A stretch of DNA of 59,500 bases from assembly GCA_044342075.1 (NCBI GenBank), contig JBIIQM010000005.1, positions 1 through 59,500 of the forward strand, in the 5' to 3' direction. The translations under genes and the position numbers were made by a program. This document shows positions 1 through 59,500 of the stretch, in pieces. The stretch comes from Pirellulales bacterium (lineage in GTDB: Bacteria; Planctomycetota; Planctomycetia; Pirellulales; UBA1268). The notes below the pieces were generated by a model. It searched no databases. It saw only the letters and a program-made list of their open reading frames with translations, and was not told the DNA's origin. The first letter of the stretch is position 1. Each line of letters begins with the position of its first letter.

Positions 1-284
1 AGTCAGCATCCGAGCGAGCGAAGGGCAGGATGCCCGTAGCGAGCGTCCGGCGACGGGGTACGGGTCACCCGAAGCCGGGTTGGGCGCGTTGAGGCAGCTT
101 TCCCGCGTCTGCGTCGCTGATTTTGCCGTTGGAGGGATTCGGCCCGAGGCGTTACATTGCCCCCATCTTTCCTGTGTTCCCTTGCCATGGATCGGCACGG
201 GTGCATCGCGCCTTTCATTGCGATGCCGCCACGGCTCTTCCGTGCAGCCTTCACATTCTCAGGGTCAAACGGAGAACAACGGCC

Positions 285-1538
285 GTGGCAGATATCGTTT
301 TCGCATTCGATGCCGCGCTGGATCGACCGATCCCCGTCCCCGCCGGCGCGCCCGAGGCCGTTGCCGATGCGGTGGCCCGTGCCCCGTTCGAGTCGCTGAA
401 GTCGGCGGTGACGACCGCGCGGCAGACCCGCGCCGCGGCGCTCGTGCTCTTCGGCAGCACGCTCGATCCCGTCCGCGCGAGCCCGGCCCAGGCAGCGTCG
501 CTCCGGGCGCTGATCGTGGGGCTCGCCGCCGACGGCTGCCGCACGATCTGGGTCGCCGACGAGCCGGCCGACGTGGCCAATGTGTCGCGGGCGCTGGCCG
601 ATCCGGAAGGCCTCGCGTTCGTCACGCCGGTCTCGCCCCTGCGGCTCGACATGCGCGGCCTTTCGCTCGAGATCTGCTCGGCCCGCGGGCCGGCCTATGC
701 GTCGGGTGCCTCGGGGCAGCTGCCGCCGTCGTTCGCATCGGCCCATTCGTCGCTCCTGCCGGCACAGCGGCGGATCGTGATCGGCTGGGACGACGCCTGG
801 AGCTCGCTCCACGGCGAGCCGGCTGTGTCTCACGCCATGCAATCGCCCGTGCCCACCGGCGGTTGGACCAATCACGGAACGTTCTTCGTCTGGGGCTCGC
901 GCCGACTGCAGCCCACGCCGGCCGGCGTGCATCAGGTGCCGGCGCTGCAGGCCCGCAGCAGCCGCGAGCCCGCCGCGGGCGCCTGCGCCGCCGTCACGCT
1001 GACGAACCTGCCGCAGACCACCGCCGCCCTGTCTGGCTATGCCCATACGGTGAGCGACCCGCGTGCCGATTGGCGCGGCGACTGGCGCGAGGTGCCCACG
1101 CATCACGTGGCCTGGCGCACGCTCACGATCACGTCGCTCGCCGGCGACGACGAGCAGCTCGCCACCACGATCTGGAGCGCGCTGGAGGGGATGTCGGTCG
1201 ATTCCCAGGCGCCGATGCAGATCGTGCGCTGCGCCGTCGATTGCGGCGGCAGCATCACGCGGCGGGTGCACGTGTCGGAGATCACGGCCGAGACGATGGC
1301 CCGCATCCGCGATCTCTACGACCCCCGCACGTTTCGCGCCTGGTGCCAGGAGATCGAGGCCGATCGCGGCGAATCTCCCACCGTGCTCATCCGCAATGCA
1401 TCCGCCGCCAAGACCGGGGGAGCCGCCTCCTTCGCCTCGGGCGTCGCGGAATTCGTGCTCGAGACGGAGAAGACGGAGATCGTGCCGGTGGCCCGCGAGG
1501 CCGGCTGGCTCGCCCTCGAGCTCCTTGAATCGACCTGA
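285..1538 (+). CDS. SbcD/Mre11/YhaO-like metallophosphoesterase-fold protein with degenerate metal-binding motifs
   Basis: ORF 123..1538; GTG start at 285 after GGAG (271-274). N-terminus VFAFDAALDRP / LVLFGSTLD matches the spacing of HxxDxHLD / GDLFD; lies directly upstream of a YhaN-like ATPase. Confidence 0.65.
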   Translation: MADIVFAFDAALDRPIPVPAGAPEAVADAVARAPFESLKSAVTTARQTRAAALVLFGSTLDPVRASPAQAASLRALIVGLAADGCRTIWVADEPADVANVSRALADPEGLAFVTPVSPLRLDMRGLSLEICSARGPAYASGASGQLPPSFASAHSSLLPAQRRIVIGWDDAWSSLHGEPAVSHAMQSPVPTGGWTNHGTFFVWGSRRLQPTPAGVHQVPALQARSSREPAAGACAAVTLTNLPQTTAALSGYAHTVSDPRADWRGDWREVPTHHVAWRTLTITSLAGDDEQLATTIWSALEGMSVDSQAPMQIVRCAVDCGGSITRRVHVSEITAETMARIRDLYDPRTFRAWCQEIEADRGESPTVLIRNASAAKTGGAASFASGVAEFVLETEKTEIVPVAREAGWLALELLEST

Positions 1539-1577
1539 TTGATCGTTCCCCGTGACAGAAGCAGCAAAGGTTTCCGC

Positions 1578-4500
1578 ATGATCATCGAACGGATTGAGAT
1601 CGATCGCTTCGGCGCCCTGGGCGATGTCACGATCGACGGGCTCGACCACGGCATCGAGGTGCTCCATGGCACCAACGAGACCGGCAAGACATCGCTGCTG
1701 GAATTCGTCCGCGGCGTCTTGTTCGGCTTCGGCAGCCTCTTCCGCCGCGGCGTGCTCGATCCGCATCTGCCCTGCGGGGGCCGCATCTTCGCGCGGGCGG
1801 GCGTCGATGGGCGGAAGATCGTGATCGAGCGGCGGCACGAGGGGCCGCACCTGCAGCGTCTCTCGCGAGCGAGCTACGAAAATGACCGCGACGTGCCGAT
1901 GGCCGACCAGCTCACGGTGCTCGACGCCGCGGGCCGCTCGAAGACGGCGCTCTTCCTCCAGGACTTCATGGGCGAGATCGACGAGCGCACGTTCACGGCC
2001 GTGATGGCCTTCGGTCTCGACGAGCTCCACGAACTGCAGACGCTCGAGGCCGATGGCTGCGGCAGCCGGCTCTACGAACTGGCCAGCGGCCTCGATCGCT
2101 CGAAGGTGGCGCTGGTGCTCACGAATCTCCGCGACGCCATCGCGCGGCTCGACTCCTCCGATCCCGATGTCTCCCCCATCGAGGCCCTCCGGCAGCGACG
2201 CAGCGCGGCGCTGGCGCGGCTGGCCGCGATGAACGCACCGGCCATTGCCGCCGGCGTGCTCGCCAGCGAGCTGCAGCGGATCGACGAGGAAATCGCCGAA
2301 CTCGAGACCCACGCCGACCGCGCGCGGCGAGCCGAGGAGACGATCCGCAGCCTGCTGCCGCTCGAGCCGCTCCATCACGAATATCGCCGGGCGACGGATC
2401 ATCTCGCGCAGCTCGAAACGCAGCCGATCATCCACACCGACCTCGACGCCTGGCAGCTGGCCTCGAAGCACCGCGATCGGCTCGACCGCGTGGCCCGCAA
2501 GAAGAAGCGGACCCGCGCCCGACTGGCTCGCGAGCTCAAGGGCCTCTCCGCCGACACGCTCATCCGGAAGAAGCGACCGCTCGTGACGGCCCTCTGCGAT
2601 GAGCAGCCGCGGCTGGAGCGACTCGTGGCCGATGCCGCCCGTGCCGAGAATGCCGCCCGGCAGGCCGCCCGTCGGTTTGGCGAGCAGCTCGGCAGCGCCG
2701 GCCTCGCCCGGCTGGTGGGCACCGACCGGCTTGTCGGCCACTCCATCGAAGCGCTCGCGGAGATGCAGCTGCCCGCCGGCTTCACGCATTCGTTCGGCCC
2801 GCTCAAGTCCCGCGCCCGTGCGGTCAGCGAGGCTCTCCGCGAGGTGAAGGCCGCGAAGCGGGCGGTGGCCGACGTGAAGGGGGTGCTCGACACGACGCAG
2901 GGTTCGATCCGCACCGCCGGCTCACACCTGGGCGGCATCACGATCGCCGCCGCCATCGAAGAGGCCAGCGGCCGCGCGTCGCTCTTCCGCAACCGCCTCA
3001 CCGCCGGCGAGCAGCTCGCCGACCTCGAGAAGTCGCTCCATCGACTCGGGAAGGACGTGACCTACAACCTCGAAAACCAGCTCCTGCCGGTCGGCTGGCT
3101 GATCGCGCTGGGCACCATCTTCGTGCTCGGCGCCGGCATGCTTCTCTCGGGGCTCTTGCTGCCGGGCACCGTCACCGGATCGCTCGCCTACGCCCTGGCC
3201 GCGCTCGGCCTGGCGGGCACCGGTCTCGCGTCGGTCGCCACCTGGTCGCTCGACCGTGCCGCCAACACGCGGCTCGAGGCCTCGCGGCAGCAGTACGACA
3301 TGGTCGAGACGCAGCGCGACGAGCTCGCCGCCCAGTGCGGCCTGCTCGACAAGAAGATCGACGCCGGCAAGCTGCCCGGCGAGGCCGGCGCGACGCTCGA
3401 ACGCCGCGCCGCGCTCGCGCAGGCGGAGGTGGAACGGCTCGAGGAGCTCGCCGCCCGTGAGGGCTCGCTCCACGTGCTGGCCGACCGTGTGTCGGTGGCC
3501 GAACAGGGCCTCACCCAGGCCCGTTCGCGGCTGGCCACCGCCCGATCGCGATGGAAGCGGGCGCTCGAGCAGCGAGGTCTGCCGGCCACGCTCGCGCCGA
3601 CCGAAGTGCGGCAGATCTCGAGGCACCGCCACACGCTCCTGGCGCTCGACGACGACCGGCGCCGCACGTCGGAGGAATCGCGGCTGCGCAACGAGGAACT
3701 GGCGGCGTTCGCCCACCGCATCGAGCAGTGCATGATCGAATGCGACATGCTGCCGGAGTCGACGCCGCTGGAGCACCTGCAGCAGCTCCGCGACCGGCTC
3801 GACCGCGAAACGCATGCCCATCAGCGGCGCCGCCAGCTCGAGAAGCGGCTCCTCCGGGCCCGCGAGCACCACCGGGCAGCGCTGCGGCGTGTGAAGCTCG
3901 CCGAACAGCGGGTGCATGAGATCATCGCCCGCTGGGGCGTCGACACCGAAAAGGAATTCCTCGCGCTCGTCGATCGCCGCGCGCTGGTGGAGGAGGCCCG
4001 CCGCGAGGCCCAGGCCGCAGAGGCCGCCTGGCTCGAGGCCCGGCGCCGCATCCCCGAGCTTCCCGATCTCGACCGCTGGCTCGTGGAGGTGAAGGCCGTG
4101 TCGCTCGAACAGCGGCTCGCCGAGGCCCACATCGTGACGGTCGAGGCGGAGCAGTCGGTGGCTCGCGCACGCGACCATCGCCTCGCCGCCGCCGCCCGCG
4201 TGGAGGCGGCTGCCCGCGACCATTCGACCGAGGGCGTGCAGCTCGAGATCGCTGAGATCGAGCAGGAGCTCGAGGGCCATCTGCACCGTCGCCAACTGCT
4301 CGAGAAGGCCGCAACGCTGCTCGAAGAAACGCGGGCCACATTCGCCCGCGACCACCAGCCGGCGGTTCTGCGGGAGGCATCGCGCTGGCTCGCGCGGCTC
4401 ACCGAAGGGCATTACACGGGCATCACCACGTCGATCCACGAGGCCCGCCTCGAGGTCCACGATGCGGAAAACAAAGGTTGGAGCCCCGACCGTCTCAGTC

Positions 4501-5048
4501 GCGGCACCCGCGAGCAGGTCTTCCTCTCCTTGCGGCTCGCGCTCGTTCGCGATCTGGAGCGGCACGGCGTGCATCTGCCCGTGATCATGGACGACGCCCT
4601 CGTGAATTTCGACGACAGCCGCGCCCTTGCGGCCGCCCGCGTGCTCGTGGAATTCGTCGCCGATCAGCCGCAGGAGCGACAGATGCTCCTGCTCACCTGC
4701 CACGCCCACGTGGCAAAGCTCTTCGCCGAAGTGGGCGCGCACGTTCGCTCGCTGAGCGATCCAACCGCCACTTGGCTCCCGCAGCCGAAGCCGCAACGCA
4801 TCCCGCGGGAACCGAAGATGCGCACGGTGCGGATCGCGCCGAGCAGCGAGCCGGTGGAGGCATTGGTCACCGAGCCGGTCGAGGTTCGCACGGTCACCAC
4901 GGACGGAGATCGCCCGATGTGGGAGGCCGAGGACTACTTCTTCGGCAGCGGTCGGTCGAAGACGACCGTCGGCGACGACGAATCACGTCGCAGCCAGTCG
5001 GGCCGCCCCCATCAAGGCCGCCGCCGTCGCGGCCCGAAGCGGGCGTAG
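1578..5048 (+). CDS. YhaN-like (AAA_27) SMC/Rad50-type ATPase with coiled coils and a central two-helix membrane segment
   Basis: MIIERIEIDRFG start, Walker A HGTNETGKT, signature LSRGTREQ, Walker B IMDDALVNFD, long coiled-coil regions, hydrophobic stretch LPVGWLIALGTIFVLGAG...ALGLAGTGLASVATW. Confidence 0.9.
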   Translation: MIIERIEIDRFGALGDVTIDGLDHGIEVLHGTNETGKTSLLEFVRGVLFGFGSLFRRGVLDPHLPCGGRIFARAGVDGRKIVIERRHEGPHLQRLSRASYENDRDVPMADQLTVLDAAGRSKTALFLQDFMGEIDERTFTAVMAFGLDELHELQTLEADGCGSRLYELASGLDRSKVALVLTNLRDAIARLDSSDPDVSPIEALRQRRSAALARLAAMNAPAIAAGVLASELQRIDEEIAELETHADRARRAEETIRSLLPLEPLHHEYRRATDHLAQLETQPIIHTDLDAWQLASKHRDRLDRVARKKKRTRARLARELKGLSADTLIRKKRPLVTALCDEQPRLERLVADAARAENAARQAARRFGEQLGSAGLARLVGTDRLVGHSIEALAEMQLPAGFTHSFGPLKSRARAVSEALREVKAAKRAVADVKGVLDTTQGSIRTAGSHLGGITIAAAIEEASGRASLFRNRLTAGEQLADLEKSLHRLGKDVTYNLENQLLPVGWLIALGTIFVLGAGMLLSGLLLPGTVTGSLAYALAALGLAGTGLASVATWSLDRAANTRLEASRQQYDMVETQRDELAAQCGLLDKKIDAGKLPGEAGATLERRAALAQAEVERLEELAAREGSLHVLADRVSVAEQGLTQARSRLATARSRWKRALEQRGLPATLAPTEVRQISRHRHTLLALDDDRRRTSEESRLRNEELAAFAHRIEQCMIECDMLPESTPLEHLQQLRDRLDRETHAHQRRRQLEKRLLRAREHHRAALRRVKLAEQRVHEIIARWGVDTEKEFLALVDRRALVEEARREAQAAEAAWLEARRRIPELPDLDRWLVEVKAVSLEQRLAEAHIVTVEAEQSVARARDHRLAAAARVEAAARDHSTEGVQLEIAEIEQELEGHLHRRQLLEKAATLLEETRATFARDHQPAVLREASRWLARLTEGHYTGITTSIHEARLEVHDAENKGWSPDRLSRGTREQVFLSLRLALVRDLERHGVHLPVIMDDALVNFDDSRALAAARVLVEFVADQPQERQMLLLTCHAHVAKLFAEVGAHVRSLSDPTATWLPQPKPQRIPREPKMRTVRIAPSSEPVEALVTEPVEVRTVTTDGDRPMWEAEDYFFGSGRSKTTVGDDESRRSQSGRPHQGRRRRGPKRA

Positions 5049-5092
5049 TCGCGGGCTTCGTCGTTCTTCTCAACGCGCCCAACCCGGCTCTA

Positions 5093-5146
5093 GTAGGACA
5101 GGCTTCAGCCTGTCTTGACTGACGACAAGCTGAGGCCCGTCGCTAC
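5093..5146. repeat. GTAG-type REP doublet (REPIN-like), copy 1
   Basis: GTAG-GACAGGCT-TC-AGCCTGTC at 5093-5114 plus a degenerate inverted copy ending CTAC at 5146; between convergent genes. Confidence 0.85.
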
Positions 5147-5604
5147 TCTTCGGTGGTCTCGTGGAGCAGATGCAGGTAGCGCTGTCGCATCTGGGCCAGC
5201 AGCATGCCCAGGTAGGCGTTGAGGCCGAGCGAGAGGAAGAGCGCCACGAGGCTGCCGATCAGCCAACCCCAGGGCTTGTCGTGGGTGGCCTTCGAATCGA
5301 CGCCGACGAGCAGCGACTGCGAAGGCGCCAGGGCCACCGGTGCGGCCCGCGGCCGGCGGGCTGCTTCGATCACCGAGCGTTCCACGGCCGGCGGCCATGA
5401 ATCGGCGACGTAGATCTTCACGCGGCGGACATCGCGGGAGTCGGCGGGCACGTCGCTGGTGAACGTGTATGGAGAGGCGTTCTTCACGAGATCGGGCTCG
5501 ACGCGAACGAGGTATTCGCCGCCGCCCCCCTCCGTCGGCACGTAGGCCGCCTCGATGCCCGTTGCGAGCAGGGCGGCCAGCATGAATACCATCTCCAACA
5601 CCAT
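5143..5604 (-). CDS. Hypothetical membrane-anchored protein
   Basis: 153-aa ORF with hydrophobic N-terminus and C-terminal TM helix (WGWLIGSLVALFLSLGLNAYLG) followed by basic residues. Confidence 0.7.
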   Translation of the reverse strand: MVLEMVFMLAALLATGIEAAYVPTEGGGGEYLVRVEPDLVKNASPYTFTSDVPADSRDVRRVKIYVADSWPPAVERSVIEAARRPRAAPVALAPSQSLLVGVDSKATHDKPWGWLIGSLVALFLSLGLNAYLGMLLAQMRQRYLHLLHETTEE

Positions 5605-5643
5605 GGGAAACCTCTCCGAAAAAGGGCTGCGTTCAGGAGGATT

Positions 5644-6750
5644 TCACCCTCTCGACACTGGTTTGTGCAACTCCGGCGGCCGTGACGGGTTTCCCGGCGT
5701 CTCCAGGCCCGCAATCGAGGCCCCTTCGCCCAGGCTGTCGAGTTCGGTCTGCAGCATCGTCAGGGCCGCCTGCAGGAAGGCGACGGCGATGGGCCCCACG
5801 AAAATGCCGATCGGCCCGAGTGCCCCGACGCCCCCCAGCACGCTCAGAAGCGCCAGGAGCGGATGGAGCTTCGACTGCCCGTGGAGGACGATCGGCTTGA
5901 TGATGTTGTCGACGGTCGAAACCACGCAGAGGCCCCAGAGCGCGAGCCCCGCGGCGGACCAGGTGTCTTTGACGAAGAAGAGCAGATAGAGGCTCGCCGT
6001 GCCCCAGACGGCGGCGGCGCCCACGAAGGGCACGAGGGCACCGAAGAACGTCAGCAAGGTCAGCAGGAAGACGCCTTTCAGACCGGCGACGTAAAAGCCG
6101 AAGCCCGCGAGCACCGCCTGCACGATCGCCGCGAGCAGCGTCGACGACACCACCGCCCGGCTCACCTCCTCGAATTCCTCGAGCAGCTGCCATTGGTAAC
6201 GCACGTTGAGCGGGATCAGCCGCATCGCCGCCGCGAGGATCCGGCGGCCGTCGGCCAGGAAGTAGAAGAGCGCCACCGTCATCACGATCAGCCCGATGAT
6301 GAGCTTCGCGATGACGACGGGCGTGCGGGCGGCGATCGGGCCGATCCAATCTTCGGCGACGCCGCGCACCTCGGCGTTGACGGCCTCGGCGGTGAGGTGC
6401 AGACCGGTGGCGTTGTTGACCGATTCGACGAGGCCGTCGAGCACGGCGGGGTCGAGCCGCAGGCCGTCGGGCGAGCGGAGCATCGCCACCGCGTCGCCAC
6501 CGGCGCGGGCCACGAGCAGGAAGAGCGGCACGAGAACGATCAAGAGCACGAAAAGCGTGGTGGCCGCGGCCGAAATCCAATCTGGCGCCTGCAGGCGGTC
6601 GCGGAGCCAGCGATGGAGCGGGCCGAAGATCACGACGAGCATCGCCGCCAGCAAGAGCGGCAGCAGGAAGCCCGACATGACCCGCAACGAGAGCAGACCG
6701 AAGACCGCGATGAGCCCCAGGATCACCCCGAGCGAAACCAGACGTGTCAT
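5644..6750 (-). CDS. AI-2E (PerM/YdiK) family transporter
   Basis: Multi-TM pattern; motifs ALFYFLADG, VDNIIKP, HPLLALLSVLGG, GIFVGP; ATG at 6750. Confidence 0.9.
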   Translation of the reverse strand: MTRLVSLGVILGLIAVFGLLSLRVMSGFLLPLLLAAMLVVIFGPLHRWLRDRLQAPDWISAAATTLFVLLIVLVPLFLLVARAGGDAVAMLRSPDGLRLDPAVLDGLVESVNNATGLHLTAEAVNAEVRGVAEDWIGPIAARTPVVIAKLIIGLIVMTVALFYFLADGRRILAAAMRLIPLNVRYQWQLLEEFEEVSRAVVSSTLLAAIVQAVLAGFGFYVAGLKGVFLLTLLTFFGALVPFVGAAAVWGTASLYLLFFVKDTWSAAGLALWGLCVVSTVDNIIKPIVLHGQSKLHPLLALLSVLGGVGALGPIGIFVGPIAVAFLQAALTMLQTELDSLGEGASIAGLETPGNPSRPPELHKPVSRG

Positions 6751-7053
6751 GCGCGATATTTCCCGGAAATCGTGGCGAGTGATGTTGCCTGTCGGCAGTG
6801 TAACCAGCGGCCAGCGTGGCGCCACCTCGGCGGCTTCTTAAAGTAGACTGCTCCCTTCCGCAAACGGCGAGGCGAGCGGGTCGGCGTAAGCTCGCCGAGC
6901 ATTTGGACCGAGTCCGCGAGGGACACCGCGAGGCGCCATTCCGCCGTTGGAGCGGCGGACGAAGAACTTCTGCCGCCCGCGAGCCGGCAGCGGAACCGCT
7001 TCGGGACGGCCGCCATGACGCCCCGGCAGCGTTGCGGGTATTCTTGGCTCCGC

Positions 7054-9285
7054 ATGAACGACCTCGACGTTTCGATCGTGATCCCCGTCCGCAACGAAGC
7101 TGGCAATATCGGCCCGCTCATCGGCGAGATCCGTCGCGTGCTCGATGCGGCCGGACTCCGCTGGGAAGTGTTTGTGGTGGACGATGGCTCCACCGACGGC
7201 TCGTGGGGGGAGATCACGGCCGCGGCCGCCGATGGCCGAGTGCAGGGGATCCGCCACGAGCATGGCCGCGGCAAGTCGGCGGCCCTCGCCAGCGGATTTT
7301 CCCACTGCAAGGCGCCGCGGATCGCGATGCTCGACGGCGATGGCCAAGACGACCCGGCCGAGATCCCGCGGATGCTCTCGCTGATCGACGACGACGCGCC
7401 CTCCCGCGAACGCATCGACCTCGTCAACGGCTGGAAGATGCCGCGGCTCGACCCGTGGCATAAGACGCTGCCTTCGCGGGTGTTCAACGCGCTGGTCGGC
7501 CTCGCAACAGGGCTCCATCTGCACGACCACAACTGCGGCCTCAAGGTGTTTCGGTCCGAGGTCGCCGACAGGATCGATCTCGGCACCGGCATGCATCGCT
7601 TTATTCCCGTGCTCGCGGCCGCGGAGGGATTTCGCGTGACGGAGATGAAGGTGCACCACCGGCCGCGCGTCCACGGGCATTCGAAGTATGGCGCCGCCCG
7701 GTTCTTCGCCGGCCTCTACGATCTGGTCCGCGTCGCGCTGCGCACGGGCCGACCGGGCGCCGTCGGCCGTCGTCCGCGGAGCGAGTCGCGGGCACGGCTC
7801 CGCCACGGCATCTATGCCCTGCTCGCCACGCTCGCCGCCGGAGCCGTGCTGGGCCGGATCGGCGCGGTCGCGAGCGTCGACAAGATCGCCCTCGAACAAC
7901 GGCTCGTGAACGACGCGGTGGCGAAGGCCGTCGCGGCGGGCCTGGCGGCCGATGCCACCGCGATCCGCGACCGGATCGCTAGCGAGAAGCGGCTCCTGCG
8001 CCCGTTCCTCTCGGCCAACGACCGCAGCCGCTGGCTCACGATCCGGGCGCTCGTCGAACGCGGTGGCTTCGAAATAGACGACCTCGTCACCGAACCGGGC
8101 TGGGACACGATCGACGCCGTGGCCCACCCCGATGCCAGCGGCCGCATGCGGCTCTATTCGAGCAAGCCGCCGCTGCTCTCCGTGATCTTGGCGGGTCCCT
8201 ATTGGCTGCTGGCGCGAATGACCGGCTGGACGCTCGGCGACCATCCCTTCGAGATGGGCCGGCTCTTGATGGTGCTCTACGGGCTGGTGCCGCTCGTGGT
8301 GACGATCTTCTTTACCTGCCGCTTGGTCGATCGAATTGGCACGACCGACTGGGGGCGGATCTACGCCGCCGCGATCATCGCCTGCGGCACATTCCTGACG
8401 ACGTTCGCCGTCGTGCTCACCAACCACCTGCCGGCGGCCGCCTGCACCGCGGCGAGCGGCTGGCTGCTCTATCGCATCCACTGCGACGGCCTGCGGTCGT
8501 GGCTTGCATTCGCCGTCGCCGGTGGCACCGCCGCGCTCGCCGCCGCATTCGACCTCCCCGCGCTCGCCTGGTGCGGAACCGTGCTTGGCCTGCTCGCGGC
8601 CGCCGACCTGCGTCGCGGCCTTTTCGCCGCGGTGCCCGCGGCGGCGCTCGTCGCCTGCGCCGCGCTCGGCACGAATTGGCTCGCGCACGGCACGCCGCTG
8701 CCCCCCTACGCCCACCGCGCGGCTTCCGCGACCGCCGGCGGCCAGGCCAATTGGTACGACTACTCGATCACGCTCCCCAACGGCCGCGTGCTCGAGAGCT
8801 ACTGGCGCAACCCGAAGGGGCAGGACCGCGGCGAACCCTCCGCGGCGCGCTATGCCTGGCACGCGCTCGTCGGACACCATGGCATCTTCTCGCTCACGCC
8901 CGCGTGGCTGCTCGTGATTCCCGGCCTCATGGGCCTGGCCTCGCGTCGGGGCGGACAGGCGGCGCGGCAGCGGGAGATCGCGCTGGCGATCGCGATCGTG
9001 TCGGCGGTGGTGATCGTTTTCTATCTCGCGCGGCCGCCGATCGACCGCAATTACGGCGGCATGACGAGCGGCTTCCGCTGGGTGTTTTGGCTCGCGCCGC
9101 TCTGGGCGGCCGCCGCCGTTCCAGCCGCCGACGCTCTCGGCAGGAGCCGTGCCGGACGTGTTGTGGCGCTCGTGCTGCTCGGTCTTTCGGTCGTGTCGGT
9201 CGCCTACCCGACATGGACTCCCTGGACGCAGCCGTGGCTGCAGCGATGGCTCGAACACGCCGGCTGGCTCGCGCCGCCGGGTTGA
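7054..9285 (+). CDS. GT2 polyprenyl-phosphate glycosyltransferase (DPM1/ArnC-like) fused to a multi-TM GT-C-like domain
   Basis: SIVIPVRNE, VVDDGSTD, LDGDGQDDP, DHNCGLK, HRFIP in the N-terminal ~235 aa; then ~500 aa with many TM helices and ANDRSRWLTIRALV, all in one frame. Confidence 0.8.
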   Translation: MNDLDVSIVIPVRNEAGNIGPLIGEIRRVLDAAGLRWEVFVVDDGSTDGSWGEITAAAADGRVQGIRHEHGRGKSAALASGFSHCKAPRIAMLDGDGQDDPAEIPRMLSLIDDDAPSRERIDLVNGWKMPRLDPWHKTLPSRVFNALVGLATGLHLHDHNCGLKVFRSEVADRIDLGTGMHRFIPVLAAAEGFRVTEMKVHHRPRVHGHSKYGAARFFAGLYDLVRVALRTGRPGAVGRRPRSESRARLRHGIYALLATLAAGAVLGRIGAVASVDKIALEQRLVNDAVAKAVAAGLAADATAIRDRIASEKRLLRPFLSANDRSRWLTIRALVERGGFEIDDLVTEPGWDTIDAVAHPDASGRMRLYSSKPPLLSVILAGPYWLLARMTGWTLGDHPFEMGRLLMVLYGLVPLVVTIFFTCRLVDRIGTTDWGRIYAAAIIACGTFLTTFAVVLTNHLPAAACTAASGWLLYRIHCDGLRSWLAFAVAGGTAALAAAFDLPALAWCGTVLGLLAAADLRRGLFAAVPAAALVACAALGTNWLAHGTPLPPYAHRAASATAGGQANWYDYSITLPNGRVLESYWRNPKGQDRGEPSAARYAWHALVGHHGIFSLTPAWLLVIPGLMGLASRRGGQAARQREIALAIAIVSAVVIVFYLARPPIDRNYGGMTSGFRWVFWLAPLWAAAAVPAADALGRSRAGRVVALVLLGLSVVSVAYPTWTPWTQPWLQRWLEHAGWLAPPG

Positions 9286-9289
9286 TCAC

Positions 9290-10075
9290 TCAAGCCCTGG
9301 CTTCGGCCGGCCAGAATGCCGGCGGCGTCGCTTCGATCGCGACCGGCGCGAGCGTGTCGGGATCGGTGTAGCGAATCCGCCAGGCATGCAGCGCGATCGG
9401 CCGCGCCCGCGGATCGTTTGGCGGCGGAGCGGCCCAGCCGGCCGCATCCCCTTCCGGCCCGCCGTAGAGCGGATCGCCCACCACCGGCAGCCCGCGGGCC
9501 GACGCTTGCAGCCGCAGCTGGTGCATGCGGCCGGTGAGCGGCGCAAGTTCCACAAGCAGCCGGCCGTCGGCGAGCCGCCTGATCAGCCGCGCCCGCGTGA
9601 CCGCCTCGCGGGCCGTGGCGGTCTCCGCGACCGACACCCTGGCCCGCGGCTCGTCCGGAATCTTCTCGATGAAGTCGCGCCACTCGAGGCCCGAAGTTCC
9701 CGCTTGCTCGAGCCGCAGCCCTTCGTGGCTGCGCTCCGGCGCGGCCAGGATGGCAAGATAAGTCTTCTCGATCTGCCGCCGTTCGAACTGCCGGGAGAGT
9801 TTTCTGGCCGCCCGCGGTGTCGCTGCTAAAAGCAATACGCCCGAGACCGGCCGATCGAGCCGATGGGGCACGCCGACGTAGCCTTCATAGCCGATGGCTG
9901 CGGAGAGATTCCCGGCGGCGAGCCAGCGGCGCAGCCAGGTCTCGGCGGAGTCGATGCCCGGAGGAGCCTGGGTCGGCAGTCCTGCCGGCTTGTCGATCGC
10001 CACCACGCCGGACGCCGTCGCCAGAACGGCCGGTTCGAGCCCGAAGACAAACAACCGGGAATCCCCCTCTTTCAT
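9290..10075 (-). CDS. RluA-family pseudouridine synthase
   Basis: DKPAGL, HRLDRPVSG (catalytic Asp), TGRMHQLR, GDPLYG, ALHA motifs. Confidence 0.93.
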   Translation of the reverse strand: MKEGDSRLFVFGLEPAVLATASGVVAIDKPAGLPTQAPPGIDSAETWLRRWLAAGNLSAAIGYEGYVGVPHRLDRPVSGVLLLAATPRAARKLSRQFERRQIEKTYLAILAAPERSHEGLRLEQAGTSGLEWRDFIEKIPDEPRARVSVAETATAREAVTRARLIRRLADGRLLVELAPLTGRMHQLRLQASARGLPVVGDPLYGGPEGDAAGWAAPPPNDPRARPIALHAWRIRYTDPDTLAPVAIEATPPAFWPAEARA

Positions 10076-10159
10076 ATGGTCGGCCCCTTCCGCTATGGTG
10101 GGTTCTTCGGATCAAGTCTTTTGAACATCGATGCCTTTGGGCACCTGCGGGATTCCATC

Positions 10160-10792
10160 ATGGCCGTTACCGTCCTCGTCGTCGATGACCACGAAGTCAT
10201 CCGCCGCGGCATCGCCAGCATGGTGGAGGGCTCCGACATCCGGCTCGTGGCAGAGGCCGCCGACGGGGAAGAAGCGACGAAGCTGGCCCGCAAGCATAAG
10301 CCCGACGTCGTGCTGCTCGACGTGCGGATGGGCGGCAAGGACGGCCTCGACTCGATTAAGCGGATTCGTTCCGCCGCCCCGAACACCCGCGTGGTGATGC
10401 TGTCCGCATTCGACAACACGACCTACGTCGCCCGGGCCGTGTCGGCCGGCGCCCACGACTACCTGCTCAAGTCGGCCACCCGCAAGGAATTGCTGGAAGC
10501 CCTCTCGGGCGCCGCCAGCGGGGCATCTCCCACGCGGGCCGGCGAGTTCAAGCGCATCGCCGGCGCGATGTCGCAGCGGGAGCCGCCCGCCAACAGCGAC
10601 GTTCCCCTGACCCCGCGGGAGACGCAGGTGCTGCGGCAGATCGCGTTGGGCCTCTCCAACAAGGAAATTGGCGAATCGCTCGAGATCAGCGTCGAGACGG
10701 TGAAGGAGCACGTGCAAAATCTGCTGCGGAAGATCGCCCTCGAGGATCGCACGCAGGCTGCCGTCTGGGCGATCCGACACGGCCTCGCCTGA
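10160..10792 (+). CDS. NarL/LuxR-family response regulator
   Basis: VVDDHEVIR, VLLDVRM receiver; LTPRETQVL...SNKEIG...VETVKEHV LuxR HTH. Confidence 0.95.
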   Translation: MAVTVLVVDDHEVIRRGIASMVEGSDIRLVAEAADGEEATKLARKHKPDVVLLDVRMGGKDGLDSIKRIRSAAPNTRVVMLSAFDNTTYVARAVSAGAHDYLLKSATRKELLEALSGAASGASPTRAGEFKRIAGAMSQREPPANSDVPLTPRETQVLRQIALGLSNKEIGESLEISVETVKEHVQNLLRKIALEDRTQAAVWAIRHGLA

Positions 10793-10828
10793 TCGCCCCA
10801 CCGAAGCCCACGAACCGAACCCCCTTCG

Positions 10829-11284
10829 ATGCCCATCTTTGACTACTCGTTCACCGTCCCTGCCCCGCTGCAGGCCGTCCGCGATTTTCATCACGACACC
10901 AGCGCCCTGAAGCGGCTCACACCCCCGCCGACAATCGTGCAGCTGCATTCGATCGAGCCGCTCGGCGAGGGCTCCGTCTCCCAGTTCACGCTCTGGGTGG
11001 GCCCGTTGCCGCTGCGCTGGACCGCGGTGCACCGCAATGTTTCCCCTTCCGGCTTCACCGACATCCAGGCGGAGGGACCGGCCGCCAAGTGGGAGCACAC
11101 CCACACGTTCACCGCCGTCTCGCCGACGGTCACGCGCATCGACGAGCACATCGAATACGAGCACAAGCGCGGGCTCTGGGGGCTCGTGACACGGCTCCTC
11201 TTCTCGAAGCCGAACCTCTATTTCATGTTCACGTTTCGCAAACTCGCCACCCGCTGGCACCTGCGAAACGCTCGTGCCGCCTAA
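10829..11284 (+). CDS. SRPBCC-family protein
   Basis: FTDIQAEGPAAKWEHTHTF and RIDEHIEYE patterns typical of this SRPBCC subgroup. Confidence 0.8.
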   Translation: MPIFDYSFTVPAPLQAVRDFHHDTSALKRLTPPPTIVQLHSIEPLGEGSVSQFTLWVGPLPLRWTAVHRNVSPSGFTDIQAEGPAAKWEHTHTFTAVSPTVTRIDEHIEYEHKRGLWGLVTRLLFSKPNLYFMFTFRKLATRWHLRNARAA

Positions 11285-12078
11285 TAGCGGATGCCGGCGC
11301 CGACGTTCGAGAAGAAATTCGCCGATGTGTCGTTCAGCCCCCAGCCGAACCGCACGCCCACCTCGACGTCGCGCGTGAGCAAGACGTGGCCGCCGAAACT
11401 CGCGAATTGCGAGTCGATCGGCTTCTCTTTGCCCGAAGAGAGAATCCCAAAGTACTCGGCATGCACGTTCCACCGTTCGCCGACCGGAATCTTCAGCACG
11501 GTCGAGGGCGCCCACTGGTTGAAGGCGTCGCCCTCGTCATACCCGGTGCCGTAGCGCATGGCCGTGTCCCAGACCCAGCCGTTGGGCAGCGTCCAACCGA
11601 AGGCCTCGCCGACCACCATCGTCGAAGCGGTCGAGGGACCGTAGGTCGGCGTGTAGCCTTGGAGGATCGCCGCCGACGATGGAATCCAGCCGTCCTGTTC
11701 CGATGATTTCACCTTCATGCCGTAAAGCACCCGGCTCTCGGTCTCGGCCACGATATCCTCGCCGCCGACTTCACTGCCCGACACAGTGCCTGGCCCCCCC
11801 GCCTCGTAGTTGTAGCCGAACCGCAACTCGAAACGGTCGCCGATGCCGCGTCGCACGAGCAGCTCCGGCAGGCTGTGCGCCTCCGGTCCGAGCCGGTTGT
11901 CGATGAACGAATACGAGGCCTCGAGGATCGAGCGCCCCGCGCCGGCGGTGGTCGTCGCAAACGTGAACGAATCCCGATCGGTCTCGATTTCGTCAGGCTC
12001 GTCCACGGACTGCCCACGGGCCGGCATCGGGCCGAAACCGGCCAACACGAGCGCAAAGACGGGAAGCCACGGCCGCAT
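11281..12078 (-). CDS. Outer-membrane beta-barrel (Phenol_MetA_deg / transporter-like)
   Basis: Signal peptide, IETDRDSFT motif, alternating beta-strands, C-terminal GAGIRY. Confidence 0.75.
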   Translation of the reverse strand: MRPWLPVFALVLAGFGPMPARGQSVDEPDEIETDRDSFTFATTTAGAGRSILEASYSFIDNRLGPEAHSLPELLVRRGIGDRFELRFGYNYEAGGPGTVSGSEVGGEDIVAETESRVLYGMKVKSSEQDGWIPSSAAILQGYTPTYGPSTASTMVVGEAFGWTLPNGWVWDTAMRYGTGYDEGDAFNQWAPSTVLKIPVGERWNVHAEYFGILSSGKEKPIDSQFASFGGHVLLTRDVEVGVRFGWGLNDTSANFFSNVGAGIRY

Positions 12079-12388
12079 GCGGCCGTGGATCGACCCGCGG
12101 CGCAAACCTGCTTGAGGATTTGCGGGCTTGCTGGGGACACAAAAACACCCGCGCCCCCCCAGTGTCCGGCAGCGCCTTGGCAAGGCGGGGGGCTCGGGCG
12201 CAGTGGATCGCCTGAGTGATTTGCCGGTGATGCATCCGTAGCCGCTCGCCGACAGTGAGCCGGCCGGCCCGTTCCGCCGATGCTACCTGCCAACCAGGGG
12301 CTGAATGTGCCCCTCGACCAGGACGGGGGATTGGAACCGGGGGGCAGCGATGCAAGGCGGCAGGCGGTCACGGGGCGCGGTTGGTCAC

Positions 12389-13696
12389 ATGTCTGGGAAT
12401 CTGCTCGTGCTTGCGGGGCTCGCGTTCGCGGCGCCGGCGGCCGCGCAGGAAGAGCCTTTCGTCGGCCAGCCCAGCAGCGTCGGCTCGTTCGAGGCTCGCG
12501 ATCCGGTCCTCGCCGACGAGGTGATGACCGGCGTGATCCCGTCGGGGCAGGATTGGTATCTGTTTGGCGAGCCGACGCGCGGCGGCGTCTACGGCTGGCT
12601 CGAAGGCGGCTTCATCGGCAACTTCGCCAACCCCGGCAGCAAGTTCAACGGCCCCTACAACGCCGTCGACCGTGCCAACGAGCCGATGATGAACCAGGTC
12701 TACTTCATCGGCGAGCGTCTGCTCCCCACCGACGGCTCGGTGGGCGTGGGCGGCCGGGCCGACCTGCTCTACGGCGAGGATTTCCCGCTCGCCACGTCGC
12801 TCGGCTGGGAAGACACGCTCAGCGGCCAAAACCAGTGGAACAGCGGTGAATACTACGGCCTCGCGATGCCGCAGCTCTACGGCGAGGTGGGCAACCAGGA
12901 TCTCTCGGTGAAGCTCGGCCACTTCTACACGATCGTGGGCTACGAGGGCGTGCCGGCCGTCGGCAACTTCTTCTACACGAAGTCCTACAGCTACATGTTC
13001 GCCGGTCCGTTCACCCACTGGGGCGGCCTCGCCACCTGGCGGGCCACCGACAACCTGGAACTCAACGGCGGACTCGTGAACGGCTGGAACGGTCTCGCCT
13101 CACCCTACAGCAAGGCAAACTTCCTCGGCCGCGCCCGCGTGAAGAACGACGACAACTCGCTCGCCAGCACGTTTGCGATCGTCACGGGCGACGAGGGCAA
13201 CGACTTCTCGCCGCTCTACCAGCCGGCGCCGGTGCTCGAGTCGGCCAACCGCACCCGCTACAGCCTGCTCTTCGAGGTGCGGCCGAACGACCGCTGGGAA
13301 TACGTCTTCCACCAGTGGCTCGGCACGCAGGCGCAGGGGCTCGCCAACGGCGGCACGGCGCTTTGGACCGGCATCGACCAGTATCTCTACTGGGCCGCCA
13401 GCGACACCTGGAAGTGGGGCGCCCGCTTCGAGTGGTTCCAAGACACCGACGGCACCCGCGTGGGGCTCAACCGTCCGAGCAACCCCAACCATGTGCCGCT
13501 GCCGGGCAACTATTATTCGCTCACGCTCGGCGCGAACTGGGTGCCGACCGGCAACTTCCTGATGCGGCCCGCCTTTCGCTGGGACTTCTACGGCGGCCCG
13601 CAGGGTGGCCCGCCCTCCGGCCCGCGGCTGCCTTACAACGACGGCGCGAGCTGGAATCAGACCATGCTCGGCTTCGACGCGATCCAGAAGTTTTAG
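12389..13696 (+). CDS. Outer-membrane beta-barrel porin, BBP2 family
   Basis: Signal peptide; NQVY, DLLYGED, PQLYGE, KLGHFYTIVGYE, PFTHWG, RFEWFQD motifs; C-terminal aromatic residue. Confidence 0.85.
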   Translation: MSGNLLVLAGLAFAAPAAAQEEPFVGQPSSVGSFEARDPVLADEVMTGVIPSGQDWYLFGEPTRGGVYGWLEGGFIGNFANPGSKFNGPYNAVDRANEPMMNQVYFIGERLLPTDGSVGVGGRADLLYGEDFPLATSLGWEDTLSGQNQWNSGEYYGLAMPQLYGEVGNQDLSVKLGHFYTIVGYEGVPAVGNFFYTKSYSYMFAGPFTHWGGLATWRATDNLELNGGLVNGWNGLASPYSKANFLGRARVKNDDNSLASTFAIVTGDEGNDFSPLYQPAPVLESANRTRYSLLFEVRPNDRWEYVFHQWLGTQAQGLANGGTALWTGIDQYLYWAASDTWKWGARFEWFQDTDGTRVGLNRPSNPNHVPLPGNYYSLTLGANWVPTGNFLMRPAFRWDFYGGPQGGPPSGPRLPYNDGASWNQTMLGFDAIQKF

Positions 13697-13713
13697 CGTC
13701 GCGCCGGACTAAC

Positions 13714-13787
13714 TGCCTCGTCTTGGACTCGAACCAAGAACCCTCTGATTAAGAGTCAGATGCTCTGACCAATTGAGCTAACGAGGC
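13714..13787 (-). tRNA. tRNA-Lys (CTT), CCA not encoded
   Basis: Reverse complement folds as a cloverleaf: acceptor GCCTCGT/ACGAGGC, anticodon loop CTCTTAA, T-loop GGTTCGAGTCC. Confidence 0.97.
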
Positions 13788-13950
13788 GACGCACGTTTTG
13801 TAACCCGCGGCGGGCCGCTCGGCAAGGGCCGCGGCCGGCGCCGAGCGGCCGCGTTGAGGGTTTTCGTCCGGGCCGGTACATTTCCGCGTTCCCGGACAAG
13901 GGCAGGCTCGCAAGGCCTCCGCCCACTCACCAGACAACGGAGGTTTCAAG

Positions 13951-14775
13951 ATGGGCAGGTTTGACGGAATGAAGGGTCTCGTGCTCGGCGTGGCGAACGA
14001 CCACTCGATCGCCTGGTACATCGCCAAGGAGATGCTCTCCGAGGGTGCGCAGATCGGCTTCTCCCACCTGCCCGACAAGCCCGATGACGAGCGGCAGCGC
14101 AACCGCCGCCGCGTCGCCTTGCTCACCGACTCGGAGCCAAACGCCAAGTTCCTGGTACCGATGGACGTTTCGAGCGACGACCAGATCGCGGCGGTGATGG
14201 ATCGCGCAAAGCAGGAGTTCGGCACGATCGACTTCCTCGTCCACTCGATCGCCTATGCCCCGATGGAAGACCTCAAGGGGGAGACGACCGACTGCAGCCG
14301 CGAGGGCTTCCGGATCGCGATGGAGACGAGCGCCTACAGCCTGCTGGCCGTCGGCCGGCTCGCCCGCAAGATCCTCGCCAAGGATGCCTCGATCCTCACG
14401 CTGACCTATTTCGGCGGTGAAAAGGTCGTGCCCGGCTACAACATCATGGGCGTCTGCAAGGCCACCCTCGATGCCTGCGTGAAATACATGGCCTACGACC
14501 TCGGCCCGGCCGGCGTGCGGGTCAACGCCATCAGCGCCGGTCCGCTGCGGACGCTCGCCGGCCGCGGTGCAGGCGTGGAAGAGATGCTCGATCTCTACCA
14601 GCACATGTCGCCCATGGGCCGCAACATCACCCACGAAGAGGTCGGCAAGACCGGCGCCTTCCTGCTCTCCAAAGACTCGGGCGGCATCACCGGCGAGATC
14701 CTCCACGTCGATGCCGGCTACAACGTGATGGGCTCGCCCGGACGCCTCCTCGACCTCGTGCAGAAGCCGCAGTAG
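13951..14775 (+). CDS. fabI: Enoyl-ACP reductase FabI
   Basis: GVANDHSIAW, DFLVHSIAYA, YNIMGVCKATL, VRVNAISAGP, HVDAGY. Confidence 0.95.
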   Translation: MGRFDGMKGLVLGVANDHSIAWYIAKEMLSEGAQIGFSHLPDKPDDERQRNRRRVALLTDSEPNAKFLVPMDVSSDDQIAAVMDRAKQEFGTIDFLVHSIAYAPMEDLKGETTDCSREGFRIAMETSAYSLLAVGRLARKILAKDASILTLTYFGGEKVVPGYNIMGVCKATLDACVKYMAYDLGPAGVRVNAISAGPLRTLAGRGAGVEEMLDLYQHMSPMGRNITHEEVGKTGAFLLSKDSGGITGEILHVDAGYNVMGSPGRLLDLVQKPQ

Positions 14776-14794
14776 GCACGCGCTGCCCGAGCCG

Positions 14795-15193
14795 ATGACC
14801 AAAGCGATCCGCACGATCGCCGTCGCCGTGGTGGTGCACGATGGCCGTGTGCTCGTGGGCAGACGGCCGCCCGATGCCGCCGAGGCGCCGGGGCTCGACG
14901 AGTTTCCCGGCGGCAAGGTGGAGGCGCACGAGACCTCGGCGGAGGCCGCGGCCCGCGAGTGCCTCGAGGAGGCGGGCATCGCGATCGACGTCGGCAGCCG
15001 CTCGTTCAGTGCCGTCTCGACGCAGACGCACCCACACCTGCTCGTGATCTTCCATTGGGCGACGCCCGTCGACCCGGCGGCGGCGCCCAGGCCACCATTC
15101 GAGTGGATCCCGCTCGCGCAGCTGCCGAAGCTCGAGTTTCCGGCGGCGAATGCGGCGGTCGTCGCGATGCTCCTCGAGGGTCAGGGTGGATAG
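14795..15193 (+). CDS. NUDIX hydrolase (MutT-like)
   Basis: Nudix box FPGGKVEAHETSAEAAARECLEEAG; FPAAN tail. Confidence 0.9.
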   Translation: MTKAIRTIAVAVVVHDGRVLVGRRPPDAAEAPGLDEFPGGKVEAHETSAEAAARECLEEAGIAIDVGSRSFSAVSTQTHPHLLVIFHWATPVDPAAAPRPPFEWIPLAQLPKLEFPAANAAVVAMLLEGQGG

Positions 15194-15196
15194 TCA

Positions 15197-15445
15197 TCAG
15201 GGCGGATCGTAGCCGCCCGGGTGCCAGGGATGGCAGCGGCAGATCCGGGCGATGCCCTTGATCGCGCCGCGCAGGGCGCCATGTTTCTCGACGGCCTGCC
15301 GGAAGTAAGCGCTGCAGGTCGGCTGAAAGCGACAGTGGCGGCCGAGCAGCGGGCTGAGCGTCGCCTTGTAGATGATGACGAGGCCGACGAGCACCGCGGA
15401 GGCGGCGCGGTCGCACGCCCGAGCGCAGCGTCCGAAGAGCGTCAT
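15197..15445 (-). CDS. yidD: Membrane protein insertion efficiency factor YidD
   Basis: CRFQPTCSAY...ARICRCHPWHPGGYDP. Confidence 0.95.
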   Translation of the reverse strand: MTLFGRCARACDRAASAVLVGLVIIYKATLSPLLGRHCRFQPTCSAYFRQAVEKHGALRGAIKGIARICRCHPWHPGGYDPP

Positions 15446-15825
15446 TTTCTTTCACCGCCGTAGCCGGGCCGGCCCACCACCCGCTTCGCCAGCGCCACGA
15501 GATTCTCCTCGACCGCCCGGGCGCCCGCCGCGCCGACGGGCACCGTGGACGACCGCACGACGACCACGAAATCATTGCCCGGGGGCAGCCGATCGCGTAT
15601 CTCGCGAAACGCCTCGCGCAGCCGGCGCTTCCAGCGATTGCGCACGACGGCCGAACCGATCCGCCTCGAGACCGAAGTCCCGAGCCGCACGGCATCGCCT
15701 GCGCCGGGCCGCGCGTAGAGGACGAGGCCTGCCGCCGCGGCGCTGCGGCGATGCTCGTAGACCCGCGCAAACTCCGCCGGCGAGTGGAGCCGCGCCGACC
15801 CGGGAAACTTTTGGTTGGACGCCAT
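15442..15825 (-). CDS. rnpA: Ribonuclease P protein component
   Basis: RLHSPAEF, RLGTSVSRRIGSAVVRNRWKRRLRE (RNR motif); ATG at 15825 overlaps the upstream TGA. Confidence 0.93.
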   Translation of the reverse strand: MASNQKFPGSARLHSPAEFARVYEHRRSAAAAGLVLYARPGAGDAVRLGTSVSRRIGSAVVRNRWKRRLREAFREIRDRLPPGNDFVVVVRSSTVPVGAAGARAVEENLVALAKRVVGRPGYGGERK

Positions 15826-16781
15826 CACCATCGCAACTGGCCGCGCGGGCCGGGCCCACCCGCGGCCTCGGCGGCCTTCGCGGCCTCGAGCAGCCTGTCG
15901 AGCGCCGCGGCGTCGGCCTGATCGGGGAGCACGATCTGCACTTCGGCGATGAGATCGCCCTTCGCGCCATTCGCGTGCCGCACGCCCATGCCCGCAGCCC
16001 GCAGCTTCCGGCCGCCCGATGTCTTCGGCGGCACCTTGAGCGCGATCGTGCCCCATGGCGTGGGGACGTCGACCTTCGCCCCGAGGATCGCCTCCGCCAC
16101 GCTCACCGGCAGCGTGAGCTCCAGCGTGTCGCCATCGCGGCGGAAGACGGGATGCGGCTCGACCTTCACCTCCAGGAGCAGGTCGCCCGCCGGTCCGCCG
16201 CCCGTGCCTGGCAGCCCCTGGCCGCGCAGCCGCATCCGGGCACCGTCGGGCAGCCCCTGCGGAATCGTCACGCTGATCGTCTCGGTCTTGCCGTCGCGGT
16301 CGACCCGCACGTCGGTCTTGCCGCCATCGATCGCGAGCTTGAAGGGAATGTCGATCCGCGCGGTGACGTCCTCCCCCGGCGCCTGCGCCGGTCGGCGCCG
16401 GCCACGGGCCTTGGTGCCGCCGCGGCCGAAGATGTCGCCGAAGCCACCGCCGCCGCCGAAGAGGCTTTCGAGATCGATCTCGCCCCCCCCCGGAAAGCCG
16501 CCGCCGGGGAACGGGCCGCGGCCTCCGCCCCAGCCGCCACCGGGGCCGCCAGCGCCCACGCCCTCGAACGAGCTGCCGTAGCGGTCATACATCTCCCGCT
16601 TGCTCTGGTCGTTGAGCACGTCGAAGGCGGTCTGCACCTTCTTGAACTTCTCCTTCGCGGACTCGTCGTCCGGATGAAGATCGGGGTGATACTTGCGGGC
16701 GAGCTCGCGATAGGCCTTGCGGATATCTTCGGCGGAAGCCGTGCGCGGCACGCCGAGCGTCTGGTAATAGTCCTCCGCCAT
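15825..16781 (-). CDS. cbpA: DnaJ-class chaperone without Zn finger (CbpA-like)
   Basis: J domain with HPD, G/F-rich linker, DnaJ C-terminal domain (GDLLLEV, GDLIAEV), no CxxCxGxG repeats. Confidence 0.88.
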
Positions 16782-16849
16782 GAAACCTGCCTTGGAACTG
16801 GAGCGGCCCGGGCAACTGCGGCGATTCTAGAAAGGATTCGGCGGTCGCT

Positions 16850-16887
16850 TCAAGCGGAGGCGCTCACGTCAAGCGGAGGCGCTCACG

Positions 16888-16893
<6 letters not shown>
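16850..16893. repeat. 19-bp tandem duplication at the ppk1 stop codon
   Basis: TCAAGCGGAGGCGCTCACG at 16850-16868 and 16869-16887, followed by TCAAGC. Confidence 0.9.
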
Positions 16894-19038
<2,145 letters not shown>

Positions 19039-19240
19039 GCTGTCGTGTGGAACGAGTGCGGTGTAAGGTGGGGTAAGGCAATCGCGGAATAACCAAGTCT
19101 ACCCCTGCCGCACGCCCGCCAGCAGCCCGGAGCCCGGAACCACACGGGAAACTCGCATCCGAGACCGCACCGCCGCTGCAATCGTTGCTTCCGGAACACC
19201 AGCCGCGGCCGCGCGGTGGGGACGCGGCCGATCCGCCGCG

Positions 19241-20083
19241 CTCGCCTGCCGGCTCGAGGCCACGGCGGCGAAGGTGGGCAACGTGCATCCAGCCGCCGCC
19301 TTCGCCGACCTCTCGCACGAGGAACTCGTCGCGGCAGGCGAGGCGATCGCGGCTCCGCTCGACCTCGCGGCCACCCGGCCGCTCGGCCGCACGATCCTCG
19401 ACGCCGTCACGGCGTCGCGCCGCGTGACGCGGTCGAACGCGAATCTCGGCATCGTGCTCGCGATCGCGCCGCTCGCCGCCGTGCCCGATGGTGCCACACT
19501 CTCCCCCGCCGCTGCGGCCGCCGTCCTCGCCGCCACCACGCCCGACGATGCCCGCGACGTCTACGCGGCCATCGCGCTGGCCAATCCCGGCGGCATGGGC
19601 CGGCGCGACGAGTGGGACATCGCCGGCCCCGCGCCGCAAAGGCTGCTCGACGCGATGCGCGCCGCGGCCGACCGCGACCAGATCGCGCGGCTCTGGGCGC
19701 AGGGCTACGAACCCCTTTTCGCCGGCCCCGTGGCCGACATCGCCGCCGAGATCGAACGCGGCCTTTCACTCGGCGCGGCGATCGAGCGCAGCCACCTTAT
19801 GCAGCTCGCCCGCGACCCCGACACGCTGATCGCACGGAAGCACGGCATTGCCGCTGCCAACGACATCTCGGCCCGCGCGGCAGCCGTCCTCGCCGCCGGT
19901 GCCGACTGGCCCGCGGGAGCGGCCGACCTCGACCGATTCCTGCGGGCGCAAAGGATGAACCCAGGCACGACCGCCGACCTCGTCGCGGCGGCGCTGTACA
20001 TTCTCCTCGTCACCGGAAACCTCGGTGGCCTCCTCGGCGACTCGCCCACGATCGACTCCACCCTCCGGCACGACCAACCATGA
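19241..20083 (+). CDS. citG: CitG-like triphosphoribosyl-dephospho-CoA synthase family protein (H4MPT/methanofuran cluster type); true start uncertain
   Basis: ACRLEATAAKVGNVHP, SNANLGIVL, NPGTTADLVAA motifs; the family N-terminal motif lies upstream of the first in-frame GTG (19274). Confidence 0.85.
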   Translation, partial: LACRLEATAAKVGNVHPAAAFADLSHEELVAAGEAIAAPLDLAATRPLGRTILDAVTASRRVTRSNANLGIVLAIAPLAAVPDGATLSPAAAAAVLAATTPDDARDVYAAIALANPGGMGRRDEWDIAGPAPQRLLDAMRAAADRDQIARLWAQGYEPLFAGPVADIAAEIERGLSLGAAIERSHLMQLARDPDTLIARKHGIAAANDISARAAAVLAAGADWPAGAADLDRFLRAQRMNPGTTADLVAAALYILLVTGNLGGLLGDSPTIDSTLRHDQP

Positions 20084-20604
20084 ATGAACACTTCCAGGTG
20101 AGGATGCGCAAGGCGGTGCACGTTTTCTGCGCCGGCCACTTCATCACGCTGACCGACGACCTCTGCGAGGCGGTTCACGGTCACAACTGGACGGTGGGCG
20201 CCGACGTCGAAGGTCCGCCCGACAGCCACGGCATGGTGGTGGACTTCATCAAGCTCCGCGACCTGCTCTCCGCGATCACCGCGCGTCTCGACCACCACAT
20301 GCTCCTGCCCACGAAGAACCGGTTCCTCGCGGTCGAGCACACACCGGCGGCGGCCGGCCGTGCGGCCGAGGTGACGGTGCGGTTTAAGGATCACCACGGG
20401 GATCGCCGCTGGGTCTTCCCCGCCGACGAATGCGTGCTCCTGCCGGTCGAAAACACGACAGCCGAATGGATCGCCCGCTGGATCGGCCACGAACTGCTCG
20501 CGGCAATGGCGGCGGCCGGCAGCCCGGTCACCGGATCCTTGCGGATCGAAGTCGACGAATGCCTCGGCCAATCAGCCGTCTGGGAGCGTCGCCCTGTAGG
20601 GTAG
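20080..20604 (+). CDS. queD: 6-pyruvoyl-tetrahydropterin synthase family (QueD/COG0720), CExxHGH type
   Basis: FCAGHF, CEAVHGHNW, DF..L, LDH, NTTAEWIA; ATGA overlap with citG stop. Confidence 0.88.
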   Translation: MNEHFQVRMRKAVHVFCAGHFITLTDDLCEAVHGHNWTVGADVEGPPDSHGMVVDFIKLRDLLSAITARLDHHMLLPTKNRFLAVEHTPAAAGRAAEVTVRFKDHHGDRRWVFPADECVLLPVENTTAEWIARWIGHELLAAMAAAGSPVTGSLRIEVDECLGQSAVWERRPVG

Positions 20605-20640
20605 GCTTCAGCCTGCCACTGAATCAGCTTCAGCCTGTCT
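20596..20640. repeat. GTAG-type REP, copy 2
   Basis: GTAG-GGTAGGCT-TC-AGCCTGCC at 20596-20617 plus partial second unit AGCTTCAGCCTGTC. Confidence 0.8.
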
Positions 20641-20690
20641 TGCCCGTACGCGCCCAAACCGGCTCCGGCGATTCGACGCGATTCAGTCCG

Positions 20691-21362
20691 TCAGGCCTCG
20701 GCGACGACGAGCTTCCCGGCCGCTTCGATCGCCAGCGACAAGACGCGCTTGCTCACGCGCACCCGCATCAGCCCCGCGCCGTCGGGATTCCGCTCCACCT
20801 CGCCGACGGCGCCGAGCACGAGGCCGGAGTCGGTGAGGTAGCGCAGAAAACCGGCCGACTGGTCGAGCACGCGGGTGAGCCGGAATGCCGTTCCGGCTTC
20901 GCATTCGGCGAGCGAACGGGCGGGCTCCTCCTTGGGCGGCTGGAGCGATTCGCCCTCGCCGCGCGGGATCGGATCGCCGTGGGGATCGACGTCGGGATGA
21001 CCGAGGAAGGCGTCGATCCGGTCCACGAGCAGGTCGCTCACGGCATGCTCCATGTGCTCCGCCTCGTCGTGCACCTCATCCCAGCTCATGTCGAGCGTGC
21101 GCAGGAGAAAGAGCTCGATGAGACGGTGGCGGCGGATCATGCGCAGTGCCAAAACGCGGCCGGCCCGCGTGAGCGCCACGCCCTCGTAGGGGCGGTGGGT
21201 CGCGAGCCGGGCGGCATCGAGCGTCTTGAGCATGCTCGTGACGGTGCCGGGAGAGACGTCGAGCGCCGCCGCCAATTGCCCGGTGGTGGCGGCGCGGCCT
21301 TCTTGCGACGACACGATCTGGTAGATCGTCTTCACATAATTTTCGACGGTCAGGCTGGGCAC
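20691..21362 (-). CDS. mntR: DtxR/MntR metal-dependent repressor with FeoA-like C-terminal domain
   Basis: TVENYVKTIY, RRHRLIELFL, EVHDEAEHMEH, DPHGDPIP. Confidence 0.93.
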   Translation of the reverse strand: MPSLTVENYVKTIYQIVSSQEGRAATTGQLAAALDVSPGTVTSMLKTLDAARLATHRPYEGVALTRAGRVLALRMIRRHRLIELFLLRTLDMSWDEVHDEAEHMEHAVSDLLVDRIDAFLGHPDVDPHGDPIPRGEGESLQPPKEEPARSLAECEAGTAFRLTRVLDQSAGFLRYLTDSGLVLGAVGEVERNPDGAGLMRVRVSKRVLSLAIEAAGKLVVAEA

Positions 21363-21472
21363 GGTGGCACCGGGCTACGTGGGCGGAATGCTTTGCTGAT
21401 GGGACGGCAGCGGCGGGGATTGCTGCACTGCCGGTTTGGATCCATTATGTCCTCCACCCGGGGTGCTCCGCC

Positions 21473-22468
21473 ATGAATCTCAATCAATCAGCGCTCGGAA
21501 TCGCCGAGCGGACGATCGCCGACGCCGCCCGCTTGGGGCTAGTCGTCCACACGACCGGCGGGGCGCGCGTCATCGACTGCGGCGTGAAGGCCGCGGGCGG
21601 CTCCGAGGCAGGCCTGGCGGTCGCGCGGGCGGCGATGGCGGGGCTCGGTCGCGTGTGGGTGGAGGAGCCCGGCGCCCACGGCGAGGGTTATGCCGCAGCC
21701 TGGCCGGGATGCGAGTGGCCGCTCGTCGCCGTCGAGAGCGACGAACCACTCGCCGCCTGCCTTGCCTCGCAGTACGCCGGCTGGAAGGTGTCGGCCGGGA
21801 AGTATTTCGCGATGGCGAGCGGCCCGATCCGCGCCGCCATCGGCCGCGAGGATCTGTTCGACGACATCGGCATGCGCGAACGGGCGAATGTCGCCGTCGG
21901 GCTGCTCGAGGCCTCGAAGCTCCCGCCGGAAGACATCTGCCGGCAGCTCGCCGCCGACGCCGGCATCGATCCCGCGGCGCTGGTGCTGCTCGTGGCCCGC
22001 ACGGCGAGCCCTGCGGGAACGCTGCAGGTGATCGCGCGATCGCTCGAGACGGCGCTCCACAAGCTGCACGATCTCCACTTCGACCTGCGGCGGATCCGCC
22101 GCGGCAGCGGCCGCGCGCCGCTCGCCCCGGTGCCCGGCGACGATCTCACCGCGATCGGCCGCACGAACGACGCGATCCTCTACGGCGGCCTGGTCACGCT
22201 CGAAGTGACCGGCGACGACGAGAGCCTCCGCGCGATCGGCCCGCGGATGGTGAGCCGGGCCTCCGCCGACTACGGCGCCCCCTTCTGCGAGCTCTTCGCG
22301 CGGGCCGGCCACGATTTCTACGCGCTCGATCCGGCGCTCTTCGCGCCCGCTTTGGTCGAGATCGTCAATCTCGACACCGGCGCGCGGCACCGCTTCGGCG
22401 GCCTCGCGCCCGAGATCGTGCGGGCGTCTTTCGCGGCCCCTGCCGGATCCGCCGCCACGGGAGCCTGA
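21473..22468 (+). CDS. mch: Methenyl-H4MPT cyclohydrolase
   Basis: IDCGV, LASQYAGW, MASGPIRA, VQ/LQVIARSLETALHK, GRTNDAILYGG, SADYGAPF, DFYALDPALFAPA. Confidence 0.96.
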   Translation: MNLNQSALGIAERTIADAARLGLVVHTTGGARVIDCGVKAAGGSEAGLAVARAAMAGLGRVWVEEPGAHGEGYAAAWPGCEWPLVAVESDEPLAACLASQYAGWKVSAGKYFAMASGPIRAAIGREDLFDDIGMRERANVAVGLLEASKLPPEDICRQLAADAGIDPAALVLLVARTASPAGTLQVIARSLETALHKLHDLHFDLRRIRRGSGRAPLAPVPGDDLTAIGRTNDAILYGGLVTLEVTGDDESLRAIGPRMVSRASADYGAPFCELFARAGHDFYALDPALFAPALVEIVNLDTGARHRFGGLAPEIVRASFAAPAGSAATGA

Positions 22469-22469
22469 C

Positions 22470-23381
22470 GTGCTGCGGATGGCGCTCCTCGGCGAGCCGA
22501 CGGGCTGGCATCTCGGCCGGCTCGCGGGCGCCATGCGTGGTCGCGGCCACGAGGCTTCCGTGGTGCGTTGGAACGAACTCGCGGCGGAAGTCGGCGGGAG
22601 CGACGCCTCCGCCGGCGAACGCTTGTGGCCCGAGGCCGTCAGCCGGGCCGATTGCGTCATCGTGCGCGGCATGCCAACCGGTGCACTGGAGGACGTGATC
22701 TTCCGGATGGACGTGCTGGGCCGGCTCGCGCGGCACGGCACGCGCATCGTGAATAGCCCGCGGGCGCTCGAGGTGGCGATCGACAAATATCTCTCGCTCG
22801 CCCGGATGCAGGATGCAGGGATCGCCGTGCCCCGGACGATCGTCGCCCAGGATGCCGCGGGCATCGAGCGGGCCTGGCACGCCCTCGGGCAAGACGCGGT
22901 CGTGAAACCGCTCTTCGGATCGCGGGGCCGAGGGATCGAGCGACTGTCCACCCACGCGGATCTGGACCCCTACCTCGATGCCGCCCGGCTTCGCGCGGCC
23001 AATCCGGCGGCGAATGGACCGCCGGCGGCCTGCTATCTCCAGGAGTTCGTCCCCCACCAGGGCTGGGACGTCCGCATCTTCTTGATTGGCGACCAGGCCC
23101 TGGCGATGCGGCGGGTCTCCAACGACGACTGGCGGCTCAACGTCAGCCGGGGCGCGAGGGCGGAACCATGGACGCCGCCGGACGACTGGGTCGACCTCGC
23201 CCGGCGGGCGGCCGACGCGGTCGGGGTCGAGATCGCCGGGGTGGATCTCCTGCCCGCCGCCGACGGACGGGTCGTGGTCTTGGAAGTGAATGCCGTGCCG
23301 GGATGGCGGGGGCTTGAAGGAGCGGTCGGCCGGGATGTCACCGCCCTCGTCGTCGACTACCTCGAGCGGATCGCGACCTGA
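22470..23381 (+). CDS. RimK-family ATP-grasp alpha-L-glutamate ligase (Orf5/MptN-like, H4MPT glutamylation)
   Basis: DKY, VVKPLFGSRGRG, YLQEFV, DVRIF, WRLNVSRGA, GVDLL, LEVNAVPGW; follows mch by 1 nt. Confidence 0.9.
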   Translation: MLRMALLGEPTGWHLGRLAGAMRGRGHEASVVRWNELAAEVGGSDASAGERLWPEAVSRADCVIVRGMPTGALEDVIFRMDVLGRLARHGTRIVNSPRALEVAIDKYLSLARMQDAGIAVPRTIVAQDAAGIERAWHALGQDAVVKPLFGSRGRGIERLSTHADLDPYLDAARLRAANPAANGPPAACYLQEFVPHQGWDVRIFLIGDQALAMRRVSNDDWRLNVSRGARAEPWTPPDDWVDLARRAADAVGVEIAGVDLLPAADGRVVVLEVNAVPGWRGLEGAVGRDVTALVVDYLERIAT

Positions 23382-23663
23382 TCTCCCCCAGATTGACACT
23401 TTCCCGCCCCTACAGTCAGGACATTTGGTAAATGCGACTCGCCGGACCTGCCTGCTTTTTGAGCAGCCGGGGCCCTGCCTCCGCCGTGGGCATCGCTGCC
23501 CAAAAAGAAGTCGCCCTCTTCCGTCGCGCCGCAAGTCGTTGATTTGCAAGCACTTGGTGCTGTCGCTTGACCGCAGCGACATCATCGAGGCGTACGCGGG
23601 ACCACCGGATGTCCTGCGGGCGAGACCGTCCGGCACCTGGGATCAATGGAAGGGCTTTGATAG

Positions 23664-24152
23664 ATGGCGACCAAGACTGGTGAATCGCACGGGGCGGCGC
23701 CCCAAAAGACCAATGGAGCGGCCTACGGGGCCAAGGCGGTGCTGCAGGTGGCCGAGCGACTCCACTCCATGGACCCCGAATGGGTCGTCTTCTTCCGCGA
23801 GGTGCTCGGCGTGGAAGGGGTCGTGCGCCGGACGTTTCAGGAGCCCGACGACCTCATCCGGTTCGAGTGCTCCCCCGAATACGCCCGGATTCGGGAGTTG
23901 CTCGACGACCTCCGCAACCGCCAACGCGACCGGCCGGCCGAGCGGGAGGCCCAGCGGGTCGTCACCGTCCGGATGCCCCGGTCCCTCCATGAAACCCTGA
24001 AGGCAGAAGCCGAGGAGATGCGGGTGAGCATCAACACCCTCTGCATCTCGAAGCTTCTCAAGATGCTCGACGAGGGGGGACGCCGTGACCTGGCGACGAA
24101 CCGCCCGCCCCAGACGCTGGCCGGGGTGGCAGACCTCGTGACGGATGACTGA
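23664..24152 (+). CDS. Hypothetical protein with C-terminal ribbon-helix-helix (HicB-like) domain
   Basis: VVTVRMPRSLHETLKAEAEEMRVSINTLCISKL fits an RHH beta-alpha-alpha pattern. Confidence 0.7.
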   Translation: MATKTGESHGAAPQKTNGAAYGAKAVLQVAERLHSMDPEWVVFFREVLGVEGVVRRTFQEPDDLIRFECSPEYARIRELLDDLRNRQRDRPAEREAQRVVTVRMPRSLHETLKAEAEEMRVSINTLCISKLLKMLDEGGRRDLATNRPPQTLAGVADLVTDD

Positions 24153-24552
24153 AGCGGACCTGTAAGCCGGGTTCTGTGCCCCGCCGTTCCGAGGAACGGA
24201 GAGGACGGTGACCATTTCTCTAGGACGCCGGTTGCCCGGCGCCTCCAGCAGCCGACCCGGAAGCGGGTGCGAAACGGGCCGTTTCGCGCCGATCCCGAAG
24301 GATCGAACTTCTTCCTGCTTGGCCTTGCTCCCGATGGGGTTTTCCGAGCCAGACCGGTCACCCGGCCTGCTGGTGAGCTCTTACCTCACCGTTTCACCCT
24401 TACCGACGGGTTGCCCCGCAGGCGGTTTGCTTTCTGTGGCACTTTCCCTGGCCTTGCGGCCGGTGGGCGTTACCCACCATCGCGCCCTCTGGAGCCCGGA
24501 CTTTCCTCCCGCCGACGGTTGCCCGCCGGCCGGCGATCACCCGGTCCGCTTC
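24151..24552 (-). ncRNA. rnpB: RNase P RNA, type A
   Basis: Minus strand has GAGGAAAGTCCGGGCTCC, GAAAGTGCCACAGAAAG and ACAGAACCCGGCTTAC; P1 formed by GAAGCGGACC/GGTCCGCTTC. Confidence 0.98.
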
Positions 24553-24762
24553 AGTCGATCCAAGCCAGTTATACCCGGCCGAGGGGGCGAATTCCCGCAC
24601 GACTCCACCGAGCGACGATTGATTGACTGTTTTGGAGCCTTGACCTACCCTTGCATTTGTGAGGAATGTGTGAGCGCGGGGCGGACGTCCCGAACGTTGT
24701 CCAAGAGTTGTACAAGACCGGATCGACACTGGACTGATCCTTTTCAAACTGCCGAGGTGCCC

Positions 24763-25185
24763 ATGTACGGTGAATTGCAGCCCATCGGCGGCGGTGACCC
24801 GATTCCGTTGCTCAAGACCAGCCTCGTCGTGGGGCGGCGCGAAAGCTCCGACATCGTCCTGCGGTTTCCCAACGTCTCGGGCAACCACTGCGAACTGTCG
24901 CTCGTGGATGGCTATTGGTTCGTGAAGGATCTCGGTAGCAGCAATGGCACGAAGGTGAACGGCTCCCGGGTCAGCGAGCAAAGGCTCGATCCCGGCGACA
25001 AGCTCTCGGTGGCCAAACACGAATATGAGCTCTCGTACGAGCCCGCCCAGCTCGGCGCGAAGGCGGCGCCCCCCGAGCAGGCCGCGTCGCGGGATCCCTT
25101 CAGCCGCAGCCTGCTGGCCACTGCCGGACTCGAGTCGCGGCAGGTCACCGAGCCACGGCAGACCAGGCAGCAGCCGCGGCGCTGA
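24763..25185 (+). CDS. FHA-domain protein
   Basis: VVGRRESSDI, VSGNHCEL, VKDLGSSNGTKVNG. Confidence 0.93.
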   Translation: MYGELQPIGGGDPIPLLKTSLVVGRRESSDIVLRFPNVSGNHCELSLVDGYWFVKDLGSSNGTKVNGSRVSEQRLDPGDKLSVAKHEYELSYEPAQLGAKAAPPEQAASRDPFSRSLLATAGLESRQVTEPRQTRQQPRR

Positions 25186-25197
25186 TACAATTCCGGC

Positions 25198-26382
25198 ATG
25201 GCCAAACCCCGGAAGCTGCGCGTCGAGTTCCGCAAGAATCGGGGAGCTCGTCGCCGTCAGGTGGACCTGACGCGGGCGGTGGAGGCCGATCTCGACCGGG
25301 CTGCCGACCTCGCGGCCACGGAACGCATCTCCGGCAAGGGAGAGCTCACTCGCAAGCGGACGGTCGTGGCCCGCGACGGCATCGCTGCCGGCGGTGATCG
25401 CCGCGCCGACGGGCTCGCCGTCGAGCCGGCATCGACCGGCACGTGGCGCGGGCAGGTGCTCAACGTCCACGGGCTCGAGAGCTTCGTCCGCACTGCTGAC
25501 GGCACGATCGTTCGCTGCACCACGCGCCGCCTCCTGCGCACGCTCTCCACCGAGCAGCGGCATCCGGTGGCCGCGGGGGATTGGGTGCATGTCCGCGGCG
25601 AGGGCCGCGAAGGCACGATCCAGTCGATCGAGCCACGGCGAAATTCGCTCTGCCGCTCGAGCCGTGGCCGGCGTCACGTGATCGTCGCCAATGTCGATCA
25701 GGCGCTGATCGTATCGAGCGCCGCCATGCCCAACCTCAAGCCCGGGCTCGTCGATCGGCTCATCGTGGCGGCCGAGGCCAGCGGCATCCGGCCGCTTGTC
25801 TGCATCAACAAGATCGACCTCGTGCCGGCCGCGAGCCTCGTGCCGCTGGCCGGCGTCTACGCCCGCATGGGATATCCGGTGATCCTCTGCTCCACGATCA
25901 CGGGCATGGGCGTCGCACGGCTCGCCCGCGAACTCGAGGGCCGCGTGACGGCCGTCGTCGGCCAGAGCGGTGTCGGCAAGTCTTCGATCCTCAATGCGAT
26001 CGCCCCGGAGCTCGCGCTTCCGGTGGGAGACGTGAGCCGCGACAACGACAAGGGCCGCCATACGACGACCACCGCGCGGCTGATTCCGCATGCCCGGGGC
26101 GGATCGTTCGTCGACACGCCCGGCGTGCGGCAATTTCAGCTCTGGGAGATCGTGCCGGCGGAAGTGCCGGCGGCATTTCGCGATCTGCGGCCGTTCGCCA
26201 ATCATTGCCGCTTCCCGGATTGCACCCACACCCACGAAGCCGACTGCGCCGTGAAGCATGCCGTCGCCGATGGCCTGCTCGACACCCGCCGCTGGGAGAG
26301 CTGCTGCCATCTTGCGGGCCACGAAACCGGAGCGGGCCGACCGGCCGACGACGACTTCGAACTCGACGAGGAGGCGGATTGA
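25198..26382 (+). CDS. rsgA: Ribosome small subunit-dependent GTPase RsgA
   Basis: Circularly permuted GTPase: NKID, GQSGVGKS, GRHTTT, DTPG, Zn motif CRFPDCTHTHEADC. Confidence 0.96.
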   Translation: MAKPRKLRVEFRKNRGARRRQVDLTRAVEADLDRAADLAATERISGKGELTRKRTVVARDGIAAGGDRRADGLAVEPASTGTWRGQVLNVHGLESFVRTADGTIVRCTTRRLLRTLSTEQRHPVAAGDWVHVRGEGREGTIQSIEPRRNSLCRSSRGRRHVIVANVDQALIVSSAAMPNLKPGLVDRLIVAAEASGIRPLVCINKIDLVPAASLVPLAGVYARMGYPVILCSTITGMGVARLARELEGRVTAVVGQSGVGKSSILNAIAPELALPVGDVSRDNDKGRHTTTTARLIPHARGGSFVDTPGVRQFQLWEIVPAEVPAAFRDLRPFANHCRFPDCTHTHEADCAVKHAVADGLLDTRRWESCCHLAGHETGAGRPADDDFELDEEAD

Positions 26383-27740
26383 CGGAGCGCAAGAGAACCA
26401 ACAGCGTGCGGAGCGAGAAGGCGGTGCTCGTCGGGGTGCTGCTCGAGCAGCCCGTGGATCCCGAGCATCCGCTCGATGAGCTCGGCGGACTGGCCGAGAC
26501 GGCCGGCGCGCAGGTCGTCGCCGAGCTCACGCAGCGGCGCGACAGCCCCGATCAGACGACCTACCTCGGCAAGGGAAAGGTGCAGGAGCTCTCCGCCCTG
26601 ATCGCCCACCACGACGCCGACGTCGTCATCTTCGACAACGATCTCTCGCCGGCGCAGACCCGCAACCTCGAGCGGGCCCTCGAGACAAAGGTGCTCGACC
26701 GTTCGGAGGTGATCCTCGACATCTTCGCGGCGCGGGCCCGCACCTACGAAGCCCGCCTCGCCGTCGAGCTCGCCCAGCTCGAATACTCCCTGCCGCGACT
26801 CAAGCGGATGTGGACCCATCTCTCGCGGCTCAAGATGGGGATCGGCATGCGCGGCCCGGGTGAGAAGCAGCTCGAGGTCGATCGCCGGCTCGTGGAGAAA
26901 CGGATTCACGACCTCAAGCAGGAGCTCCTCGAGATCCACGGCCGCCGCGAGCGGCAGGTCGCGGCGCGGCGCGACCACATGACCGTCTCGCTCGTCGGCT
27001 ACACCAACGCCGGCAAGAGCACGCTCTTGAACGCGCTCACCGGCGCCGACGTGCTGGCCGAGGACAAGCTCTTCGCCACGCTCGACACCCGCACCCGCCG
27101 CTGGCGGCTGCCGGGCTGGGGGCCGGTGCTGATCAGCGACACCGTCGGCTTCATTCGCGACCTCCCTCACCGGCTGATCGCGAGCTTCAAGGCCACGCTC
27201 GAGGAGACCCATCAGGCCGATCTGCTCCTGCACGTGGCCGATGCCTCCAGCCCGCTCGTCGACGCGCAGATCGCCGCCGTGCGGGGCGTGCTCGCGGAGA
27301 TCGGCGTCGCGGAGACCGACACGCTGCTCGTGCTCAACAAGGTCGACGCGATCGCCGACCCGGTCGTCCGCGACGCGCTCGTGGCCCGCTATCCCCAGGC
27401 GGTGACGATCTCCGCTCGCACCGGCGCCGGCCTGCCTGCGCTCGCGCAGATCGTGAGCGACTGCCTCGGCCGCGGGTTTCGCGATGTCGATGTCGATACG
27501 ACCCCGGGCAATGGGCGGCTCCTCGCTTGGCTCGGCGCCCATGGCGAGGTGCTCTCGCGGCACTTTGCCGACGACCGCATGACGATTCATTGCCGGCTCC
27601 CTGCCGCGTTGCTCGGCCGCATCCCGCCGGGCGAGGCGACCGTGCGGATGCACGGCCGCACCGACGCCGCAGCTCACGATCCCGAACCCTCCGCCAGCCC
27701 TCATGACGACGCCGTGGAATCCACCTCCGTCCGCTCCTAA
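26379..27740 (+). CDS. hflX: GTPase HflX
   Basis: GYTNAGKST, LFATLD, DTVGFI, NKVD; TTG start overlaps the rsgA TGA. Confidence 0.96.
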   Translation: MTERKRTNSVRSEKAVLVGVLLEQPVDPEHPLDELGGLAETAGAQVVAELTQRRDSPDQTTYLGKGKVQELSALIAHHDADVVIFDNDLSPAQTRNLERALETKVLDRSEVILDIFAARARTYEARLAVELAQLEYSLPRLKRMWTHLSRLKMGIGMRGPGEKQLEVDRRLVEKRIHDLKQELLEIHGRRERQVAARRDHMTVSLVGYTNAGKSTLLNALTGADVLAEDKLFATLDTRTRRWRLPGWGPVLISDTVGFIRDLPHRLIASFKATLEETHQADLLLHVADASSPLVDAQIAAVRGVLAEIGVAETDTLLVLNKVDAIADPVVRDALVARYPQAVTISARTGAGLPALAQIVSDCLGRGFRDVDVDTTPGNGRLLAWLGAHGEVLSRHFADDRMTIHCRLPAALLGRIPPGEATVRMHGRTDAAAHDPEPSASPHDDAVESTSVRS

Positions 27741-28563
27741 CGCCCGCCGCCGCGGCCCGCGCGTGCTCTCGGGATCGACGGCACTCGTGACCGGCGGATC
27801 GTCCGGGGTCGGCCGCGCGATCGCCCTCGACCTGGCCCGCCGTGGCGTCCGCGTGCTCGCCACCGCCCGGCGTGCGGACCGGCTCGCGGCGCTTGCCGCC
27901 GAGCCACTGCCGGCCGGCGCTGCGGGGATCCTCGTCCTTACGGGTGACATCACGTCGAGCCACGAACGCCGCGCGATCCTCGACGAGGCGGCCCGGGTGT
28001 TCGGCGGCCTCGACCTCGTCGTCGCGGCGGCGGGCAGCGGCGCCGTGGGGGAGTTTGCCGACGGCGACCCCGCCACGCTGCGAAGGATCATGGAGATCGA
28101 TTTCTTCGCACCGGCTGAATTGATCCGTGAGTCGCTGCCGCTCTTGCGTCAGAGCCGTGATCCGGCCATCGTCCTCGTCGGCTCGATCCTCGGCTACCAT
28201 CCGCTGCCACTCCACGCCGAATACTGCGCGGCCAAGGCGGCGCTGCGATCGCTCGCCGGCTCGCTGCGGCAGGAATTGGCCGCGGGCCGTGAAAGCCAAC
28301 CGCCGGTGGACGTCGTGCTCGCGAGTCTCGGGCCGACGGAGTCGGAGTTTTGGGACAACCTCGTCGCGGGGGAGCGGCCCCGGTGGTCGCGTGGCAGGCC
28401 GCTCTCTGCGTCGGCGACAGCCGCGGCCGTGAGCGACGCGCTCGTGCGTCGCCGCCAGGAAATCCTGCCCGGCTGGTCGGCCAAGGGGTTCGCGTTGGCG
28501 GCGCGGCTCTTCCCCCGGCTCATCGACTCGATCGTGGCGCGGCGGTTACGATCGCGGGCATGA
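27703..28563 (+). CDS. Short-chain dehydrogenase/reductase
   Basis: TGGSSGVG, AAAG, YCAAK; exact start uncertain. Confidence 0.9.
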   Translation: MTTPWNPPPSAPNARRRGPRVLSGSTALVTGGSSGVGRAIALDLARRGVRVLATARRADRLAALAAEPLPAGAAGILVLTGDITSSHERRAILDEAARVFGGLDLVVAAAGSGAVGEFADGDPATLRRIMEIDFFAPAELIRESLPLLRQSRDPAIVLVGSILGYHPLPLHAEYCAAKAALRSLAGSLRQELAAGRESQPPVDVVLASLGPTESEFWDNLVAGERPRWSRGRPLSASATAAAVSDALVRRRQEILPGWSAKGFALAARLFPRLIDSIVARRLRSRA

Positions 28564-28579
28564 TTCCTGCACGAGTCCG

Positions 28580-28960
28580 ATGAACACGCTGCCGCCCTCC
28601 ACCTTCGAGCCCGCCGACGAGGAGCCGCTGCTGGCGGTGGCCTGCCCGTGGTGTCACGGAGCGATCGCGGTCTCTGCAGCGCTCGCTGGCCAAGCCGCCG
28701 GATGCCCGATCTGCGCGGGCGGCTTCCTCGTGCCGCTGCCGCCTCCTCTGGAGTTCCCGCGGCCGCGGGACGAACTCGAATTCGATGAGCCTCCCCAGGC
28801 GACGATCGAAGCCGACGGCGGCCTGATCGAACTGCGCCGCCTCGCGCCTAAAGAGCTGGCCGCACGCCGGGCCCGTCGCAACGTCCTCATGCTCGTCTCG
28901 GGCATGGCGATCCTGATCACGATCGTCCTCACGCTCGGCCGCAAGCGGCGCAAGAAGTAG
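28580..28960 (+). CDS. Hypothetical Zn-ribbon membrane protein
   Basis: CPWC...CPIC, proline linker, C-terminal TM helix then RKRRKK. Confidence 0.7.
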   Translation: MNTLPPSTFEPADEEPLLAVACPWCHGAIAVSAALAGQAAGCPICAGGFLVPLPPPLEFPRPRDELEFDEPPQATIEADGGLIELRRLAPKELAARRARRNVLMLVSGMAILITIVLTLGRKRRKK

Positions 28961-28976
28961 GCCGAAACGAGGCGGG

Positions 28977-29867
28977 CTAGAGCCGCTCGCCGATGGCGAG
29001 CAATTCTTCGGCGTCGAGCACGGCGTCGTTCGATTCGAAGAGCCTGGCGATCGCCGCCCGGTGAATCTTCATCTTCGTGCCGCCCACACCGAGGGCGCCG
29101 TAGACGACGGCCGCGCCATCGGCCCGGGCCTTGTCGGCCGCCACGATCCCCTCGATGCCGGCCGGGGGCACGGCGTTCAAATCGATGAGCACCCGCGCCT
29201 TGAGGGCGGATGCCCGACCGGCGGCGTCGAGCAGCGTCGTGCCGGCGGCGCCGGCCGCCACGATGAGGTCGGCCTCCTGGATCGCGGTTCGAAGGTCACC
29301 GACGGCGGCCGCGGAGTCGGCGCTCGCCACGGCTTCGATCCGCGCTCCGGGCACCTGGCCTGCGATCCGATCGCAGACCTCCCGCGCCCGCTCGATCGAT
29401 CGCGAGGCGACGCTCACGGCGACTCCCTTCCGAGCCAGCAGCCTTGCCACCCGTTGCCCCACGGGGCCGGTGCCCCCGAGCACCACCGCGCGGTGCCGCG
29501 CGGCCGTCTCTGGATCGGCGATGGGCAGGTGCCGCGCGGCCGCGACAACGGCCGCGCTCGCGGTGGTATTGGCACCATTCGGGTCGAGCATCGCGCCCAC
29601 CCGCACCGGGCCAAAAAAAGTCTTTCGCACGCGCTCAAACACCGCCTCGGCCGCGCCGACGTCGGAGCCGCCGACGAAGATCGCGGTCGACGCGAGATCG
29701 GCACCGCCGCGGGTGAACATCGCGCCATGCACGAGCGGCACGACGTTGGCGGGCGTCACTCCGCCGTGCCGTAAGAGCACGTCGGCCCCCGCATCGACAG
29801 CCACGACCGCATCGAACGTGCTCGGCTGTGCATCGCAATCGAGCTGAATCAAGATCCGCTTGGGCAA
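28977..29867 (-). CDS. mtd: NAD(P)-dependent methylene-H4MPT dehydrogenase (MtdB/MtdC family)
   Basis: PSTFDAVVAVDAG, VHGAMFTRG, DPNGANTTA, GGTGPVG, DLNAVPPAGIEG, GALGVGGTKMKIH; TTG start. Confidence 0.93.
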   Translation of the reverse strand: MPKRILIQLDCDAQPSTFDAVVAVDAGADVLLRHGGVTPANVVPLVHGAMFTRGGADLASTAIFVGGSDVGAAEAVFERVRKTFFGPVRVGAMLDPNGANTTASAAVVAAARHLPIADPETAARHRAVVLGGTGPVGQRVARLLARKGVAVSVASRSIERAREVCDRIAGQVPGARIEAVASADSAAAVGDLRTAIQEADLIVAAGAAGTTLLDAAGRASALKARVLIDLNAVPPAGIEGIVAADKARADGAAVVYGALGVGGTKMKIHRAAIARLFESNDAVLDAEELLAIGERL

Positions 29868-29927
29868 GGGAAGAATCTCCTGCTCGAGTCCGCGAGCGAT
29901 GAATGCTGCACGAGAAAATCATCCGCG

Positions 29928-29959
29928 GGAATGAGGGGCGGCAGGCCGCCCCTCATTCC
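29928..29959. terminator. Perfect 15-bp hairpin between fae and mtd
   Basis: GGAATGAGGGGCGGC-AG-GCCGCCCCTCATTCC; no clear U tract on either strand. Confidence 0.6.
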
Positions 29960-30019
29960 ACAGCGGACGTTCGTCAGGCCAAGGCGGCTGCGGCCATGAA
30001 TAGCCCTGCCGCCTCAGAA

Positions 30020-30517
30020 CTAGAAACCCTTGAAGGGGTGCGCGGCCTTGTCCTTGCCGGCGATCATCTCGTCGACGGAGGGCTTGCCCTTCATCGCGTT
30101 CGAGATGGCGTCCATCGTGGCCTTGTAGTTGTAGTCGTAGATCTTCTTGTCGTCGGCGGCGAGCCAGTGGATGAACACGCCGCAGACGATGACGAGGTTC
30201 TCGGCGTCGCTCTTCGGGATCACGCCGGCGGCCACGCTGTCGGCCACGGCCTTGGCGACGGCGGCCTGCGCGGGGCCGAACATCTGCACCGCCTGCTTGG
30301 CGCCCTTGATCGTCACCTTGGTGATCATCACGGTGGCGGGCTTCACGGCGAGATTCGGCGTGAGCACGGCGAGGAGGTTCGAGTGGCCTTCGCTCTGGCG
30401 GGCCAGCGCGTTGGCAAACGCAACGCCCACGGGGCCGTCCTTGCTGCCGATCAAGAGATCGATATGGGCGATTTCGTTTCCGTCGCCGGCCAGTGCCTCG
30501 CCAATGAACATCGACAT
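30020..30517 (-). CDS. fae: Formaldehyde-activating enzyme
   Basis: GEALAGDGNEIAHIDLLIG, KPATV, QMFGPAQAAVA, VFIHW, YNYKAT. Confidence 0.97.
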   Translation of the reverse strand: MSMFIGEALAGDGNEIAHIDLLIGSKDGPVGVAFANALARQSEGHSNLLAVLTPNLAVKPATVMITKVTIKGAKQAVQMFGPAQAAVAKAVADSVAAGVIPKSDAENLVIVCGVFIHWLAADDKKIYDYNYKATMDAISNAMKGKPSVDEMIAGKDKAAHPFKGF

Positions 30518-30603
30518 ATTCCCTGTCTCCTCAAAAAAAGTGTCTCACCATAAAGGCCCTCGTGCGACGCACGGAGGCGGGCGACAGGATACCATTTGCC
30601 CCC

Positions 30604-31788
30604 ATGCCAGCAAGCAATCGCGATGCCTCCGCCGCGCCGGCCGTCGTGATCCTCGGGGCAAGCGCGCGTGCGGCCGCGGCCTCGGCGGCGCGGGCGGGCT
30701 GGACCGTGCATGCCGCCGACCTCTTCTGCGATGCGGATCTCGCGATCGTGGCCGGGTCTTGCCGGCGCGTGACCGACTATCCGGGGGGCCTGCTCACCGC
30801 TGCCGCCGGGTTTCCCATGGCGGCATGGTGTTATACGGGCGCGGTCGAGAACCATCCCGATCTCATCGATCAGATCACGGCGACGAGGCCGCTGGCCGGC
30901 AATCCGGCCGCCGTCGTGCGGCGCGTCCGCGACCCCGCGATCCTTGCGGCGGCGCTCGCCGACGCTGGGCTACGATTTCCTGAGACGTTCCCCACGGCCG
31001 TCGGAGTGCCCACCGACGGCTCATTCGTCTCGAAGCCGCGATCGAGCGCCGGTGGCCACGGCATCGTCCGCTGGACTGAAGCCGCCGCGGGCGGCGATCG
31101 CGGTTTGGCAACGCACCTCTGGCAGCGCTGGGTCGACGGCCTCCCGATGGCGGCCGCGTATTGCCTCGGGGAACGCGGCGCCATGCTCCTGGGTGCGAGC
31201 CGACAGTTGCTCGGCGCGGCATGGTGCCATGCCGCGCCCCATGCCTACTGCGGGTCGGTCGGTATGCCGCTCGAATGGCTGCACGACCGGGTTCGAAACG
31301 ACCTCGAGCGGCTCGGCTGCCTGCTCGCCGAAACGTTCGGCCTGGTCGGTGCGGTGGGCGTCGACTTCATCCTCGGCGCCGACGATTCGATCACCGTCAT
31401 CGAGGTGAACCCGAGGCCCACCGCCTCGATGGAGCTCGTGGAGCGGGCGACCGGCGAATCGATCGCAGGAGCGCACTTCGCTGCCTGTGGATTCGCGCCG
31501 CCGGCGCCGCCGGCGGCCGGCGCGTCGCCCGGCATCTGGTCGAAGGCGATCCTCTTCGCCGTTCGGGATCTCGCGATCGACGAACCGCTGCTCGACCGCC
31601 TGCAACGGCTCGCCCACTCATGGACGCACGACGACGGCTGGCCCGCCCTCGCCGACATCCCGCAGCCGGGGCAGACGCTCGCGCGAGGACGGCCGGTCAT
31701 CACGATCTTCGCGCGGGGAACGTCGCCGGAGGATTCCTACGAGCGGCTCGTCGGGCGCACGAAGAGCCTCGGCGACTGCCTCATGTAG
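30604..31788 (+). CDS. ATP-grasp carboligase of H4MPT/methanofuran gene clusters (COG2232-like)
   Basis: ILGASARAAA, DLFCDAD, KPRSSAGG, WQRWVDG, GVDFI, IEVNPRPTASME; divergent from fae. Confidence 0.82.
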   Translation: MPASNRDASAAPAVVILGASARAAAASAARAGWTVHAADLFCDADLAIVAGSCRRVTDYPGGLLTAAAGFPMAAWCYTGAVENHPDLIDQITATRPLAGNPAAVVRRVRDPAILAAALADAGLRFPETFPTAVGVPTDGSFVSKPRSSAGGHGIVRWTEAAAGGDRGLATHLWQRWVDGLPMAAAYCLGERGAMLLGASRQLLGAAWCHAAPHAYCGSVGMPLEWLHDRVRNDLERLGCLLAETFGLVGAVGVDFILGADDSITVIEVNPRPTASMELVERATGESIAGAHFAACGFAPPAPPAAGASPGIWSKAILFAVRDLAIDEPLLDRLQRLAHSWTHDDGWPALADIPQPGQTLARGRPVITIFARGTSPEDSYERLVGRTKSLGDCLM

Positions 31789-31831
31789 GGCAGGCTTCAG
31801 CCTGCCTGCGACAGGCTGAAGCCTGTCCTAC
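31785..31831. repeat. GTAG-type REP doublet, copy 3
   Basis: GTAGGGCAGGCTTCAGCCTGCC-TGC-GACAGGCTGAAGCCTGTCCTAC. Confidence 0.92.
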
Positions 31832-31839
31832 AGGGGGCC

Positions 31840-32349
31840 TCACCCGGCGAGGCGGCGCGGCATCGATTCCTCGGCGGCGGCGGCCGGCAGCACGAATTGC
31901 ATCAGGTAGGCGTCTTCGGTCGTGTCTTGATAGAAGTCCTTGAGCACCGAGATCGCCCGGTAGCCGAGCGTGCGGAAGAAGAGCTGGGCCGGGAGGTTGC
32001 GCTCGCGGACCTCGAGCACGATCCGGCTGCGGCGCTCGGGCGTGAGCTTGCCGACGAGCTTTTCCATCATCTGCGTGCCAACGCCGAGGCGGCGGTGCGA
32101 GCGGCGCACGGCGAAGTTGAGCACGTGGAGCCGCGAGCGGTGGAGCTCGTAAATCATGAAGGCGACGACCGAATCGGCCATTTCCGCCACCATGCCGATG
32201 CAATTCCGCTGCCGCATGCACCGCGTGAAGTCGTCGTCGGACCAGGGAAACTCGAAGGCCTCCTGCTCGATCTCCAAGACCTCGGTCATGTCGCGGCGGA
32301 TCATCCAGCGGACGTGAATCTGCAGACGTTCTTGTTCCGAGGTCGCCAC
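31840..32349 (-). CDS. rimI: Ribosomal-protein-alanine N-acetyltransferase RimI
   Basis: LEIEQEAFEFPW, HVLNFAV, RRLGVG, LEVRERNLPAQLFF, FYQDTTEDAYLM; GTG start at 32349 behind GGAG. Confidence 0.92.
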   Translation of the reverse strand: MATSEQERLQIHVRWMIRRDMTEVLEIEQEAFEFPWSDDDFTRCMRQRNCIGMVAEMADSVVAFMIYELHRSRLHVLNFAVRRSHRRLGVGTQMMEKLVGKLTPERRSRIVLEVRERNLPAQLFFRTLGYRAISVLKDFYQDTTEDAYLMQFVLPAAAAEESMPRRLAG

Positions 32350-32545
32350 GGTCGCATCACTCCAAGGGGGCACGGTTTTCCGTTCGGGGGCGGGACCGTA
32401 GCAGCCGCTCCGGTCGCCGCCAAGACGATTCCCAGGCGGGTTGGCCGGGGCTTTCGCTGGCGAAACAACCTTGACCCTCCGCCGCGCGGCACCTACTCTC
32501 CCGCCGCATTTTCGCCGCATTCCCTTCAGAGCGAAGCCGCCCGCG

Positions 32546-34261
32546 ATGCGACCCACACGATACCCCACCGCAATCCTGTTCCTCGTGGCTCTCTCCGGCC
32601 TGGCGGCCGGCTGCGCGGGACCGGCGATCCGCAGCCAGAGCCCCGAGGTCGAGGCGCTCATCAACCTCGAGGCCGACACCAAGCACGTCGGCGATTACGC
32701 CACGCCCTGGGGCACCGCGCCGCAACGGATCGAGCGGGCGGCGCTCGTCACCGGGCTCCCGGGCACCGGCAGCGATCCGCCGCCCGGCCTGCAACGGCAG
32801 TCGCTCATGGCCGACATGCAGTCGCGCGGCGTCGTCGAGCCCAACAAGTTGCTTGCCTCGCCGTCGACGGCGCTCGTCTGGGTGCATGCCTACCTGCCCC
32901 CCGGCGTGCAGAAGGGGGATCGTTTCGACATCCACGTGGAAGTGCCGCCGGACAACGACACCACGAGCATCGCCAACGGCTGGCTGATGGAGACGCGGCT
33001 CGCCGAGATGGCGGTGCTGGGCAACCGAGTGCGCGACGGCCACGTGCTCGGCGTGGCGGAAGGGCCGCTGCTCGTCGATCCCGTCTCGATGGGCACGCTC
33101 GACTCGAAGGCGAAACTCCGCGCCCGGGTGCCGGGCGGCGGTGTCTCGCTCACCTCGCGGTCGATCGGCCTGATCCTCGCCCCGGAACACCGGTCCGTCG
33201 CGCTCTCCAAGCGGCTTGGCGACACCATCAACAAGCGTTTCCATGCCGTGATCAAGGGGAGCAAACGCGGCGTCGCCACGCCGAAGACCGACCGCTTCGT
33301 CGAACTCGAGGTGCCGCCGGTCTATAAGCGGAATCTCGACCGCTACATCCGCGTGATCCGCGCCGTGGCCGTGGTGGAGCCGCCCGCCGGACGGCATGCC
33401 CGGCTCGAACTGCTCGACCGCCAACTGGCGGATCCGGTCACCGCGCCGTCGGCCGCGCTGCGGCTCGAGGCGATCGGCAAGGAAGCGATCCCCACGCTCC
33501 GCAAGGGACTCGAGTCGAAGGATGCCGAGGTGCGGTTCGCCGCGGCCGAGGCCCTGGCCTACCTCGGCGAATCGGTGGCCGCGAGCCACCTGGCCGACGC
33601 CGCAGGCAGCCTGCGCAGCGCCCGCCCCGCGGCGATCGCCGCCCTCGGCGTGCTCGACGACGCCAACGGCATCGACGCCCTGCAGGGACTCCTCTCGAGC
33701 GTCAGCGCGGAAACGCGTTATGGCGCCTTCCATGCCCTCTGGCAGATGGATTCGTCCGCACCGCTCATCCGCGGCGAGAAGCTCGCAGATGCTTGCTCGC
33801 TCCACGTGCTCGACGTGGAGGGGCCACCGCTCGTCCATATCACGCGCAGCCGCCGCCCCGAGATCGTGCTCTTCGGCGTCGAACACCCGCTGGCCGACGG
33901 CCTCCGCGCCGAAGCCGGGCCGTCGATCGTCGTGGTCGTCGAGTCGGGCCGGGCCGCCATCAGCTGCTTCGTGGCCGGGCAGCCTGACCAGAAGCTCGAC
34001 GTGCCCGCGCGAGTCGATGAGGTCGTCCGGGCGATCGTGCAGCTGGGCGGCACCTATCCCGATGCGGTGCAGTTTCTCCAGCAGGCGAGCTCGAGCCGCT
34101 GCCTCGACAGCCGGCTCGCCTTCGACGCCCTGCCGGCCGCCGACGACGGCCGCATGAGCCTCCACCAGGAGGCGACCCAGCGCGGCCGCGAAACGCCCGA
34201 CGACAACGACACCGCCCGCGATGACGCCCCCAGGAGCGACCGCACGGACGAGTCGTCATGA
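32546..34261 (+). CDS. FlgI (P-ring)-like lipoprotein with HEAT-like repeats
   Basis: Lipobox LAAGC; LVTGLPGTGSD, A(L)VWV..LPP, GDRFDIHV, GWLMETRL FlgI-like motifs; helical repeats EVRFAAAEALAYLG. Confidence 0.75.
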   Translation: MRPTRYPTAILFLVALSGLAAGCAGPAIRSQSPEVEALINLEADTKHVGDYATPWGTAPQRIERAALVTGLPGTGSDPPPGLQRQSLMADMQSRGVVEPNKLLASPSTALVWVHAYLPPGVQKGDRFDIHVEVPPDNDTTSIANGWLMETRLAEMAVLGNRVRDGHVLGVAEGPLLVDPVSMGTLDSKAKLRARVPGGGVSLTSRSIGLILAPEHRSVALSKRLGDTINKRFHAVIKGSKRGVATPKTDRFVELEVPPVYKRNLDRYIRVIRAVAVVEPPAGRHARLELLDRQLADPVTAPSAALRLEAIGKEAIPTLRKGLESKDAEVRFAAAEALAYLGESVAASHLADAAGSLRSARPAAIAALGVLDDANGIDALQGLLSSVSAETRYGAFHALWQMDSSAPLIRGEKLADACSLHVLDVEGPPLVHITRSRRPEIVLFGVEHPLADGLRAEAGPSIVVVVESGRAAISCFVAGQPDQKLDVPARVDEVVRAIVQLGGTYPDAVQFLQQASSSRCLDSRLAFDALPAADDGRMSLHQEATQRGRETPDDNDTARDDAPRSDRTDESS

Positions 34262-37200
34262 CCAGGCTCAAAGCACTCGAACTGTTCGGCTTCAAAAGCT
34301 TCGCCGACCGGACGCGCTTCGAGTTTCCCGAGGGCATCACGGTCGTCGTCGGCCCGAACGGCTCCGGCAAATCCAACGTCGTCGACGCCATCAAGTGGGT
34401 GCTCGGCGAGCAGTCGATGCGCAGCCTCCGCGGCCGCGATGCGACCGACGTGATTTTCGCCGGCTCCGTGTCGCGCAAGCCGCTCAATGCCGCCGAGACG
34501 TCGCTCATCTTCGACAATTCCGCCCGTGCGCTGCCCGTCGAGCAGGACGAGGTGCAGATCACGCGGCGCGTCTATCGCAGCGGCGAGAGCGAATACCTCG
34601 TCAACGGCGAGATCTCGCGGCTGCGCGACATCCGCGAACTCTTCTCGGGAACGGGCGCCGCGACGGAGGCTTACAGCGTCATCGAACAGGGACGCGTCGA
34701 CGCGCTGCTCGTGGCGTCGGGCCGCGACCGCCGGGCCGTCTTCGAGGAGGCTGCGGGCATCACGAAATTCCGCGCCCGCCGGACCGAGTCGCTGCGGCGG
34801 CTCGAGCGCACCGAGCAAAACCGGCAGCGGCTCGCCGACATCGTCGGCGAGGTGTCGAGCCGGCTCGACACCGTGCGGCATCAGGCCGCGCGGGCCCGCC
34901 GCTATCGCTTGATGACCGACCGGCTGCGCACGCTGCGGCTGTCCGCCGCGGCGGAGGATCTGGCCGAGGTCGATGCCTCGGTGGCGGCCGTCGATGCGGC
35001 GCTCGCCGCGCTGCGGCAGGATTTCGCCACGGCCGAGGCCGAGGCGACCCTCGCCGCCGGACGCACCGCCGAACTCGAACGCATCCAATACGACCTCGCG
35101 CCCCGTCTGGCCGACGCGCAAGACCGCGTCACGGCCGACAAGCAGCGGGCGGCCGCCGCCGAAGCCACGCTCGCACTCCTGCGGCAGCGGCGCGCGGAGA
35201 TCGAGGGAGACGTGGCCCGGCACGAGGCGGGCGCGCGCGAGGCGGCCCAACGGCTGCGCGACGCGGTCGGCGCGGTGGAGGATGCCCGCGACCAGGCCGA
35301 GACGATTCAAGCCGAGCTCTCCCGCATCCACGCCGAACTGGCCTCCCACGAGCAGGCCGCCGCCGGCTCCCACCAACACGTCGCCGACCTCCGCGGCCGG
35401 CTGGCCGAGCAGTCCGCCCGCGGCGCCGAGCTCGAGCGGCGACGCCTCCGGCTCGAGTCCGACGCCGACCGCGCGGCCGCCAGCGTCGAAGAAGCGCGGC
35501 GGCGAATCGACGCCGGCCGCGAAAAAATAGACGCCGCCCGCCGGCAGCAGGCGCTGCTCGCCGAATCGATCGCCACCCGGGAAGGCAATGTCGCCGCGCT
35601 CGCGGCGCGGCTCACCGCGACGGATCGCGAGATGGCAGCGCTCGAGGCCGAGCAGCGCGAGCGGGCCATCGCGCTCGATCAGGCCTGGCGCGATCTGGCC
35701 GGCTGGCAGGCCAAGCTCGAAGCATGCCTCGAACGCAAGGGCATGCTCGAAGAACTGGTGGGCCGGCACGAAGGGCTTTCCGACGCGGCGAAGCGGCTGG
35801 TCGGTTCCGAGTCGGCCCAGTCGGCGGTGCCGGGACTGCATGGTGTGCTCGGCGACTTGATCGACGCCCCCGTGGGCTGGGCTCACCTCGTCGACCTCGC
35901 ACTCAGGGATCGTGCCCAGAGCCTCGTCGTCGATTCGCTCGACGATCTCGTCCGCTGGTTTTCCCTCTGGTCCGATTCGGCCGAGGCGCAGGCGACGCTC
36001 GTGGCCGGCGGCCGCGTCAGCTTCACGGCGCTGGACGATTCGCAAGAGGCTGCCGCCGAAGGCTTCGATGCCTCGGGGCATCCCGGCGTGGTCGGCAGGC
36101 TCGACCGGCTCGTCGAGACGGAGCATGCGTCGGACCGCCACCGGCAGATCGCCCGCCGCTGGCTCGGCAGGGTGTGGGTGGTCGAGCGACTCGACCACGC
36201 GGAGGCTCTTGTGCGGGTGGCGCCGGCGGGAGTGCTCGTCGTCACACGCGGCGGCCAATGCCTCTCGACCGACGGCACGTTCGAGATCGGCACGCCCGCC
36301 GCGGCCAGCGGGATCGTCAGCCGCCGCAGCGAGCTGAGGGCGGTCACGACGCGGCACGAGGAACTCACCCGCACCGTCGCGGCCACCGCCGAGTCGATCA
36401 ACGGCCTGCAGGCGGAACTTGCCGAACTGCAGCAATCGATCCGGCGGCTCCATGCCCGCCGGCAGCAGGAGGCGGACACCATCGCCTCGTCCCGCGCCGA
36501 ATTCGAGCGGCTCACGCGCGACCGTTCGGCCGGCAGCCAGTCGCTCGCCGCCGCCGAGGCCGCCGCGGTCGACGCGGAGCGGGATGCCGTCGCGCTCGCC
36601 CAAGCCCGCGAGGCGGCCGACACCGCGCTCGCCGAGCATCTGGCGGCATTGGAAGCGACCCGGCGGGACATCGCCGCGACGCAATCCGCCCTCGACTCGC
36701 TCGATCGCGATCGCGGCGAGGTGATCGACGCCATCCATCGGCTGCGGATCGAGCAGGCCACCAGCCAGGAGCGGCTCGCCCGCAGCCACGATGCCGTCTC
36801 CACCCGCCGCGGCGACCTCGAAGCCCGCCGCGCCGATCTGGAAGCTGCCCGCGACCGCCGCGCCGTCGCCGAGCAGCGGCTCGACAGCCTCGATTCGGAA
36901 CTCCTCGCCGCGCAATCGGCATTCGCCGAGGCGATGACCGCCGCCGAACGATCGGGGAACGAGCTCGCCGAGTTCACCGCCACTCGCGATGCGCTCCTCA
37001 CCGACAAGGCAGCCTCGAATGCCGCCGCGGAGGCCGGCCGCGCCGCAGCCACCCGGTTCGGCGAGGCGATCCACACGCAGGAACTCGATGCGGGCGAGGC
37101 CCGCCACCGCCGGGCCCGGATCATCGAACGCATCCGCGACGAATACGACCTCGATATCGAAGCCGAGATTCGAACGCGGGCCGAGCACGAAGCGGCCGCC

Positions 37201-37929
37201 GGCCCGGAGACGCCGGCCGATGCGGCGCCGATCCCTGCCACGCGGCCGGAACTCGACGCGGAGATCGAGGAGCTGCGGCGGAAGCTCGCCTCGATGACCT
37301 CCGTGAACCTCGAGGCGTTGGCGGAGGCGGAGGCGCTCGCCGAACGGCTCGCCACGCTCGAGGCCCAGCTCGCCGACGTGACGAATGCGAAGCAGTCGAT
37401 CGAGCAGCTCATCGCGCGGATCGACGACGAGAGCCGCCGGCTCCTCGGCGAGACGATCGAGACCGTCCGCGGCCATTTCCGTGAACTCTTCGAGCGGGTC
37501 TTCGGCGGCGGTCAGGCCGACATCGTCCTCGACCCCGAGATGGACCTGCTCGACACCACCGTCGAGATCGTGGCCCGCCCACCCGGCAAGGAACCGCGCA
37601 GCATCTCGCTCCTATCCGGCGGCGAGAAGACGATGACCTGCGTCGCCCTGCTCCTGGCGATCTTCCGGTCGCGGCCGAGCCCCTTCTGCGTGCTCGACGA
37701 GGTCGATGCCGCGCTCGACGAGGCCAACGTGGATCGCTTCGTGGGGGTGCTGCGCGACTTTCTCTCGTCCACCCAGTTCATCATCGTCACCCATTCGAAA
37801 AAGACGATGGCGGCGGCGAACACCCTCTACGGGGTCACGATGGAGGAGTCGGGCGTCTCGAAGCGGGTTTCCGTCCGGTTCGAGCCGCACGCTGCCGTGG
37901 CCAGCCGGCCCGCGGCCAAGGCCGCGTAA
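34258..37929 (+). CDS. smc: Chromosome segregation protein SMC
   Basis: GFKSF, VVGPNGSGKSN, hinge GLHGVLGDLI, LSGGEKT, LDEVDAALD, THSK. Confidence 0.97.
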   Translation: MTRLKALELFGFKSFADRTRFEFPEGITVVVGPNGSGKSNVVDAIKWVLGEQSMRSLRGRDATDVIFAGSVSRKPLNAAETSLIFDNSARALPVEQDEVQITRRVYRSGESEYLVNGEISRLRDIRELFSGTGAATEAYSVIEQGRVDALLVASGRDRRAVFEEAAGITKFRARRTESLRRLERTEQNRQRLADIVGEVSSRLDTVRHQAARARRYRLMTDRLRTLRLSAAAEDLAEVDASVAAVDAALAALRQDFATAEAEATLAAGRTAELERIQYDLAPRLADAQDRVTADKQRAAAAEATLALLRQRRAEIEGDVARHEAGAREAAQRLRDAVGAVEDARDQAETIQAELSRIHAELASHEQAAAGSHQHVADLRGRLAEQSARGAELERRRLRLESDADRAAASVEEARRRIDAGREKIDAARRQQALLAESIATREGNVAALAARLTATDREMAALEAEQRERAIALDQAWRDLAGWQAKLEACLERKGMLEELVGRHEGLSDAAKRLVGSESAQSAVPGLHGVLGDLIDAPVGWAHLVDLALRDRAQSLVVDSLDDLVRWFSLWSDSAEAQATLVAGGRVSFTALDDSQEAAAEGFDASGHPGVVGRLDRLVETEHASDRHRQIARRWLGRVWVVERLDHAEALVRVAPAGVLVVTRGGQCLSTDGTFEIGTPAAASGIVSRRSELRAVTTRHEELTRTVAATAESINGLQAELAELQQSIRRLHARRQQEADTIASSRAEFERLTRDRSAGSQSLAAAEAAAVDAERDAVALAQAREAADTALAEHLAALEATRRDIAATQSALDSLDRDRGEVIDAIHRLRIEQATSQERLARSHDAVSTRRGDLEARRADLEAARDRRAVAEQRLDSLDSELLAAQSAFAEAMTAAERSGNELAEFTATRDALLTDKAASNAAAEAGRAAATRFGEAIHTQELDAGEARHRRARIIERIRDEYDLDIEAEIRTRAEHEAAAGPETPADAAPIPATRPELDAEIEELRRKLASMTSVNLEALAEAEALAERLATLEAQLADVTNAKQSIEQLIARIDDESRRLLGETIETVRGHFRELFERVFGGGQADIVLDPEMDLLDTTVEIVARPPGKEPRSISLLSGGEKTMTCVALLLAIFRSRPSPFCVLDEVDAALDEANVDRFVGVLRDFLSSTQFIIVTHSKKTMAAANTLYGVTMEESGVSKRVSVRFEPHAAVASRPAAKAA

Positions 37930-38087
37930 AGCAGCGAAAAACACCGGGCAACAGCCGTTGCAACCGGTCCCACGGTCCTGTCCCCGACATGCGCACCACC
38001 CGGTGCCACCGTCCTTTTCGCGAAGAACGTCTCAAGTCTCACCACAGGATCTTTCGATCTACCCTCTCGGACGGTCATGCCGCGAAC

Positions 38088-38338
38088 GTGTCCGGGTTGA
38101 ACCCGAGCCCGTTTCAGCGGTGTGGATGCAGGGGGGGATACCTGCGAGTCGCCGCGTCCGGCGGAAGCATCCTTCGGGTTGCCTCCCCGCCGTTCGCCTT
38201 CTCAGAGCCCCCTCTCTGCAGCCAGCCGGCCTGCATGGGGCGCGACGACGCGGTCAAACCCCAAGGCAAGCGAACCGCGTCAGGGGGGCTGTGTCCGTTA
38301 CCCGAAAGGGACGGGCTGGCCAAATCGGTTCCGGACAC
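38088..38338 (+). ncRNA. Candidate structured RNA (unassigned), 5-prime of the Xis-HTH/receiver gene
   Basis: Nested helices GTGTCCGG/CCGGACAC, AGCCCGT/ACGGGCT, AGCCCCC/GGGGGCT, GACGCGGT/ACCGCGTC, a C-UUCG-G hairpin and a CCC-GAAA-GGG hairpin. Confidence 0.55.
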
Positions 38339-38363
38339 AAAAGATCGAAATGGAGTTGTTGCG

Positions 38364-38936
38364 ATGAAGGTTTTCACGACAGGCCAGGTCGCCAAGATCT
38401 GTAAAGTTGCTCCCCGCACGGTGAGCAAGTGGTTCGATTCCGGTCGCCTGAAGGGCTACCGCATCCCCGGCTCGCAGGATCGCCGCATCCCGCGGGAATA
38501 CCTGATCAAGTTTCTGAAAGAGCACGGCATGCCGCTGGGCGACCTCGAAGACGAGGCGATGGCGAAGGTGCTGCTCGTCGGCCAGGACCAGGTCCTGATC
38601 GAAAACCTGAAGAAGCACCTGCCGGTCGAGAAGTCGTTCAAGATCCAGGTCGCCGCGAGCGGCTTCGAGGCCGGCATCCAGGCCGAGAGCTTCCACCCGG
38701 ACTGCATCGTGGTGGACTACGCGATCGGCCGGATCGACGCCCAGCAGATCTGCCAGAACCTCCGTCGCAACACGGAATATGCCGACACGATCGTGATCGC
38801 CCTGCTGCCGGACGACGGCTCGCAGATCACGGTCGATCGGGCCCACGTCAACGAGAGCTTCAAGAAGCCCTTCGACGTGGCCCTGCTCGCCGAGCGGCTC
38901 CGCACGCTGATCGGCGCCCGCAAAGAACTGGTCTGA
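38364..38936 (+). CDS. Excisionase-type HTH fused to an atypical receiver domain
   Basis: FTTGQVAKICKVAPRTVSKWFDSGRLKGYRIPG HTH; receiver-like VLLVGQD...VVDY...KKPFD; SD GGAG at 38352. Confidence 0.85.
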   Translation: MKVFTTGQVAKICKVAPRTVSKWFDSGRLKGYRIPGSQDRRIPREYLIKFLKEHGMPLGDLEDEAMAKVLLVGQDQVLIENLKKHLPVEKSFKIQVAASGFEAGIQAESFHPDCIVVDYAIGRIDAQQICQNLRRNTEYADTIVIALLPDDGSQITVDRAHVNESFKKPFDVALLAERLRTLIGARKELV

Positions 38937-39034
38937 TCGCCGTCCGGGCGGACTGACACCTCGATTTGCTTCGACTCCATTCCCGCGGGCCGGTGCGCAC
39001 GACGCACCGGCCTGCGGCGTTTATACTCGCCCGC

Positions 39035-39490
39035 ATGAGCGATCTTCCCCACGGCATCCGAATGATCGACGTCGGCGAAAAGCCCGTCTCGCTGCGGACC
39101 GCGCGGGCCACCGGCCGGCTCCGCGCCCTGCCCGAGACAATCCGCCGCATCCGCGCCGGCGAACTCGAAAAGGGCGACGCCGTCGCCACGGCGCGGATCG
39201 CGGGCATCATGGCGGCGAAGCGCACGAGCGACATCATCCCGCTCTGCCACCCGCTGCCGCTCGATTCGGTGACGCTCACGATCGGCTTCGAGGACGCGGC
39301 CGTCACGATCGAGGCCGTCGTGCGGGCCACCGCCCGCACGGGCGTCGAAATGGAGGCGCTCGTCGCCGTCACCGCCGCGGGGCTCGCGATCTACGACATG
39401 GCGAAGTCGATCGATCCCGCGATGACCCTCGACGCGGTGCAGCTCGAGGAAAAGACCGGCGGAGTTCGAGGGGATTACGTCCGTTCCTGA
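39035..39490 (+). CDS. moaC: Cyclic pyranopterin monophosphate synthase MoaC
   Basis: MIDVGEK, KGDA, AAKRTSDIIPLCHP, TGVEMEAL, IYDMAK. Confidence 0.96.
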   Translation: MSDLPHGIRMIDVGEKPVSLRTARATGRLRALPETIRRIRAGELEKGDAVATARIAGIMAAKRTSDIIPLCHPLPLDSVTLTIGFEDAAVTIEAVVRATARTGVEMEALVAVTAAGLAIYDMAKSIDPAMTLDAVQLEEKTGGVRGDYVRS

Positions 39491-39948
39491 AGATTCGTCT
39501 CGGCGAGGATCGGCTCGAGCTCTTCGACGAAGTCGCGAACGTCCTGAAACTCGCGGTAGACGCTGGCGAACCGCACGTAGGCCACCTGGTCGATCGTGCG
39601 CAAAAGCTCCATCAGCCGCTCGCCGAGCACGCGGCTCGGCACTTCGCTCTCGTAGTTGCCGTAAAGCTCCGCTTCGAGCGACGTGACCGCGCCCTCGATG
39701 TCTTCCTCGGTGACGGGCCGCTTCCAGCAGGCCTTGGCGAGCCCGCGCTTGATCTTGTCGCGATCGAAGGGCTCGCGGACGCCCCCCTTCTTCACCACGG
39801 AGAGCAGCTGCCGCTCCACCCGCTCGTAGGTCGTAAACCGCTTCCGGCAGCCGACGCATTCACGGCGGCGACGGATCGAGGCGCCGTCGTCTCCGGCGCG
39901 AGAATCGATCACTCGGTCGTTGTCGGTGCGGCAGAAGGGGCAACGCAT
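39475..39948 (-). CDS. nrdR: Transcriptional repressor NrdR
   Basis: MRCPFC..RVIDSR, IRRRRECVGC, RFTTYE, ATP cone, VAYVRFASVY. Confidence 0.97.
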   Translation of the reverse strand: MRCPFCRTDNDRVIDSRAGDDGASIRRRRECVGCRKRFTTYERVERQLLSVVKKGGVREPFDRDKIKRGLAKACWKRPVTEEDIEGAVTSLEAELYGNYESEVPSRVLGERLMELLRTIDQVAYVRFASVYREFQDVRDFVEELEPILAETNLQERT

Positions 39949-40013
39949 GGTGGGCAGGCTCTCGGCGGTGATACGCATCCTACGAGCGGCCGCGGAAAAC
40001 CGGCAAGTCGGCG

Positions 40014-41555
40014 TTACTCGGCCTCTTCGGGCTCGGGCCGCGGCGGCTTCGCCGTGCTGGCGAGCTTCCAATCGCGGCGCTGCCGGGAGCTCGGGATGTC
40101 CATCGCCTTGCGGTATTTCGTGATCGTGCGGCGGGCCACGGTGATCCCGCGCTTGGCGAGCTGCTCCATCAGGTCGTCGTCGCTGTAGGGATCGTCCTTC
40201 GGCTCGGCGTCGATGATCTCCTGCAGCTTGACTCGCACGGCGTCCCAGGCCACCTCCTCGCCGTCGGCGCTCGTCGTGCCCCCCACGAAAAACCTGCGGA
40301 GCGGGTAGAGACCGCGCGGCGTCTGCAGCCATTTGTCGTCGACGGCCCGGCTCACGGTTGTGACGTGCATGCCGATCCGGTCGGCGATCTGCTGCATCTT
40401 CAGCGGCTCGATCGCCTCCGGCCCGTCGGTCAGGAACCTCGTCTGGTGGTCGACGATCGCCTGCGCGGTCTTGAGCAGCGTGCTCCGCCGCTGCTCGATC
40501 GACTCGATGAGCCACTGCGCCGAGTTGATCTTCCGCTTGATGTATTCCCGCGTGTTGGGATCCGTGTCCGGCGACAGGAGCATTTGCCGGTAGATGGGAC
40601 TGATGCGGAGGTTCGGCAGGTCCACCTCCTCCAGCCGCACCTTCCAGCTGCCGTCGGCCTGCTGCTCCACGTAGACATCGGGCTTCACCCGCGGCACGAC
40701 GGGCGTGATGAACATCGCGCCGGGCTTCGGATGGAGCCCGTGCAACTGCTCGCGCAGCCGCTCGATCTCGGCGATCGAGAAGCCGGTCTTCTTTTCGATC
40801 AAGGGCAGGCGATTGCCGGCGAGGTCTTCGAGGTGGTCGCTCACGAGCCGCCGCAATTGCCGCGCGCCCGGCATCTCGGGGCGGATCTGCAGGAGCAGGC
40901 ATTCCTTCAGGTCGCGGGCAGCCACGCCGGCCGGCTCCATTCCCTGCACCACGGCCAGCGCCTTTTCGAGCAGCGCGAGCTGGTCCTTGGGGCCGTCGGG
41001 GTCGACGAGCTCCTCAAGCGGCATCGGCAGATAGCCGTTGGCGTCAAGATTGTGGATCACCTTGTCGGCCGCCTGCCGCTCGGCGTCGTTGAGGTCGTAG
41101 TTGGAGAGCTGCTCGTGCAGGTGATGGAAGAGCGTCTCGGGCCGCTCCTGCATGTTGGCCATCGCGTCGAGGTAGCGATCGGAGGCCTCGTCGATCCGCG
41201 AGGCCGACGGTCGGCTGCGGTCGTCGTCGGAATCGGGATATTCGCTGGCCCAGTCGTACGACCGCTCGAAATCGGCCTGGTTGGCATGCTCCTGATCCAC
41301 CACGAGCGGCTTCTCGTCGACCGTGCGTTCGACGGCCGTGGGGGCCGCCTCCGCCACCGGGGCGCCCGGCTCGCCGCCGGCCTGCTCCCCCTCGGCCTCC
41401 TCCACCTCGAGCGTCTCGTTGTTTTGGATCTCCTGCTCGATCCGCTCCTCGAGGGCGAGCTGGGGCAGCTGCAGGATCTCCATCGACTGGATCATGCGCG
41501 GCGCAAGCATCTGCTTCTGCGCCATCCGCATATCCTGGCCGAACGACATCCGCAT
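40014..41555 (-). CDS. rpoN: RNA polymerase sigma-54 factor
   Basis: QSMEILQL region I, HVTTVSRAV HTH, RpoN box ARRTITKYR. Confidence 0.97.
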   Translation of the reverse strand: MRMSFGQDMRMAQKQMLAPRMIQSMEILQLPQLALEERIEQEIQNNETLEVEEAEGEQAGGEPGAPVAEAAPTAVERTVDEKPLVVDQEHANQADFERSYDWASEYPDSDDDRSRPSASRIDEASDRYLDAMANMQERPETLFHHLHEQLSNYDLNDAERQAADKVIHNLDANGYLPMPLEELVDPDGPKDQLALLEKALAVVQGMEPAGVAARDLKECLLLQIRPEMPGARQLRRLVSDHLEDLAGNRLPLIEKKTGFSIAEIERLREQLHGLHPKPGAMFITPVVPRVKPDVYVEQQADGSWKVRLEEVDLPNLRISPIYRQMLLSPDTDPNTREYIKRKINSAQWLIESIEQRRSTLLKTAQAIVDHQTRFLTDGPEAIEPLKMQQIADRIGMHVTTVSRAVDDKWLQTPRGLYPLRRFFVGGTTSADGEEVAWDAVRVKLQEIIDAEPKDDPYSDDDLMEQLAKRGITVARRTITKYRKAMDIPSSRQRRDWKLASTAKPPRPEPEEAE

Positions 41556-41635
41556 TGCTGGGGTTCCTCCGCGCCCGTGACGGCTCCTGCCGTTCCTCGG
41601 ACGCCTTCAAGGATACCGTGTCGCCGGGATTCCGT

Positions 41636-42235
41636 TCACATCCGCTGGCGGCCGGAAAACGCGTCGGCGAGCATCTCGCGATTTGCCTGCTCCAGCGACG
41701 CGCCCACGGTGAGGCCGCGGGCCAGCCGGGTGATCGTCACCGGCAGGCCGGCCAGCCGCGACGAGACCTCCAGCGCCGTGGCATCCCCCTCGACATTCGG
41801 CGTGGTGCCCATGATGACCTCACGGATGCCGCCCGCCTTCACGCGTTCGACGAGCCGCGGGAGCGTGAGCTTCTCCGGGCCCATACCATCCAGCGGCGCG
41901 ATCCTGCCGCCGAGCACATGATAGAGGCCGCGGTAGTTGCCCGCCTGCTCGAGCGCCAGAAGGTCGCGCACCTGCTCGACCACGCAGAGGACGGAGCGAT
42001 CGCGGCGGCCGTCGAGGCAGATGTCGCATTCGTCCTGCTCGGCGAGGTTGAAGCAGGTCTTGCAGGGATGGAGCTTCTCCTTGACGGCGCGGATCGCATC
42101 GGCGAAGGCGAGCGCCTCCTGATTCGGCATCCGCAGCACGTGGTAGGCCAGCCGCTCGGCCGACTTGCGGCCGATCCCGGGCAGGTCTGCGAAATAATCG
42201 ACGAGCCGGGCGATTGCCCCGCGGGTTTCAGCCAT
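41636..42235 (-). CDS. recR: Recombination mediator RecR
   Basis: LPGIGRKSAERLA, CKTC...CDIC, YHVLGGRIAPLDG, TPNVEGDAT. Confidence 0.96.
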   Translation of the reverse strand: MAETRGAIARLVDYFADLPGIGRKSAERLAYHVLRMPNQEALAFADAIRAVKEKLHPCKTCFNLAEQDECDICLDGRRDRSVLCVVEQVRDLLALEQAGNYRGLYHVLGGRIAPLDGMGPEKLTLPRLVERVKAGGIREVIMGTTPNVEGDATALEVSSRLAGLPVTITRLARGLTVGASLEQANREMLADAFSGRQRM

Positions 42236-44129
42236 CCATGCCTCCCAGGGAGCCTGCCGCGGCCTCTTCACCGGCTGCGGCATCGTCATTGGCCGCGACG
42301 GATGCCGCGGGAACAGTCGTCGTCTCCTGCGGTCGCGGTGGCTCCACCTTCCGCACCGCGGCGTCGAAAAGCGTGCGGGCGTGGGTCACGAGCGGGTGAT
42401 CCATCACCTCCCGCAGGAGCGCCGCCTGCGAGTGGACGGGGCGGGGCCGCTCCGGGGCCGCGGGCTCGCCCGCCGCGCCATTGGCCCGTGCGGCGGCAGC
42501 CGGCGCCGCGGCCACTGCCTCCAACACGATCGCGTACTTGAGCGGCCGGCCGGCGATCTCGCCGAGCACCCGCGCGAGGCTGGCCGCCACCTCCGGCCGT
42601 CGGAGAAACGAGACGGCGGTCGTCGCGTCGCCAGGCAGCGCCACCTCGAGCAGTTCGTCGCGCCAAGACGCCCGCGAAGCCATCGCGGCGAAGTCGGCCA
42701 CGAGTCCGCCCACGGCTTCGCCCGCCTGCAGCCAGGCGGCATGGGCGTCGGCCGGGAGCATCGCGGTAGCCGGCTCGACGGCGGGCTCCGCGACCGGCTC
42801 ACGCGCCGCTTCTATCACTCCTGCGGCGGCTTCATCATCAGCCGACGGGGCGGCGGCCACGGCCGCCGGCGTCAGGTCGGTCGTTTTTTTTTCGCGCTCG
42901 GGATCCGCCGGCCGCGCGGCCGGCGCAGATACGGGGGCGGCAGTCACCGCAGGCAGCCGCCGCGCGGCGGTCGCTGCCGAGGCGGGCTTGTCGGCGGGCG
43001 TGACGTGCACGAGCGCCGTGAGATTGTCGAGGTCCTCAAGCTTCGCCAGCCGCACGACGGCCATTTCCGCGAGCACGGCGGCATGGCCGCTCGTCCGCAT
43101 GCGGGCGAGCGCGTGGTCGATGATCTGCAGCATCGCCAGCAGCGTTTCCGTGCCGACCTCGCGGCCGATCGCGGCGAGGTCGACGCCGAGGCCCTGCCCC
43201 TGCAGGAGCGATTCGGGCCCGCAGCCCACGCTCGCGAGCAGGCAGTCGCGCAGGGCCGCGATCAATTGCTCGAGCACGCCGCCGGGATCGGCGCCGCCGG
43301 CGAGCGCCGCGTCGAGCGCCTCGATCGCCCCGCGCGGATCGCGGGCCGTGATCGCCGCGACGAGCGCGCCCACCTTCTCCTCGCGGCCCGTGCCGATCAC
43401 CGCGTGGACCTCGTCGACGCCGATCGGCCCGGTTGCCGAGCCGAGCAGCTGCTCGAGGAGCGACTGGCTGTCGCGCATGCTCCCCGCCGCCCGTCGGGCG
43501 ATCAGATCGAGGGCGTCCTGCGCCACGCTCGCCCCTTCGGCCTCGACGATCTGGGCGAGCCGGCGGGCGATCGCCGGCGGATCGACGGTCTGAAAGTCGA
43601 ACCGCTGGCAGCGCGAGAGGATCGTGATCGGCAGCTTCTCCGGCTCGGTCGTGCAGAGCACGAACTTCACGTGCGACGGGGGCTCCTCGAGCGTCTTCAA
43701 GAGCGCGTTGAAGGCCTCGCGGGTGAGCATGTGCACTTCGTCGATGATGTAGATCTTGAAGCGGCCGCGGGCGGGCCGCACGGCCACGTTCTGCCGCAGC
43801 TGCCGGATCTCGTCGATGCCGCGGTTGCTCGCGGCGTCGATCTCGACGACGTCGACGTCCTGCCCCGACGAGATCGCGCGGCAGGATTCGCACGCGTTGC
43901 AGGGCTCCGCGGCCGGCCCCCGCTCGCACTCGAGCGCCTTGGCATAGATTCGCGCGGCGCTCGTCTTGCCCACGCCGCGGGCGCCGGTGAAGAGGTAGGC
44001 GTGGCCGATCCGCCCGGTCTCGATGGCGCCGGAGAGGCCGCGGGCCACGTGCTCCTGCCCGACGAGCTCGTCGAACCGCTGCGGGCGGTAGCGGCGGGCA
44101 ACGACTTGGTAGGCGGCCGGCTCAGCCAT
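42228..44129 (-). CDS. dnaX: DNA polymerase III subunit gamma/tau
   Basis: ARRYRP, GARGVGKT, CERG..PCNACESC, EIDAAS, DEVHML, LKTLEEPP, SRC, GSMRD. Confidence 0.97.
   Translation of the reverse strand: MAEPAAYQVVARRYRPQRFDELVGQEHVARGLSGAIETGRIGHAYLFTGARGVGKTSAARIYAKALECERGPAAEPCNACESCRAISSGQDVDVVEIDAASNRGIDEIRQLRQNVAVRPARGRFKIYIIDEVHMLTREAFNALLKTLEEPPSHVKFVLCTTEPEKLPITILSRCQRFDFQTVDPPAIARRLAQIVEAEGASVAQDALDLIARRAAGSMRDSQSLLEQLLGSATGPIGVDEVHAVIGTGREEKVGALVAAITARDPRGAIEALDAALAGGADPGGVLEQLIAALRDCLLASVGCGPESLLQGQGLGVDLAAIGREVGTETLLAMLQIIDHALARMRTSGHAAVLAEMAVVRLAKLEDLDNLTALVHVTPADKPASAATAARRLPAVTAAPVSAPAARPADPEREKKTTDLTPAAVAAAPSADDEAAAGVIEAAREPVAEPAVEPATAMLPADAHAAWLQAGEAVGGLVADFAAMASRASWRDELLEVALPGDATTAVSFLRRPEVAASLARVLGEIAGRPLKYAIVLEAVAAAPAAAARANGAAGEPAAPERPRPVHSQAALLREVMDHPLVTHARTLFDAAVRKVEPPRPQETTTVPAASVAANDDAAAGEEAAAGSLGGMDG
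42884..42892 (-). other. A9 slippery run in dnaX
   Basis: Coding strand GAA AAA AAA ACG; TGA at 42872-42874 in one shifted frame and TGA-TGA-TGA at 42832-42840 in the other. Confidence 0.75.
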
Positions 44130-44160
44130 GGCGTTTCCGGAGGGTCGGCGAGGGCGGCCG

Positions 44161-44268
44161 GATGCCGATGAGAGGCCCACCGCACAAAGAGACGACTGCT
44201 TATGGCTGCTGCGGTTAGGCCCTGACCAAGTTCACAGGTCCCCATCGCAGGGGCCTCTCATCGGCACC
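44161..44268 (-). ncRNA. ffs: Signal recognition particle RNA (4.5S)
   Basis: Long terminal stem (GGTGCCGATGAGAGGCCC / GGGCCTCTCATCGGCATC), helix-8 core GTGAAC..GGTCAGG....AGCAGCC, directly upstream of dnaX. Confidence 0.9.
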
Positions 44269-44331
44269 CGCACCGACAGTGTTTTGTACGCCCCGGGTGC
44301 CATGCGGTCAAAGGCTGCTACATTTCCCGCC

Positions 44332-46848
44332 ATGGCGTCCCCGATGATGCAGCAGTTCGAGGCGGCGAAGGCCCGGTGCCCGGGGGCGCTCGTCCTCTTT
44401 CGCATGGGCGACTTCTACGAGCTCTTCGGCGACGACGCCCGCGAGGCGGCCACGCTCCTCGACCTCACGCTCACCAGTCGCGACAAGGGGCCCGACGCCA
44501 TGCCGATGGCCGGCTTCCCCCACCACCAGCTCGACGTGCAATTGGTGAAGCTCGTCGCCGCGGGCCGCCGCGTCGCCATCTGTGAACAAATCGATGATCC
44601 GAAAACGACGAAGGGGCTCTTGCGCCGCGAGGTGACGCGGATCGTCACGCCCGGCATCGTCGCCGATGAATCGCTGCTCGATCCCGCCCGGCGCAACCAT
44701 CTCGTGGCCGTCTTGCCGCAGGCCGTCGCCTCCCGCGACGCGGACGAGATTCGCGTGGGCCTCGCCTGGATCGACGTGGCCGCGGGGCGGTTCGAGTGCG
44801 CCGTGGTCTCCCGCGACGACGTGGCCGATCACCTGCTCCGCCTCGACCCCACCGAGGTGCTTTGCGCGGAAAAGGATCGCGAGCCGGTCGACGAGATCGT
44901 CCGCATGACCGGCGGCCGCCGTGCCGTCACGTGCCGGCCCGACTGGTGGTTCGACGACACGACGGCGCGGGCGGCCGTGGCGAAGGCCCTCGGCGGCCTG
45001 CGGCTCGAGGGGCTCGGCTTCGACCTGCCCGCCGACCTGCCGGGCGTGCTCGCGGCGGGGGCGATCGTGGCCTACCTCGAGGAGAACGAGCCCTCGGCGA
45101 TCGCCCGCATCGACACCATCGCCGCCTGGCGGCCCGGCCACCGCCTGGAGATCGACGAGGCCACGCGGCGGAGCCTCGAGCTCGTGCGCGGCGTCGCCTC
45201 CGGCACCCGCGAAGGCTCGCTCGCCGGCGTGCTCGACCGCACGAAGACGCCGATGGGCGCGAGGCTGCTCGTCGAATGGCTCTCGGCCCCGCTGGTGGAG
45301 AAGCCGCGGATCGACGAACGGCTCGATGCGGTCGAAGCGCTCGTCGGCGATGAGTCGCTCGCCCGGCGCATCGCCGCGACGCTCACGGGCGTCGGCGACC
45401 TCGAACGGCTCACCAGCCGCGTCGTCTCCGGCCGCGCCGGGCCGCGCGATCTCGAGCGGATCGGCCGCGCCATGGCGGTGCTGCCCGAGCTCGTGGCGGC
45501 GCTCGGCCCGTGCGGCGGTCTGCTGGCCGACCTGCGCGAGCGGCTCGATCCCTGCGACGACCTTTCGAGTCGGATCGGCGCGACGCTCCGCGAGGGCTGC
45601 CCCGTCTTCGCCCGCGATGGTGGCTTCATCCGGCCCGGGTTCGACGCCCGCTACGACGAGCTCGTGGAGATGGCCTCGGGGGGCAAGGCCTGGATCGCCG
45701 AGTATCAGGCCCGCGAGATCGAGCGGACGGGAATCCCCACGCTCAAGGTCGGCTTCAACCGGGTGTTTGGGTTCTTCCTCGAGGTGAGCCGAACGCAGGC
45801 GGCGAAGGTGCCGGCCGATTACATCCGCAAGCAGACGGTGAAAAACGCGGAGCGCTACACGACGCCCGAACTCGACGAGCGGCAGCGGCAGGTGCTCGGC
45901 GCCGAAGACGAGGCGACCCGCCGCGAGATCGAACTGCTCGAGCAGTTGCGGCTCTTCGTCGCCGAACATCGCGTTCGGCTCGACCGGGCGACGGCGGTGC
46001 TGGCCGAGATCGACGTGCTCGTGGCGCTGGCCGACGTGGCGCGGAGCCGCGGCTGGGTGCGGCCCGAGATCACGGAGGGCGCGGAGCTCCTGATCGAGGA
46101 GGGACGTCACCCGGTGCTCGAGGAACTCCTGCCGCCAGGCACGCTCGTGGCCAACGACCTCGCCCTCGCGGGCCGCTCAGGCAACGCGGCGGGCACTCGC
46201 TCCCCTGCCATCCTGCTCGTCACCGGCCCAAACATGGGCGGCAAGAGCACGTTCATCCGGCAGGCCGCGCTCGTTGCCGTGCTCGCGCAGGCCGGGAGCT
46301 TCGTGCCGGCGAAGCGGGCAGTCGTGGGAATCGTCGACCGGCTCTTCGCGCGGATCGGCGCGGGCGACGATCTTGCCCGCGGCGCGAGCACGTTCCTCGT
46401 GGAGATGGCGCAGACGGCGCGGATCCTGAACCGCGCCACGCCGCGGAGCCTCGTGATCCTCGACGAGGTCGGCCGCGGCACGAGCACCTACGACGGCCTG
46501 GCGATCGCGCAGGCGGTGATCGAGCACCTGCAGGCGGGGCCCGGCTGCCGCACGCTCTTCGCCACCCATTATCTCCAGTTGGCCGCGCTCGAGAGGCTGC
46601 CTTGCGTGGCCAACGTGCAGGTGCTCGTGCAGCAGCACCGCGACCAGCTCGTGTTTCTCCACCGCGTGGCCCCCGGCGCCGCCGACAAGAGCTGGGGTGT
46701 GCACGTGGCGCGGCTGGCGGGCGTTCCCGGCGGCGTCATCGAGCGGGCCCGCGACCTGCTGCTCGAGTTCGAAGCGGGCACGGCCGCCGCGCCGGCGAAG
46801 CCGCGCAAGAAGGCCGAGCCCGCCGACCAGCTCCCGCTCTTCGAGTAG
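44332..46848 (+). CDS. mutS: DNA mismatch repair protein MutS
   Basis: FRMGDFYELF, TGPNMGGKST, STFLVEM, DEVGRGTST, FATHY, C-terminal clamp-binding-like QLPLF. Confidence 0.97.
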   Translation: MASPMMQQFEAAKARCPGALVLFRMGDFYELFGDDAREAATLLDLTLTSRDKGPDAMPMAGFPHHQLDVQLVKLVAAGRRVAICEQIDDPKTTKGLLRREVTRIVTPGIVADESLLDPARRNHLVAVLPQAVASRDADEIRVGLAWIDVAAGRFECAVVSRDDVADHLLRLDPTEVLCAEKDREPVDEIVRMTGGRRAVTCRPDWWFDDTTARAAVAKALGGLRLEGLGFDLPADLPGVLAAGAIVAYLEENEPSAIARIDTIAAWRPGHRLEIDEATRRSLELVRGVASGTREGSLAGVLDRTKTPMGARLLVEWLSAPLVEKPRIDERLDAVEALVGDESLARRIAATLTGVGDLERLTSRVVSGRAGPRDLERIGRAMAVLPELVAALGPCGGLLADLRERLDPCDDLSSRIGATLREGCPVFARDGGFIRPGFDARYDELVEMASGGKAWIAEYQAREIERTGIPTLKVGFNRVFGFFLEVSRTQAAKVPADYIRKQTVKNAERYTTPELDERQRQVLGAEDEATRREIELLEQLRLFVAEHRVRLDRATAVLAEIDVLVALADVARSRGWVRPEITEGAELLIEEGRHPVLEELLPPGTLVANDLALAGRSGNAAGTRSPAILLVTGPNMGGKSTFIRQAALVAVLAQAGSFVPAKRAVVGIVDRLFARIGAGDDLARGASTFLVEMAQTARILNRATPRSLVILDEVGRGTSTYDGLAIAQAVIEHLQAGPGCRTLFATHYLQLAALERLPCVANVQVLVQQHRDQLVFLHRVAPGAADKSWGVHVARLAGVPGGVIERARDLLLEFEAGTAAAPAKPRKKAEPADQLPLFE

Positions 46849-46896
46849 GACGGGCTTCAGCCTGTCTCAAGCACGACAGGCTGAAGCCCGTCCTAC
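46845..46896. repeat. GTAG-type REP doublet, copy 4
   Basis: GTAGGACGGGCTTCAGCCTGTC-TCAAGCAC-GACAGGCTGAAGCCCGTCCTAC. Confidence 0.92.
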
Positions 46897-49179
46897 TTAC
46901 CCGCACTGATTCATCTTGTCGCGGGGCGTGCCGGCGGCGACGAGCTCCGGCTCCGGCTTGCCGAACTGCACGAAGGCCACGTCGGGCTCCACCGTCACGG
47001 CGATGCTCTTGTAGGCGGGCGTGCGCGAGAGCGGATCGGCCGACTTCGGCACGAGCACGTTGCTCTCGGGGTAATACATCGCGACGTTGCCCGGTCGGAT
47101 CTGGTCGAAGGCGGAGACCACCTGGTTGCGCATCGTGCCGGCCGAGCTCGTGATCCGGCAGCGGCCGCCAGCGGTGAGGCCCAGCCGCTTCACGTCGTCG
47201 GGGTGCATGAGCACGATGTCGCGCCGCGTCTGGTTGCGATAGAGGTCTTCCTCCTCGTAGACGACGGTGTTGAACTGTCCCTCGCTGCGGATCGTCATCA
47301 ATTGCAGGCTCTTCGGCGCCGATGGCAGGTCGTGCACGAAGAGGTGGGCCTTGCCGTCTTCGGTGGGAAACCGCGGCCGGTCGATCGCCCGGCCGGGGAT
47401 GGAGAATTCCTTCTTCGTCTTGTCGATGTCGGCGATCTGCTCGAGCCCCGGCACGATCTTCGCGATCGCCTGCCGGATCGTGCTCGTATGGCTCATCGCC
47501 TGCCAGTCGATCGGCGTCTGCCGGCCGCTCTCCGCGCCGCCGAGCACCCGCTGGGCGAGATCGGCGATGATCTCCACCTCGCTCCGCGGGCCGACGTGCC
47601 GCGGCGTGCCGCCATCGGAGAGGCGGACGTAGCTGAACATGCTCTCCTGCGTGGAGGGCTCCGGCTCCTCGTCGCGGGCGAGCACCGGCAGGATGATCGT
47701 CTCTTCGGCGCCGAGGCCGCCGGCGTGGCCGGTGTTCAGCGACGTGCTCATGTAGACCACCATGTCGATCTTGCCCATCGCCCGCTTGGCGTAGGCGGCG
47801 TCCGGGCTCGCGCCCCAGAGGTTGCCGCCGAGGCACATCGCAAACCGCATCCGGCCTTCATCGGCCGCGTCGAGGCATTCGAGCGTGTCGTAGCCCTTGG
47901 TGGTGGGCAGGCCGACGCCGAAGTGGTTTTGCAGCCGGTTGAAGACGGCGTCCTTGAGCTTCGGCGTGACGCCGACGGTGCCCATCCCCTGGATGTTGGA
48001 ATGGCCGCGGATCGGCTGCAGGCCGGCGCCGGGCCGTCCCACCATGCCGCGGGCGAGCGCCAAGGCCGCGATGGCCTGCACCGTGGCGGCGCCGTGGAGG
48101 TGGTGCGTCACGCCCATCGTCCAGGCGAAGACGGCCCGCTCGCTGCGGGCATACTGGCCGGCGATGTCGTCGATCTGCTCCCGCGACACGCCCGACTTCT
48201 CCACGATCTCGTCCCAGGAGAGCGCGTCGAGCCTGGCGGCGAGTTCAGGCCAGCCGACCGTGTTGGCCGCGAGGAAGGCCTCGTCGCAGGCCCCGGTCTC
48301 GCGGATCCGCTTGAGCAGGCCATAGACGAGCGCCAGATCGCCCCCCACGTGGGGCTGCACGTAGGTGCTCGCGATCTCGGCGCCGAAGAGCAACGCCCAG
48401 GGATCGCTCGGCACCGAGAAATTCACGAGGCCCGTCTCGACGATCGGGTTGACGACCACCACCTTCCCGCCGCGGCGGCGGACCATCATGAGCGTCCGCA
48501 TCATCCGCGGATGATTGCTCGCCGGATTGCCGCCGATGAGCATGACGAAGTCGGAGTTTTCCATGTCGTCGAGCTTCACGGTGCCCGCGCCCGTGCCCAC
48601 CACGCTCGCCAGCCCCACGCCGCTGGCCTGGTGGCAGTAGTAGGAGCAATTGTTGACGTGATTCGTGCCGTAGATCCGGGCGAAGAGCTGGAGCAGGAAG
48701 CCGGCCTCGTTGCTGGAGCGGCCGCTGAAGTACCAGAAGGTCTCGTTCGGGGCGCTGCGGAGGAGCTTCGTGGCGATCCGCTCCATCGCGTCGGACCAAC
48801 TGATCGGCTTGTAGTGCTGTGAACCCTTCTCGAGCACCACCGGCTGCACGAGCCGGCCCGAGTGCTCCATCTGGTAGGGCGTGAAAGCCTGCAACTGCGG
48901 GATCGAGTAGGTCTCGAAGAACGTCGGCTTCACGGCCCCCTGCATGTCGGCGACCATCGCCTGGAACGACTTCTTGCAGACTTCGGGGAAGTGGCCGGCC
49001 TCGTTCACCATGCCGCCCGCCTGGCCGCCCATGCCGAGGGCGCAGGTCTTGCAGGCGTTCTTCGACCGCATCGCCTTCCAAAACTTCCAGAGGCCGCCCG
49101 CCTCACGGGACTTCTTGAACGTGTACATGACCGCGCGAAAGCCGCCGCCGGTCGTCACCTTGCCGAAAAATCGTCCCAT
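46897..49179 (-). CDS. FdhF/YdeP-family molybdopterin oxidoreductase
   Basis: SGRSSNE, NNCSYYCHQAS, NPASNHPR, RGHSNIQG, TIRSEGQFNT, YYPESN. Confidence 0.92.
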   Translation of the reverse strand: MGRFFGKVTTGGGFRAVMYTFKKSREAGGLWKFWKAMRSKNACKTCALGMGGQAGGMVNEAGHFPEVCKKSFQAMVADMQGAVKPTFFETYSIPQLQAFTPYQMEHSGRLVQPVVLEKGSQHYKPISWSDAMERIATKLLRSAPNETFWYFSGRSSNEAGFLLQLFARIYGTNHVNNCSYYCHQASGVGLASVVGTGAGTVKLDDMENSDFVMLIGGNPASNHPRMMRTLMMVRRRGGKVVVVNPIVETGLVNFSVPSDPWALLFGAEIASTYVQPHVGGDLALVYGLLKRIRETGACDEAFLAANTVGWPELAARLDALSWDEIVEKSGVSREQIDDIAGQYARSERAVFAWTMGVTHHLHGAATVQAIAALALARGMVGRPGAGLQPIRGHSNIQGMGTVGVTPKLKDAVFNRLQNHFGVGLPTTKGYDTLECLDAADEGRMRFAMCLGGNLWGASPDAAYAKRAMGKIDMVVYMSTSLNTGHAGGLGAEETIILPVLARDEEPEPSTQESMFSYVRLSDGGTPRHVGPRSEVEIIADLAQRVLGGAESGRQTPIDWQAMSHTSTIRQAIAKIVPGLEQIADIDKTKKEFSIPGRAIDRPRFPTEDGKAHLFVHDLPSAPKSLQLMTIRSEGQFNTVVYEEEDLYRNQTRRDIVLMHPDDVKRLGLTAGGRCRITSSAGTMRNQVVSAFDQIRPGNVAMYYPESNVLVPKSADPLSRTPAYKSIAVTVEPDVAFVQFGKPEPELVAAGTPRDKMNQCG

Positions 49180-49294
49180 TCCTGCCGCTCCGGTCCGAGT
49201 CCAAACCGTCCGCCAATTGTTTGCTTCCGAAATGGTACCTGCGTTAGGCTTGAAGTCTCAAGTTGATCGGACGATCCTCCCAGGAGTTCCAGCG

Positions 49295-49861
49295 ATGCGT
49301 GCAGCATGTGTGATGGCGGTGGCCTTGGTGTGTGGCATGGCGGTCGTCGCCTCGGCCGAGATGACGAGCGGCCCGCAGGTGGGCGATTCCGTCGGTGCGT
49401 TCACGGTGACGAAGGTCGCCGGCAATCCCGACGACGGCTTTCCGGTCGGCCGCTCCGGCTGCTACCGCTGCAAGACGGGCTCGAAGCCCGTGGTGATGGT
49501 CTTCGCCCGCACCGGCGACGAGAAGCTCGCCAAGCTCCTCAAGAAGATCGAGGAGGAGGTCGAGGAGCATGCCGACGACAAGATGATGGGCTTCGTCAAC
49601 ATGATCGGCGCCGACGCCGAGAGCCTGAAGAAGGCGGCCGAAGGCTTCGCGACGAAGCACGGGATCACCCGGCTCGCCTTCGTGGTGCCGGAGGATGCCG
49701 AGAACGGTCCGCCCGATTTCAAGATCGCCCCCGACGCCGACCTCACGGTCGTCTGCTACAAGGAGGGCAAGGTGAAGGCCAACCATGCGTTTGCCAAGGG
49801 CGGCCTCACCGACGAGAAGATCGACGCCGTCGTCGAGGCTTCCTGCAGCCTGGTCGAGTAA
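49295..49861 (+). CDS. Secreted hypothetical protein with CYRC motif (possible thioredoxin-like fold)
   Basis: Signal peptide, CYRCK...PVVMVFAR, GGAG SD upstream. Confidence 0.7.
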   Translation: MRAACVMAVALVCGMAVVASAEMTSGPQVGDSVGAFTVTKVAGNPDDGFPVGRSGCYRCKTGSKPVVMVFARTGDEKLAKLLKKIEEEVEEHADDKMMGFVNMIGADAESLKKAAEGFATKHGITRLAFVVPEDAENGPPDFKIAPDADLTVVCYKEGKVKANHAFAKGGLTDEKIDAVVEASCSLVE

Positions 49862-49886
49862 CCGGGCGAGCCGCACCGACACAGCC

Positions 49887-49917
49887 AGCGGCCCGGGGCC
49901 TCGCGCCCCGGGCCGTT
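49887..49917 (+). terminator. GC-rich hairpin, probable terminator
   Basis: AGCGGCCCGGGGC-CTCGC-GCCCCGGGCCGTT after the stop at 49861. Confidence 0.55.
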
Positions 49918-49942
49918 TGCATTCAGGGAACCCGACGCCGCC

Positions 49943-51280
49943 ATGATCGCCTTCCTGCGTTCCCTCCCCGCCCGGCTCTGGCGGCTCGTCATCACGCCCT
50001 ACGAGCCCGACCCGCGGTTCGACGCCCACCTCGCGCGGGCGATCACGCAGGAACACCCGCAGGCGCGGGCGACGGTCGCCGTGCTCGCCGCCGACGAGAG
50101 CCGGCGGCTGTTCGGCGTCGACCTCGCGCGGCGCGGCATCCAGCCGGTCTTCGTGCGGATCGAAAACCGCGGCTCCGAGAACATGCGGCTGCAGTTGGTA
50201 AACATCGACCCGAAGTATTTCACGCCGCTCGAAGCCGCGGCCGTGAATCACTTCTCGATCGGCAGACGGCTCTCCGCGTTCGGCACGATGGGCTGGGTGT
50301 TCGTGCCACTCCTTGCGCTCGTGCCGCTCAAACTCGTCACGGCCTACCTTGCCAACGGCCGGATGGATGAGTTCTTTCGGGCGCGCGGGTTTCCGTTGGC
50401 GTCGATCCCGCCCGGCGGCGCCGCGGAGGGGTTTGTCTTCACGACGCTCGACCTTGGCACGAAGTCGGTGCACGTGCGGCTGGGCCGCGCCGGCGGCCTG
50501 CGGCAGGCATTCGGCAGGCTCGTGCATCCAGCGGCGCAACCGACGGCGCCGCCTGACGACGTCGAGTTTGTCTTCACGGTGCCGGTGCCCGGCATCACCG
50601 CCGACTACCTCGACCGTGACTTCGACACGATCCGTCCTCCGTCGACCGTCGAGGACTGCGATCTCGACACGCTCGTTTCGCGGCTGGAGGCGTTGCCGGC
50701 GGCGACGACCAACGCCGGCGGCACGCGGCAGGGCGACCCGGTGAACCTCGTCGTGATCGGTGAATTTGAGACGCTGCTCGGCGCCTTCGCCGCCCGCTGG
50801 GACGAGAGCGAGACGATCACGCTGGCCACCTGCTGGAAGACGGTGCGGGCCTTCCTGCTCGGCGCGAACTACCGCTATTCGCCGGTCAGCCCCCTGCACC
50901 TCTTCGGCCGCGACCAAGACATCGCCCTGCAGCGCACGCGGCACTCGATCAACGAACGGCTCCACCTGCGGCTGTGGCTGACGCCGCTCACGTTCGAGGG
51001 CAGGCCCGTCTGGGCAGGCCAGGTGAGCCGCGACATCGGCGTGCGGTTCACGACGCGGGCCTGGAACCTGACGACCCACCGCATCGATCCGAATGTCGAC
51101 GAATCCCGCGACTACGTGATCGAGGATCTGGCGCAGGCCCGCCGCGTGGCTGCCGCCGGCTACGTGGAAGGGGTGGGCGGCTGCCCGGCCACGGCGCCCA
51201 AGCGAAACCTCACGGGCGATCCGTATTTCACCGACGGCAAGCGTGCGGTGATCCTCGTCTCACCGAATCGTACACCTTGA
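49943..51280 (+). CDS. LssY C-terminal domain protein
   Basis: GDPVNLVVIG, YRYSPVSPL.LFGRDQD, RLHLRLW, GQVSRDIG, THRIDPNVDESRDY, DPYFTDG. Confidence 0.8.
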   Translation: MIAFLRSLPARLWRLVITPYEPDPRFDAHLARAITQEHPQARATVAVLAADESRRLFGVDLARRGIQPVFVRIENRGSENMRLQLVNIDPKYFTPLEAAAVNHFSIGRRLSAFGTMGWVFVPLLALVPLKLVTAYLANGRMDEFFRARGFPLASIPPGGAAEGFVFTTLDLGTKSVHVRLGRAGGLRQAFGRLVHPAAQPTAPPDDVEFVFTVPVPGITADYLDRDFDTIRPPSTVEDCDLDTLVSRLEALPAATTNAGGTRQGDPVNLVVIGEFETLLGAFAARWDESETITLATCWKTVRAFLLGANYRYSPVSPLHLFGRDQDIALQRTRHSINERLHLRLWLTPLTFEGRPVWAGQVSRDIGVRFTTRAWNLTTHRIDPNVDESRDYVIEDLAQARRVAAAGYVEGVGGCPATAPKRNLTGDPYFTDGKRAVILVSPNRTP

Positions 51281-51309
51281 TCTCCGGTCGGATATGATCG
51301 AGTTTCGTT

Positions 51310-51720
51310 ATGGTCGCACTCGATCGCCTTCCCGAGATTCTCGAGCATGAGTTGGCGGTGGCGTTTCCCCACCGACGGCTCCAGGGCGCATGGCTCTATG
51401 GCAGTCATGCGCAGGGCCGAAACCGCGCCGACAGCGATCTTGATATTGCCGTTCTATTCGAGTCGCCACTGGAACCTGTGGCGGTCTTCGACGCCGCCGC
51501 CAGGCTGGCGTCGGTGATTGGAACGTCCGTCGACCTCGTCGATCTACGGCGGGCTGGTGGCCTCTTGCGGGTCGAGGCCATCCAGGGCGGACGACCGCTC
51601 GTGCGGCCCACGACCGAGGCTGATTTGTTCGCCACCCACGCGCTCGCCGATCACCTTTCCTTTGCCGTGAACCGGCGGGCGGCGACGGCGGCAATGCAGG
51701 AGAAGTTTCGTGCCCGATGA
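51310..51720 (+). CDS. mntA: MntA-type minimal nucleotidyltransferase antitoxin
   Basis: GSHAQGRNRADSDLDIAV (GS-x10-DxD), VDLVDL. Confidence 0.9.
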   Translation: MVALDRLPEILEHELAVAFPHRRLQGAWLYGSHAQGRNRADSDLDIAVLFESPLEPVAVFDAAARLASVIGTSVDLVDLRRAGGLLRVEAIQGGRPLVRPTTEADLFATHALADHLSFAVNRRAATAAMQEKFRAR

Positions 51721-52117
51721 CGTGGTGATGCAGAAACTCGCGAGCATCGACCGCTGTCTGCGGGCGATCCGCGACTACGTCGCAGGCGACTTGGAGCGAC
51801 TCCGGGAGCCGATCGTGCTCGATGCCGTAGTGCTGAACCTGCAACGGGCATGCGAGCAGGCGATTGATGCAGCCTGTCGCGAGGTTTCGCGACGCGGTCT
51901 CGGCGTGCCGGCCGACAGCGCGGATGCGTTCTCGACGCTGGAAAGAGAGGGCGTGCTCTCGTCGCCCGTGGCTGAACGGATGCGTCGCATGGTGGGCTTT
52001 CGCAACGTTGCAGTGCATGAGTACCGCCGTCTTGATCCGGCCGTGGTGCGCACGGTCGTCGAGCATCGCCTTGGCGACTTCGCGGACTTGTGCCGCGAAC
52101 TCTCGGCGGTGTCATAA
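51710..52117 (+). CDS. hepT: HepT-type HEPN (DUF86) ribonuclease toxin
   Basis: LQRACEQAID, GFRNVAVHEY (R-x4-H-x-Y); overlaps mntA by 11 nt. Confidence 0.9.
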   Translation: MPDDVVMQKLASIDRCLRAIRDYVAGDLERLREPIVLDAVVLNLQRACEQAIDAACREVSRRGLGVPADSADAFSTLEREGVLSSPVAERMRRMVGFRNVAVHEYRRLDPAVVRTVVEHRLGDFADLCRELSAVS

Positions 52118-52143
52118 CAGCGGGACCTGCGATGAGCCTCGAT

Positions 52144-52638
52144 ATGACGACGTCCGATGTCCTGCGTTCCCTGCTGCTCGACCGCAGCGTGGCGGCGCTC
52201 GCCACGCTGCACGACGGGCGGCCGTTCGCCTCGATGATCCCGTTTGCCGCGCACGTCGCGGCGGGGAGGCTACGGCTGGTGACGCACGTGAGCGGCCTTT
52301 CGTCGCACACTCGCGACATGCTGGCCGCGCCGGAGGTCTGCCTGCTGATCACCGCGGCCGACTCGCCCGACGTGATGCCCCAGGCCCTGCCACGGGTATC
52401 GATCCCGGCGGTGGCCGAGTTCATCCCCCCCGAACACCCCGACCATGAGTCGCTGAAAGCGGCCTATCTAAGGAAGTTTCCGCACGCGGCTGATTTCTTC
52501 ATGCTCGGAGATTTCTCGCTCGTCGCGCTCGAGCCCACCTCCGCGCGGCTGATCGCCGGCTTTGCCCGGGCGCAGACGCTCACTGCCGACGCGCTCGCCG
52601 CCGCGGTCGGAGGGGCGACTCACCGACGCCCGGCATGA
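52144..52638 (+). CDS. Pyridoxamine 5-phosphate oxidase-like / HugZ-family FMN-binding protein
   Basis: ALATLHDGRPFASMIP, SGLSSHTRDM, QALPRVS, DFSLV, AGFARA. Confidence 0.85.
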   Translation: MTTSDVLRSLLLDRSVAALATLHDGRPFASMIPFAAHVAAGRLRLVTHVSGLSSHTRDMLAAPEVCLLITAADSPDVMPQALPRVSIPAVAEFIPPEHPDHESLKAAYLRKFPHAADFFMLGDFSLVALEPTSARLIAGFARAQTLTADALAAAVGGATHRRPA

Positions 52639-52719
52639 AAAGCCGGGGGTCGCCTGGAAGCCGGTGGTTTTCGAGCCCCGCTGACGATCGCAGCCTCGCG
52701 GGGTATATTTTTGCATCAG

Positions 52720-52793
52720 GGCAGCGTAGCTCAGTTGGTTAGAGCACCGGCTTCATAAGCCGGGTGTCGCCGGTTCAAGTCCGGCCGCTGCTA
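52720..52793 (+). tRNA. tRNA with CAT anticodon (elongator Met or Ile2), CCA not encoded
   Basis: Acceptor GGCAGCG/CGCTGCT, anticodon loop TTCATAA, T-loop GGTTCAAGTCC; lacks initiator GGG/CCC stem. Confidence 0.95.
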
Positions 52794-54916
52794 TTGGCGC
52801 GACCGAACGACTTCTCCTTGGTCAGGCCCCCGGTCTGAATACGACCGGGTTTGCCGCTTGAGGCCATGCTCGTGGTGTCCACGGCCTGGCGGCGATCGAG
52901 GCTCTTGCGAGCCTCCTTACGGGCATTGGGATCCACGGCCGCCAGCAACGCTCTGGCGAACGGGTTGGTGGCCGGAGACCCCGTGAGTGTGTTCTCGGCG
53001 GTGTCGGGTGTGGAGCGGGCGGCGGCAGGGAAATCCGCGTCGCCGTAGACGACCACACCTCCCTTGAGCCGCCGCACCATCCGCTTCGGCCCAAACTTCT
53101 GTTCGCCGAATGTCAGGCCGATCTTGATCCCGAGCCGGCGAAAGATATCACAGGCCTCCTCTCGATTGGCTGGATCCGCAAGCGCAGCGGCGAGGTGCCG
53201 GGCGATCCGGACGGCGGCCTCGACTTCCTCGTCGGCAGGCAACTCATCGCCGCCGGATAGGGCAGTTGTCGCCTTGGCGAGTTCGGCCTTCGCCTTCAGC
53301 GCCTCGGCCGTCAGCCGTGAGTTTTCCCGTTTGAGAATCTCGTAGGCCGCGTCGTCCCGCTCCACCGCCATACGTCTGCCGGTGGTCTCTGCGTCGGCCG
53401 TCAGGGCTGCCACCTTGGCCTCCCAGTAATCGGCCTGCTCCTTCCGCAGCGAGTCCGGCGTCGCCGATCGCAGCCGCAGGGCGTGCTCCCGGAGTTTCTC
53501 GCGGAGGGCGGCCTCTCCGGCGTGAAAAGCGAGACCGTGCGTCACCATCCGGCACGCGAACTCAAACAGTCGCTCCGACGAGACGGTATTGTGCTCACAC
53601 TCCCTGCCGTCGGAATCCTCATAACGGCTGCAGACAAACTTGAATTCACCGTGCTGCTTGTGGCCGTGCATCAATTCACCGCATCCCTCGCCGAGGCAGT
53701 GGACGCGGGTACCGAGCGGATACGTGTCGAGTGACCGCGAGCGCGGCCTCCGCTTTTGGGGGTTGGCACGGTTCGCCAGCGTTTCCTGAAGCCGGTGCCA
53801 ACGCTCCGGATCCACCAGCGGCTCGAAGCCTGCCGGGGCCGTCACGAATTCCCCAGGCTCGTTGTAGATGAGCCGCAACTGCTCGTCTCCATTGGTATCG
53901 ACCGTCAAGTCGCGATCATCGATGTCCCGCGGGCCATCAAGTGACCAGCGCTTGTGCGTGCCGCCGGACTGCCGGCCGTATGCCTGCAAGCCAATGATCA
54001 ACGGGTTTTGCAGCAGTTGCTTCACCGTCTCCGAGTGCCAAGCGGTGCTCACCGGCACATCGACACCCTTGCGCTTTCGCTTCGTGCCCGCGGCAGGAGT
54101 CGGGATACCCTTCTCCGTCAGCCGATTGGCAATCGCACGCACCCCGAGCCCCTTCTCGGCCAGCTCGATCATCCAGAGCCACACTCTGATCTTGGCCCAG
54201 TCCTTGGGCTTGATCTTCACATGACAGCCCTGCTGATCCACCTTCTTTCCCTGCGGCAGTTCCTCGATCTCCTTGCCGTTGGCGTCAACGAGAATCCGGA
54301 CAAATCCATACGGGGCCGGGCCGCCGAGGCGGTGCCCCTGCTCGGCGATGACCCTGGCCGTCTTCAGGACGCGGTCGCTGAGCTCATAGCTGTAGCGACC
54401 GCTCCGCGAATACTCGATGTTACGGGTGACAACCTCCACCGTGTCGTCTTCCCCGGGCCGCCTGGGCTCCACGATCTCGCTCTCGAAGACGATCGTCACG
54501 CCCAGTTCGAGAATCTCCTCTTCGAGCCTTGACCCATCAGACGTCCGGTGCGGCCGCGCGAGCCGATCCCGCTTATGAACGAACAAGTGGGATATTGATC
54601 GGTCAGCCTTGAGGTCGGCAATCAGCTTGTCGAGGCCCGGCCGGCTGAGTTCGGAGCCCGAGATCCCGTCGTCGACATAGAGATCGCCGATGTTGCAGGC
54701 CCCGGTTCGCTCTGCCTCGGCCACGAGCGCCGCGTCCACAGCCAGCGGGACGTTCACGTCCCGGGCCCGCTTCATGGCGACCTCGACCTGATACGCGAAT
54801 GAGTTTTCTTGCTTGTTCTTGGTCTGGCTACGGCGGCCGTACATCGCCCCGCGGCCTGGTGGTCGCTTTCGAATCACACGGCCCCGCCGGCGACCATTCC
54901 GGTTGCTACGCGTCAT
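52775..54916 (-). CDS. Large serine recombinase (resolvase + recombinase + Zn-ribbon + coiled coil)
   Basis: YGRRS (catalytic Ser), YVDDGISG...RPGL, DRLAR, GPAPYGF, NPLIIG, CLGEGC...FVC...EC, coiled-coil stretch. Confidence 0.92.
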   Translation of the reverse strand: MTRSNRNGRRRGRVIRKRPPGRGAMYGRRSQTKNKQENSFAYQVEVAMKRARDVNVPLAVDAALVAEAERTGACNIGDLYVDDGISGSELSRPGLDKLIADLKADRSISHLFVHKRDRLARPHRTSDGSRLEEEILELGVTIVFESEIVEPRRPGEDDTVEVVTRNIEYSRSGRYSYELSDRVLKTARVIAEQGHRLGGPAPYGFVRILVDANGKEIEELPQGKKVDQQGCHVKIKPKDWAKIRVWLWMIELAEKGLGVRAIANRLTEKGIPTPAAGTKRKRKGVDVPVSTAWHSETVKQLLQNPLIIGLQAYGRQSGGTHKRWSLDGPRDIDDRDLTVDTNGDEQLRLIYNEPGEFVTAPAGFEPLVDPERWHRLQETLANRANPQKRRPRSRSLDTYPLGTRVHCLGEGCGELMHGHKQHGEFKFVCSRYEDSDGRECEHNTVSSERLFEFACRMVTHGLAFHAGEAALREKLREHALRLRSATPDSLRKEQADYWEAKVAALTADAETTGRRMAVERDDAAYEILKRENSRLTAEALKAKAELAKATTALSGGDELPADEEVEAAVRIARHLAAALADPANREEACDIFRRLGIKIGLTFGEQKFGPKRMVRRLKGGVVVYGDADFPAAARSTPDTAENTLTGSPATNPFARALLAAVDPNARKEARKSLDRRQAVDTTSMASSGKPGRIQTGGLTKEKSFGRANSSGRT

Positions 54917-55439
54917 TGCTTTGCTCCTTGGTATTGCTTCGCTCGGCGATGGACATGATCACGGGCGCGAATGCCGCCGCCTGATCTACTGGGCTCGGTG
55001 GCCGAGCCATCACGATGTCGCACCCCAGCATCTCCCGAGCGTCGGGATGGCAGTGGGTCGCCCACGCCTCGACGACGCGATTAAAAATTACCGTGCCGGC
55101 AGTTGGGTCCATAAACGACATCGGGTCGACGTGGTACCGCCAGACGAGATCGGACATAGCCTTCGCAGCCGGAGGGAAGTCGAGCGGAATCAGGTGACGC
55201 AGCCCGGCGTCCTCCCAAGCGGCAACCTGCACGACCGCCGCCAACTCCGCCATGAAGCCCGGTGCGAACTTCGCCTTGGCGACATCGATGCCGATTGGCT
55301 CAAGCAGCGCATGCAGGGCAACGATCGTGCGATCGAAGACCTCGTCGACGTAGAGCTTCACCCCTGCAGCCAGGCGATCCTCGACCGGCGCCGTTGTGGT
55401 CTTTGCCGCGAAATGGCAGGCCGGTTGCGAGTATCGCAT
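54906..55439 (-). CDS. Hypothetical protein (177 aa)
   Basis: Open frame with ordinary protein-like composition; its stop overlaps the recombinase start by 11 nt. Confidence 0.65.
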   Translation of the reverse strand: MRYSQPACHFAAKTTTAPVEDRLAAGVKLYVDEVFDRTIVALHALLEPIGIDVAKAKFAPGFMAELAAVVQVAAWEDAGLRHLIPLDFPPAAKAMSDLVWRYHVDPMSFMDPTAGTVIFNRVVEAWATHCHPDAREMLGCDIVMARPPSPVDQAAAFAPVIMSIAERSNTKEQSNDA

Positions 55440-55643
55440 GGCACCCTTCCATGAGTGTGACTATCGATGCCCGCGCCACCACACCGGCCGCGAACGGGCT
55501 CTACGGAATCCATCCCGAAACACCATTGTAAAGTTCCATCGCCACGACACAAAACATTTTTCCGAGGTGTTACCTCCGCCTTCCGCTCGCGTGGCTCCCG
55601 GAGCCAGCGCTAAGTCGCCGGCCCCGGGAGCTTCACGCTGCGA

Positions 55644-55847
55644 TCAGGCTTTTTCCGCTTCACATGCGTTTGGCGGGCGACGCTGTTCCGCCCGTATTCG
55701 CCGAGCAATCAACTCGGCGAGTAACTGCCGAAACCGATGGACGCTCACAGGAAAGTGATGTGCATAGGGCGGATTCACGTCGCGTCGCTCTGCCCCGCGG
55801 TCATCGTCGGGGCCCTGATCGGGCTCCTCTCGTCTGGATCTGTTCAT
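55644..55847 (-). CDS. Small hypothetical protein (about 67 aa)
   Basis: ATG at 55847 within ORF 55644..55913; amphipathic basic helix FRQLLAELIARRIRAEQRR. Confidence 0.45.
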   Translation of the reverse strand: MNRSRREEPDQGPDDDRGAERRDVNPPYAHHFPVSVHRFRQLLAELIARRIRAEQRRPPNACEAEKA

Positions 55848-55938
55848 TGTTGGTGTATCTGTAATAAGAGAACCGGCGGCGTGCCCGGGAGCCACGTCAG
55901 CCCCAGTCGGCACGCCACCGGTCGGTCTTCATCACGAA

Positions 55939-56322
55939 TCAGGCGGCTCGCCGCATGCGTCGGCCGCAACGGATATAGACCCGCGGCTCGAGGTGGCGGT
56001 CCCAATCGAGGCCACCGGTCAACTCGGCCATGTCGACGACGTCGGGCTCGTCGTCCCGGCGTGCCGTGTCGACGACGTGGAAGCCACGGTGCCGCACCAG
56101 CTCCACCGACTCGCCGAGCAGCCTTGCCACCGACGCATTCAACTCACGGTCATTCTCAGGCTCGTCAAACACCATCTGCGCACTCTCCCCCGGGGAAATC
56201 CGGGAACAAGGGACACGTCGCCGGCGAGCGTCGCCGGCGTCGAGAGAACTGAGGCTCGCAATGGCGGTAGCCACCGCGGCCAAGGCTAGCTGATCAACGC
56301 TGACCAGCCGCCGGGAAAACAA
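55939..56322 (-). CDS. Hypothetical protein (127 aa)
   Basis: Co-oriented ORF in the island; no recognised motif. Confidence 0.45.
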   Translation of the reverse strand: MFSRRLVSVDQLALAAVATAIASLSSLDAGDARRRRVPCSRISPGESAQMVFDEPENDRELNASVARLLGESVELVRHRGFHVVDTARRDDEPDVVDMAELTGGLDWDRHLEPRVYIRCGRRMRRAA

Positions 56323-56353
56323 TTACAGCGCCCGCGAAGGCGACCATCAGCAT

Positions 56354-56797
56354 TCAGGAATTAATCAGTCGCACGTCACGAAGCAAACTGCCAACCATGT
56401 GGTCCACATGCTTGACGAGCATCGCCCGCACCACCGGTAGCAGCTTCCCGTACGGCAGGAATCGACCGCGGAGATCAGTCTGCTCGCCGAAGGAGCAGAG
56501 CAGGTGCTCGCTGTATTCGTCGGCGTTCCACACCGCTGCCCCGATTCCGCCGGGCATCAGCAGCACCGCCTGAAAGACACAAACGTCGTCGCTGTTGTCG
56601 TTCGTCAGGCCGGCGGGACGAGCGTAGATGCTTGGCCCTTCGACCTGATGACTGATGATCCCGAGCATGGCCAAATGGGACAGCTGGTCATTGACCGCCG
56701 GGATCGTGGCCTCGGCCTCTTCGAGGCCGGACCGAATCGTCGCTGCGAGCCTGGCCAGTTCGGCGGCTCGCTCGGAAAGAATCTCATGCATTGGCAT
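56354..56797 (-). CDS. Hypothetical protein (147 aa)
   Basis: AAGGA SD next to ATG; N-terminal coiled-coil-like helix, globular C-terminus. Confidence 0.65.
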   Translation of the reverse strand: MPMHEILSERAAELARLAATIRSGLEEAEATIPAVNDQLSHLAMLGIISHQVEGPSIYARPAGLTNDNSDDVCVFQAVLLMPGGIGAAVWNADEYSEHLLCSFGEQTDLRGRFLPYGKLLPVVRAMLVKHVDHMVGSLLRDVRLINS

Positions 56798-56851
56798 ATT
56801 CCTTGAAGAAAGATCGCGGCCAATACCAAAGGGCCGCTCAAGGAATATGCC
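56793..56851. promoter_or_regulatory. Perfect 14-bp inverted repeat covering the RBS and ATG of the 147-aa ORF
   Basis: GGCATATTCCTTGA (56793-56806) / TCAAGGAATATGCC (56838-56851), nested GCGGCC/GGCCGC. Confidence 0.6.
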
Positions 56852-56868
56852 GCGTTTTCGTGCGTTAT

Positions 56869-57650
56869 TTAGCGGCCGTCCTGGAGGACAGGACGGTCAA
56901 TGGCACTTCCTCCACCGTTGTCCGGACGGTGAGTTGCGTGTGAGTTCCGGTTGGTGTCTAGCTGGTGCCTGCCGGGCCGGTCGTCGTGGACCTGCACGAG
57001 CTCGGCCCAGTCGGTGGGCGGTCCACGGGCCGGTGAGACTCGCGGAGGCTCGAGCGGTTCGCCGAGGTGCGTGAGGATCTTCCGGAACGGGCCCGGATCG
57101 GTGATGAATGAGATGAGCCGGATGTCGCCACCACACCTCGGGCACTCGACTGGAAACTCCTCGCCCACCCGGGCTATGAGTTTGGCCCAGGCGATCCGCA
57201 AAGTGTCGCGTAAGCGCAGTTTGTCGCGTGAGTCGCAGCAGTCGCCGGTGGCATCTTCGCCCGCCGCATGTCCGCCGACCGCATACCCGCCGGTCGCGGC
57301 ATCGCGCCGCTTGCCGACATTCCCTTTTGTCGAGTGCCGTGACGGCGGGCCTGAGCTTGTGATTCGGGGCGAAAACCCCGTGATACCGGTGGCGGTGCTT
57401 CCGCGGTGGCGGCACGAGGGCCGAGAGCCTATCCAGAAAATCGAATGGCGAGAGTTCGACGACGCAATTTACCCCCGGCCGGGTCGATTTTCGCGAGCGG
57501 CCCGGGCCAACCCAGTTGGCCGCCTTGTGTCGGGGAGCACGTGGCGGACGCGGGCGATGCGGCCGTCTTCACCACGCCGGACGGAAAGCCGCTCCAGCGC
57601 AAAGGGCGGACGGGCACAGTATCGCAGCAGGTGCTCGAGGCCTTGGAAAT
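56869..57650 (-). pseudogene. IS91/ISCR-like (Y2) transposase C-terminal remnant, frameshifted
   Basis: LEHLLRYCARPPFALERL, PPPRKHRHRYHGVFAPN and WAKLIARV..FPVECPRCGG..RKILTHLG..ARGPP found in three different frames. Confidence 0.85.
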
Positions 57651-57654
57651 AGCT

Positions 57655-58578
57655 CGGCACGTCACGGTCGATGAGTGCGATCCGAACACTCGCATCGATC
57701 GAGAAGGTTGCAACGTACTTTGACGTGAGCGAGTCCTAGGTTCGGCGTATCAAGCAAGAGCGTCGAGAACTCAACAAGACTGCACCGTTTCTGAAGCGGC
57801 GGCGTGTGCCGCTTTGGTCTGCATTCGCGGATCAGGTCAAAGACATCATCAATCGCAAGCCGAATCTGACCCCCGAGGAACTGAAGAGGGAACTCGGGAC
57901 GGATATGTCGGTTCCGACGTTGTGCACCGCGTTGCAGCGGCTTCGCCTTACCATCAAAAAAATTACTTAACGCCTCCGAGAGGGAACGTCCGGACGTCGC
58001 GGAGAGACGGGAAGAGCTTCGTCGGGAGCAGCCGCATCTGAATCCGGAGCGTCTCGTTGTTATTGATAAAACGTGGGCCACGATGAACATGACTCGCCCA
58101 CGAGGGCGAGCATTGAGAGGGGAGCGTCTTCTGGTCAGCGTGCCTCATGGCCACTGGAAAACCACGACGTTCCTGGCGGCCCTTCGCACCACGGGTCTGA
58201 CGGCGCCTCTGGTCGTGGATGGGGCGATCAACGGCGAGATCTTCCTTGGCTGGGTAATCCACCACTTGTTGCCGACGCTAAAGCCAGGGGACAATTCTGG
58301 TGATGGCCAACCTCAGCGCTCACAAGGTGGCAGGTGCTCGAGAGGCGATCACAGCCGCTGGAGCACGGCTCGTCTATCTACCGCCGTACAGTCCAGACCT
58401 GAACCCGATTGAACTCGTCTTCTCGAAGTTCAAGTGGCTCTTGAAGAGTGCGTCGGCCAGGACTGTCGAGACCCTCTGGTCGGTGAGCAGCGACGTGCTC
58501 GATCGCTTCACGGAGGAGGAGTGCCGAAACTGCTTCAGGCACTGCGGCTACCGCTACACGTAAACCATGAGCGATTTA
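57655..58578 (+). pseudogene. IS630-family transposase, decayed
   Basis: orfA with ES(TAG)VRRIKQERR and PNLTPEELK..SVPTLCTAL, A7 at 57956-57962, orfB VIDKTW, HGHWKTTT, then a frameshift, MANL (D lost), [18 protein letters not shown]. Confidence 0.88.
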
Positions 58579-58762
58579 GGAACGGCCTGTCTGCTCGTAG
58601 AGCCTCCCACGCGAGCCCATCAGCGCTCCACACGAGGTGCAGCCCGTCCTGCCCGTTGTCCTTGAAGTAGCTGAGGATGAACGGCCCGTCGGCCCCAGCC
58701 GCATGACCGCCACCGACGGCACTCCATGACATGACGGCCATCACCAGCGCCGCCATCAGCAC
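58579..58762 (-). pseudogene. Truncated N-terminus of a GH43-like secreted glycoside hydrolase
   Basis: Signal peptide then FILSYFKDNGQDGLHLVWSADGLAWEAL..RPFL, cut at TA 58577-58578 where the IS630 end begins. Confidence 0.6.
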
Positions 58763-58862
58763 AGGGGGCCGCCAGGGAGGCGTATCGCCATTCGGGTTCG
58801 GGGGCCGCGCTCAATTCACGATGTTCCTGAGAGGCCTAGCCAAGAGGGCCCGGCGATCGACC

Positions 58863-59500
58863 TCATTTCACCTCGAGCGTGAGGTCGGGACGGTTTTTTC
58901 TTACCTGCTCGATCGCAGTGTTGGTGATCGCCGGATTGCGGGTGATCCCCAGCCGCCGCAGCGTGGGGATCGCGGCCGCGAAGGCGACGGCCTCGTCGGT
59001 CGCCTGCCTGTCGAGCAGATCCAGTTCGACGAGCGGCACGCCGGCGATGCCCGCCAGCGCTTTGCCCGAACTCTCCTTGTTGAAACTGCCGAGGCCGAGT
59101 CGCTCGAGGCGACCGAATGCCGCAAGCGCCGGAGCCGCAGCGTCGGTGAACGCGGCGTGCGCGACCCAGAGCCGTTTCAGATTCGGCATCCGGGAGATGG
59201 CCGCCAGCCCGGTGTCGCTGACCGGCGCATGGTGCAAGTTGACGTTCGTCAGCTTCGTCAGTTTGCCGAGGTGCGTGAAGCCGCTGCCCGTGCAGGGTGT
59301 GGATGCGAGGCCGAGCGACTGGAGTTCCGAGAGCCCGGCGAGGTGCACGAAATGCTCGTCGGTGACGGGCGTCAGGGTGAGATTGAGATTCTCGAGCTTC
59401 GTGAGGCCGGCGATGTGCTCGAGGCCCGGCCCGTGGACGTCGCAGTTGGTCAGCCGCAGCTCCGTGAGCGACGTCGCCCCGGCCAGGTGTTCGAGCCAGG
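58863..59500 (-). CDS. Leucine-rich-repeat protein (5-prime part outside the window)
   Basis: Repeated LxxLxLxxxxVTDxGL-type units: LSELQSLGLASTPCTGSG, LTKLTNVNLHHAPVSDTG, LVELDLLDRQATDEA. Confidence 0.88.
   Translation of the reverse strand, partial: WLEHLAGATSLTELRLTNCDVHGPGLEHIAGLTKLENLNLTLTPVTDEHFVHLAGLSELQSLGLASTPCTGSGFTHLGKLTKLTNVNLHHAPVSDTGLAAISRMPNLKRLWVAHAAFTDAAAPALAAFGRLERLGLGSFNKESSGKALAGIAGVPLVELDLLDRQATDEAVAFAAAIPTLRRLGITRNPAITNTAIEQVRKNRPDLTLEVK

What the first reader, a model, noticed from the sequence alone, without database searches (positions are those of the whole stretch)
20080..20604. CExxHGH (PTPS-I/III type) enzyme inside the H4MPT cluster: candidate pterin supply route
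Seen: active-site motif CEAVHGH, translationally coupled to the citG-like gene and 870 bp from mch. Established: COG0720 members with CxxxHGH act in queuosine synthesis, those with ExxHGH make 6-hydroxymethyl-dihydropterin and bypass FolB, and CExxHGH enzymes can do both. Inference: this enzyme may feed the pterin head of methanopterin (and folate) in this lineage.
Basis: partly seen in the sequence, partly recalled or inferred. Interest (0 to 1): 0.55.

Follow-up and report, generated by a model that had tools for sequence, protein, structure and literature searches.

The report
Methanopterin-linked pterin synthase (PTPS-III-like)
This planctomycete gene encodes a Plasmodium-type pterin enzyme beside methanopterin genes that most likely makes the pterin building block for methanopterin and folate in a genome lacking the usual enzyme FolB; a well-supported new example of a known trick, not a new mechanism.

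Summary
Window 20080-20604(+) is a real 174-aa COG0720/PTPS gene with CEAVHGH. Its ATG overlaps the stop of a CitG-like gene (ATGA), and it lies 868 nt upstream of mch, with a divergent DtxR-type regulator between.

It is not a short QueD-like PTPS-I/III. It is a long PTPS whose closest solved relatives by far are the Plasmodium enzymes, which make 6-hydroxymethyl-dihydropterin (6-HMDP) through the equivalent Glu.

- **Conservation:** Glu30 is invariant in the family. Cys29 is not, and one H4MPT cluster carries an RE version.
- **This genome (93% complete):** it has FolE, FolK, FolP, an mptG/MptH-like/pabBA island, TGT, a partial QueC and a separate CxxxHGH QueD-type paralog. No FolB or MptD was found, so this is its only Glu-bearing COG0720 protein.
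- **151 Planctomycetota genomes:** the CE-type long PTPS occurs in 12 of 13 mch-carrying genomes, half of which also have FolB. A Cys-less sister group occurs in 28 mch-less genomes, 27 without FolB.
- **Relatives' neighbours:** FolK-FolP, MptH-like DHPS, pabB or an AfpA-like flavoprotein.

Best reading (about 0.65): a PTPS-III-type 6-HMDP synthase dedicated to H4MPT, which here also replaces FolB. No enzyme assay exists. The scan noted the same gene pair earlier in other genomes. I rate it a new member of a known kind.

The parts
20080..20604 (+). Long (174 aa) PTPS-III-like COG0720 enzyme; proposed 6-hydroxymethyl-7,8-dihydropterin synthase
   Evidence: PF01242 E 7.6e-20. Below the QueD equivalog cut-off (66.8 vs 89.25 bits). 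Best PDB sequence hits are Plasmodium PTPS 1y13/2a0s. AF2 pLDDT 97 and Foldseek TM 0.83-0.89 to the same entries.
20164..20184 (+). Active-site motif C29-E30-A-V-H33-G-H35
   Evidence: Read directly. E30, H33 and H35 are invariant and C29 variable in 37 family representatives. E30 aligns with the catalytic Glu of Plasmodium PTPS (PMC2229834).
19274..20083 (+). CitG-like gene (triphosphoribosyl-transferase family), upstream partner
   Evidence: PF01874 E 2e-47. Directly upstream of the PTPS in 8 of 11 mch-carrying planctomycete relatives and in Gemmatimonadota loci.
20080..20083 (+). ATGA start/stop overlap between the CitG-like gene and the PTPS gene
   Evidence: Sequence read. Coupling is inferred from the overlap, not shown.
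20691..21362 (-). DtxR/MntR-family metalloregulator, divergent from mch
   Evidence: PF02742, PF01325 and FeoA domains. The same CitG-PTPS-DtxR(-)-mch order occurs in L131, and PTPS-DtxR(-)-mch in L183, with about 80% identity.
21473..22468 (+). mch, methenyl-H4MPT cyclohydrolase
   Evidence: PF02289 E 6e-106; TIGR03120 336 bits, above its cut-off of 228.8.
22470..23381 (+). RimK-type ATP-grasp glutamate ligase (MptN/MyfB-like)
   Evidence: PF08443. The NF040720 MptN model scores 194 bits, below its cut-off of 350. Its position after mch matches orf5/MyfB of methylotrophs (PMC3615186, PMC8141765).
28977..31788 (.). Second C1 island: mtdB-like (28977-29867, -), fae (30020-30517, -), ATP-grasp_3 ligase (30562-31788, +)
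   Evidence: PF09176, PF08714 and PF02655.

Best explanation
The gene encodes a zinc-dependent T-fold lyase of the long, Plasmodium-type PTPS-III kind. It takes 7,8-dihydroneopterin triphosphate made by FolE and, with Glu30 as the catalytic base, cleaves the side chain to give 6-HMDP in one step. FolK then pyrophosphorylates 6-HMDP. The product is condensed either with beta-RFAP, by the MptH-like DHPS next to mptG, to start methanopterin, or with pABA, by FolP, to make folate. The gene belongs to the H4MPT module and is co-transcribed with a CitG-like gene that probably acts in a later H4MPT step. In this FolB-less lineage it would also be the only route to the folate pterin. Shown: family, fold, conserved residues, gene content, co-occurrence and neighbourhoods. 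Inferred: substrate, product and the role of Glu30.
For: 1. Closest solved relatives are P. falciparum and P. vivax PTPS: E 1e-12 by sequence across the insertion as well, and Foldseek TM 0.83-0.89, E 3e-16, against TMq of 0.6 or less for QueD and PTPS-II. PfPTPS makes 6-HMDP, and this is ascribed to Glu38 (PMC2229834), which aligns with E30.
2. E30, H20, H33, H35 and E129 are invariant in 37 representatives, while C29 is replaced by A/S/R/I/V and others.
3. Own genome: FolB and MptD were not found. FolE, FolK and FolP are present, as is an mptG-like / MptH-like DHPS / pabB / pabA island. The only other COG0720 gene is CAFFHGH, without Glu.
4. Phylum test on 151 genomes. Long Cys-less PTPS occurs in 28 genomes, 27 without FolB. 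Genomes with neither FolB nor a long PTPS carry a short Glu-bearing PTPS in 20 of 20 sampled. FolB-positive genomes carry Glu in the sampled short copy in 6 of 33. HPPK is in 150 of 151. The Glu rule for FolB bypass therefore holds in this phylum.
5. The CE-type long PTPS is present in 12 of 13 mch-positive genomes.
6. Neighbourhoods of relatives: PTPS-FolK-FolP in a FolB-less, mch-positive Anaerolineales MAG, 44% identical and CE-type. mch-RimK-CitG-PTPS-SDR-PCD-MptH-like-pabB in G141, and the same order with MptH-like and pabB downstream in G098. PTPS-AfpA-like-MptH-like in a Thiobacillus MAG. PTPS-pabB or PTPS-pabA in others.
7. An H4MPT cluster with an RE (Cys-less) PTPS after CitG.
Against: No assay or complementation exists for any member of this H4MPT-linked group that I could retrieve.

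- Six of the 12 planctomycete carriers, and the Thiobacillus MAG, also have FolB. A simple FolB substitute would be redundant there, so the H4MPT-linked enzyme might use another substrate or give another product.
- Cys29 is conserved in all 12 mch-associated planctomycete sequences but absent from all 20 sampled sequences of the mch-less sister group. This is unexplained if only Glu matters.
- One mch-positive genome (G094, 90% complete) has FolB but no PTPS at all.
- FolB absence in the own genome rests on a MAG that is 93% complete.
- From memory only (Kalyuzhnaya et al. 2005, not retrievable here): orf19 mutants of FolB-containing methylotrophs have an H4MPT-type phenotype. That would argue for more than a redundant 6-HMDP supply.
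Confidence: 0.65

Rival explanations
1. An H4MPT-specific enzyme with different chemistry. The CE-type long PTPS would act on another pterin substrate (for example a dihydroneopterin mono- or cyclic phosphate) or give another 6-substituted pterin. With the neighbouring SDR, PCD or CitG-like proteins it would then be processed into a methanopterin-specific head group rather than plain 6-HMDP.
For: The gene tracks mch, not FolB absence: it is kept in 6 FolB-positive planctomycete genomes and a FolB-positive Thiobacillus MAG. Cys29 is conserved in all 12 mch-linked planctomycete copies and absent from the 20 sampled sister-group copies. It is tightly linked to a CitG-like gene. An SDR and a pterin-4a-carbinolamine dehydratase follow the PTPS in G141. 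Zallot et al. note that archaeal PTPS-III in H4MPT synthesis may use the monophosphate (PMC5041015).
Against: All other active-site positions are identical between the mch-linked group and the FolB-replacing sister group. A Cys-less RE copy sits in the same CitG-PTPS position of an H4MPT cluster. A CE-type copy sits directly before FolK-FolP, where FolB normally sits. The own genome has FolK and an MptH-like DHPS, which need 6-HMDP diphosphate, and no other source for it was found.
Confidence: 0.2
2. It is QueD (6-carboxy-tetrahydropterin synthase) for queuosine, as automatic annotation of relatives says, or a bifunctional PTPS-I/III in which the Cys serves queuosine synthesis.
For: The CxxxHGH motif is formally present. 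TGT and a partial QueC exist in the genome. Sources name relatives '6-carboxytetrahydropterin synthase'. CExxHGH enzymes can serve both pathways (PMC5041015).
Against: The QueD equivalog model scores 66.8 bits against a cut-off of 89.25. A separate CAFFHGH paralog exists on contig C23, and its counterparts in G134 and G148 lie close to FolE2. All five other FolB-less mch-carrying genomes have a separate short PTPS. No que genes lie near this gene. The Cys is lost repeatedly in the family while Glu never is.
Confidence: 0.07
3. It is a classical PTPS-II that makes 6-pyruvoyl-tetrahydropterin for a biopterin-type cofactor, together with an SDR (sepiapterin-reductase-like) and PCD.
For: PTPS-SDR-PCD are adjacent in G141. 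PfPTPS also releases a second, PTP-derived product (PMC2229834).
Against: The PTPS-II signature CxxxxxHGH is absent. The same SDR family sits in this genome beside pabA, MptH-like and mptG, not beside the PTPS. The gene co-occurs with mch in 12 of 13 genomes. PCD-like genes are already known as companions of mptG in methylotrophs (PMC3615186).
Confidence: 0.03

Closest known systems
Plasmodium falciparum / P. vivax PTPS (PDB 1Y13, 2A0S; PTPS-III)
   Same: Same long architecture of about 165-180 aa, including the extra beta-hairpin insertion. TM 0.83-0.89 with rmsd 2.0-2.1 A. Same His triad, Asp-His dyad, pterin-binding Glu and the catalytic Glu three residues before HGH. The Plasmodium enzymes make 6-HMDP and bypass the missing dihydroneopterin aldolase (PMC2229834).
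   Different: Only 21-24% identical. The residue before the Glu is Cys here and Arg in Plasmodium. The gene sits in a methanopterin gene module and is coupled to a CitG-like gene. Its activity has not been measured.
Bacterial PTPS-III / PTPS-I/III of the COG0720 classification (Phillips et al. 2012, as summarised in PMC5041015)
   Same: ExxHGH, here CExxHGH, in a genome without FolB but with FolK and FolP. The motif-versus-FolB rule holds in this phylum.
   Different: The short bifunctional CExxHGH enzymes are usually the only COG0720 copy. Here the protein is of the long type and a separate QueD-type paralog exists. Its distribution follows mch rather than FolB absence.
orf19-orf20 of the H4MPT/methylofuran 'archaeal-like' gene islands of methylotrophic Proteobacteria
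   Same: A PTPS-like gene paired with a CitG-like gene among H4MPT-linked genes. The island order orf19-orf20-afpA-orf21-orf22 is reported for Methylosinus (PMC3615186). A Thiobacillus MAG shows PTPS-AfpA-like-MptH-like. That orf19 is PTPS-like and orf20 CitG-like is from my memory of Chistoserdova 2004 and Kalyuzhnaya 2005, which I could not retrieve.
   Different: Planctomycete order and neighbours differ: CitG-PTPS, a DtxR regulator, then mch. No AfpA homologue was found in this genome. I did not obtain a named proteobacterial orf19 sequence, so orthology is inferred from context.
E. coli QueD (PDB 4NTK/4NTM)
   Same: Same superfamily, zinc site and a Cys four residues before HGH.
   Different: About 120 aa without the insertion and TMq about 0.5. 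It lacks the Glu, makes CPH4 for queuosine, and its equivalog model is not met here.

Membership tests
COG0720 / Pfam PF01242 PTPS superfamily | Significant match to the family profile | tested here: met
   E 7.6e-20, 71.5 bits against a cut-off of 22.4.
COG0720 / Pfam PF01242 PTPS superfamily | T-fold with the three zinc-binding His, the Asp-His dyad and the pterin-anchoring Glu | tested here: met
   H20, H33, H35, D71-H72 and E129 are conserved in alignment A1. The AF2 model matches only PTPS/QueD structures at E below 0.001. The residue roles come from knowledge of the family and were not measured.
PTPS-III (FolB-bypassing 6-HMDP synthase) | Glu three residues before HGH (ExxHGH) | tested here: met
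   CEAVHGH. Glu is invariant in 113 family rows.
PTPS-III (FolB-bypassing 6-HMDP synthase) | Genome lacks FolB (and MptD) but keeps FolE, FolK and FolP | tested here: met
   The genome is 93% complete, so absence is 'not found'.
PTPS-III (FolB-bypassing 6-HMDP synthase) | Physical clustering with folate or pterin-branch genes | tested here: inconclusive
   Not in this window, where the neighbours are CitG-like and mch. Yes in relatives: PTPS-FolK-FolP (L189), PTPS...MptH-like-pabB (L046, L047), PTPS-FolE (L024).
PTPS-III (FolB-bypassing 6-HMDP synthase) | Forms 6-HMDP from dihydroneopterin triphosphate; complements folB | not testable with these tools
   Needs an enzyme assay or complementation.
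QueD / PTPS-I | Reaches the curated QueD equivalog score | tested here: not met
   TIGR03367 scores 66.8 bits against a cut-off of 89.25.
QueD / PTPS-I | CxxxHGH motif | tested here: met
   C29 lies four residues before H33, but the Cys is variable in the family.
QueD / PTPS-I | The COG0720 copy that serves the queuosine pathway (que-gene or FolE2 linkage, or sole copy) | tested here: not met
   A second paralog (CAFFHGH, contig C23) exists. Its counterparts in G134 and G148 lie close to FolE2.
Short bifunctional PTPS-I/III | CExxHGH in a short (about 120-150 aa) protein that is the only COG0720 copy | tested here: not met
   The motif is met, but the protein is 174 aa with the Plasmodium-type insertion and there are two COG0720 genes. 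True short CE forms occur in other Planctomycetota.
PTPS-II (biopterin) | CxxxxxHGH motif | tested here: not met
   The sequence reads DDLCEAVHGH, with no Cys six residues before HGH.
H4MPT-linked PTPS-like/CitG-like pair ('orf19/orf20' type) | Adjacent CitG-like gene and co-occurrence with mch | tested here: met
   ATGA overlap with the CitG-like gene. CitG-like lies upstream in 8 of 11 relatives. 12 of 13 mch-positive Planctomycetota carry it. The same operon occurs in Gemmatimonadota.
H4MPT-linked PTPS-like/CitG-like pair ('orf19/orf20' type) | Loss-of-function gives an H4MPT-deficient, formaldehyde-sensitive phenotype | not testable with these tools
   Genetic test. The published mutant data (Kalyuzhnaya 2005) could not be retrieved here.

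The most novel reading that the evidence does not exclude
The mch-linked CE-type long PTPS is not just a FolB substitute. It would be the first committed, methanopterin-specific pterin enzyme of bacteria. Using both Cys29 and Glu30, it would make a pterin other than plain 6-HMDP, or accept a different phosphorylated neopterin. The conserved island SDR, the PCD and the CitG-like protein would then process that product. This would explain why FolB-containing H4MPT users keep the gene.
Probability: 0.15. Interest if true: 0.65.

Novelty: new member of a known kind. Interest (0 to 1): 0.35.

Why it matters
The early, pterin-head steps of methanopterin synthesis in Bacteria have never been assigned enzymatically. 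The archaeal enzymes MptA, MptB, MptD and MptE are mostly missing in bacteria; MptD was not found here. The PTPS-like/CitG-like pair has stayed 'function unknown' in H4MPT gene islands.

This analysis gives that gene a concrete, testable job: dihydroneopterin triphosphate to 6-HMDP. It shows that in FolB-less Planctomycetota the same gene would be essential for folate too. It also documents three interchangeable solutions for 6-HMDP supply within one phylum: FolB, a short CE-type PTPS, and a long Glu-type PTPS. Finally, it warns that automatic 'QueD' labels on this group are probably wrong. It does not reveal a new mechanism.

Tried and rejected
- **Papers not held.** Kalyuzhnaya 2005, Phillips 2012, de Crecy-Lagard 2012 and Pribat 2009 could not be retrieved. 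Statements about orf19/orf20 identity and mutant phenotypes are therefore from memory and marked as such.
- Family alignments A1 and A2 were rejected because no stretch was conserved enough.
- **Pattern scan capped.** It returned mostly short CE-type PTPS from many phyla and no named proteobacterial methylotroph. Orthology to proteobacterial orf19 is thus shown only through context (Thiobacillus MAG L235).
- **Few organism names.** The listing of cluster members gave almost none.
- **Redox or metal pair rejected.** I tested whether Cys29 pairs with the second group-specific Cys118. Across 113 sequences the two cysteines are only weakly associated (34/32/13/34), so I dropped the idea.
- **Hidden FolB rejected.** I considered that the 235-aa C-terminal extension of FolK might hide a FolB. 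It has no Pfam match and shows a P-loop-like motif.
- **Not run.** I claim no CitG-PTPS binding, so no complex prediction was run. No expression data were examined.
Full report
**1. Observation**

Window 20080-20604(+) is an intact 174-codon ORF (P0001). It reads ...FCAGHF...DDLCEAVHGHNW...LDHHMLLP...ENTTAEWIA..., so CEAVHGH occupies residues 29-35 (nt 20164-20184).

- It matches Pfam PTPS (PF01242) at E 7.6e-20.
- It stays below the curated QueD equivalog score: TIGR03367 gives 66.8 bits against a cut-off of 89.25.
- Its ATG overlaps the TGA of the upstream CitG-like ORF 19274-20083 (PF01874, E 2e-47) as ATGA.
- mch (21473-22468; PF02289 E 6e-106) starts 868 nt downstream. A DtxR/MntR-family gene on the other strand (20691-21362) fills that gap.
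- A RimK-type ligase follows mch.
- A second C1 island (mtdB-like, fae, an ATP-grasp ligase) lies at 28977-31788.

An earlier follow-up note of this scan places the genome among uncultured freshwater Pirellulales, and named homologues are planctomycetal.

**2. What kind of PTPS it is**

Sequence search of solved structures puts the Plasmodium falciparum and P. vivax PTPS first (E 1e-12 to 1e-10). The alignments run through the 85-115 insertion. QueD entries match only residues 28-75, at E around 1e-5.

An AlphaFold model built on 37 family representatives has pLDDT 97.1. Foldseek again gives the Plasmodium entries (TMq 0.83-0.84, TMt 0.89, rmsd 2.0-2.1 A, E 3e-16). A wide gap separates them from everything else: QueD, PTPS-II and others have TMq of 0.6 or less.

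The Plasmodium enzyme converts dihydroneopterin triphosphate mainly into 6-hydroxymethyl-7,8-dihydropterin (6-HMDP). This is ascribed to Glu38, which replaces the usual Cys (PMC2229834). That Glu aligns with E30 here.

Among the 150 best representatives of an exhaustive search, plus close homologues, Glu is practically universal. The preceding Cys is replaced in 32 of the 256 sequences that show the motif. In alignment A1, F16, H20, E30, H33, G34, H35, P114, E129 and E160 are invariant and C29 is not.

By architecture and phylogeny it is a long PTPS-III-like protein, not a short QueD-like PTPS-I/III.

**3. The genome around it**

The assembly has 3.28 Mb in 172 contigs and is 93% complete.

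| Function | Result |
|---|---|
| COG0720 genes | Two: this one, and a CAFFHGH (QueD-type) copy on contig C23 |
| FolB | Not found |
| MptD | Not found |
| FolE | Present |
| FolE2 | Not found |
| FolK | Present |
| FolP | Present |
| TGT | Present |
| QueC | Partial, at a contig end |

Contig C63 carries an mptG-like gene. Divergent from it lies a DUF6513/Pterin_bind/DUF4346 protein (an MptH-like dihydropteroate-synthase relative), followed by pabB, pabA and an SDR.

So the cell has both consumers of 6-HMDP diphosphate, FolP and the MptH-like enzyme, and the kinase that makes it. It has no recognisable aldolase. The window gene is its only Glu-bearing COG0720 protein.

**4. Phylogenetic profile in the phylum**

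I scanned the same 151 Planctomycetota genomes, each at least 90% complete, four times.

- **HPPK** is in 150, **FolB** in 48 and **mch** in 13.
- **Long PTPS.** The family profile gives full-length matches of at least 130 bits in 40 genomes.
- **Group 1.** Twelve genomes, including this one, score at least 202 bits. These are 12 of the 13 mch-positive genomes. All 12 sequences are CExxHGH. Six of these genomes have FolB and six do not.
- **Group 2.** Twenty-eight genomes score 130-185 bits. None has mch. All 20 sequences I extracted read A/R/K-ExxHGH, without Cys. Only one of the 28 genomes has FolB.
- **Neither FolB nor long PTPS.** About 70 genomes. The short PTPS carries Glu in 20 of 20 sampled: 19 CE and 1 ME.
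- **FolB-positive genomes.** The sampled short PTPS carries Glu in 6 of 33.
- **FolB-less mch carriers.** In four of the five besides this genome (G134, G003, G098, G141) the short paralogs lack Glu; G148's short copy reads CEFFHGH.

A quick ML tree groups all Cys-less planctomycete sequences (24 rows, SH-aLRT 91). It places the window protein in a 30-row all-CE group (SH-aLRT 84). Family-wide, the Cys has been gained or lost several times: at least 5 changes are forced by well-supported branches.

Related genomes are not independent, so these counts describe a pattern and are not statistics. The pattern has two parts. Glu-type COG0720 proteins replace FolB in this phylum. The CE-type long form follows H4MPT genes whether or not FolB is present.

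**5. Neighbourhoods**

- The CitG-like gene lies directly upstream in 8 of 11 mch-positive planctomycete relatives.
- G141 carries mch-RimK-CitG-PTPS-SDR-PCD-MptH-like-pabB on one strand. G098 shows the same order, with MptH-like and pabB downstream of the PTPS.
- The closest GTDB relative returned by the pattern scan (L131) repeats the window's CitG-PTPS-DtxR(-)-mch order, and L183 shows PTPS-DtxR(-)-mch.
- Gemmatimonadota MAGs show mch-RimK-CitG-PTPS (L207 and L246; L237 shows CitG-PTPS). L198 in G153 shows it too, but G153 is flagged as unpublished, so nothing here should rest on it alone.
- A metagenomic contig carries fhcA-fhcD-...-mch-EthD-RimK-CitG-PTPS followed by HisA-like, hydantoinase-like and amino-acid-kinase genes. 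There the PTPS reads RESLHGH, so the Cys is dispensable in the H4MPT context.
- An Anaerolineales MAG (G151) has a CE-type long PTPS, 44% identical to ours, 14 nt upstream of FolK and then FolP, the place FolB usually occupies. That genome has no FolB and two mch copies.
- A Thiobacillus MAG (G152; FolB-positive, mch-positive) has PTPS-flavoprotein (AfpA-like)-MptH-like. This recalls the orf19-orf20-afpA island of methylotrophs (PMC3615186).
- Other members sit next to pabB or pabA, or to MfnB.

Almost all conserved neighbours belong to the pterin and arylamine branches that meet at the coupling step. This is what a 6-HMDP supplier would predict.

**6. Interpretation**

The most likely mechanism (about 0.65) is a PTPS-III-type lyase. 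It would convert FolE-made dihydroneopterin triphosphate directly into 6-HMDP, with Glu30 as the base. FolK and then the MptH-like enzyme (methanopterin) or FolP (folate) would use the product.

In this lineage it would serve both cofactors. In lineages with FolB it would act as the H4MPT module's own supply. The CitG-like partner probably works in a later H4MPT step, perhaps attaching the phosphoribosyl unit. That last point is my speculation from CitG chemistry and was not tested.

The main rival (about 0.2) is that the mch-linked form does something chemically different. Three facts argue for it: the gene persists beside FolB, Cys29 is conserved within the planctomycete mch-linked group, and an SDR and PCD lie next to it in G141.

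Three facts argue against it. The remaining active-site columns are identical in both groups. An RE copy sits in an H4MPT cluster. A CE copy sits before FolK-FolP.

QueD function (about 0.07) is unlikely because a dedicated paralog exists and the equivalog score is not reached. PTPS-II (about 0.03) fails its motif.

**7. Comparison with what is known, and novelty**

The motif logic (PTPS-I, PTPS-III, PTPS-I/III) and the involvement of PTPS-III in archaeal H4MPT synthesis are published (PMC5041015). The Plasmodium precedent is biochemical (PMC2229834). PTPS-like/CitG-like genes in bacterial H4MPT islands have been listed for years (PMC3615186; Chistoserdova 2004 and Kalyuzhnaya 2005 from memory). 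First readers of this scan flagged the same pair in other genomes.

What is added here:
- the structural assignment to the Plasmodium-type long form;
- the phylum-wide split into an mch-linked CE group and a FolB-replacing Cys-less group;
- the gene-content argument that in this genome the enzyme must also carry folate synthesis.

I rate it a new member of a known kind, of moderate-to-low surprise. It yields a clean, testable function for a long-unassigned H4MPT-island gene.

Noticed in passing
window 20691-21362 (-), and L131, L183: A DtxR/MntR-family metalloregulator with a FeoA-like C-terminal domain is wedged between the PTPS gene and mch, divergent from mch. The same order, with about 80% identical regulators, recurs in two other planctomycete MAG contigs. 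This suggests metal-dependent control of the H4MPT module, and the PTPS is a zinc enzyme. Earlier first-reader notes of this scan flagged the same thing in other genomes.
   Followed up: partly
window 22470-23381 (+): The RimK-type ligase right after mch scores best against the archaeal MptN model, but far below its cut-off (194 vs 350 bits). Its position matches orf5 of methylotrophs, now MyfB, the methylofuran polyglutamate ligase (PMC8141765). It may therefore act on methylofuran rather than on methanopterin.
   Followed up: partly
own genome contig C63:9150-15840 (L129:4150-10838): A second cofactor island: an mptG-like gene divergent from a 700-aa DUF6513/Pterin_bind/DUF4346 (MptH-like DHPS) gene, then pabB, pabA and an SDR. 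The SDR is 54% identical to the SDR that directly follows the PTPS in G141 (L047). No AfpA homologue was found in this genome. This SDR is a candidate for the dihydromethanopterin reductase that Planctomycetes are said to lack (PMC5020050).
   Followed up: partly
own genome contig C121 (L003:1381-2598): The FolK (HPPK) ORF is 405 codons as called from its first GTG. HPPK covers only residues 41-168, followed by about 235 residues with no Pfam match and a P-loop-like VGVPGAGAPE stretch. panC follows. This may be a fusion to an unrecognised kinase-like domain, or the start may be miscalled.
   Followed up: no
Planctomycetota genomes G001-G150: HPPK is nearly universal (150/151) but FolB is found in only 48 of 151 genomes. 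The rest carry a long Glu-type PTPS, or a short CExxHGH PTPS in those sampled. The phylum thus shows three interchangeable routes to 6-HMDP. Six FolB-positive genomes still have a short CE-type copy.
   Followed up: partly
L054:2361-2927 and L061:1682-2245: In two metagenomic contigs a LigT-like 2H phosphoesterase gene lies divergently upstream of a long PTPS. A cyclic phosphodiesterase next to a neopterin-cleaving enzyme recalls the archaeal MptA/MptB route through a neopterin cyclic phosphate.
   Followed up: no
G094 (same phylum): This one mch-positive planctomycete genome (90% complete) has FolB but no detectable PTPS-family gene and no QueC. It is the only exception to the mch/long-PTPS co-occurrence.
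   Followed up: no
L162 (Candidatus Hadarchaeales archaeon MAG): A CE-type long PTPS (36% identical over residues 16-170) occurs in an archaeal MAG. Its assembly is only 0.9 Mb, and neither mch nor FolB was found in it.
   Followed up: no

Follow-up and report, generated by a model that had tools for sequence, protein, structure and literature searches.

A candidate family of structured leader RNAs upstream of an orphan HTH-receiver gene in Pirellulales

Introduction

In Escherichia coli the mRNAs of the master regulators rpoS and csgD carry long regulatory 5' leaders, which extend several hundred nucleotides before the transcription-regulator gene, contain multiple structured domains and include an upstream strand able to pair with the ribosome-binding site. 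In riboswitches with pseudoknotted aptamers a compact, conserved pseudoknot precedes the coding region; its stems covary, its core is invariant, and alternative helices overlap. 6S RNA (RF00013), non-coding and a few hundred nucleotides long, lies beside a protein gene and has the architecture of a rod with a central bubble. The cell biology of the Planctomycetes is unusual, and how they control their genes has hardly been studied. In our literature search the only named planctomycete motif was Rhodopirellula-1, a candidate cis-regulatory RNA (Weinberg et al. 2010, PMC2864571) that consists of one bulged hairpin; its 153 reported representatives precede short hypothetical genes.

Here we describe a leader RNA from the Pirellulales that resembles the rpoS and csgD leaders in its length, its position before a transcription-regulator gene, its multiple structured domains and an upstream strand able to pair with the ribosome-binding site. 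It has no sequence or structural homology with them, however, and unlike them contains a covarying pseudoknot domain that is conserved family-wide; its transcription and regulation are proposals. The likeness to riboswitches lies in this compact pseudoknot with its covarying stems and invariant core, in the overlapping alternative helices and in the location upstream of a coding region. In contrast to riboswitches the gene context implies no ligand, there is no terminator and no clear sequestering helix with covariation, and the domain is found in one family. Like 6S RNA, the leader is non-coding, a few hundred nucleotides long and beside a protein gene, but its architecture is one of several hairpins, without the rod and central bubble of 6S, and it gives no match to the 6S model. 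Rhodopirellula-1 has an unrelated consensus and is a repetitive hairpin, whereas the Pirellulales leader is single-copy and multi-domain.

Results

The leader precedes a highly conserved regulator gene

The window analysed here is a stretch of 59,500 nucleotides, with a GC content of 68%, from a Pirellulales bacterium (assembly GCA_044342075.1, contig JBIIQM010000005.1). Within it a gap of 435 nt separates an SMC gene from a regulator gene, which is followed by moaC:

34258–37929, plus strand: SMC gene, upstream neighbour of the gap
38352–38355, plus strand: Shine-Dalgarno sequence GGAG, invariant among relatives
38364–38366, plus strand: start codon ATG of the regulator gene, with the Shine-Dalgarno GGAG upstream
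38364–38936, plus strand: regulator gene (HTH_17 and receiver, 190 aa), downstream of the gap

The regulator is an orphan protein that combines an N-terminal Xis/BldC-type helix-turn-helix (Pfam HTH_17, 4.9e-10), closest to the excisionase and BldC families, with a C-terminal receiver (Response_reg, 2.6e-9). The protein is 83–100% identical in 40 of 41 relatives across Pirellulales, an orthologue at ~69% identity is present in the sister order, and each genome also contains a paralogue at ~36% identity.

We gathered 110 orthologous loci for comparison and defined family-level loci by a protein identity of at least 93%. The gap is conserved from ~37997 to the ATG across genus and family, with 68–96% identity (BLASTN). 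A profile built from the first alignment recovered the element (~38015 to the ATG at 38364) at full length in every one of the 73 family-level loci whose upstream sequence is complete; the other family-level loci match partially: in three the record is truncated, and in four the 3' part is rearranged or diverged. No locus of other Pirellulales families is matched by this profile. The leader is a single-copy element in the genome and always lies directly 5' of the same 190-aa HTH_17 and receiver gene. Conservation is unbroken from the structured core into the Shine-Dalgarno sequence and the ATG; in an L020-type lineage and in L018, additional sequence is inserted between core and Shine-Dalgarno sequence.

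Long leaders, of ~450–600+ nt, also precede the orthologues in other Pirellulales families and in the sister order. These share three landmarks: a CTAAAGTC-N15-TCGAAACTAAC-GGAAGG box, a hairpin GCAGGGGGG(A)A-CCUGCC and the Shine-Dalgarno context UGGAGAGCC. The presence of long leaders with shared landmarks in other families and in the sister order indicates that the association of gene and leader is old. Only a hairpin with a G-rich loop and a 5' block, both described below, are recognisably shared outside the family, so the remaining domains are lineage-specific, and on sequence comparison most of the architecture described here is family-specific. A rough alignment of 19 of the longer leaders from other families gave too small a signal to resolve structure.

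The first-pass annotation of the locus had found no resemblance to tRNA, SRP RNA, RNase P RNA, tmRNA or known riboswitch consensus sequences. None of the 4227 covariance models of Rfam 15 matched 37930–38364 at the gathering threshold, and at E ≤ 10 we obtained only three chance-level matches, of 8.7–17 bits against family thresholds of 38–50 bits. Rfam also gave no match in 18 loci from other Pirellulales families, and the 6S model RF00013 gave none in the source genome at E ≤ 0.01. Our literature search found no description of the leader element. We treat it as a candidate new family within a known kind of RNA, the structured cis-regulatory leader.

Covariation supports a plus-strand structured RNA

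Comparison of the relatives resolved the region into an unstructured 5' block, five local domains and a near-invariant strand upstream of the Shine-Dalgarno sequence:

38022–38072, plus strand: unstructured 5' block GAAGAACGnCTCAAGTC ... TTTCGATCTA ... GGACGG, 82% mean pairwise identity
38075–38125, plus strand: 5' hairpin domain, with lower stem UCAUGCCGC/GCGGUGUGG (38075–83/38117–25) and upper hairpin 38085–38114
38128–38145, plus strand: G-loop hairpin GCAGG-GGGGGAUA-CCUGC with a G-rich loop; invariant, with 100% pairing across 67 sequences
38146–38203, plus strand: long three-tier variable hairpin, capped in the window by C-UUCG-G at 38172–77; covariation on model alignment A6
38209–38286, plus strand: pseudoknot domain, with CCCC/GGGG closure at 38209–12/38283–86
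38287–38321, plus strand: 3' hairpin GGCUG/UGGCC, GUCCGU/ACGGGC with a CCC-GAAA-GGG tip; model alignment A10
38329–38338, plus strand: near-invariant strand UUCCGGACAC, candidate switching strand and putative anti-Shine-Dalgarno

Folding of the single sequence gave no significant indication of structure. The minimum free energy of 38080–38345 is -122.3 kcal/mol on the plus strand vs -116.2 +/- 5.6 in dinucleotide shuffles (z = -1.09), and the minus-strand fold of the same region has z = -1.65. Neither score is significant, so this one sequence by itself shows no more than chance. RNAalifold on a plain MAFFT alignment returned the invariant helices only; it recovered little because the variable hairpins are misaligned in such an alignment.

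The structure was tested by interval folding, column-pair scans, pair counting and three covariance models (short-calibrated models, the E-values of which are rough), using a comparison set of 67–68 distinct relatives. On the whole-element MAFFT alignment A4, of 67 distinct sequences, the adopted structure is 91.0% paired vs 33–49% when the partners are slid. It contains 111 double-change cells vs 36 +/- 5 in shuffles (0/500), a control that, like the other shuffle controls used here, ignores phylogeny. The domain-by-domain pairing tests agree with this whole-element covariation. Alignments made with the covariance models follow the structure to which they were fitted and are biased in its favour. 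Counts from the MAFFT alignments are free of that bias and agree with the model-based results.

The annotation had placed the RNA on the plus strand, and the folds of the relatives point the same way. The long hairpin folds more stably on the plus strand than as its reverse complement in 55 of 68 sequences (p = 7e-9); the 3' hairpin does so in 49 of 61 (p = 5e-8). G·U pairs are 2–4 times more numerous in the plus-strand folds. We also considered a small open reading frame within the leader and rejected it. In the variable hairpins the lengths of indels fall into every residue class modulo 3 rather than being multiples of three, and the AUG at 38076 is not conserved, so the region is not coding. 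The sequence-variable hairpins hold the same shape at 39–42% identity. Covariation and strand asymmetry across relatives show that the region encodes a real plus-strand, multi-domain structured RNA of ~290 nt, whose pairings selection maintains in every member of the family.

Five local domains make up the fold

The 5' hairpin domain has compensatory changes in all eight pairs of its lower stem on alignment A4, and its upper part ends in the tip CGGGU-UGA-ACCCG. On model alignment A8 the domain is 86% paired vs 33–49% in slid controls, with 13 of 21 pairs compensatory vs 6.1 +/- 1.5 in shuffles (0/500). The G-loop hairpin that follows shows no covariation, so its pairing is inferred from conservation. 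It is the one structural module that is also found in other Pirellulales families, where GCAGGGGGG(A)A-CCUGCC lies 425–491 nt upstream of the orthologous ATG in 21 of the 28 loci with more than 400 nt of upstream sequence.

The long hairpin has a mean fold z of -3.17 across 68 distinct sequences, although the identity between them is only 39%. On alignment A6 it is 91.4% paired vs 35–54% in slid controls; 18 of its 25 pairs are compensatory, and there are 140 double-change cells vs 44 +/- 6 in shuffles (0/500). The 3' hairpin is 93.8% paired on alignment A10 (57 distinct rows), with four compensatory pairs and 23 double-change cells vs 6.1 +/- 2.0 in shuffles (0/500).

Within the pseudoknot domain a hairpin UGGGG..GAC-[GACGCG]-GUC..CCCCA occupies 38236–63, and its loop pairs with CCGCGUC to form a loop helix (38247–54/38274–81). 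The stems of the hairpin are 78–82% paired, with compensatory changes at six of nine pairs. The loop helix GACGCGGU/ACCGCGUC is 99.7–99.8% paired and has three compensatory pairs; A-U is replaced by G-C in 11 sequences and C-G by U-A in eight. Combining both elements gives a model that is 89.8% paired vs 44–54% in slid controls, with 10 of 21 pairs compensatory. GACGCGG, CCGCGUC and GGGGGGCUG form a strictly invariant core. The closing C-run and G-run are paired in 94–96% of cells with one-sided changes only, and such homopolymer runs permit several registers that covariation cannot separate. The geometry would be that of an H-type pseudoknot, with a first loop of 1–2 nt, a second stem of 6–7 bp and a return linker of 8–14 nt. 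The loop helix and the overlapping hairpin may coexist as a pseudoknot or alternate as a two-state switch; the data fit both.

This fold differs from the one drawn in the first-pass annotation, which is therefore only partly confirmed: the RNA is real, all of the helices that were listed are literally present at the coordinates given, and five of them hold up in relatives. Its hairpin GCAGG/CCTGC (38128–32/38141–45) corresponds to the invariant G-loop hairpin, the UUCG-capped hairpin 38160–38191 proved to be the upper part of the longer covarying hairpin 38146–38203, CCC-GAAA-GGG forms the tip of the 3' hairpin 38287–38321, and GACGCGGT/ACCGCGTC shows the near-complete pairing and the two compensatory replacements given above for the loop helix. 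A domain closed by the C-run and G-run had also been proposed; the closure stands, while the TGCAG/CTGCA helix inside it is not kept in relatives. The global architecture, in which two long-range stems enclosed the whole RNA, failed the comparison, which supports five separate local domains instead. The 8-bp closing stem (38088–95/38331–38) is 58–87% paired per position without compensation; at least eight sequences have lost its 5' strand while the 3' strand is invariant, and that 5' strand is part of the covarying 5' hairpin. In the inner stem of 7 bp (38106–12/38311–17), six of the seven positions are paired in 25–64% of cells. Two alternative partners had been suggested for GGATGC, of which GCATCC (38167–72) falls inside the variable hairpin and is not conserved, and GTGTCC (38291–96), a putative partner, is conserved among relatives.

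Two further arrangements were considered. The long-range helix GGUCA/UGGCC (38073–77/38317–21) is 94–99% paired but invariant, and was not adopted because both of its strands belong to the covarying 5' and 3' hairpins. A G-quadruplex was rejected by inspection only, the G-runs being 45–100 nt apart.

The 5' block is a likely promoter or operator

The 5' block marks the 5' edge of conservation and lies outside the coordinates of the earlier annotation. It has no fold signal (mean fold z = +0.12) and occurs once in the genome; related 5' landmarks, CTAAAGTC-N15-TCGAAACTAAC..GGAAGG, occur in other Pirellulales families. The block is likely to be a specialised promoter or operator together with the transcription-start region. 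In the window, sigma-70-like sequences of the form TTGACN-17-TAYAAA precede the genes for RNase P RNA, SRP RNA and tRNA; a housekeeping promoter of this type was rejected for the 5' block, which has no such sequence. A sigma-28 (FliA) type promoter was likewise rejected, as the spacing is 2 nt off and the genome is without flagellin. A genome-wide motif scan gave 23 matches vs 8–15 in shuffles, and the flanking open reading frames showed no informative pattern. We also discarded a pairing of the TTTCGATC box in the 5' block with AGATCGAAA near the Shine-Dalgarno sequence, in which the downstream box changes without compensation.

Possible competing pairings of a strand upstream of the Shine-Dalgarno sequence

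The strand UUCCGGACAC ends at 38338, and 13 nt separate it from the GGAG at 38352, as the annotation had noted for the end of its structure. The GGACAC portion of the strand can pair with GUGUCC (38291–96), a helix that is 75–97% paired, and one of its pairs changes from G-C to A-U in seven sequences from two lineages. Pairing of the same strand with GUGUCCGG (38088–95), the weak closing stem of the annotation, gives duplex energies that average z = -2.1, and in some lineages the complementarity to UUCCGGACAC lies instead in the opposite arm of the 5' hairpin. Across the leader there are two pairs of overlapping competing helices, both with compensatory changes.

UUCC can also pair with the GGAG of the Shine-Dalgarno sequence; this helix is 92% paired and invariant. 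The anti-Shine-Dalgarno and several of the long-range pairings do not vary, so covariation cannot probe them. Structure predictions give the Shine-Dalgarno sequence a pairing probability above 0.5 in 72% of 67 leaders; for the window the value is only P = 0.43. Its predicted partner is UUCC at ~-33 in 20 sequences and a GAUCC box at ~-18 in 18. Sequestration of the Shine-Dalgarno sequence is thus only moderately predicted, with a partner that differs between lineages. The insertions between core and Shine-Dalgarno sequence in the L020 type and in L018 weaken a strict distance-dependent anti-Shine-Dalgarno mechanism. There is no terminator-like site on the plus strand between the structured core and the regulator gene.

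Discussion

We consider the region to be, more probably than not, the structured 5' untranslated leader of the regulator mRNA, ~295 nt in length (~38068–38363) and acting in cis. Transcription would start just downstream of the 5' block, near GGACGG at ~38069, and the leader would control how the regulator is expressed, with translation initiation as the most likely step. Strand asymmetry and the lack of a terminator give indirect support to a continuous transcript that would run into the gene. The strand UUCCGGACAC, 13–22 nt upstream of the Shine-Dalgarno sequence, would be at the centre of such a mechanism, with GUGUCC 38291–96, GUGUCCGG 38088–95 and, through UUCC, GGAG as competing partners. 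Given this competition, the folding state of the upstream domains would decide access to the ribosome-binding site. That state may be set by a protein, a small RNA or a ligand, at the pseudoknot domain or at the G-loop hairpin. As a working analogy, the long leaders of master-regulator mRNAs, rpoS among them, would be closer than a classic metabolite riboswitch.

It is possible, if on balance unlikely, that the leader binds a protein: either the HTH-receiver protein autoregulates its own synthesis, or a global RNA-binding protein such as CsrA recognises GGA motifs, one set in the G-loop hairpin and one at the Shine-Dalgarno sequence. The genome has four CsrA paralogues, invariant GGA motifs are found at 38069, 38333 and 38352 (the Shine-Dalgarno sequence) and a GGA lies in the invariant hairpin loop, and paired stem nucleotides that never vary suggest sequence-specific recognition. 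GGA is not enriched in the leaders, however, with 7.9 per leader vs 6.2 expected. The G-loop hairpin is ~220 nt from the Shine-Dalgarno sequence, a wider separation than that of the paired sites which a CsrA dimer is known to bridge. A metabolite or ion riboswitch, with the pseudoknot domain 38209–38286 as aptamer and the region of UUCCGGACAC and the Shine-Dalgarno sequence as expression platform, seems to us somewhat less likely still. A compact pseudoknotted domain of ~80 nt, in which the stems covary while the core nucleotides are strictly invariant and which always lies before one and the same gene, would suit an aptamer, and the overlapping competing helix pairs, both compensated, would suit a switch. 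Yet the leader is tied to a single regulator gene and never to transport or metabolic genes, so that no ligand is suggested, and nothing points to c-di-GMP or another named ligand. The putative aptamer is recognisable in one family only, though the gene and its long leader are older, and there is neither an Rfam riboswitch match nor a terminator-type platform.

The annotation had also raised a 6S-like function. An independent small RNA gene, trans-acting or 6S-like, that is merely located upstream of the regulator gene would explain how some lineages can accommodate insertions between the structured core and the Shine-Dalgarno sequence, and a match to RF00013 is absent from the source genome and from all 25 family genomes searched. 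We nevertheless regard it as improbable. No terminator lies between core and gene, and conservation runs continuously into the Shine-Dalgarno sequence. The architecture is a row of hairpins with a pseudoknot, without the centrally bubbled rod of 6S RNA. A 6S-like element would have to be the single 6S locus of its genome, yet 6S is matched in six other Pirellulales genomes on a contig other than that of the regulator gene; five of those six also carry a long leader with the G-loop hairpin. We reject the 6S-like reading. Least probable by a wide measure is that there is no RNA function at all and that DNA-level sites, such as a promoter and operators in a long intergenic region, account for the conservation. 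The 5' block 38022–38072 is indeed conserved without structure and the single-sequence fold is no better than shuffles, but dozens of compensatory double substitutions keep the pairing, the G·U excess and the stability are strand-asymmetric, and the variable hairpins keep a constant shape at 39–42% identity. On compensation and strand asymmetry we reject this reading.

A more ambitious proposal can also be made. The leader could be a new class of sensing RNA, responding to a ligand or a protein and gating the orphan HTH-receiver protein as a master regulator, with the order-wide G-loop hairpin as the ancestral sensor core and the pseudoknot as a family-specific elaboration. We offer this proposal tentatively and think it on balance unlikely.

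The regulator is among the most conserved in Pirellulales and is without described function, and the leader provides a concrete handle on its pathway. A large RNA structure maintained before the regulator in every genome implies tight post-transcriptional control. The leader represents a well-supported and previously undescribed multi-domain RNA family from uncultured freshwater bacteria, with a covarying pseudoknot and possibly with switching helices, and the alignment and three covariance models could seed a family description. If the sensing proposal is true, an RNA switch would sit atop a still uncharacterised planctomycete regulatory hierarchy.

Leader variants, promoters and other RNAs

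In some members of the family the regulator leader has gained inserts towards its 3' end. In locus L018 (G016:C8) the inserts lengthen the leader by well over 100 nt, and a second type, found in loci L020, L085, L088 and L089, has a local hairpin (CUUGC..GCAAG) with GUUGUGU after it. Both types sit 3' of the structured core and 5' of the Shine-Dalgarno sequence. We also observed a partial inverted copy of the leader pseudoknot region at positions 98-199 of the minus strand in locus L077 (JBJTIE010000250.1), which adjoins the forward copy at the contig end and probably arose in assembly as an artefact.

Upstream of the RNase P RNA gene, the SRP RNA gene and two tRNA genes in the window, the sequence follows a sigma-70-like pattern, TTGACN-N17-TAYAAA, in most cases with GGG(T) before it. 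The four regions are:

24553-24640
44263-44350
13788-13870, minus strand
52630-52719, plus strand

This pattern is usable as a house-promoter consensus for the organism. The Rfam 6S model matched none of the 25 whole genomes of the family (G000-G024) at E <= 0.01, and was matched in 6 of 16 other Pirellulales families. The 6S RNA of this family is either very divergent or missing. Despite the presence of four CsrA paralogues in the window's own 3.3 Mb genome (G000), no match to flagellin (PF00669) was found there. The paralogues lie at these contig positions:

C135:14004-14159
C60:462-617
C160:14152-14301
C98:7882-8052

The regulator and its orthologues

In the window's genome the regulator frame remains open for 125 codons 5' of the ATG (37989-38936), and an N-terminal extension of the protein was considered and rejected, as the upstream open length differs widely between relatives. 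Because this length ranges from 2 to 121 codons among them, the upstream open frame is a GC-rich artefact.

Several MAG records in which the family's locus occurs (those behind L031, L036, L043, L044, L057, L061, L071, L072, L076, L082 and L086) bear the titles Candidatus Kuenenia, Chitinophaga or Chitinophagaceae. These public taxonomic labels are probably wrong, since the regulator they encode is 95-98% identical to the Pirellulales protein.

The HTH_17 and receiver protein (38364-38936; orthologues L001-L116) retains 83-100% identity throughout the order and ~69% in a sister order, with a paralogue of ~36% identity in every genome. No curated family name applies to it: the top NCBIfam match, a BldC-type HTH, reaches 33 bits where the cut-off is 77. 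The protein is an uncharacterised regulator whose role is probably central.

Follow-up and report, generated by a model that had tools for sequence, protein, structure and literature searches.

The dnaX gene carried on the window (the whole 59,500-nt stretch of DNA that was analysed) contains nine consecutive adenines, and the question raised by this locus is whether the run is an incidental spelling of lysine codons or a recoding site at which a truncated gamma product branches off from full-length tau. The first-pass annotation had proposed that the organism makes tau plus two gamma forms by a Thermus-like mechanism. The identity of the gene, the linker position of the run, the runs in orthologues and the stops in both shifted frames all support that proposal. 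A Thermus-type recoding site, at which transcriptional slippage yields tau and gamma forms with transcription as the main level, is considered probable (roughly three chances in four). It is very probable that the run functions in recoding and that slippage of some kind yields a truncated DnaX there.

The protein matches NCBIfam model TIGR02397 (dnaX N-terminal region) at 1.8e-126, with 422 bits against a cut-off of 250, and also scores over the cut-off of the NCBIfam model PRK05563. Pfam places DNA_pol3_delta2 at residues 25–182, DNAX_ATPase_lid at 187–229 and DNA_pol3_gamma3 (domain III) at 239–368. Homology continues well beyond these domains: the NCBIfam PRK14965 alignment covers residues 6–597, and the alignments of relatives extend to residue about 600–630. 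In E. coli the C-terminal part of tau binds the helicase and the polymerase. The reading frame counts 633 codons from its ATG, with a GTG 17 codons upstream (44180) as an alternative start; recR lies directly downstream and mutS is divergent upstream. The closest named DnaX relatives are from uncultured Pirellulales (70 % identity) and Aporhodopirellula (55 %). The host had been called a planctomycete from the letters alone, and this is borne out, as the named relatives place the organism in the order Pirellulales.

Positions of the dnaX features in the window, with the basis or detail of each
Feature	Positions	Strand	Detail
dnaX coding sequence, tau (zero) frame	42228..44129	-	633 aa, 65.7 kDa; stop at 42228-42230; ORF list
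Clamp-loader core, AAA+ domains I-III, residues 25-368, common to tau and gamma	43026..44057	-	Pfam
A9 slippery run (T9 on the + strand), codons 413-416, GAA AAA AAA ACG	42884..42892	-	sequence
Conserved island GCGCG-A9-CGACCGACCTGA, 26 nt, family f1	42872..42897	-	limit coincides exactly with the +1-frame stop
Tau-only C-terminal part, residues 417-633, missing from the predicted gamma forms	42231..42881	-	relatives' alignments
TGA in the +1 frame, ending the predicted gamma from A8/A11 messages	42872..42874	-	418/419 aa, tail EKKRPT/EKKKRPT
TGA TGA TGA in the -1 frame, ending the predicted gamma from A10/A13 messages	42832..42840	-	430/431 aa, tail RRPVG

The numbers given by the first-pass annotation for the run and its codons within the 633-codon gene are all correct, the one omission being that the gene lies on the minus strand. 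The run is in phase 1, and the full-length tau frame stays open through it and for 217 codons beyond. It is located in a linker, 45 codons beyond domain III and ahead of the tau-specific part; in E. coli and Thermus, gamma branches from tau at the corresponding linker just after domain III. Shifted-frame stops follow at +6 and +18 codons, counted from the start of the run. Both predicted ends were confirmed on the sequence, with loss of one A giving EKKRPT and then TGA after 418 aa, and gain of one A giving RRPVG and then three successive TGA codons after 430 aa. Messages with A11 and A13 enter the same two shifted frames as those with A8 and A10, with one Lys more. The run is also, as had been noticed, the longest A/T homopolymer of the window, the next being four A7 runs; its length is a consensus, the genome being a metagenome-assembled draft. 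A C9 run is likewise present in the window, at 16483–16491.

Across the 3,281,181 bp of the assembly (67.6 % GC), there are 13 A/T runs of 8 and one of 9, the latter being that in dnaX; for independent bases at this GC content, about 0.4 runs of at least 9 would be expected. In the coding-like ORFs of the genome, AAA accounts for 13 % of Lys codons and GAA for 27 % of Glu codons; under this usage, GAA AAA AAA would be the spelling of only about 0.5 % of E-K-K stretches. Of 23 genomes from the window's family, 7 have no A9/T9 run other than that in dnaX. About half of the 13 A8/T8 runs elsewhere in the present genome are intergenic, and the remainder are without obvious pattern.

Conservation was assessed in samples of 150 genomes from 30 families of the order, 90 genomes of the class and 160 of the phylum, with 230 dnaX loci fetched in all. 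In a first sample of 40 relatives the run was present in 27 of the 30 loci fetched. Taking run length as the longest A run within codons 340–460 of 135 Planctomycetia dnaX genes, 81 genes carry A9, 34 carry A10 and one carries A11, with single genes at A6, A7 and A8 and no run in 16. The distribution is thus bimodal, with a sharp floor at 9 and intermediates nearly absent. A9–A11 is present at the same site in 116 of the 135 genes and in 33 of 37 families, at codons 359–443. The first-pass annotation had pointed to the codons used here by orthologues, AAG being the spelling that would speak against slippage; A9–A11, not AAG, is kept in 78 of 91 Pirellulales genes and in 38 of 44 from other Planctomycetia. 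A chance origin of the run is excluded, on this comparative evidence, by its conservation in relatives, and the pattern indicates that the run is under strong purifying selection across the class Planctomycetia.

The codon phase of the run is not fixed. Phase 2 is found in 62 genes, phase 1 in 45 and phase 0 in 9, varying both between and within families, and no flanking motif beyond the run itself is common to the Planctomycetia dnaX genes. Since codon phase and flanks vary while the run stays, selection acts on the homopolymer nucleotides and not on a Lys motif. The tau frame is maintained across the run in all run-bearing genes of the class but one (A11). All but one of the run-bearing genes also have nearby stops in both shifted frames. 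Among the 113 class genes with tau in frame, the median distance from the run to the first stop is 3 codons in the +1 frame and likewise 3 in the -1 frame. For the farther of the two stops, control positions within these genes give a median of 70 codons, and 86 % of the 113 genes lie under the 5th percentile of the distances measured at the gene's own controls. Stops clustered in this way would be expected if translation entered both shifted frames and each had to be closed quickly.

Within the window's own family (f1) the conserved stretch is wider than the run and forms the 26-nt island listed in the table. Over 26 members, identity is 98 % at positions -5 to -1 and 89 % at +1 to +12, against 59–60 % in the flanks. 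The zero-frame peptide REKKTTDLT is conserved, and the tail EKKRPT followed by a stop is present in 15 of the 26 members. The best conserved stop is that of the +1 frame and not that of the -1 frame: the triple stop is not conserved in the family, although a -1-frame stop within about 5–20 codons is. A metagenome scan with a pattern allowing A8–A12 between the flanks of the family f1 island returned 41 contigs with 31 distinct wider flank contexts, and all 41 carried exactly A9.

The route proposed from these features is as follows. On the T9 template, RNA polymerase would hold a hybrid made of A:T pairs only, from which the nascent RNA could realign, giving a mixture of messages whose runs have nine A's or a few more or fewer. 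Full-length tau (633/634 aa, 65.7 kDa) would come from messages with 9 or 12 A's. Those with 8 or 11 A's would be read in the +1 frame to the stop after RPT, giving a gamma of 418/419 aa, and those with 10 or 13 A's in the -1 frame to a stop 13 codons further on, giving a gamma' of 430/431 aa; the computed masses of the two are 44.2 and 45.4 kDa, respectively. Both would retain AAA+ domains I–III and lose the C-terminal part. Two gamma forms follow if both shifted frames are reached, whether by insertions of one and two A's or by deletion of one. Slippage at the run, chiefly during transcription, and the production and use of gamma are inferred from what the sequences show: the layout of the gene, the rarity of the run, its nucleotide-level conservation, the clustered stops and the lack of ribosomal-frameshift stimulators.

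The same gammas could arise without RNA heterogeneity if ribosomes shifted frame on a uniform A9 message, by -1 on A_AAA_AAA or by +1, and part or all of the slippage effect could be translational. The heptamer A_AAA_AAA does lie in the correct phase within A9, tRNA-Lys(UUU) would re-pair perfectly in either direction, and a single tRNA-Lys(UUU) gene reads the rare AAA codons of this genome. There is also the precedent of E. coli dnaX, with -1 frameshifting at A_AAA_AAG (PMC5009743), and poly-A sites are able to act at either level (PMC3711429). The last base of the heptamer is A here and G in A_AAA_AAG. Against the ribosomal route, the genome has two tRNA-Lys(CUU) genes beside the one for UUU, unlike E. 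coli, where slipperiness is linked to a single tRNA-Lys (PMC5009743). The stimulators of the E. coli site are likewise not apparent. Over 113–114 class genes, the 45-nt windows downstream of the run are no more stable than others in the same genes (median percentile 0.55), and Shine–Dalgarno-like motifs (GGAG/GAGG-type, 3–20 nt upstream) occur in 15 of 114 genes against 12.3 expected. In the window's own dnaX there is no such element upstream of the run, the 111 nt downstream fold with a z-score of -1.65 into a hairpin that is not conserved, and an Rfam scan of 42500–43200 gave no match to the DnaX frameshift element at E values up to 10, only noise. Because these stimulators are absent, slippage of the Thermus type is preferred. 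RNA polymerase slippage is further favoured by the closing of both shifted frames, by the lineages in which tau is out of frame at the run, and by the floor at 9, the length found in Thermus, which exceeds the 7 needed by a ribosomal heptamer; A7 and A8 are each found in a single gene, and A9–A11 in 116. The best conserved stop in family f1, being in the +1 frame, also speaks against a -1 ribosomal shift. Ribosomal frameshifting as the main route is accordingly judged unlikely.

Two further explanations dispense with slippage during expression. If tau were the only product, another use might preserve the run: it could encode a Lys-rich motif in the linker of tau, serve as a DNA-level signal, or belong to an intrinsic terminator on the antisense strand. 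The conserved REKKTTDLT of family f1 would fit the first of these. A simple scan also found a weak terminator-like hairpin with a T run on the + strand at 42865–42881; the antisense terminator was rejected, there being no + strand gene upstream and the hairpin arms being unconserved outside close relatives. An explanation without recoding is very improbable, as the phase of the run, and hence the residues encoded, varies between families while the run persists, and AAA makes up 35 % of Lys codons outside the run in run-bearing dnaX genes and 13 % in this genome. Neither a protein motif nor a terminator would need stops clustered in both frames, and in some lineages the run leaves tau out of frame. 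Alternatively, replication slippage might switch cells between tau-encoding and gamma-encoding alleles by phase variation at the DNA level. Homopolymers are hypermutable (PMC1088944), and lineages are found fixed at A9, A10 or A11 with differing frames. Tau is, however, essential in the bacteria studied (10.1101/2022.11.10.516041), so that cells with an out-of-frame allele would die unless expression involved slippage. The uniform A9 of the environmental contigs and the in-frame tau of 113 class genes with a run and a complete reading frame also argue against switching, which is regarded as extremely improbable. Slippage during transcription is retained as the preferred reading.

In the genomes sampled, the class Planctomycetia carries the run almost universally; elsewhere in the phylum its occurrence is patchy, with 8 of 95 family-balanced genomes having it and 87 lacking it. 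Among named members of the class, Gemmata sp. has A9 and Aporhodopirellula aestuarii A10. Several named Phycisphaerae also carry it, and scattered carriers in other phyla include Ignavibacteriota, Fibrobacteria, a member of the Desulfobacteraceae and Leptospira. Counting against the proposal, 19 of 135 Planctomycetia genes and 87 of 95 from elsewhere in the phylum lack the run, so that gamma made by slippage would be dispensable or otherwise replaced there. Two families outside the class (f41 and f70) lack an A run, and in them a conserved stop closes frame 0 at the corresponding boundary. Polarity at the run also differs between lineages. At an A10, tau is out of frame in family f35 and, within family f32, in two genomes assembled independently; at an A11 it is so in one genome of the class (G386); in each, homology to the tau C-terminal part or a long open frame is reached with one extra A, and these genes can work only if slipping is efficient. 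Some Planctomycetota (loci L215, L260, L268 and L282) have a two-ORF layout in which tau needs recoding at the poly-A run, a layout absent from the window's dnaX, where the zero frame continues past the run.

A possible, although tentative, reading of this distribution is that poly-A slippage was ancestral to the whole of the Planctomycetia, with A9–A10 long held as an evolvable dial of the tau:gamma ratio through shifts of phase, flips of polarity and losses. In that case the island of family f1 would reflect selection acting on how efficiently the run slips or on gamma's RPT tail, and the presumably essential tau would depend on slipping in the lineages with out-of-frame runs (G386 with A11, f32 and f35 with A10).

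The precedent, an experimental one, is dnaX of Thermus thermophilus, where transcriptional slippage at a run of nine A's produces gamma and stops close both non-zero frames (Larsen et al. 2000 PNAS 97:1683; Yurieva et al. 1997; accounts in PMC1088944 and PMC5009743). Productive slippage by RNA polymerase is reported for runs of 8–9 or more (PMC1088944, PMC3711429). The present gene resembles that of Thermus in the gene concerned, the sense-strand A9 after the clamp-loader core, the unbroken tau frame, the stops in both frames and the lack of need for stimulators. It differs in phylum (Planctomycetota), in the position of the run, which lies at about 65–68 % of the gene here and at about seven-eighths in Thermus (PMC1088944), in the alternation between A9 and A10 among lineages, and in the island of family f1, with its conserved GCGCG upstream and +1-frame stop; slippage in the planctomycete case is also a prediction from sequence. 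With E. coli dnaX it shares the production of tau and a gamma of about 430 aa without the C-terminal domains, and an A-rich site after domain III. The E. coli site, in contrast, consists of A_AAA_AAG with an upstream Shine–Dalgarno-like element and a downstream stem-loop, and only its -1 frame is closed; here the run is 9–10 long and ends in A, stimulators are absent and both shifted frames are closed.

Of the 17 two-ORF dnaX genes reported by Antonov et al. (2013), 12 have poly-A runs (PMC3711429). The runs (A7–A10) likewise lie at the gamma/tau boundary with slippage presumed, but the window's gene has the ordinary polarity, with tau in frame and gamma as the slipped product. Baranov et al. 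(2005) state that their comparative method has difficulty in detecting truncating cases such as that of Thermus. In Caulobacter crescentus, proteolysis of DnaX by ClpXP yields tau and shorter gammas post-translationally, with no slippery sequence (10.1101/2022.11.10.516041; PMC5009743), and a ClpXP-like route may be an additional source in planctomycetes without the run. Gamma is known to be made in three unrelated ways, by frameshifting, slippage and proteolysis (10.1101/2022.11.10.516041).

Among the papers searched, none was found to link dnaX slippage with Planctomycetes. The mechanism itself is known from Thermus, and the Planctomycetia are most likely a well-supported new example of it and not a new mechanism. 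What they would add is an entire deeply branching class keeping the slippage route, with natural variants in which it has been lost or inverted, and cultured planctomycetes offer a second test system beside Thermus. Gene callers annotate tau alone, which leaves the predicted gamma products out of protein databases, and the dnaX homopolymer is best left without 'correction' in assemblies. The retention of the run in nearly all of the class supports the view that the tau/gamma pair matters.

Judged from their sequences, four dnaX loci within Planctomycetota are true two-ORF genes, in which the zero frame closes 4–11 codons past a boundary run of A10 or A11 and 173–239 codons lie open in the frame that one extra A reaches. 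The assemblies G171 (family f32) and G386 (family f106) are complete or nearly so, and long-read homopolymer errors are therefore a possibility to be excluded for these genomes; the two f32 assemblies agree with one another.

Two slippery runs are found in tandem in the linker of some dnaX genes. Interruption of the run is seen in one genome (G018, locus L020) of genus g4 within family f1, that of the window organism, where a single substitution breaks it at codon 398 (AAAAAATAA). Given that A9 is retained in four other genomes of this genus, the putative slippage site appears to have been lost recently in G018. In another genome (G009, locus L016), approximately six tandem copies of the hexanucleotide CAGTGC occupy the linker, directly upstream of the conserved A9-containing island of the family. 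In the window itself, a weak terminator-like hairpin followed by the T run lies antisense to dnaX, and was judged incidental.

Features of dnaX loci and of the window
Feature	Locus (genome, family)	Position or content
Two-ORF dnaX	L215 (G175, f35)	
Two-ORF dnaX	L260 (G171, f32)	
Two-ORF dnaX	L268 (G326, f32)	
Two-ORF dnaX	L282 (G386, f106)	
Tandem runs	L023 (G017)	A9 at codon 385, A10 at codon 393
Tandem runs	L308 (G381)	A9 and A10 at a distance of four codons
Tandem runs	L162 (Leptospira)	A9 twice
Boundary stop	L227 (G264, f41)	
Boundary stop	L229 (G282, f41)	
Boundary stop	L240 (G243, f41)	
Boundary stop	L232 (G310, f70)	
Boundary stop	L241 (G236, f70)	
Boundary stop	L246 (G210, f70)	
Hairpin and T run	window	42865-42892 (+)
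recR ORF as listed	window	41636-42289 (-)

As listed, the recR ORF shares 62 bases with the 3′ end of dnaX, and its true start is probably an internal methionine (MAETRG...). No ybaB-like gene is present between dnaX and recR in the window; several other planctomycete loci (L186, L188) carry a ybaB-like ORF directly after dnaX. A further dnaX fragment (L093) lies on contig CAYSPN010000029.1, which is 3 kb long and carries the label ‘uncultured Candidatus Kuenenia sp.’. This fragment shares 86% identity with the window DnaX, compared with 45% for Scalindua, a genuine Brocadiia relative, and the contig is probably mis-binned.

In families f41 and f70, which belong to Planctomycetota outside the class Planctomycetia, a conserved stop at codon ~380–390 terminates the dnaX zero frame precisely at the gamma/tau boundary, and no A run accompanies this stop at any of the six loci. 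Among these loci the stop lies within ...CCN CGN TAG GGCCG..., giving a peptide tail of P-R-stop, or within a second context, GGAAAAGCC TGA GGCCGG. Homology to the tau C terminus was found by tblastn downstream in the −1 frame at two f41 loci (L227 and L229). Tau, the full-length product, may arise in these families by a different kind of frameshift, by readthrough or from a split gene.

Follow-up and report, generated by a model that had tools for sequence, protein, structure and literature searches.

The large serine recombinase gene that runs into tRNA-Met(CAU) on this contig very probably carries the attachment site of its element within its own 3' end, and the junction comparisons below point to an integrative element in the tRNA gene that is now composite and partly decayed. 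The window, the whole stretch of 59,500 nt that was analysed, comprises positions 1-59,500 of contig JBIIQM010000005.1 (GCA_044342075.1) from an uncultured freshwater Pirellulales bacterium. The features at the junction are the following.

52720-52793, plus strand: intact tRNA-Met (anticodon CAU; ARAGORN), forming the attL junction
52775-54916, minus strand: large serine recombinase LSR1, 713 aa in the integrated form, a single ORF (ORF listing and Pfam)
52775-52780, minus strand: last sense codon ACT (Thr713) and stop codon TGA, in the host T loop and outside the core
52781-52793: common core O, CCGGCCGCTGCTA, made of the T-stem 3' strand, the acceptor 3' strand and the discriminator (junction comparison)
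52794-52826: attachment-site P' arm, within the codons of the integrase tail
52827-52831: C5/G5 homopolymer in the integrase tail (sequence)

ARAGORN, the ORF list and the sequence confirmed what an earlier note on this DNA had described, namely an integrase ORF that enters the tRNA with an overlap of 19 nt (52775-52793) and a TGA stop (52777-52775) complementary to the T-loop TCA. The T arm reads GCCGG-TTCAAGT-CCGGC; opposite the S-S-G-R-T codons (52792-52778) lie, on the tRNA strand, the 3' strands of acceptor and T stem and the final three T-loop bases, AGT. Transcription of the integrase may continue antisense into the tRNA, as the earlier note proposed; a scan found no terminator-like site between the integrase and the tRNA. 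About 20 orthologues adjoin tRNA-Met in the same way. Because 15 full orthologues from other genomes and metagenomes (74-92% nucleotide identity) share the tRNA, the junction base and the TGA stop, and nearly all family proteins in a collection of 5.8 billion end in ...S(S/G)GRT, the overlap is, on this conservation, not due to chance. The link to tRNA genes, which the earlier note had left to a survey of homologues, held throughout: the close orthologues are all at tRNA-Met, and a clade of 35% identity sits at tRNA-Pro (GGG or CGG), where the ORFs likewise end inside the antisense tRNA.

The protein has the make-up of a serine integrase, with a predicted resolvase-type catalytic domain containing the serine nucleophile followed by PF07508. 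Pfam assigned Resolvase PF00239 (E 9e-12) to residues 67-154 and Recombinase PF07508 (E 8e-13) to residues 246-383, after the catalytic domain; PHROG 95 'integrase' matched with E 2e-42 in an alignment covering residues 75-605, and the PDB matches were phiC31 and TP901-1 integrases only, including their catalytic domains. The translation contains the catalytic motif YGRRS30Q and then HKRDRLAR, after which come the recombinase domain, a four-Cys zinc-ribbon-like segment, a putative coiled-coil region and a tail of ~75 aa. The four-Cys segment (CLGEGCG...FVCSRYEDSDGRECEHN) and a helical Glu/Arg/Ala-rich stretch were recognized by eye; PF13408 gave no match in LSR1 at E <= 0.01 and is present in the relatives P0024-26 and P0065. 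The tail holds a near-invariant block of 33 aa (residues 651-683) that is conserved across the family. This block argues against an annotation artefact, in which the true gene would end earlier and the run into the tRNA would be an untranslated chance extension, as does the frame itself, which continues from the recombinase domains to the tRNA without an in-frame stop in about 20 orthologues and in the tRNA-Pro clade. Long spurious open frames are common at high G+C, and the database variant P0001 (708 aa) has a different end, but we consider such an artefact very improbable. P0001 is otherwise 100% identical and is frameshifted at the homopolymer 52827-52831; its stop, TAG, is the antisense of CTA at 52791-52793.

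The core CCGGCCGCTGCTA is the only tRNA sequence common to the attL, attR, attB and attP-like junctions, and the crossover would therefore lie inside 52781-52793, within integrase codons 708-712. The proposal in the earlier note that the crossover falls inside the 3' end of the recombinase gene is thus upheld by the junction comparison. The sequence of the tRNA-Met is 100% identical in six genus relatives and the flanks diverge directly after the discriminator A52793; its 5' part is host DNA (B arm), and at most its last 13 nt come from the element. When attB was aligned with attR (tRNA plus flank in G002 versus P arm, core and the same flank in G111:C87), homology began exactly at the 13-mer. 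The junction in L046 breaks at 52780|52781, a T-stem variant in L045 was also used as an argument for the extent of the core, and the element in G120:C101 narrows the core to 52785-52793.

The core is 13 bp long at tRNA-Met elements and 11 bp long at tRNA-Pro elements. In 15 of the 16 far-end or junction sites, a variable left context is followed by the 13-nt Met or 11-nt Pro tRNA 3' end, a conserved P arm and a second large serine recombinase, LSR2, although the tRNA 3' end has decayed in one of these (L092). The sixteenth site, in G120:C101, differs in that its match to the tRNA 3' end is limited to 11 nt and its P arm belongs to another type; this element has both ends on one contig, and its attL keeps the compensatory T-stem variant of the host, whereas its attR does not. 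The attR and attP-like sites have P arms without the T loop. On the P' side, the 13-mer GCGACCGAACGAC (52799-52811) has at most two variable positions across all orthologues, and an inverted copy of it occurs in the attR of G120:C101; imperfect inverted att arms were seen in one element. The integrase tree is star-like and undecided on whether SGGRT and SSGRT tails form clades; these tails reflect an acceptor-stem variant and are interspersed on the tree, so that repeated adaptation of the P' arm, or exchange of arms, would be needed.

For this genome, the far end (attR) of the island was located on contig C164 at about 15852-15864, where a P arm, CCGGCCGCAGCTA and the original downstream host flank adjoin LSR2. 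The distal attachment site that had been missing from the earlier note is thereby placed, and it could be defined for several relatives too. The copy of the core on C164 has one mismatch, and the host flank behind it is found in the relative G009 on the tRNA-Met contig, 7.3 kb downstream. Joining the attL side of this genome with C164 in silico gives an attP joint, P arm-CCGGCCGCTGCTA-TTGGCGCG, and an attB joint, tRNA-...CTA-GTGTCATCC. The arm on C164 may nevertheless come from another member of a tandem array rather than from the element of LSR1, since the island is split over at least two contigs with IS fragments inside. BLAST did not find far ends within 10-20 kb upstream in L049, L050, L021-23, G111:C33 and G164:C30; far ends were located by 10-13-nt motifs upstream of LSR2 genes. 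A truly empty tRNA-Met site was not found in the genus, where the locus is always occupied.

Owing to the identity of the core with the T-stem and acceptor 3' end, integration rebuilds an intact tRNA from element DNA. We propose that LSR1 would cut at a 2-bp centre inside the core, probably within 52785-52793, and the choice of tRNA would be set by LSR1 and not by LSR2. In the integrated state, the reading frame passes from the core into host DNA and stops two codons further on, at the TGA antisense to the T loop. Upon excision, the P arm would replace the tRNA, and the circular form would encode an integrase with a different, longer tail.

Two other views of the attachment site have to be weighed against this scheme. 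The identity block could be long, reaching from the anticodon loop to the 3' end and including the stop codon, as in islands of tyrosine integrases, so that both forms would encode the same protein. Relatives do carry partial copies of the tRNA 3' half of 36-59 nt, and three metagenome contigs have the integrase followed by 37-46 nt of partial tRNA. However, these copies come after another conserved element end, CCGCAACCGnGGAGATGCTCAT, or precede other mobile genes (a tyrosine integrase, or terS plus DnaB), which marks them as junctions of other elements in tandem arrays, and the sites adjoining a P arm of the LSR family all carry only 11-13 nt of tRNA. We regard a long block as scarcely credible, and the partial copies running from the anticodon loop to the 3' end were rejected as attR candidates because they are the ends of other island families. 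A 17/18-nt match in L024 (5842-5858) was also dismissed as attR, its tRNA-like part being on the wrong side with no second locus in support. BLASTN-short and pattern searches of G000 found no second copy of the tRNA 3' part of at least 17 nt, and G000 thus has no classical long direct repeat. Alternatively, LSR2, or both recombinases jointly as in CcrA/CcrB and DsiA/DsiB, could be the real integrase of the tRNA site, with the position of LSR1 being secondary. Phage serine integrases usually have their att site immediately upstream of the integrase gene, two-recombinase systems exist, and LSR2 is always found just inside the far arm, no more than about 250 nt from the core. Against this, LSR2 proteins that are 89-94% identical adjoin either Met or Pro cores and therefore cannot determine the choice of tRNA, which the LSR1 clades (35% identical) do follow. 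Moreover, L049 and L024 are among the LSR1 elements that lack LSR2 in the 6 kb between the tRNA and host genes, and LSR2 is frameshifted in G120:C101 and truncated in G071:C3. This alternative appears improbable to us, although LSR2 may have a helper role.

Because the stop (52775-52777) and the ACT codon (52778-52780) are host DNA outside the core, the integrated and excised forms must differ at the C-terminus, as the earlier note had anticipated; with the arms joined in silico, the predicted integrase has 713 aa when integrated and 760 aa with the C164 arm. The far arm of related elements codes for a conserved peptide of ~40 aa, exemplified by ..NRGPFDIATLAIFPEY(L/V)EF(E/D)GQ(E/D)VL.LVV.GAAGRT.., and the arm type of G071:C3 would, when joined, append a conserved 42-aa peptide to the integrase. 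The possibility that the integrase gene is split by its attachment site, with a C-terminal module of ~40 residues at the far end that is joined in frame only in the circle, is one that we put forward tentatively, as rather less than probable. Another possibility is that the architecture is the same but the swap has no function, the ~75-residue tail being a tolerant linker whose DNA doubles as P' arm; the frame would then run to the first stop past the crossover, and both isoforms would behave alike. We place this functionless swap only a little short of an even chance. In its favour, tail frames differ among subfamilies on one tRNA-Pro (..SRGDRI, ..VGATGLEPATS and ..SRGDWIRTSDL.., each followed by the stop), and frameshifted tails occur in databases (P0001, P0014 and L091). 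The far arm of this genome (class B) yields no conserved peptide in the integrase frame, its homologous peptide being out of that frame and behind TTG codons, and the peptide is also out of frame in five adjacent junctions. Open frames across short cores are cheap in a genome of 69% G+C, and a similar 'trivial' reading was preferred for dsiB (McMurdie et al. 2011).

On the other hand, the post-core peptide of one arm class is protein-coding, as variable sites distribute 10/9/25 over the codon positions. Between core and peptide, four of six class-A loci and L099 contain no ATG, GTG or TTG; a conserved start is missing from the homologues P0068-P0070, of which two carry an ATG internally. Four real contigs (L046, L099/P0021, P0048 and P0069) have the peptide in the integrase frame, as do G111:C33 and G147:C126, two elements whose ends both lie on a single contig. 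These six in-frame cases of a peptide that mostly lacks its own start codon suggest a gene that is completed only in the circle. The in-frame junction of L091 was set aside as evidence, as its integrase has a 1-nt deletion relative to seven relatives. Searches found no Pfam match for the far-arm peptides, and the class-A peptide gave no match in G000 in a search whose sensitivity is low for 43 aa. If the gene is indeed completed in the circle, the complete enzyme would be made from the circle, and the integrated copy would give a version whose end is filler encoded by the tRNA. This would amount to a built-in state sensor setting the direction, specificity or stability of recombination, without a separate directionality factor or on top of one.

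tRNA genes are classic landing sites of tyrosine integrases. Serine integrases at tRNA genes are, to our knowledge, rare in the literature; the one published case known to us of a serine recombinase gene reaching across attL into a tRNA-like gene is dsiB, described in 2011 and left unexplained. LSR1 shares domain order and catalytic motifs with the integrases of phiC31, Bxb1, TP901-1 and Listeria A118/LI, and its att sites, with the 13-bp core and the imperfect inverted arms noted above in one element, may be short in the same way. For such integrases the common targets are protein-coding genes or intergenic positions; attP is found outside the integrase gene, in most cases upstream of it, and a separate RDF protein sets direction. 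In the integration-dependent immunity of mycobacteriophages, attributed to work by Broussard and colleagues in 2013, attP reportedly lies inside a gene whose C-termini differ between the integrated and extrachromosomal forms, making a genetic switch; that split gene, however, is said to be the repressor, with a tyrosine integrase and a mechanism based on removal of a degradation tag.

DsiB of the ssrA-specific islands of Dehalococcoides (McMurdie et al. 2011, BMC Genomics 12:287) is the closest case in layout, and our comparison is with that layout and its description. As here, a tRNA-like gene is entered in its T-arm region, with a reverse-strand serine recombinase gene directly beside attL; islands are stacked in tandem downstream of the target gene, and the element has a second serine recombinase. 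The same authors raised the idea that the dsiB gene is perhaps complete only on the circle. In contrast, the Dehalococcoides islands target ssrA, the tmRNA gene, and have a direct repeat of 20 bp, as opposed to tRNA-Met or tRNA-Pro with repeats of 13 or 11 bp; DsiB is about 540 aa long, CcrB-like and encoded alongside its small partner DsiA in a six-gene module, whereas LSR1 has 713 aa, the second recombinase here is large and at the opposite element end, and the gene upstream of the integrase encodes a 177-aa protein without a Resolvase domain, unlike DsiA. The tails in Dehalococcoides have been described as divergent; in one arm class here, by contrast, a conserved peptide is encoded in frame. 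In Myxococcus phage Mx8 (IntP/IntX; Tojo et al. 1996, Magrini et al. 1999, as recounted in PMC6070905), the integrase coding sequence contains attP, so that after integration the gene is a recombinant with a new 3' end and its product is altered; this is the case in which the principle has been established by experiment. Mx8 Int is a tyrosine recombinase with other chemistry and larger att sites, and homology is not implied. As judged from the att comparison, the LSR1 gene spans its own attP as in Mx8 int and the dsiB layout, so the arrangement is less unprecedented than the earlier note had implied. The tycheposons of Prochlorococcus, as described in excerpts of Hackl et al. (bioRxiv 10.1101/2020.12.28.424599), are likewise stacked at few tRNA genes, their targets including one tRNA-Met(CAT) and tRNA-Pro, and 27 of 937 carry a large serine recombinase in place of a tyrosine recombinase. 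They belong to another phylum, and those excerpts, with which we compared by description, do not describe an attP inside the recombinase gene.

To these precedents is added a whole clade, from Pirellulales and other metagenomic lineages, whose core of 11-13 bp is the T-stem and acceptor 3' end of tRNA-Met or tRNA-Pro and is placed inside the last codons of the integrase. Both ends are defined for this element and several relatives, and there are concrete sequence pairs that excision would join so as to add a conserved peptide in frame. The old speculation of a gene complete only on the circle comes within reach of a simple assay that compares two isoforms on four att substrates. Should the swap control direction, it would provide a compact, factor-free switch useful for genome engineering with serine integrases; if it has no control role, it would still be a well-mapped sharing of about 20 nt among an integrase gene, an att site and a host tRNA.

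The integrase-proximal part of the island contains the following features.

52794-59500: integrase-proximal island part, running off the contig end
54906-55439, minus strand: ORF of 177 aa, overlapping the integrase start by 11 nt
55939-56322 and 56354-56797, minus strand: small ORFs without assigned function
56977-57705: fragment of an IS91-family Y2 transposase
58300-58563: fragment of a DDE_3 transposase

A search of IMG/VR returned no relatives, and a search of a genome collection returned only two MAGs, both already known. The block at 56977-57705 was considered as a conserved distal block or element boundary and rejected, being an IS91-family Y2 transposase that is repeated in the genome. 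Neither Pfam nor PHROG matched the 177-aa protein, whose ORF lies upstream of the integrase gene in every related element, the distant L099 among them. The G+C content is ~0.63 across the island part versus 0.69 for the rest, and the fall begins where the tRNA ends.

The 59.5-kb window is the complete contig C162 of a MAG (G000) of 3.28 Mb in 172 contigs, and its G+C content falls from ~0.69 to ~0.63 precisely at the end of a tRNA-Met gene, staying low from there to the contig end. The genes at this boundary are:

52720-52793, + strand: tRNA-Met, anticodon CAT (ARAGORN)
52775-54916, - strand: large serine recombinase LSR1, a 713-aa ORF and the sole long ORF right of tRNA-Met
54906-55439, - strand: 177-aa ORF, overlapping the integrase start by 11 nt

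LSR1 contains Resolvase and Recombinase domains (Pfam) and matches PHROG 95 'integrase'; the phiC31 and TP901-1 integrases were its only PDB matches in a sequence search, and the catalytic motif YGRRS30Q with HKRDRLAR could be read from the translation. As the earlier note had described, the ORF runs into the tRNA gene: ARAGORN, ORF calling and the sequence agree on a 19-nt overlap and on a stop TGA that is the complement of TCA within the T loop (TTCAAGT). SSGRT, the C-terminal pentapeptide, is read from the strand opposite the 3' strands of the acceptor and T stems and the final three T-loop bases. A G1-U72 wobble atop the acceptor stem (52720 and 52792) is kept in all relatives, and the anticodon CAT by itself does not separate elongator Met from lysidine-modified Ile. 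The 177-aa ORF is conserved ahead of the integrase in all related elements, even in the distant lower-G+C locus L099 (1661-2200); it had no match in Pfam or PHROG, and its product may act as an accessory protein or directionality factor.

About 20 orthologous LSR1 loci were retrieved from metagenomes and MAGs. In 15 of them the junction with a complete tRNA-Met falls on the identical base, and the ORF uses the identical TGA as its stop. Nearly all close homologues (77-100% aa identity) end in ...S(S/G)GRT. In six genus relatives without the recombinase the tRNA-Met is 100% identical, and the flanks part directly after the discriminator base. A distant LSR1 clade (~35% identical), present in 45/176 genomes of the same bacterial family, adjoins tRNA-Pro (GGG or CGG), where the ORFs end within the antisense tRNA with overlaps of 20, 36 or 56 nt. 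Most of 40 further metagenomic homologues finish in typical antisense-tRNA peptides (..RGDRI, ..RGERI, ..WIRTSDL..). The expectation that homologues would be tRNA-linked, with C-termini translated from antisense tRNA, was borne out in both the Met and Pro clades, and C-termini of this kind recur in most of these 40 proteins. Judged from these sequences, the overlap of LSR1 with the tRNA is not a matter of chance. One decayed orthologue (82% aa; L047, G165:C77, 9195-11407) is interrupted by three in-frame stops and truncated by the IS91-like element.

A genome-wide search of G000 found no long repeat of tRNA-Met. Partial tRNA copies of 36-59 nt are present in relatives; we rejected them as ends of this element because they either stand behind a different conserved end, CCGCAACCGnGGAGATGCTCAT, or, when located after the recombinase, have a tyrosine integrase or terS/DnaB genes behind them, pointing to other elements. 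The tRNA-Met is thus a hotspot with tandem arrays. Another island family at the same tRNA-Met has far ends with a ~42-nt tRNA copy that begins in the anticodon loop, after CCGCAACCGnGGAGATGCTCAT (G002:C45, 4770-4811; G004:C41, 6850-6891 and 8352-8396; G007:C66, 5473-5512), a pattern typical of tyrosine integrases.

The orthologue on G071:C3 (L046) has no tRNA behind it. Its DNA is 94% identical to another orthologue, homology ends between window positions 52780 and 52781, and the ORF continues for 45 codons before the gene of a second serine recombinase, LSR2. Copies of LSR2 (serine recombinase family) lie at:

G000 contig C164, ~13302-15614, - strand
G120:C101 (L045), 9233-11746
L046, 4482-5561
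L099, 4426-5799

Among 16 loci inspected upstream of LSR2, 15 were built alike: the tRNA 3' end, in antisense, stands between a left context that varies and an arm that is conserved. Met-type elements carry 13 nt of the tRNA (TAGCAGCGGCCGG; decayed in G013:C8) and Pro-type elements 11 nt (GTCGGGGCGAC). The sixteenth, G120:C101, matches the tRNA 3' end over 11 nt only and has an arm of a different type. Two kinds of left context occur: host flank, in which case the site is an attR, and an LSR1 3' end, in which case it is an attP-like or tandem junction.

The distal att sought by the earlier note was found in attR form on contig C164 of the same genome, reading ...CACAATACTGAGCAG / CCGGCCGCAGCTA / GTGTCATCC... 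in tRNA orientation, between LSR2 and a desaturase-like gene of the host. In the relative G009 the orthologous flank shares a contig with tRNA-Met, 7.3 kb downstream of it, and is again preceded by a tRNA 3' end remnant (15 nt). The island therefore comprises C162:52794-59500, an assembly gap and C164 to ~15851. It carries IS91-family and DDE transposase fragments. An IS91-family transposase (Y2_Tnp plus Zn_Tnp_IS91), as gene or fragments, is repeated in these islands and elsewhere in G000, and is the probable cause of the assembly break between C162 and C164; it lies at:

window, 56977-57705
C164, 3912-4525 and 11519-13081
C10, 1-127
C172, ~20700-21000

In G002 the tRNA-Met is followed by a specific flank, and in G111:C87 the LSR2-side arm is followed by the same flank (~90% identity), the aligned homology starting exactly at CCGGCCGCTGCTA. 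Comparison of attL with attB showed divergence right behind the discriminator. Together these place the common core at window 52781-52793, with the crossover within it. The G120:C101 contig contains both element ends, separated by 9.4 kb. A compensatory T-stem variant of the host is retained in attL and absent from attR, which puts the crossover no further left than 52785. The attR there holds an inverted copy of the integrase-tail 13-mer GCGACCGAACGAC, as would be expected if the two copies belonged to opposite arms of an attP for a serine integrase. This element has a MazF-like toxin gene (PHROG 1936; copies at 14091-14435 and 8756-9115), and a partial second copy just outside attR hints at a remnant of a related neighbour element.

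Any crossover position in the core falls in codons 708-712 of LSR1, so that the att core does not lie outside the ORF and the crossover, as proposed, is inside the recombinase 3' end. Both the final sense codon (ACT) and the TGA stop derive from the host's T loop and are missing from every P arm, and the integrated and excised forms are accordingly predicted to differ in their encoded C-termini. The integrated form has 713 aa ending in ..SSGRT; joining the two arms of G000 in silico gave 760 aa ending in ..SSGR/LLSIVHEAVPFVENRSDSW...PIGL. The structural part of the earlier interpretation is supported by these junctions; its functional part, a switch and recombinase transcription that would run antisense into the tRNA, is a proposal.

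The integrase tail appears to be constrained beyond its coding function. The sequence GTCGTTCGGTC (reverse complement of 52801-52811) is identical in every copy among orthologues 74-100% identical, and the full 13-mer has at most two variable positions, which suggests a DNA-level constraint from the attachment site added to coding. A block of 33 residues (NPFARALLAAVDPNARKEARKSLDRRQAVDTTS, 52868-52966) is nearly invariant in protein and DNA across orthologues, both flanking regions varying freely; its distance from the core exceeds what a serine-integrase half-site usually spans. The database protein P0001 (17 member sequences), otherwise 100% identical, has a one-base shift in the C5/G5 run at 52827-52831 and terminates at a TAG within the core, the antisense of the tRNA's final three bases; the frameshift may reflect either misassembly or variation within the population.

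A short, conserved peptide is encoded in the far arm directly behind the core. Among class A arms (n=6; junction L046 of Met type plus five loci of Pro type) it reads ..(Y/D)NRGPFDIATLAIFPEY(L/V)EF(E/D)GQ(E/D)VL.LVV.GAAGRT.. up to its stop, and it is coding, since variable sites number 10/9/25 by codon position 1/2/3. Between core and peptide, four of the six lack any ATG, GTG or TTG, the frame being open through the core, and the peptide shares the integrase frame at the real junctions of L046, L099/P0021 (a lower-G+C lineage, where LSR2 also follows), P0048 and P0069. The two frames are also equal in the integrated elements of G111:C33 (717 to 759 aa) and G147:C126, each with both ends on one contig. 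In class C arms a homologous peptide lies in the other frame, with adjoining integrases out of frame in four contigs (a 1-nt deletion in one), and one class A arm stands beside an out-of-frame integrase remnant; such cases may represent hybrid junctions within tandem arrays. The class B arm of G000 has a homologous peptide (..ILGPYVHFTAADLGRFAIK..) outside the integrase frame, behind conserved TTG codons. A functional split gene is thus a serious possibility in part of the LSR1 family, and a conjecture for the G000 copy. In three distant integrase homologues (P0045, P0058 and P0057), post-core extensions end in ..HLVLAA, ..RLLLAA and ..IIQLSA, resembling ssrA-type degradation tags.

For dsiB of Dehalococcoides, the authors speculated that the gene is perhaps fully functional only on the circle (McMurdie et al., 2011, BMC Genomics 12:287). 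In phage Mx8, as summarised in PMC6070905, attP was experimentally established inside the integrase gene and integration alters the enzyme; as in LSR1, attP is within the enzyme's own gene, but that of Mx8 is a tyrosine integrase. Among the tycheposons of Prochlorococcus, which sit at tRNA genes, a minority have large serine recombinases (bioRxiv 10.1101/2020.12.28.424599). Our literature search turned up no account of a serine integrase whose core of 11-13 bp lies in the T-stem and acceptor strand of a true tRNA gene, and none of a conserved in-frame far-arm peptide.

LSR2 homologues (~830-860 aa) occur in 66/176 family genomes, including G000, just inside the far arm and co-oriented with the integrase, with several copies frameshifted or truncated. 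LSR2 proteins that are 89-94% identical adjoin Met cores (C164, G111:C87, G013:C8, G069:C10) or a Pro core (G134:C320), whereas the Met and Pro LSR1 clades are just 35% identical and each is always matched to its own tRNA. From this pairing we infer that LSR1 is the determinant of target specificity, and LSR2 may be a helper in recombination.
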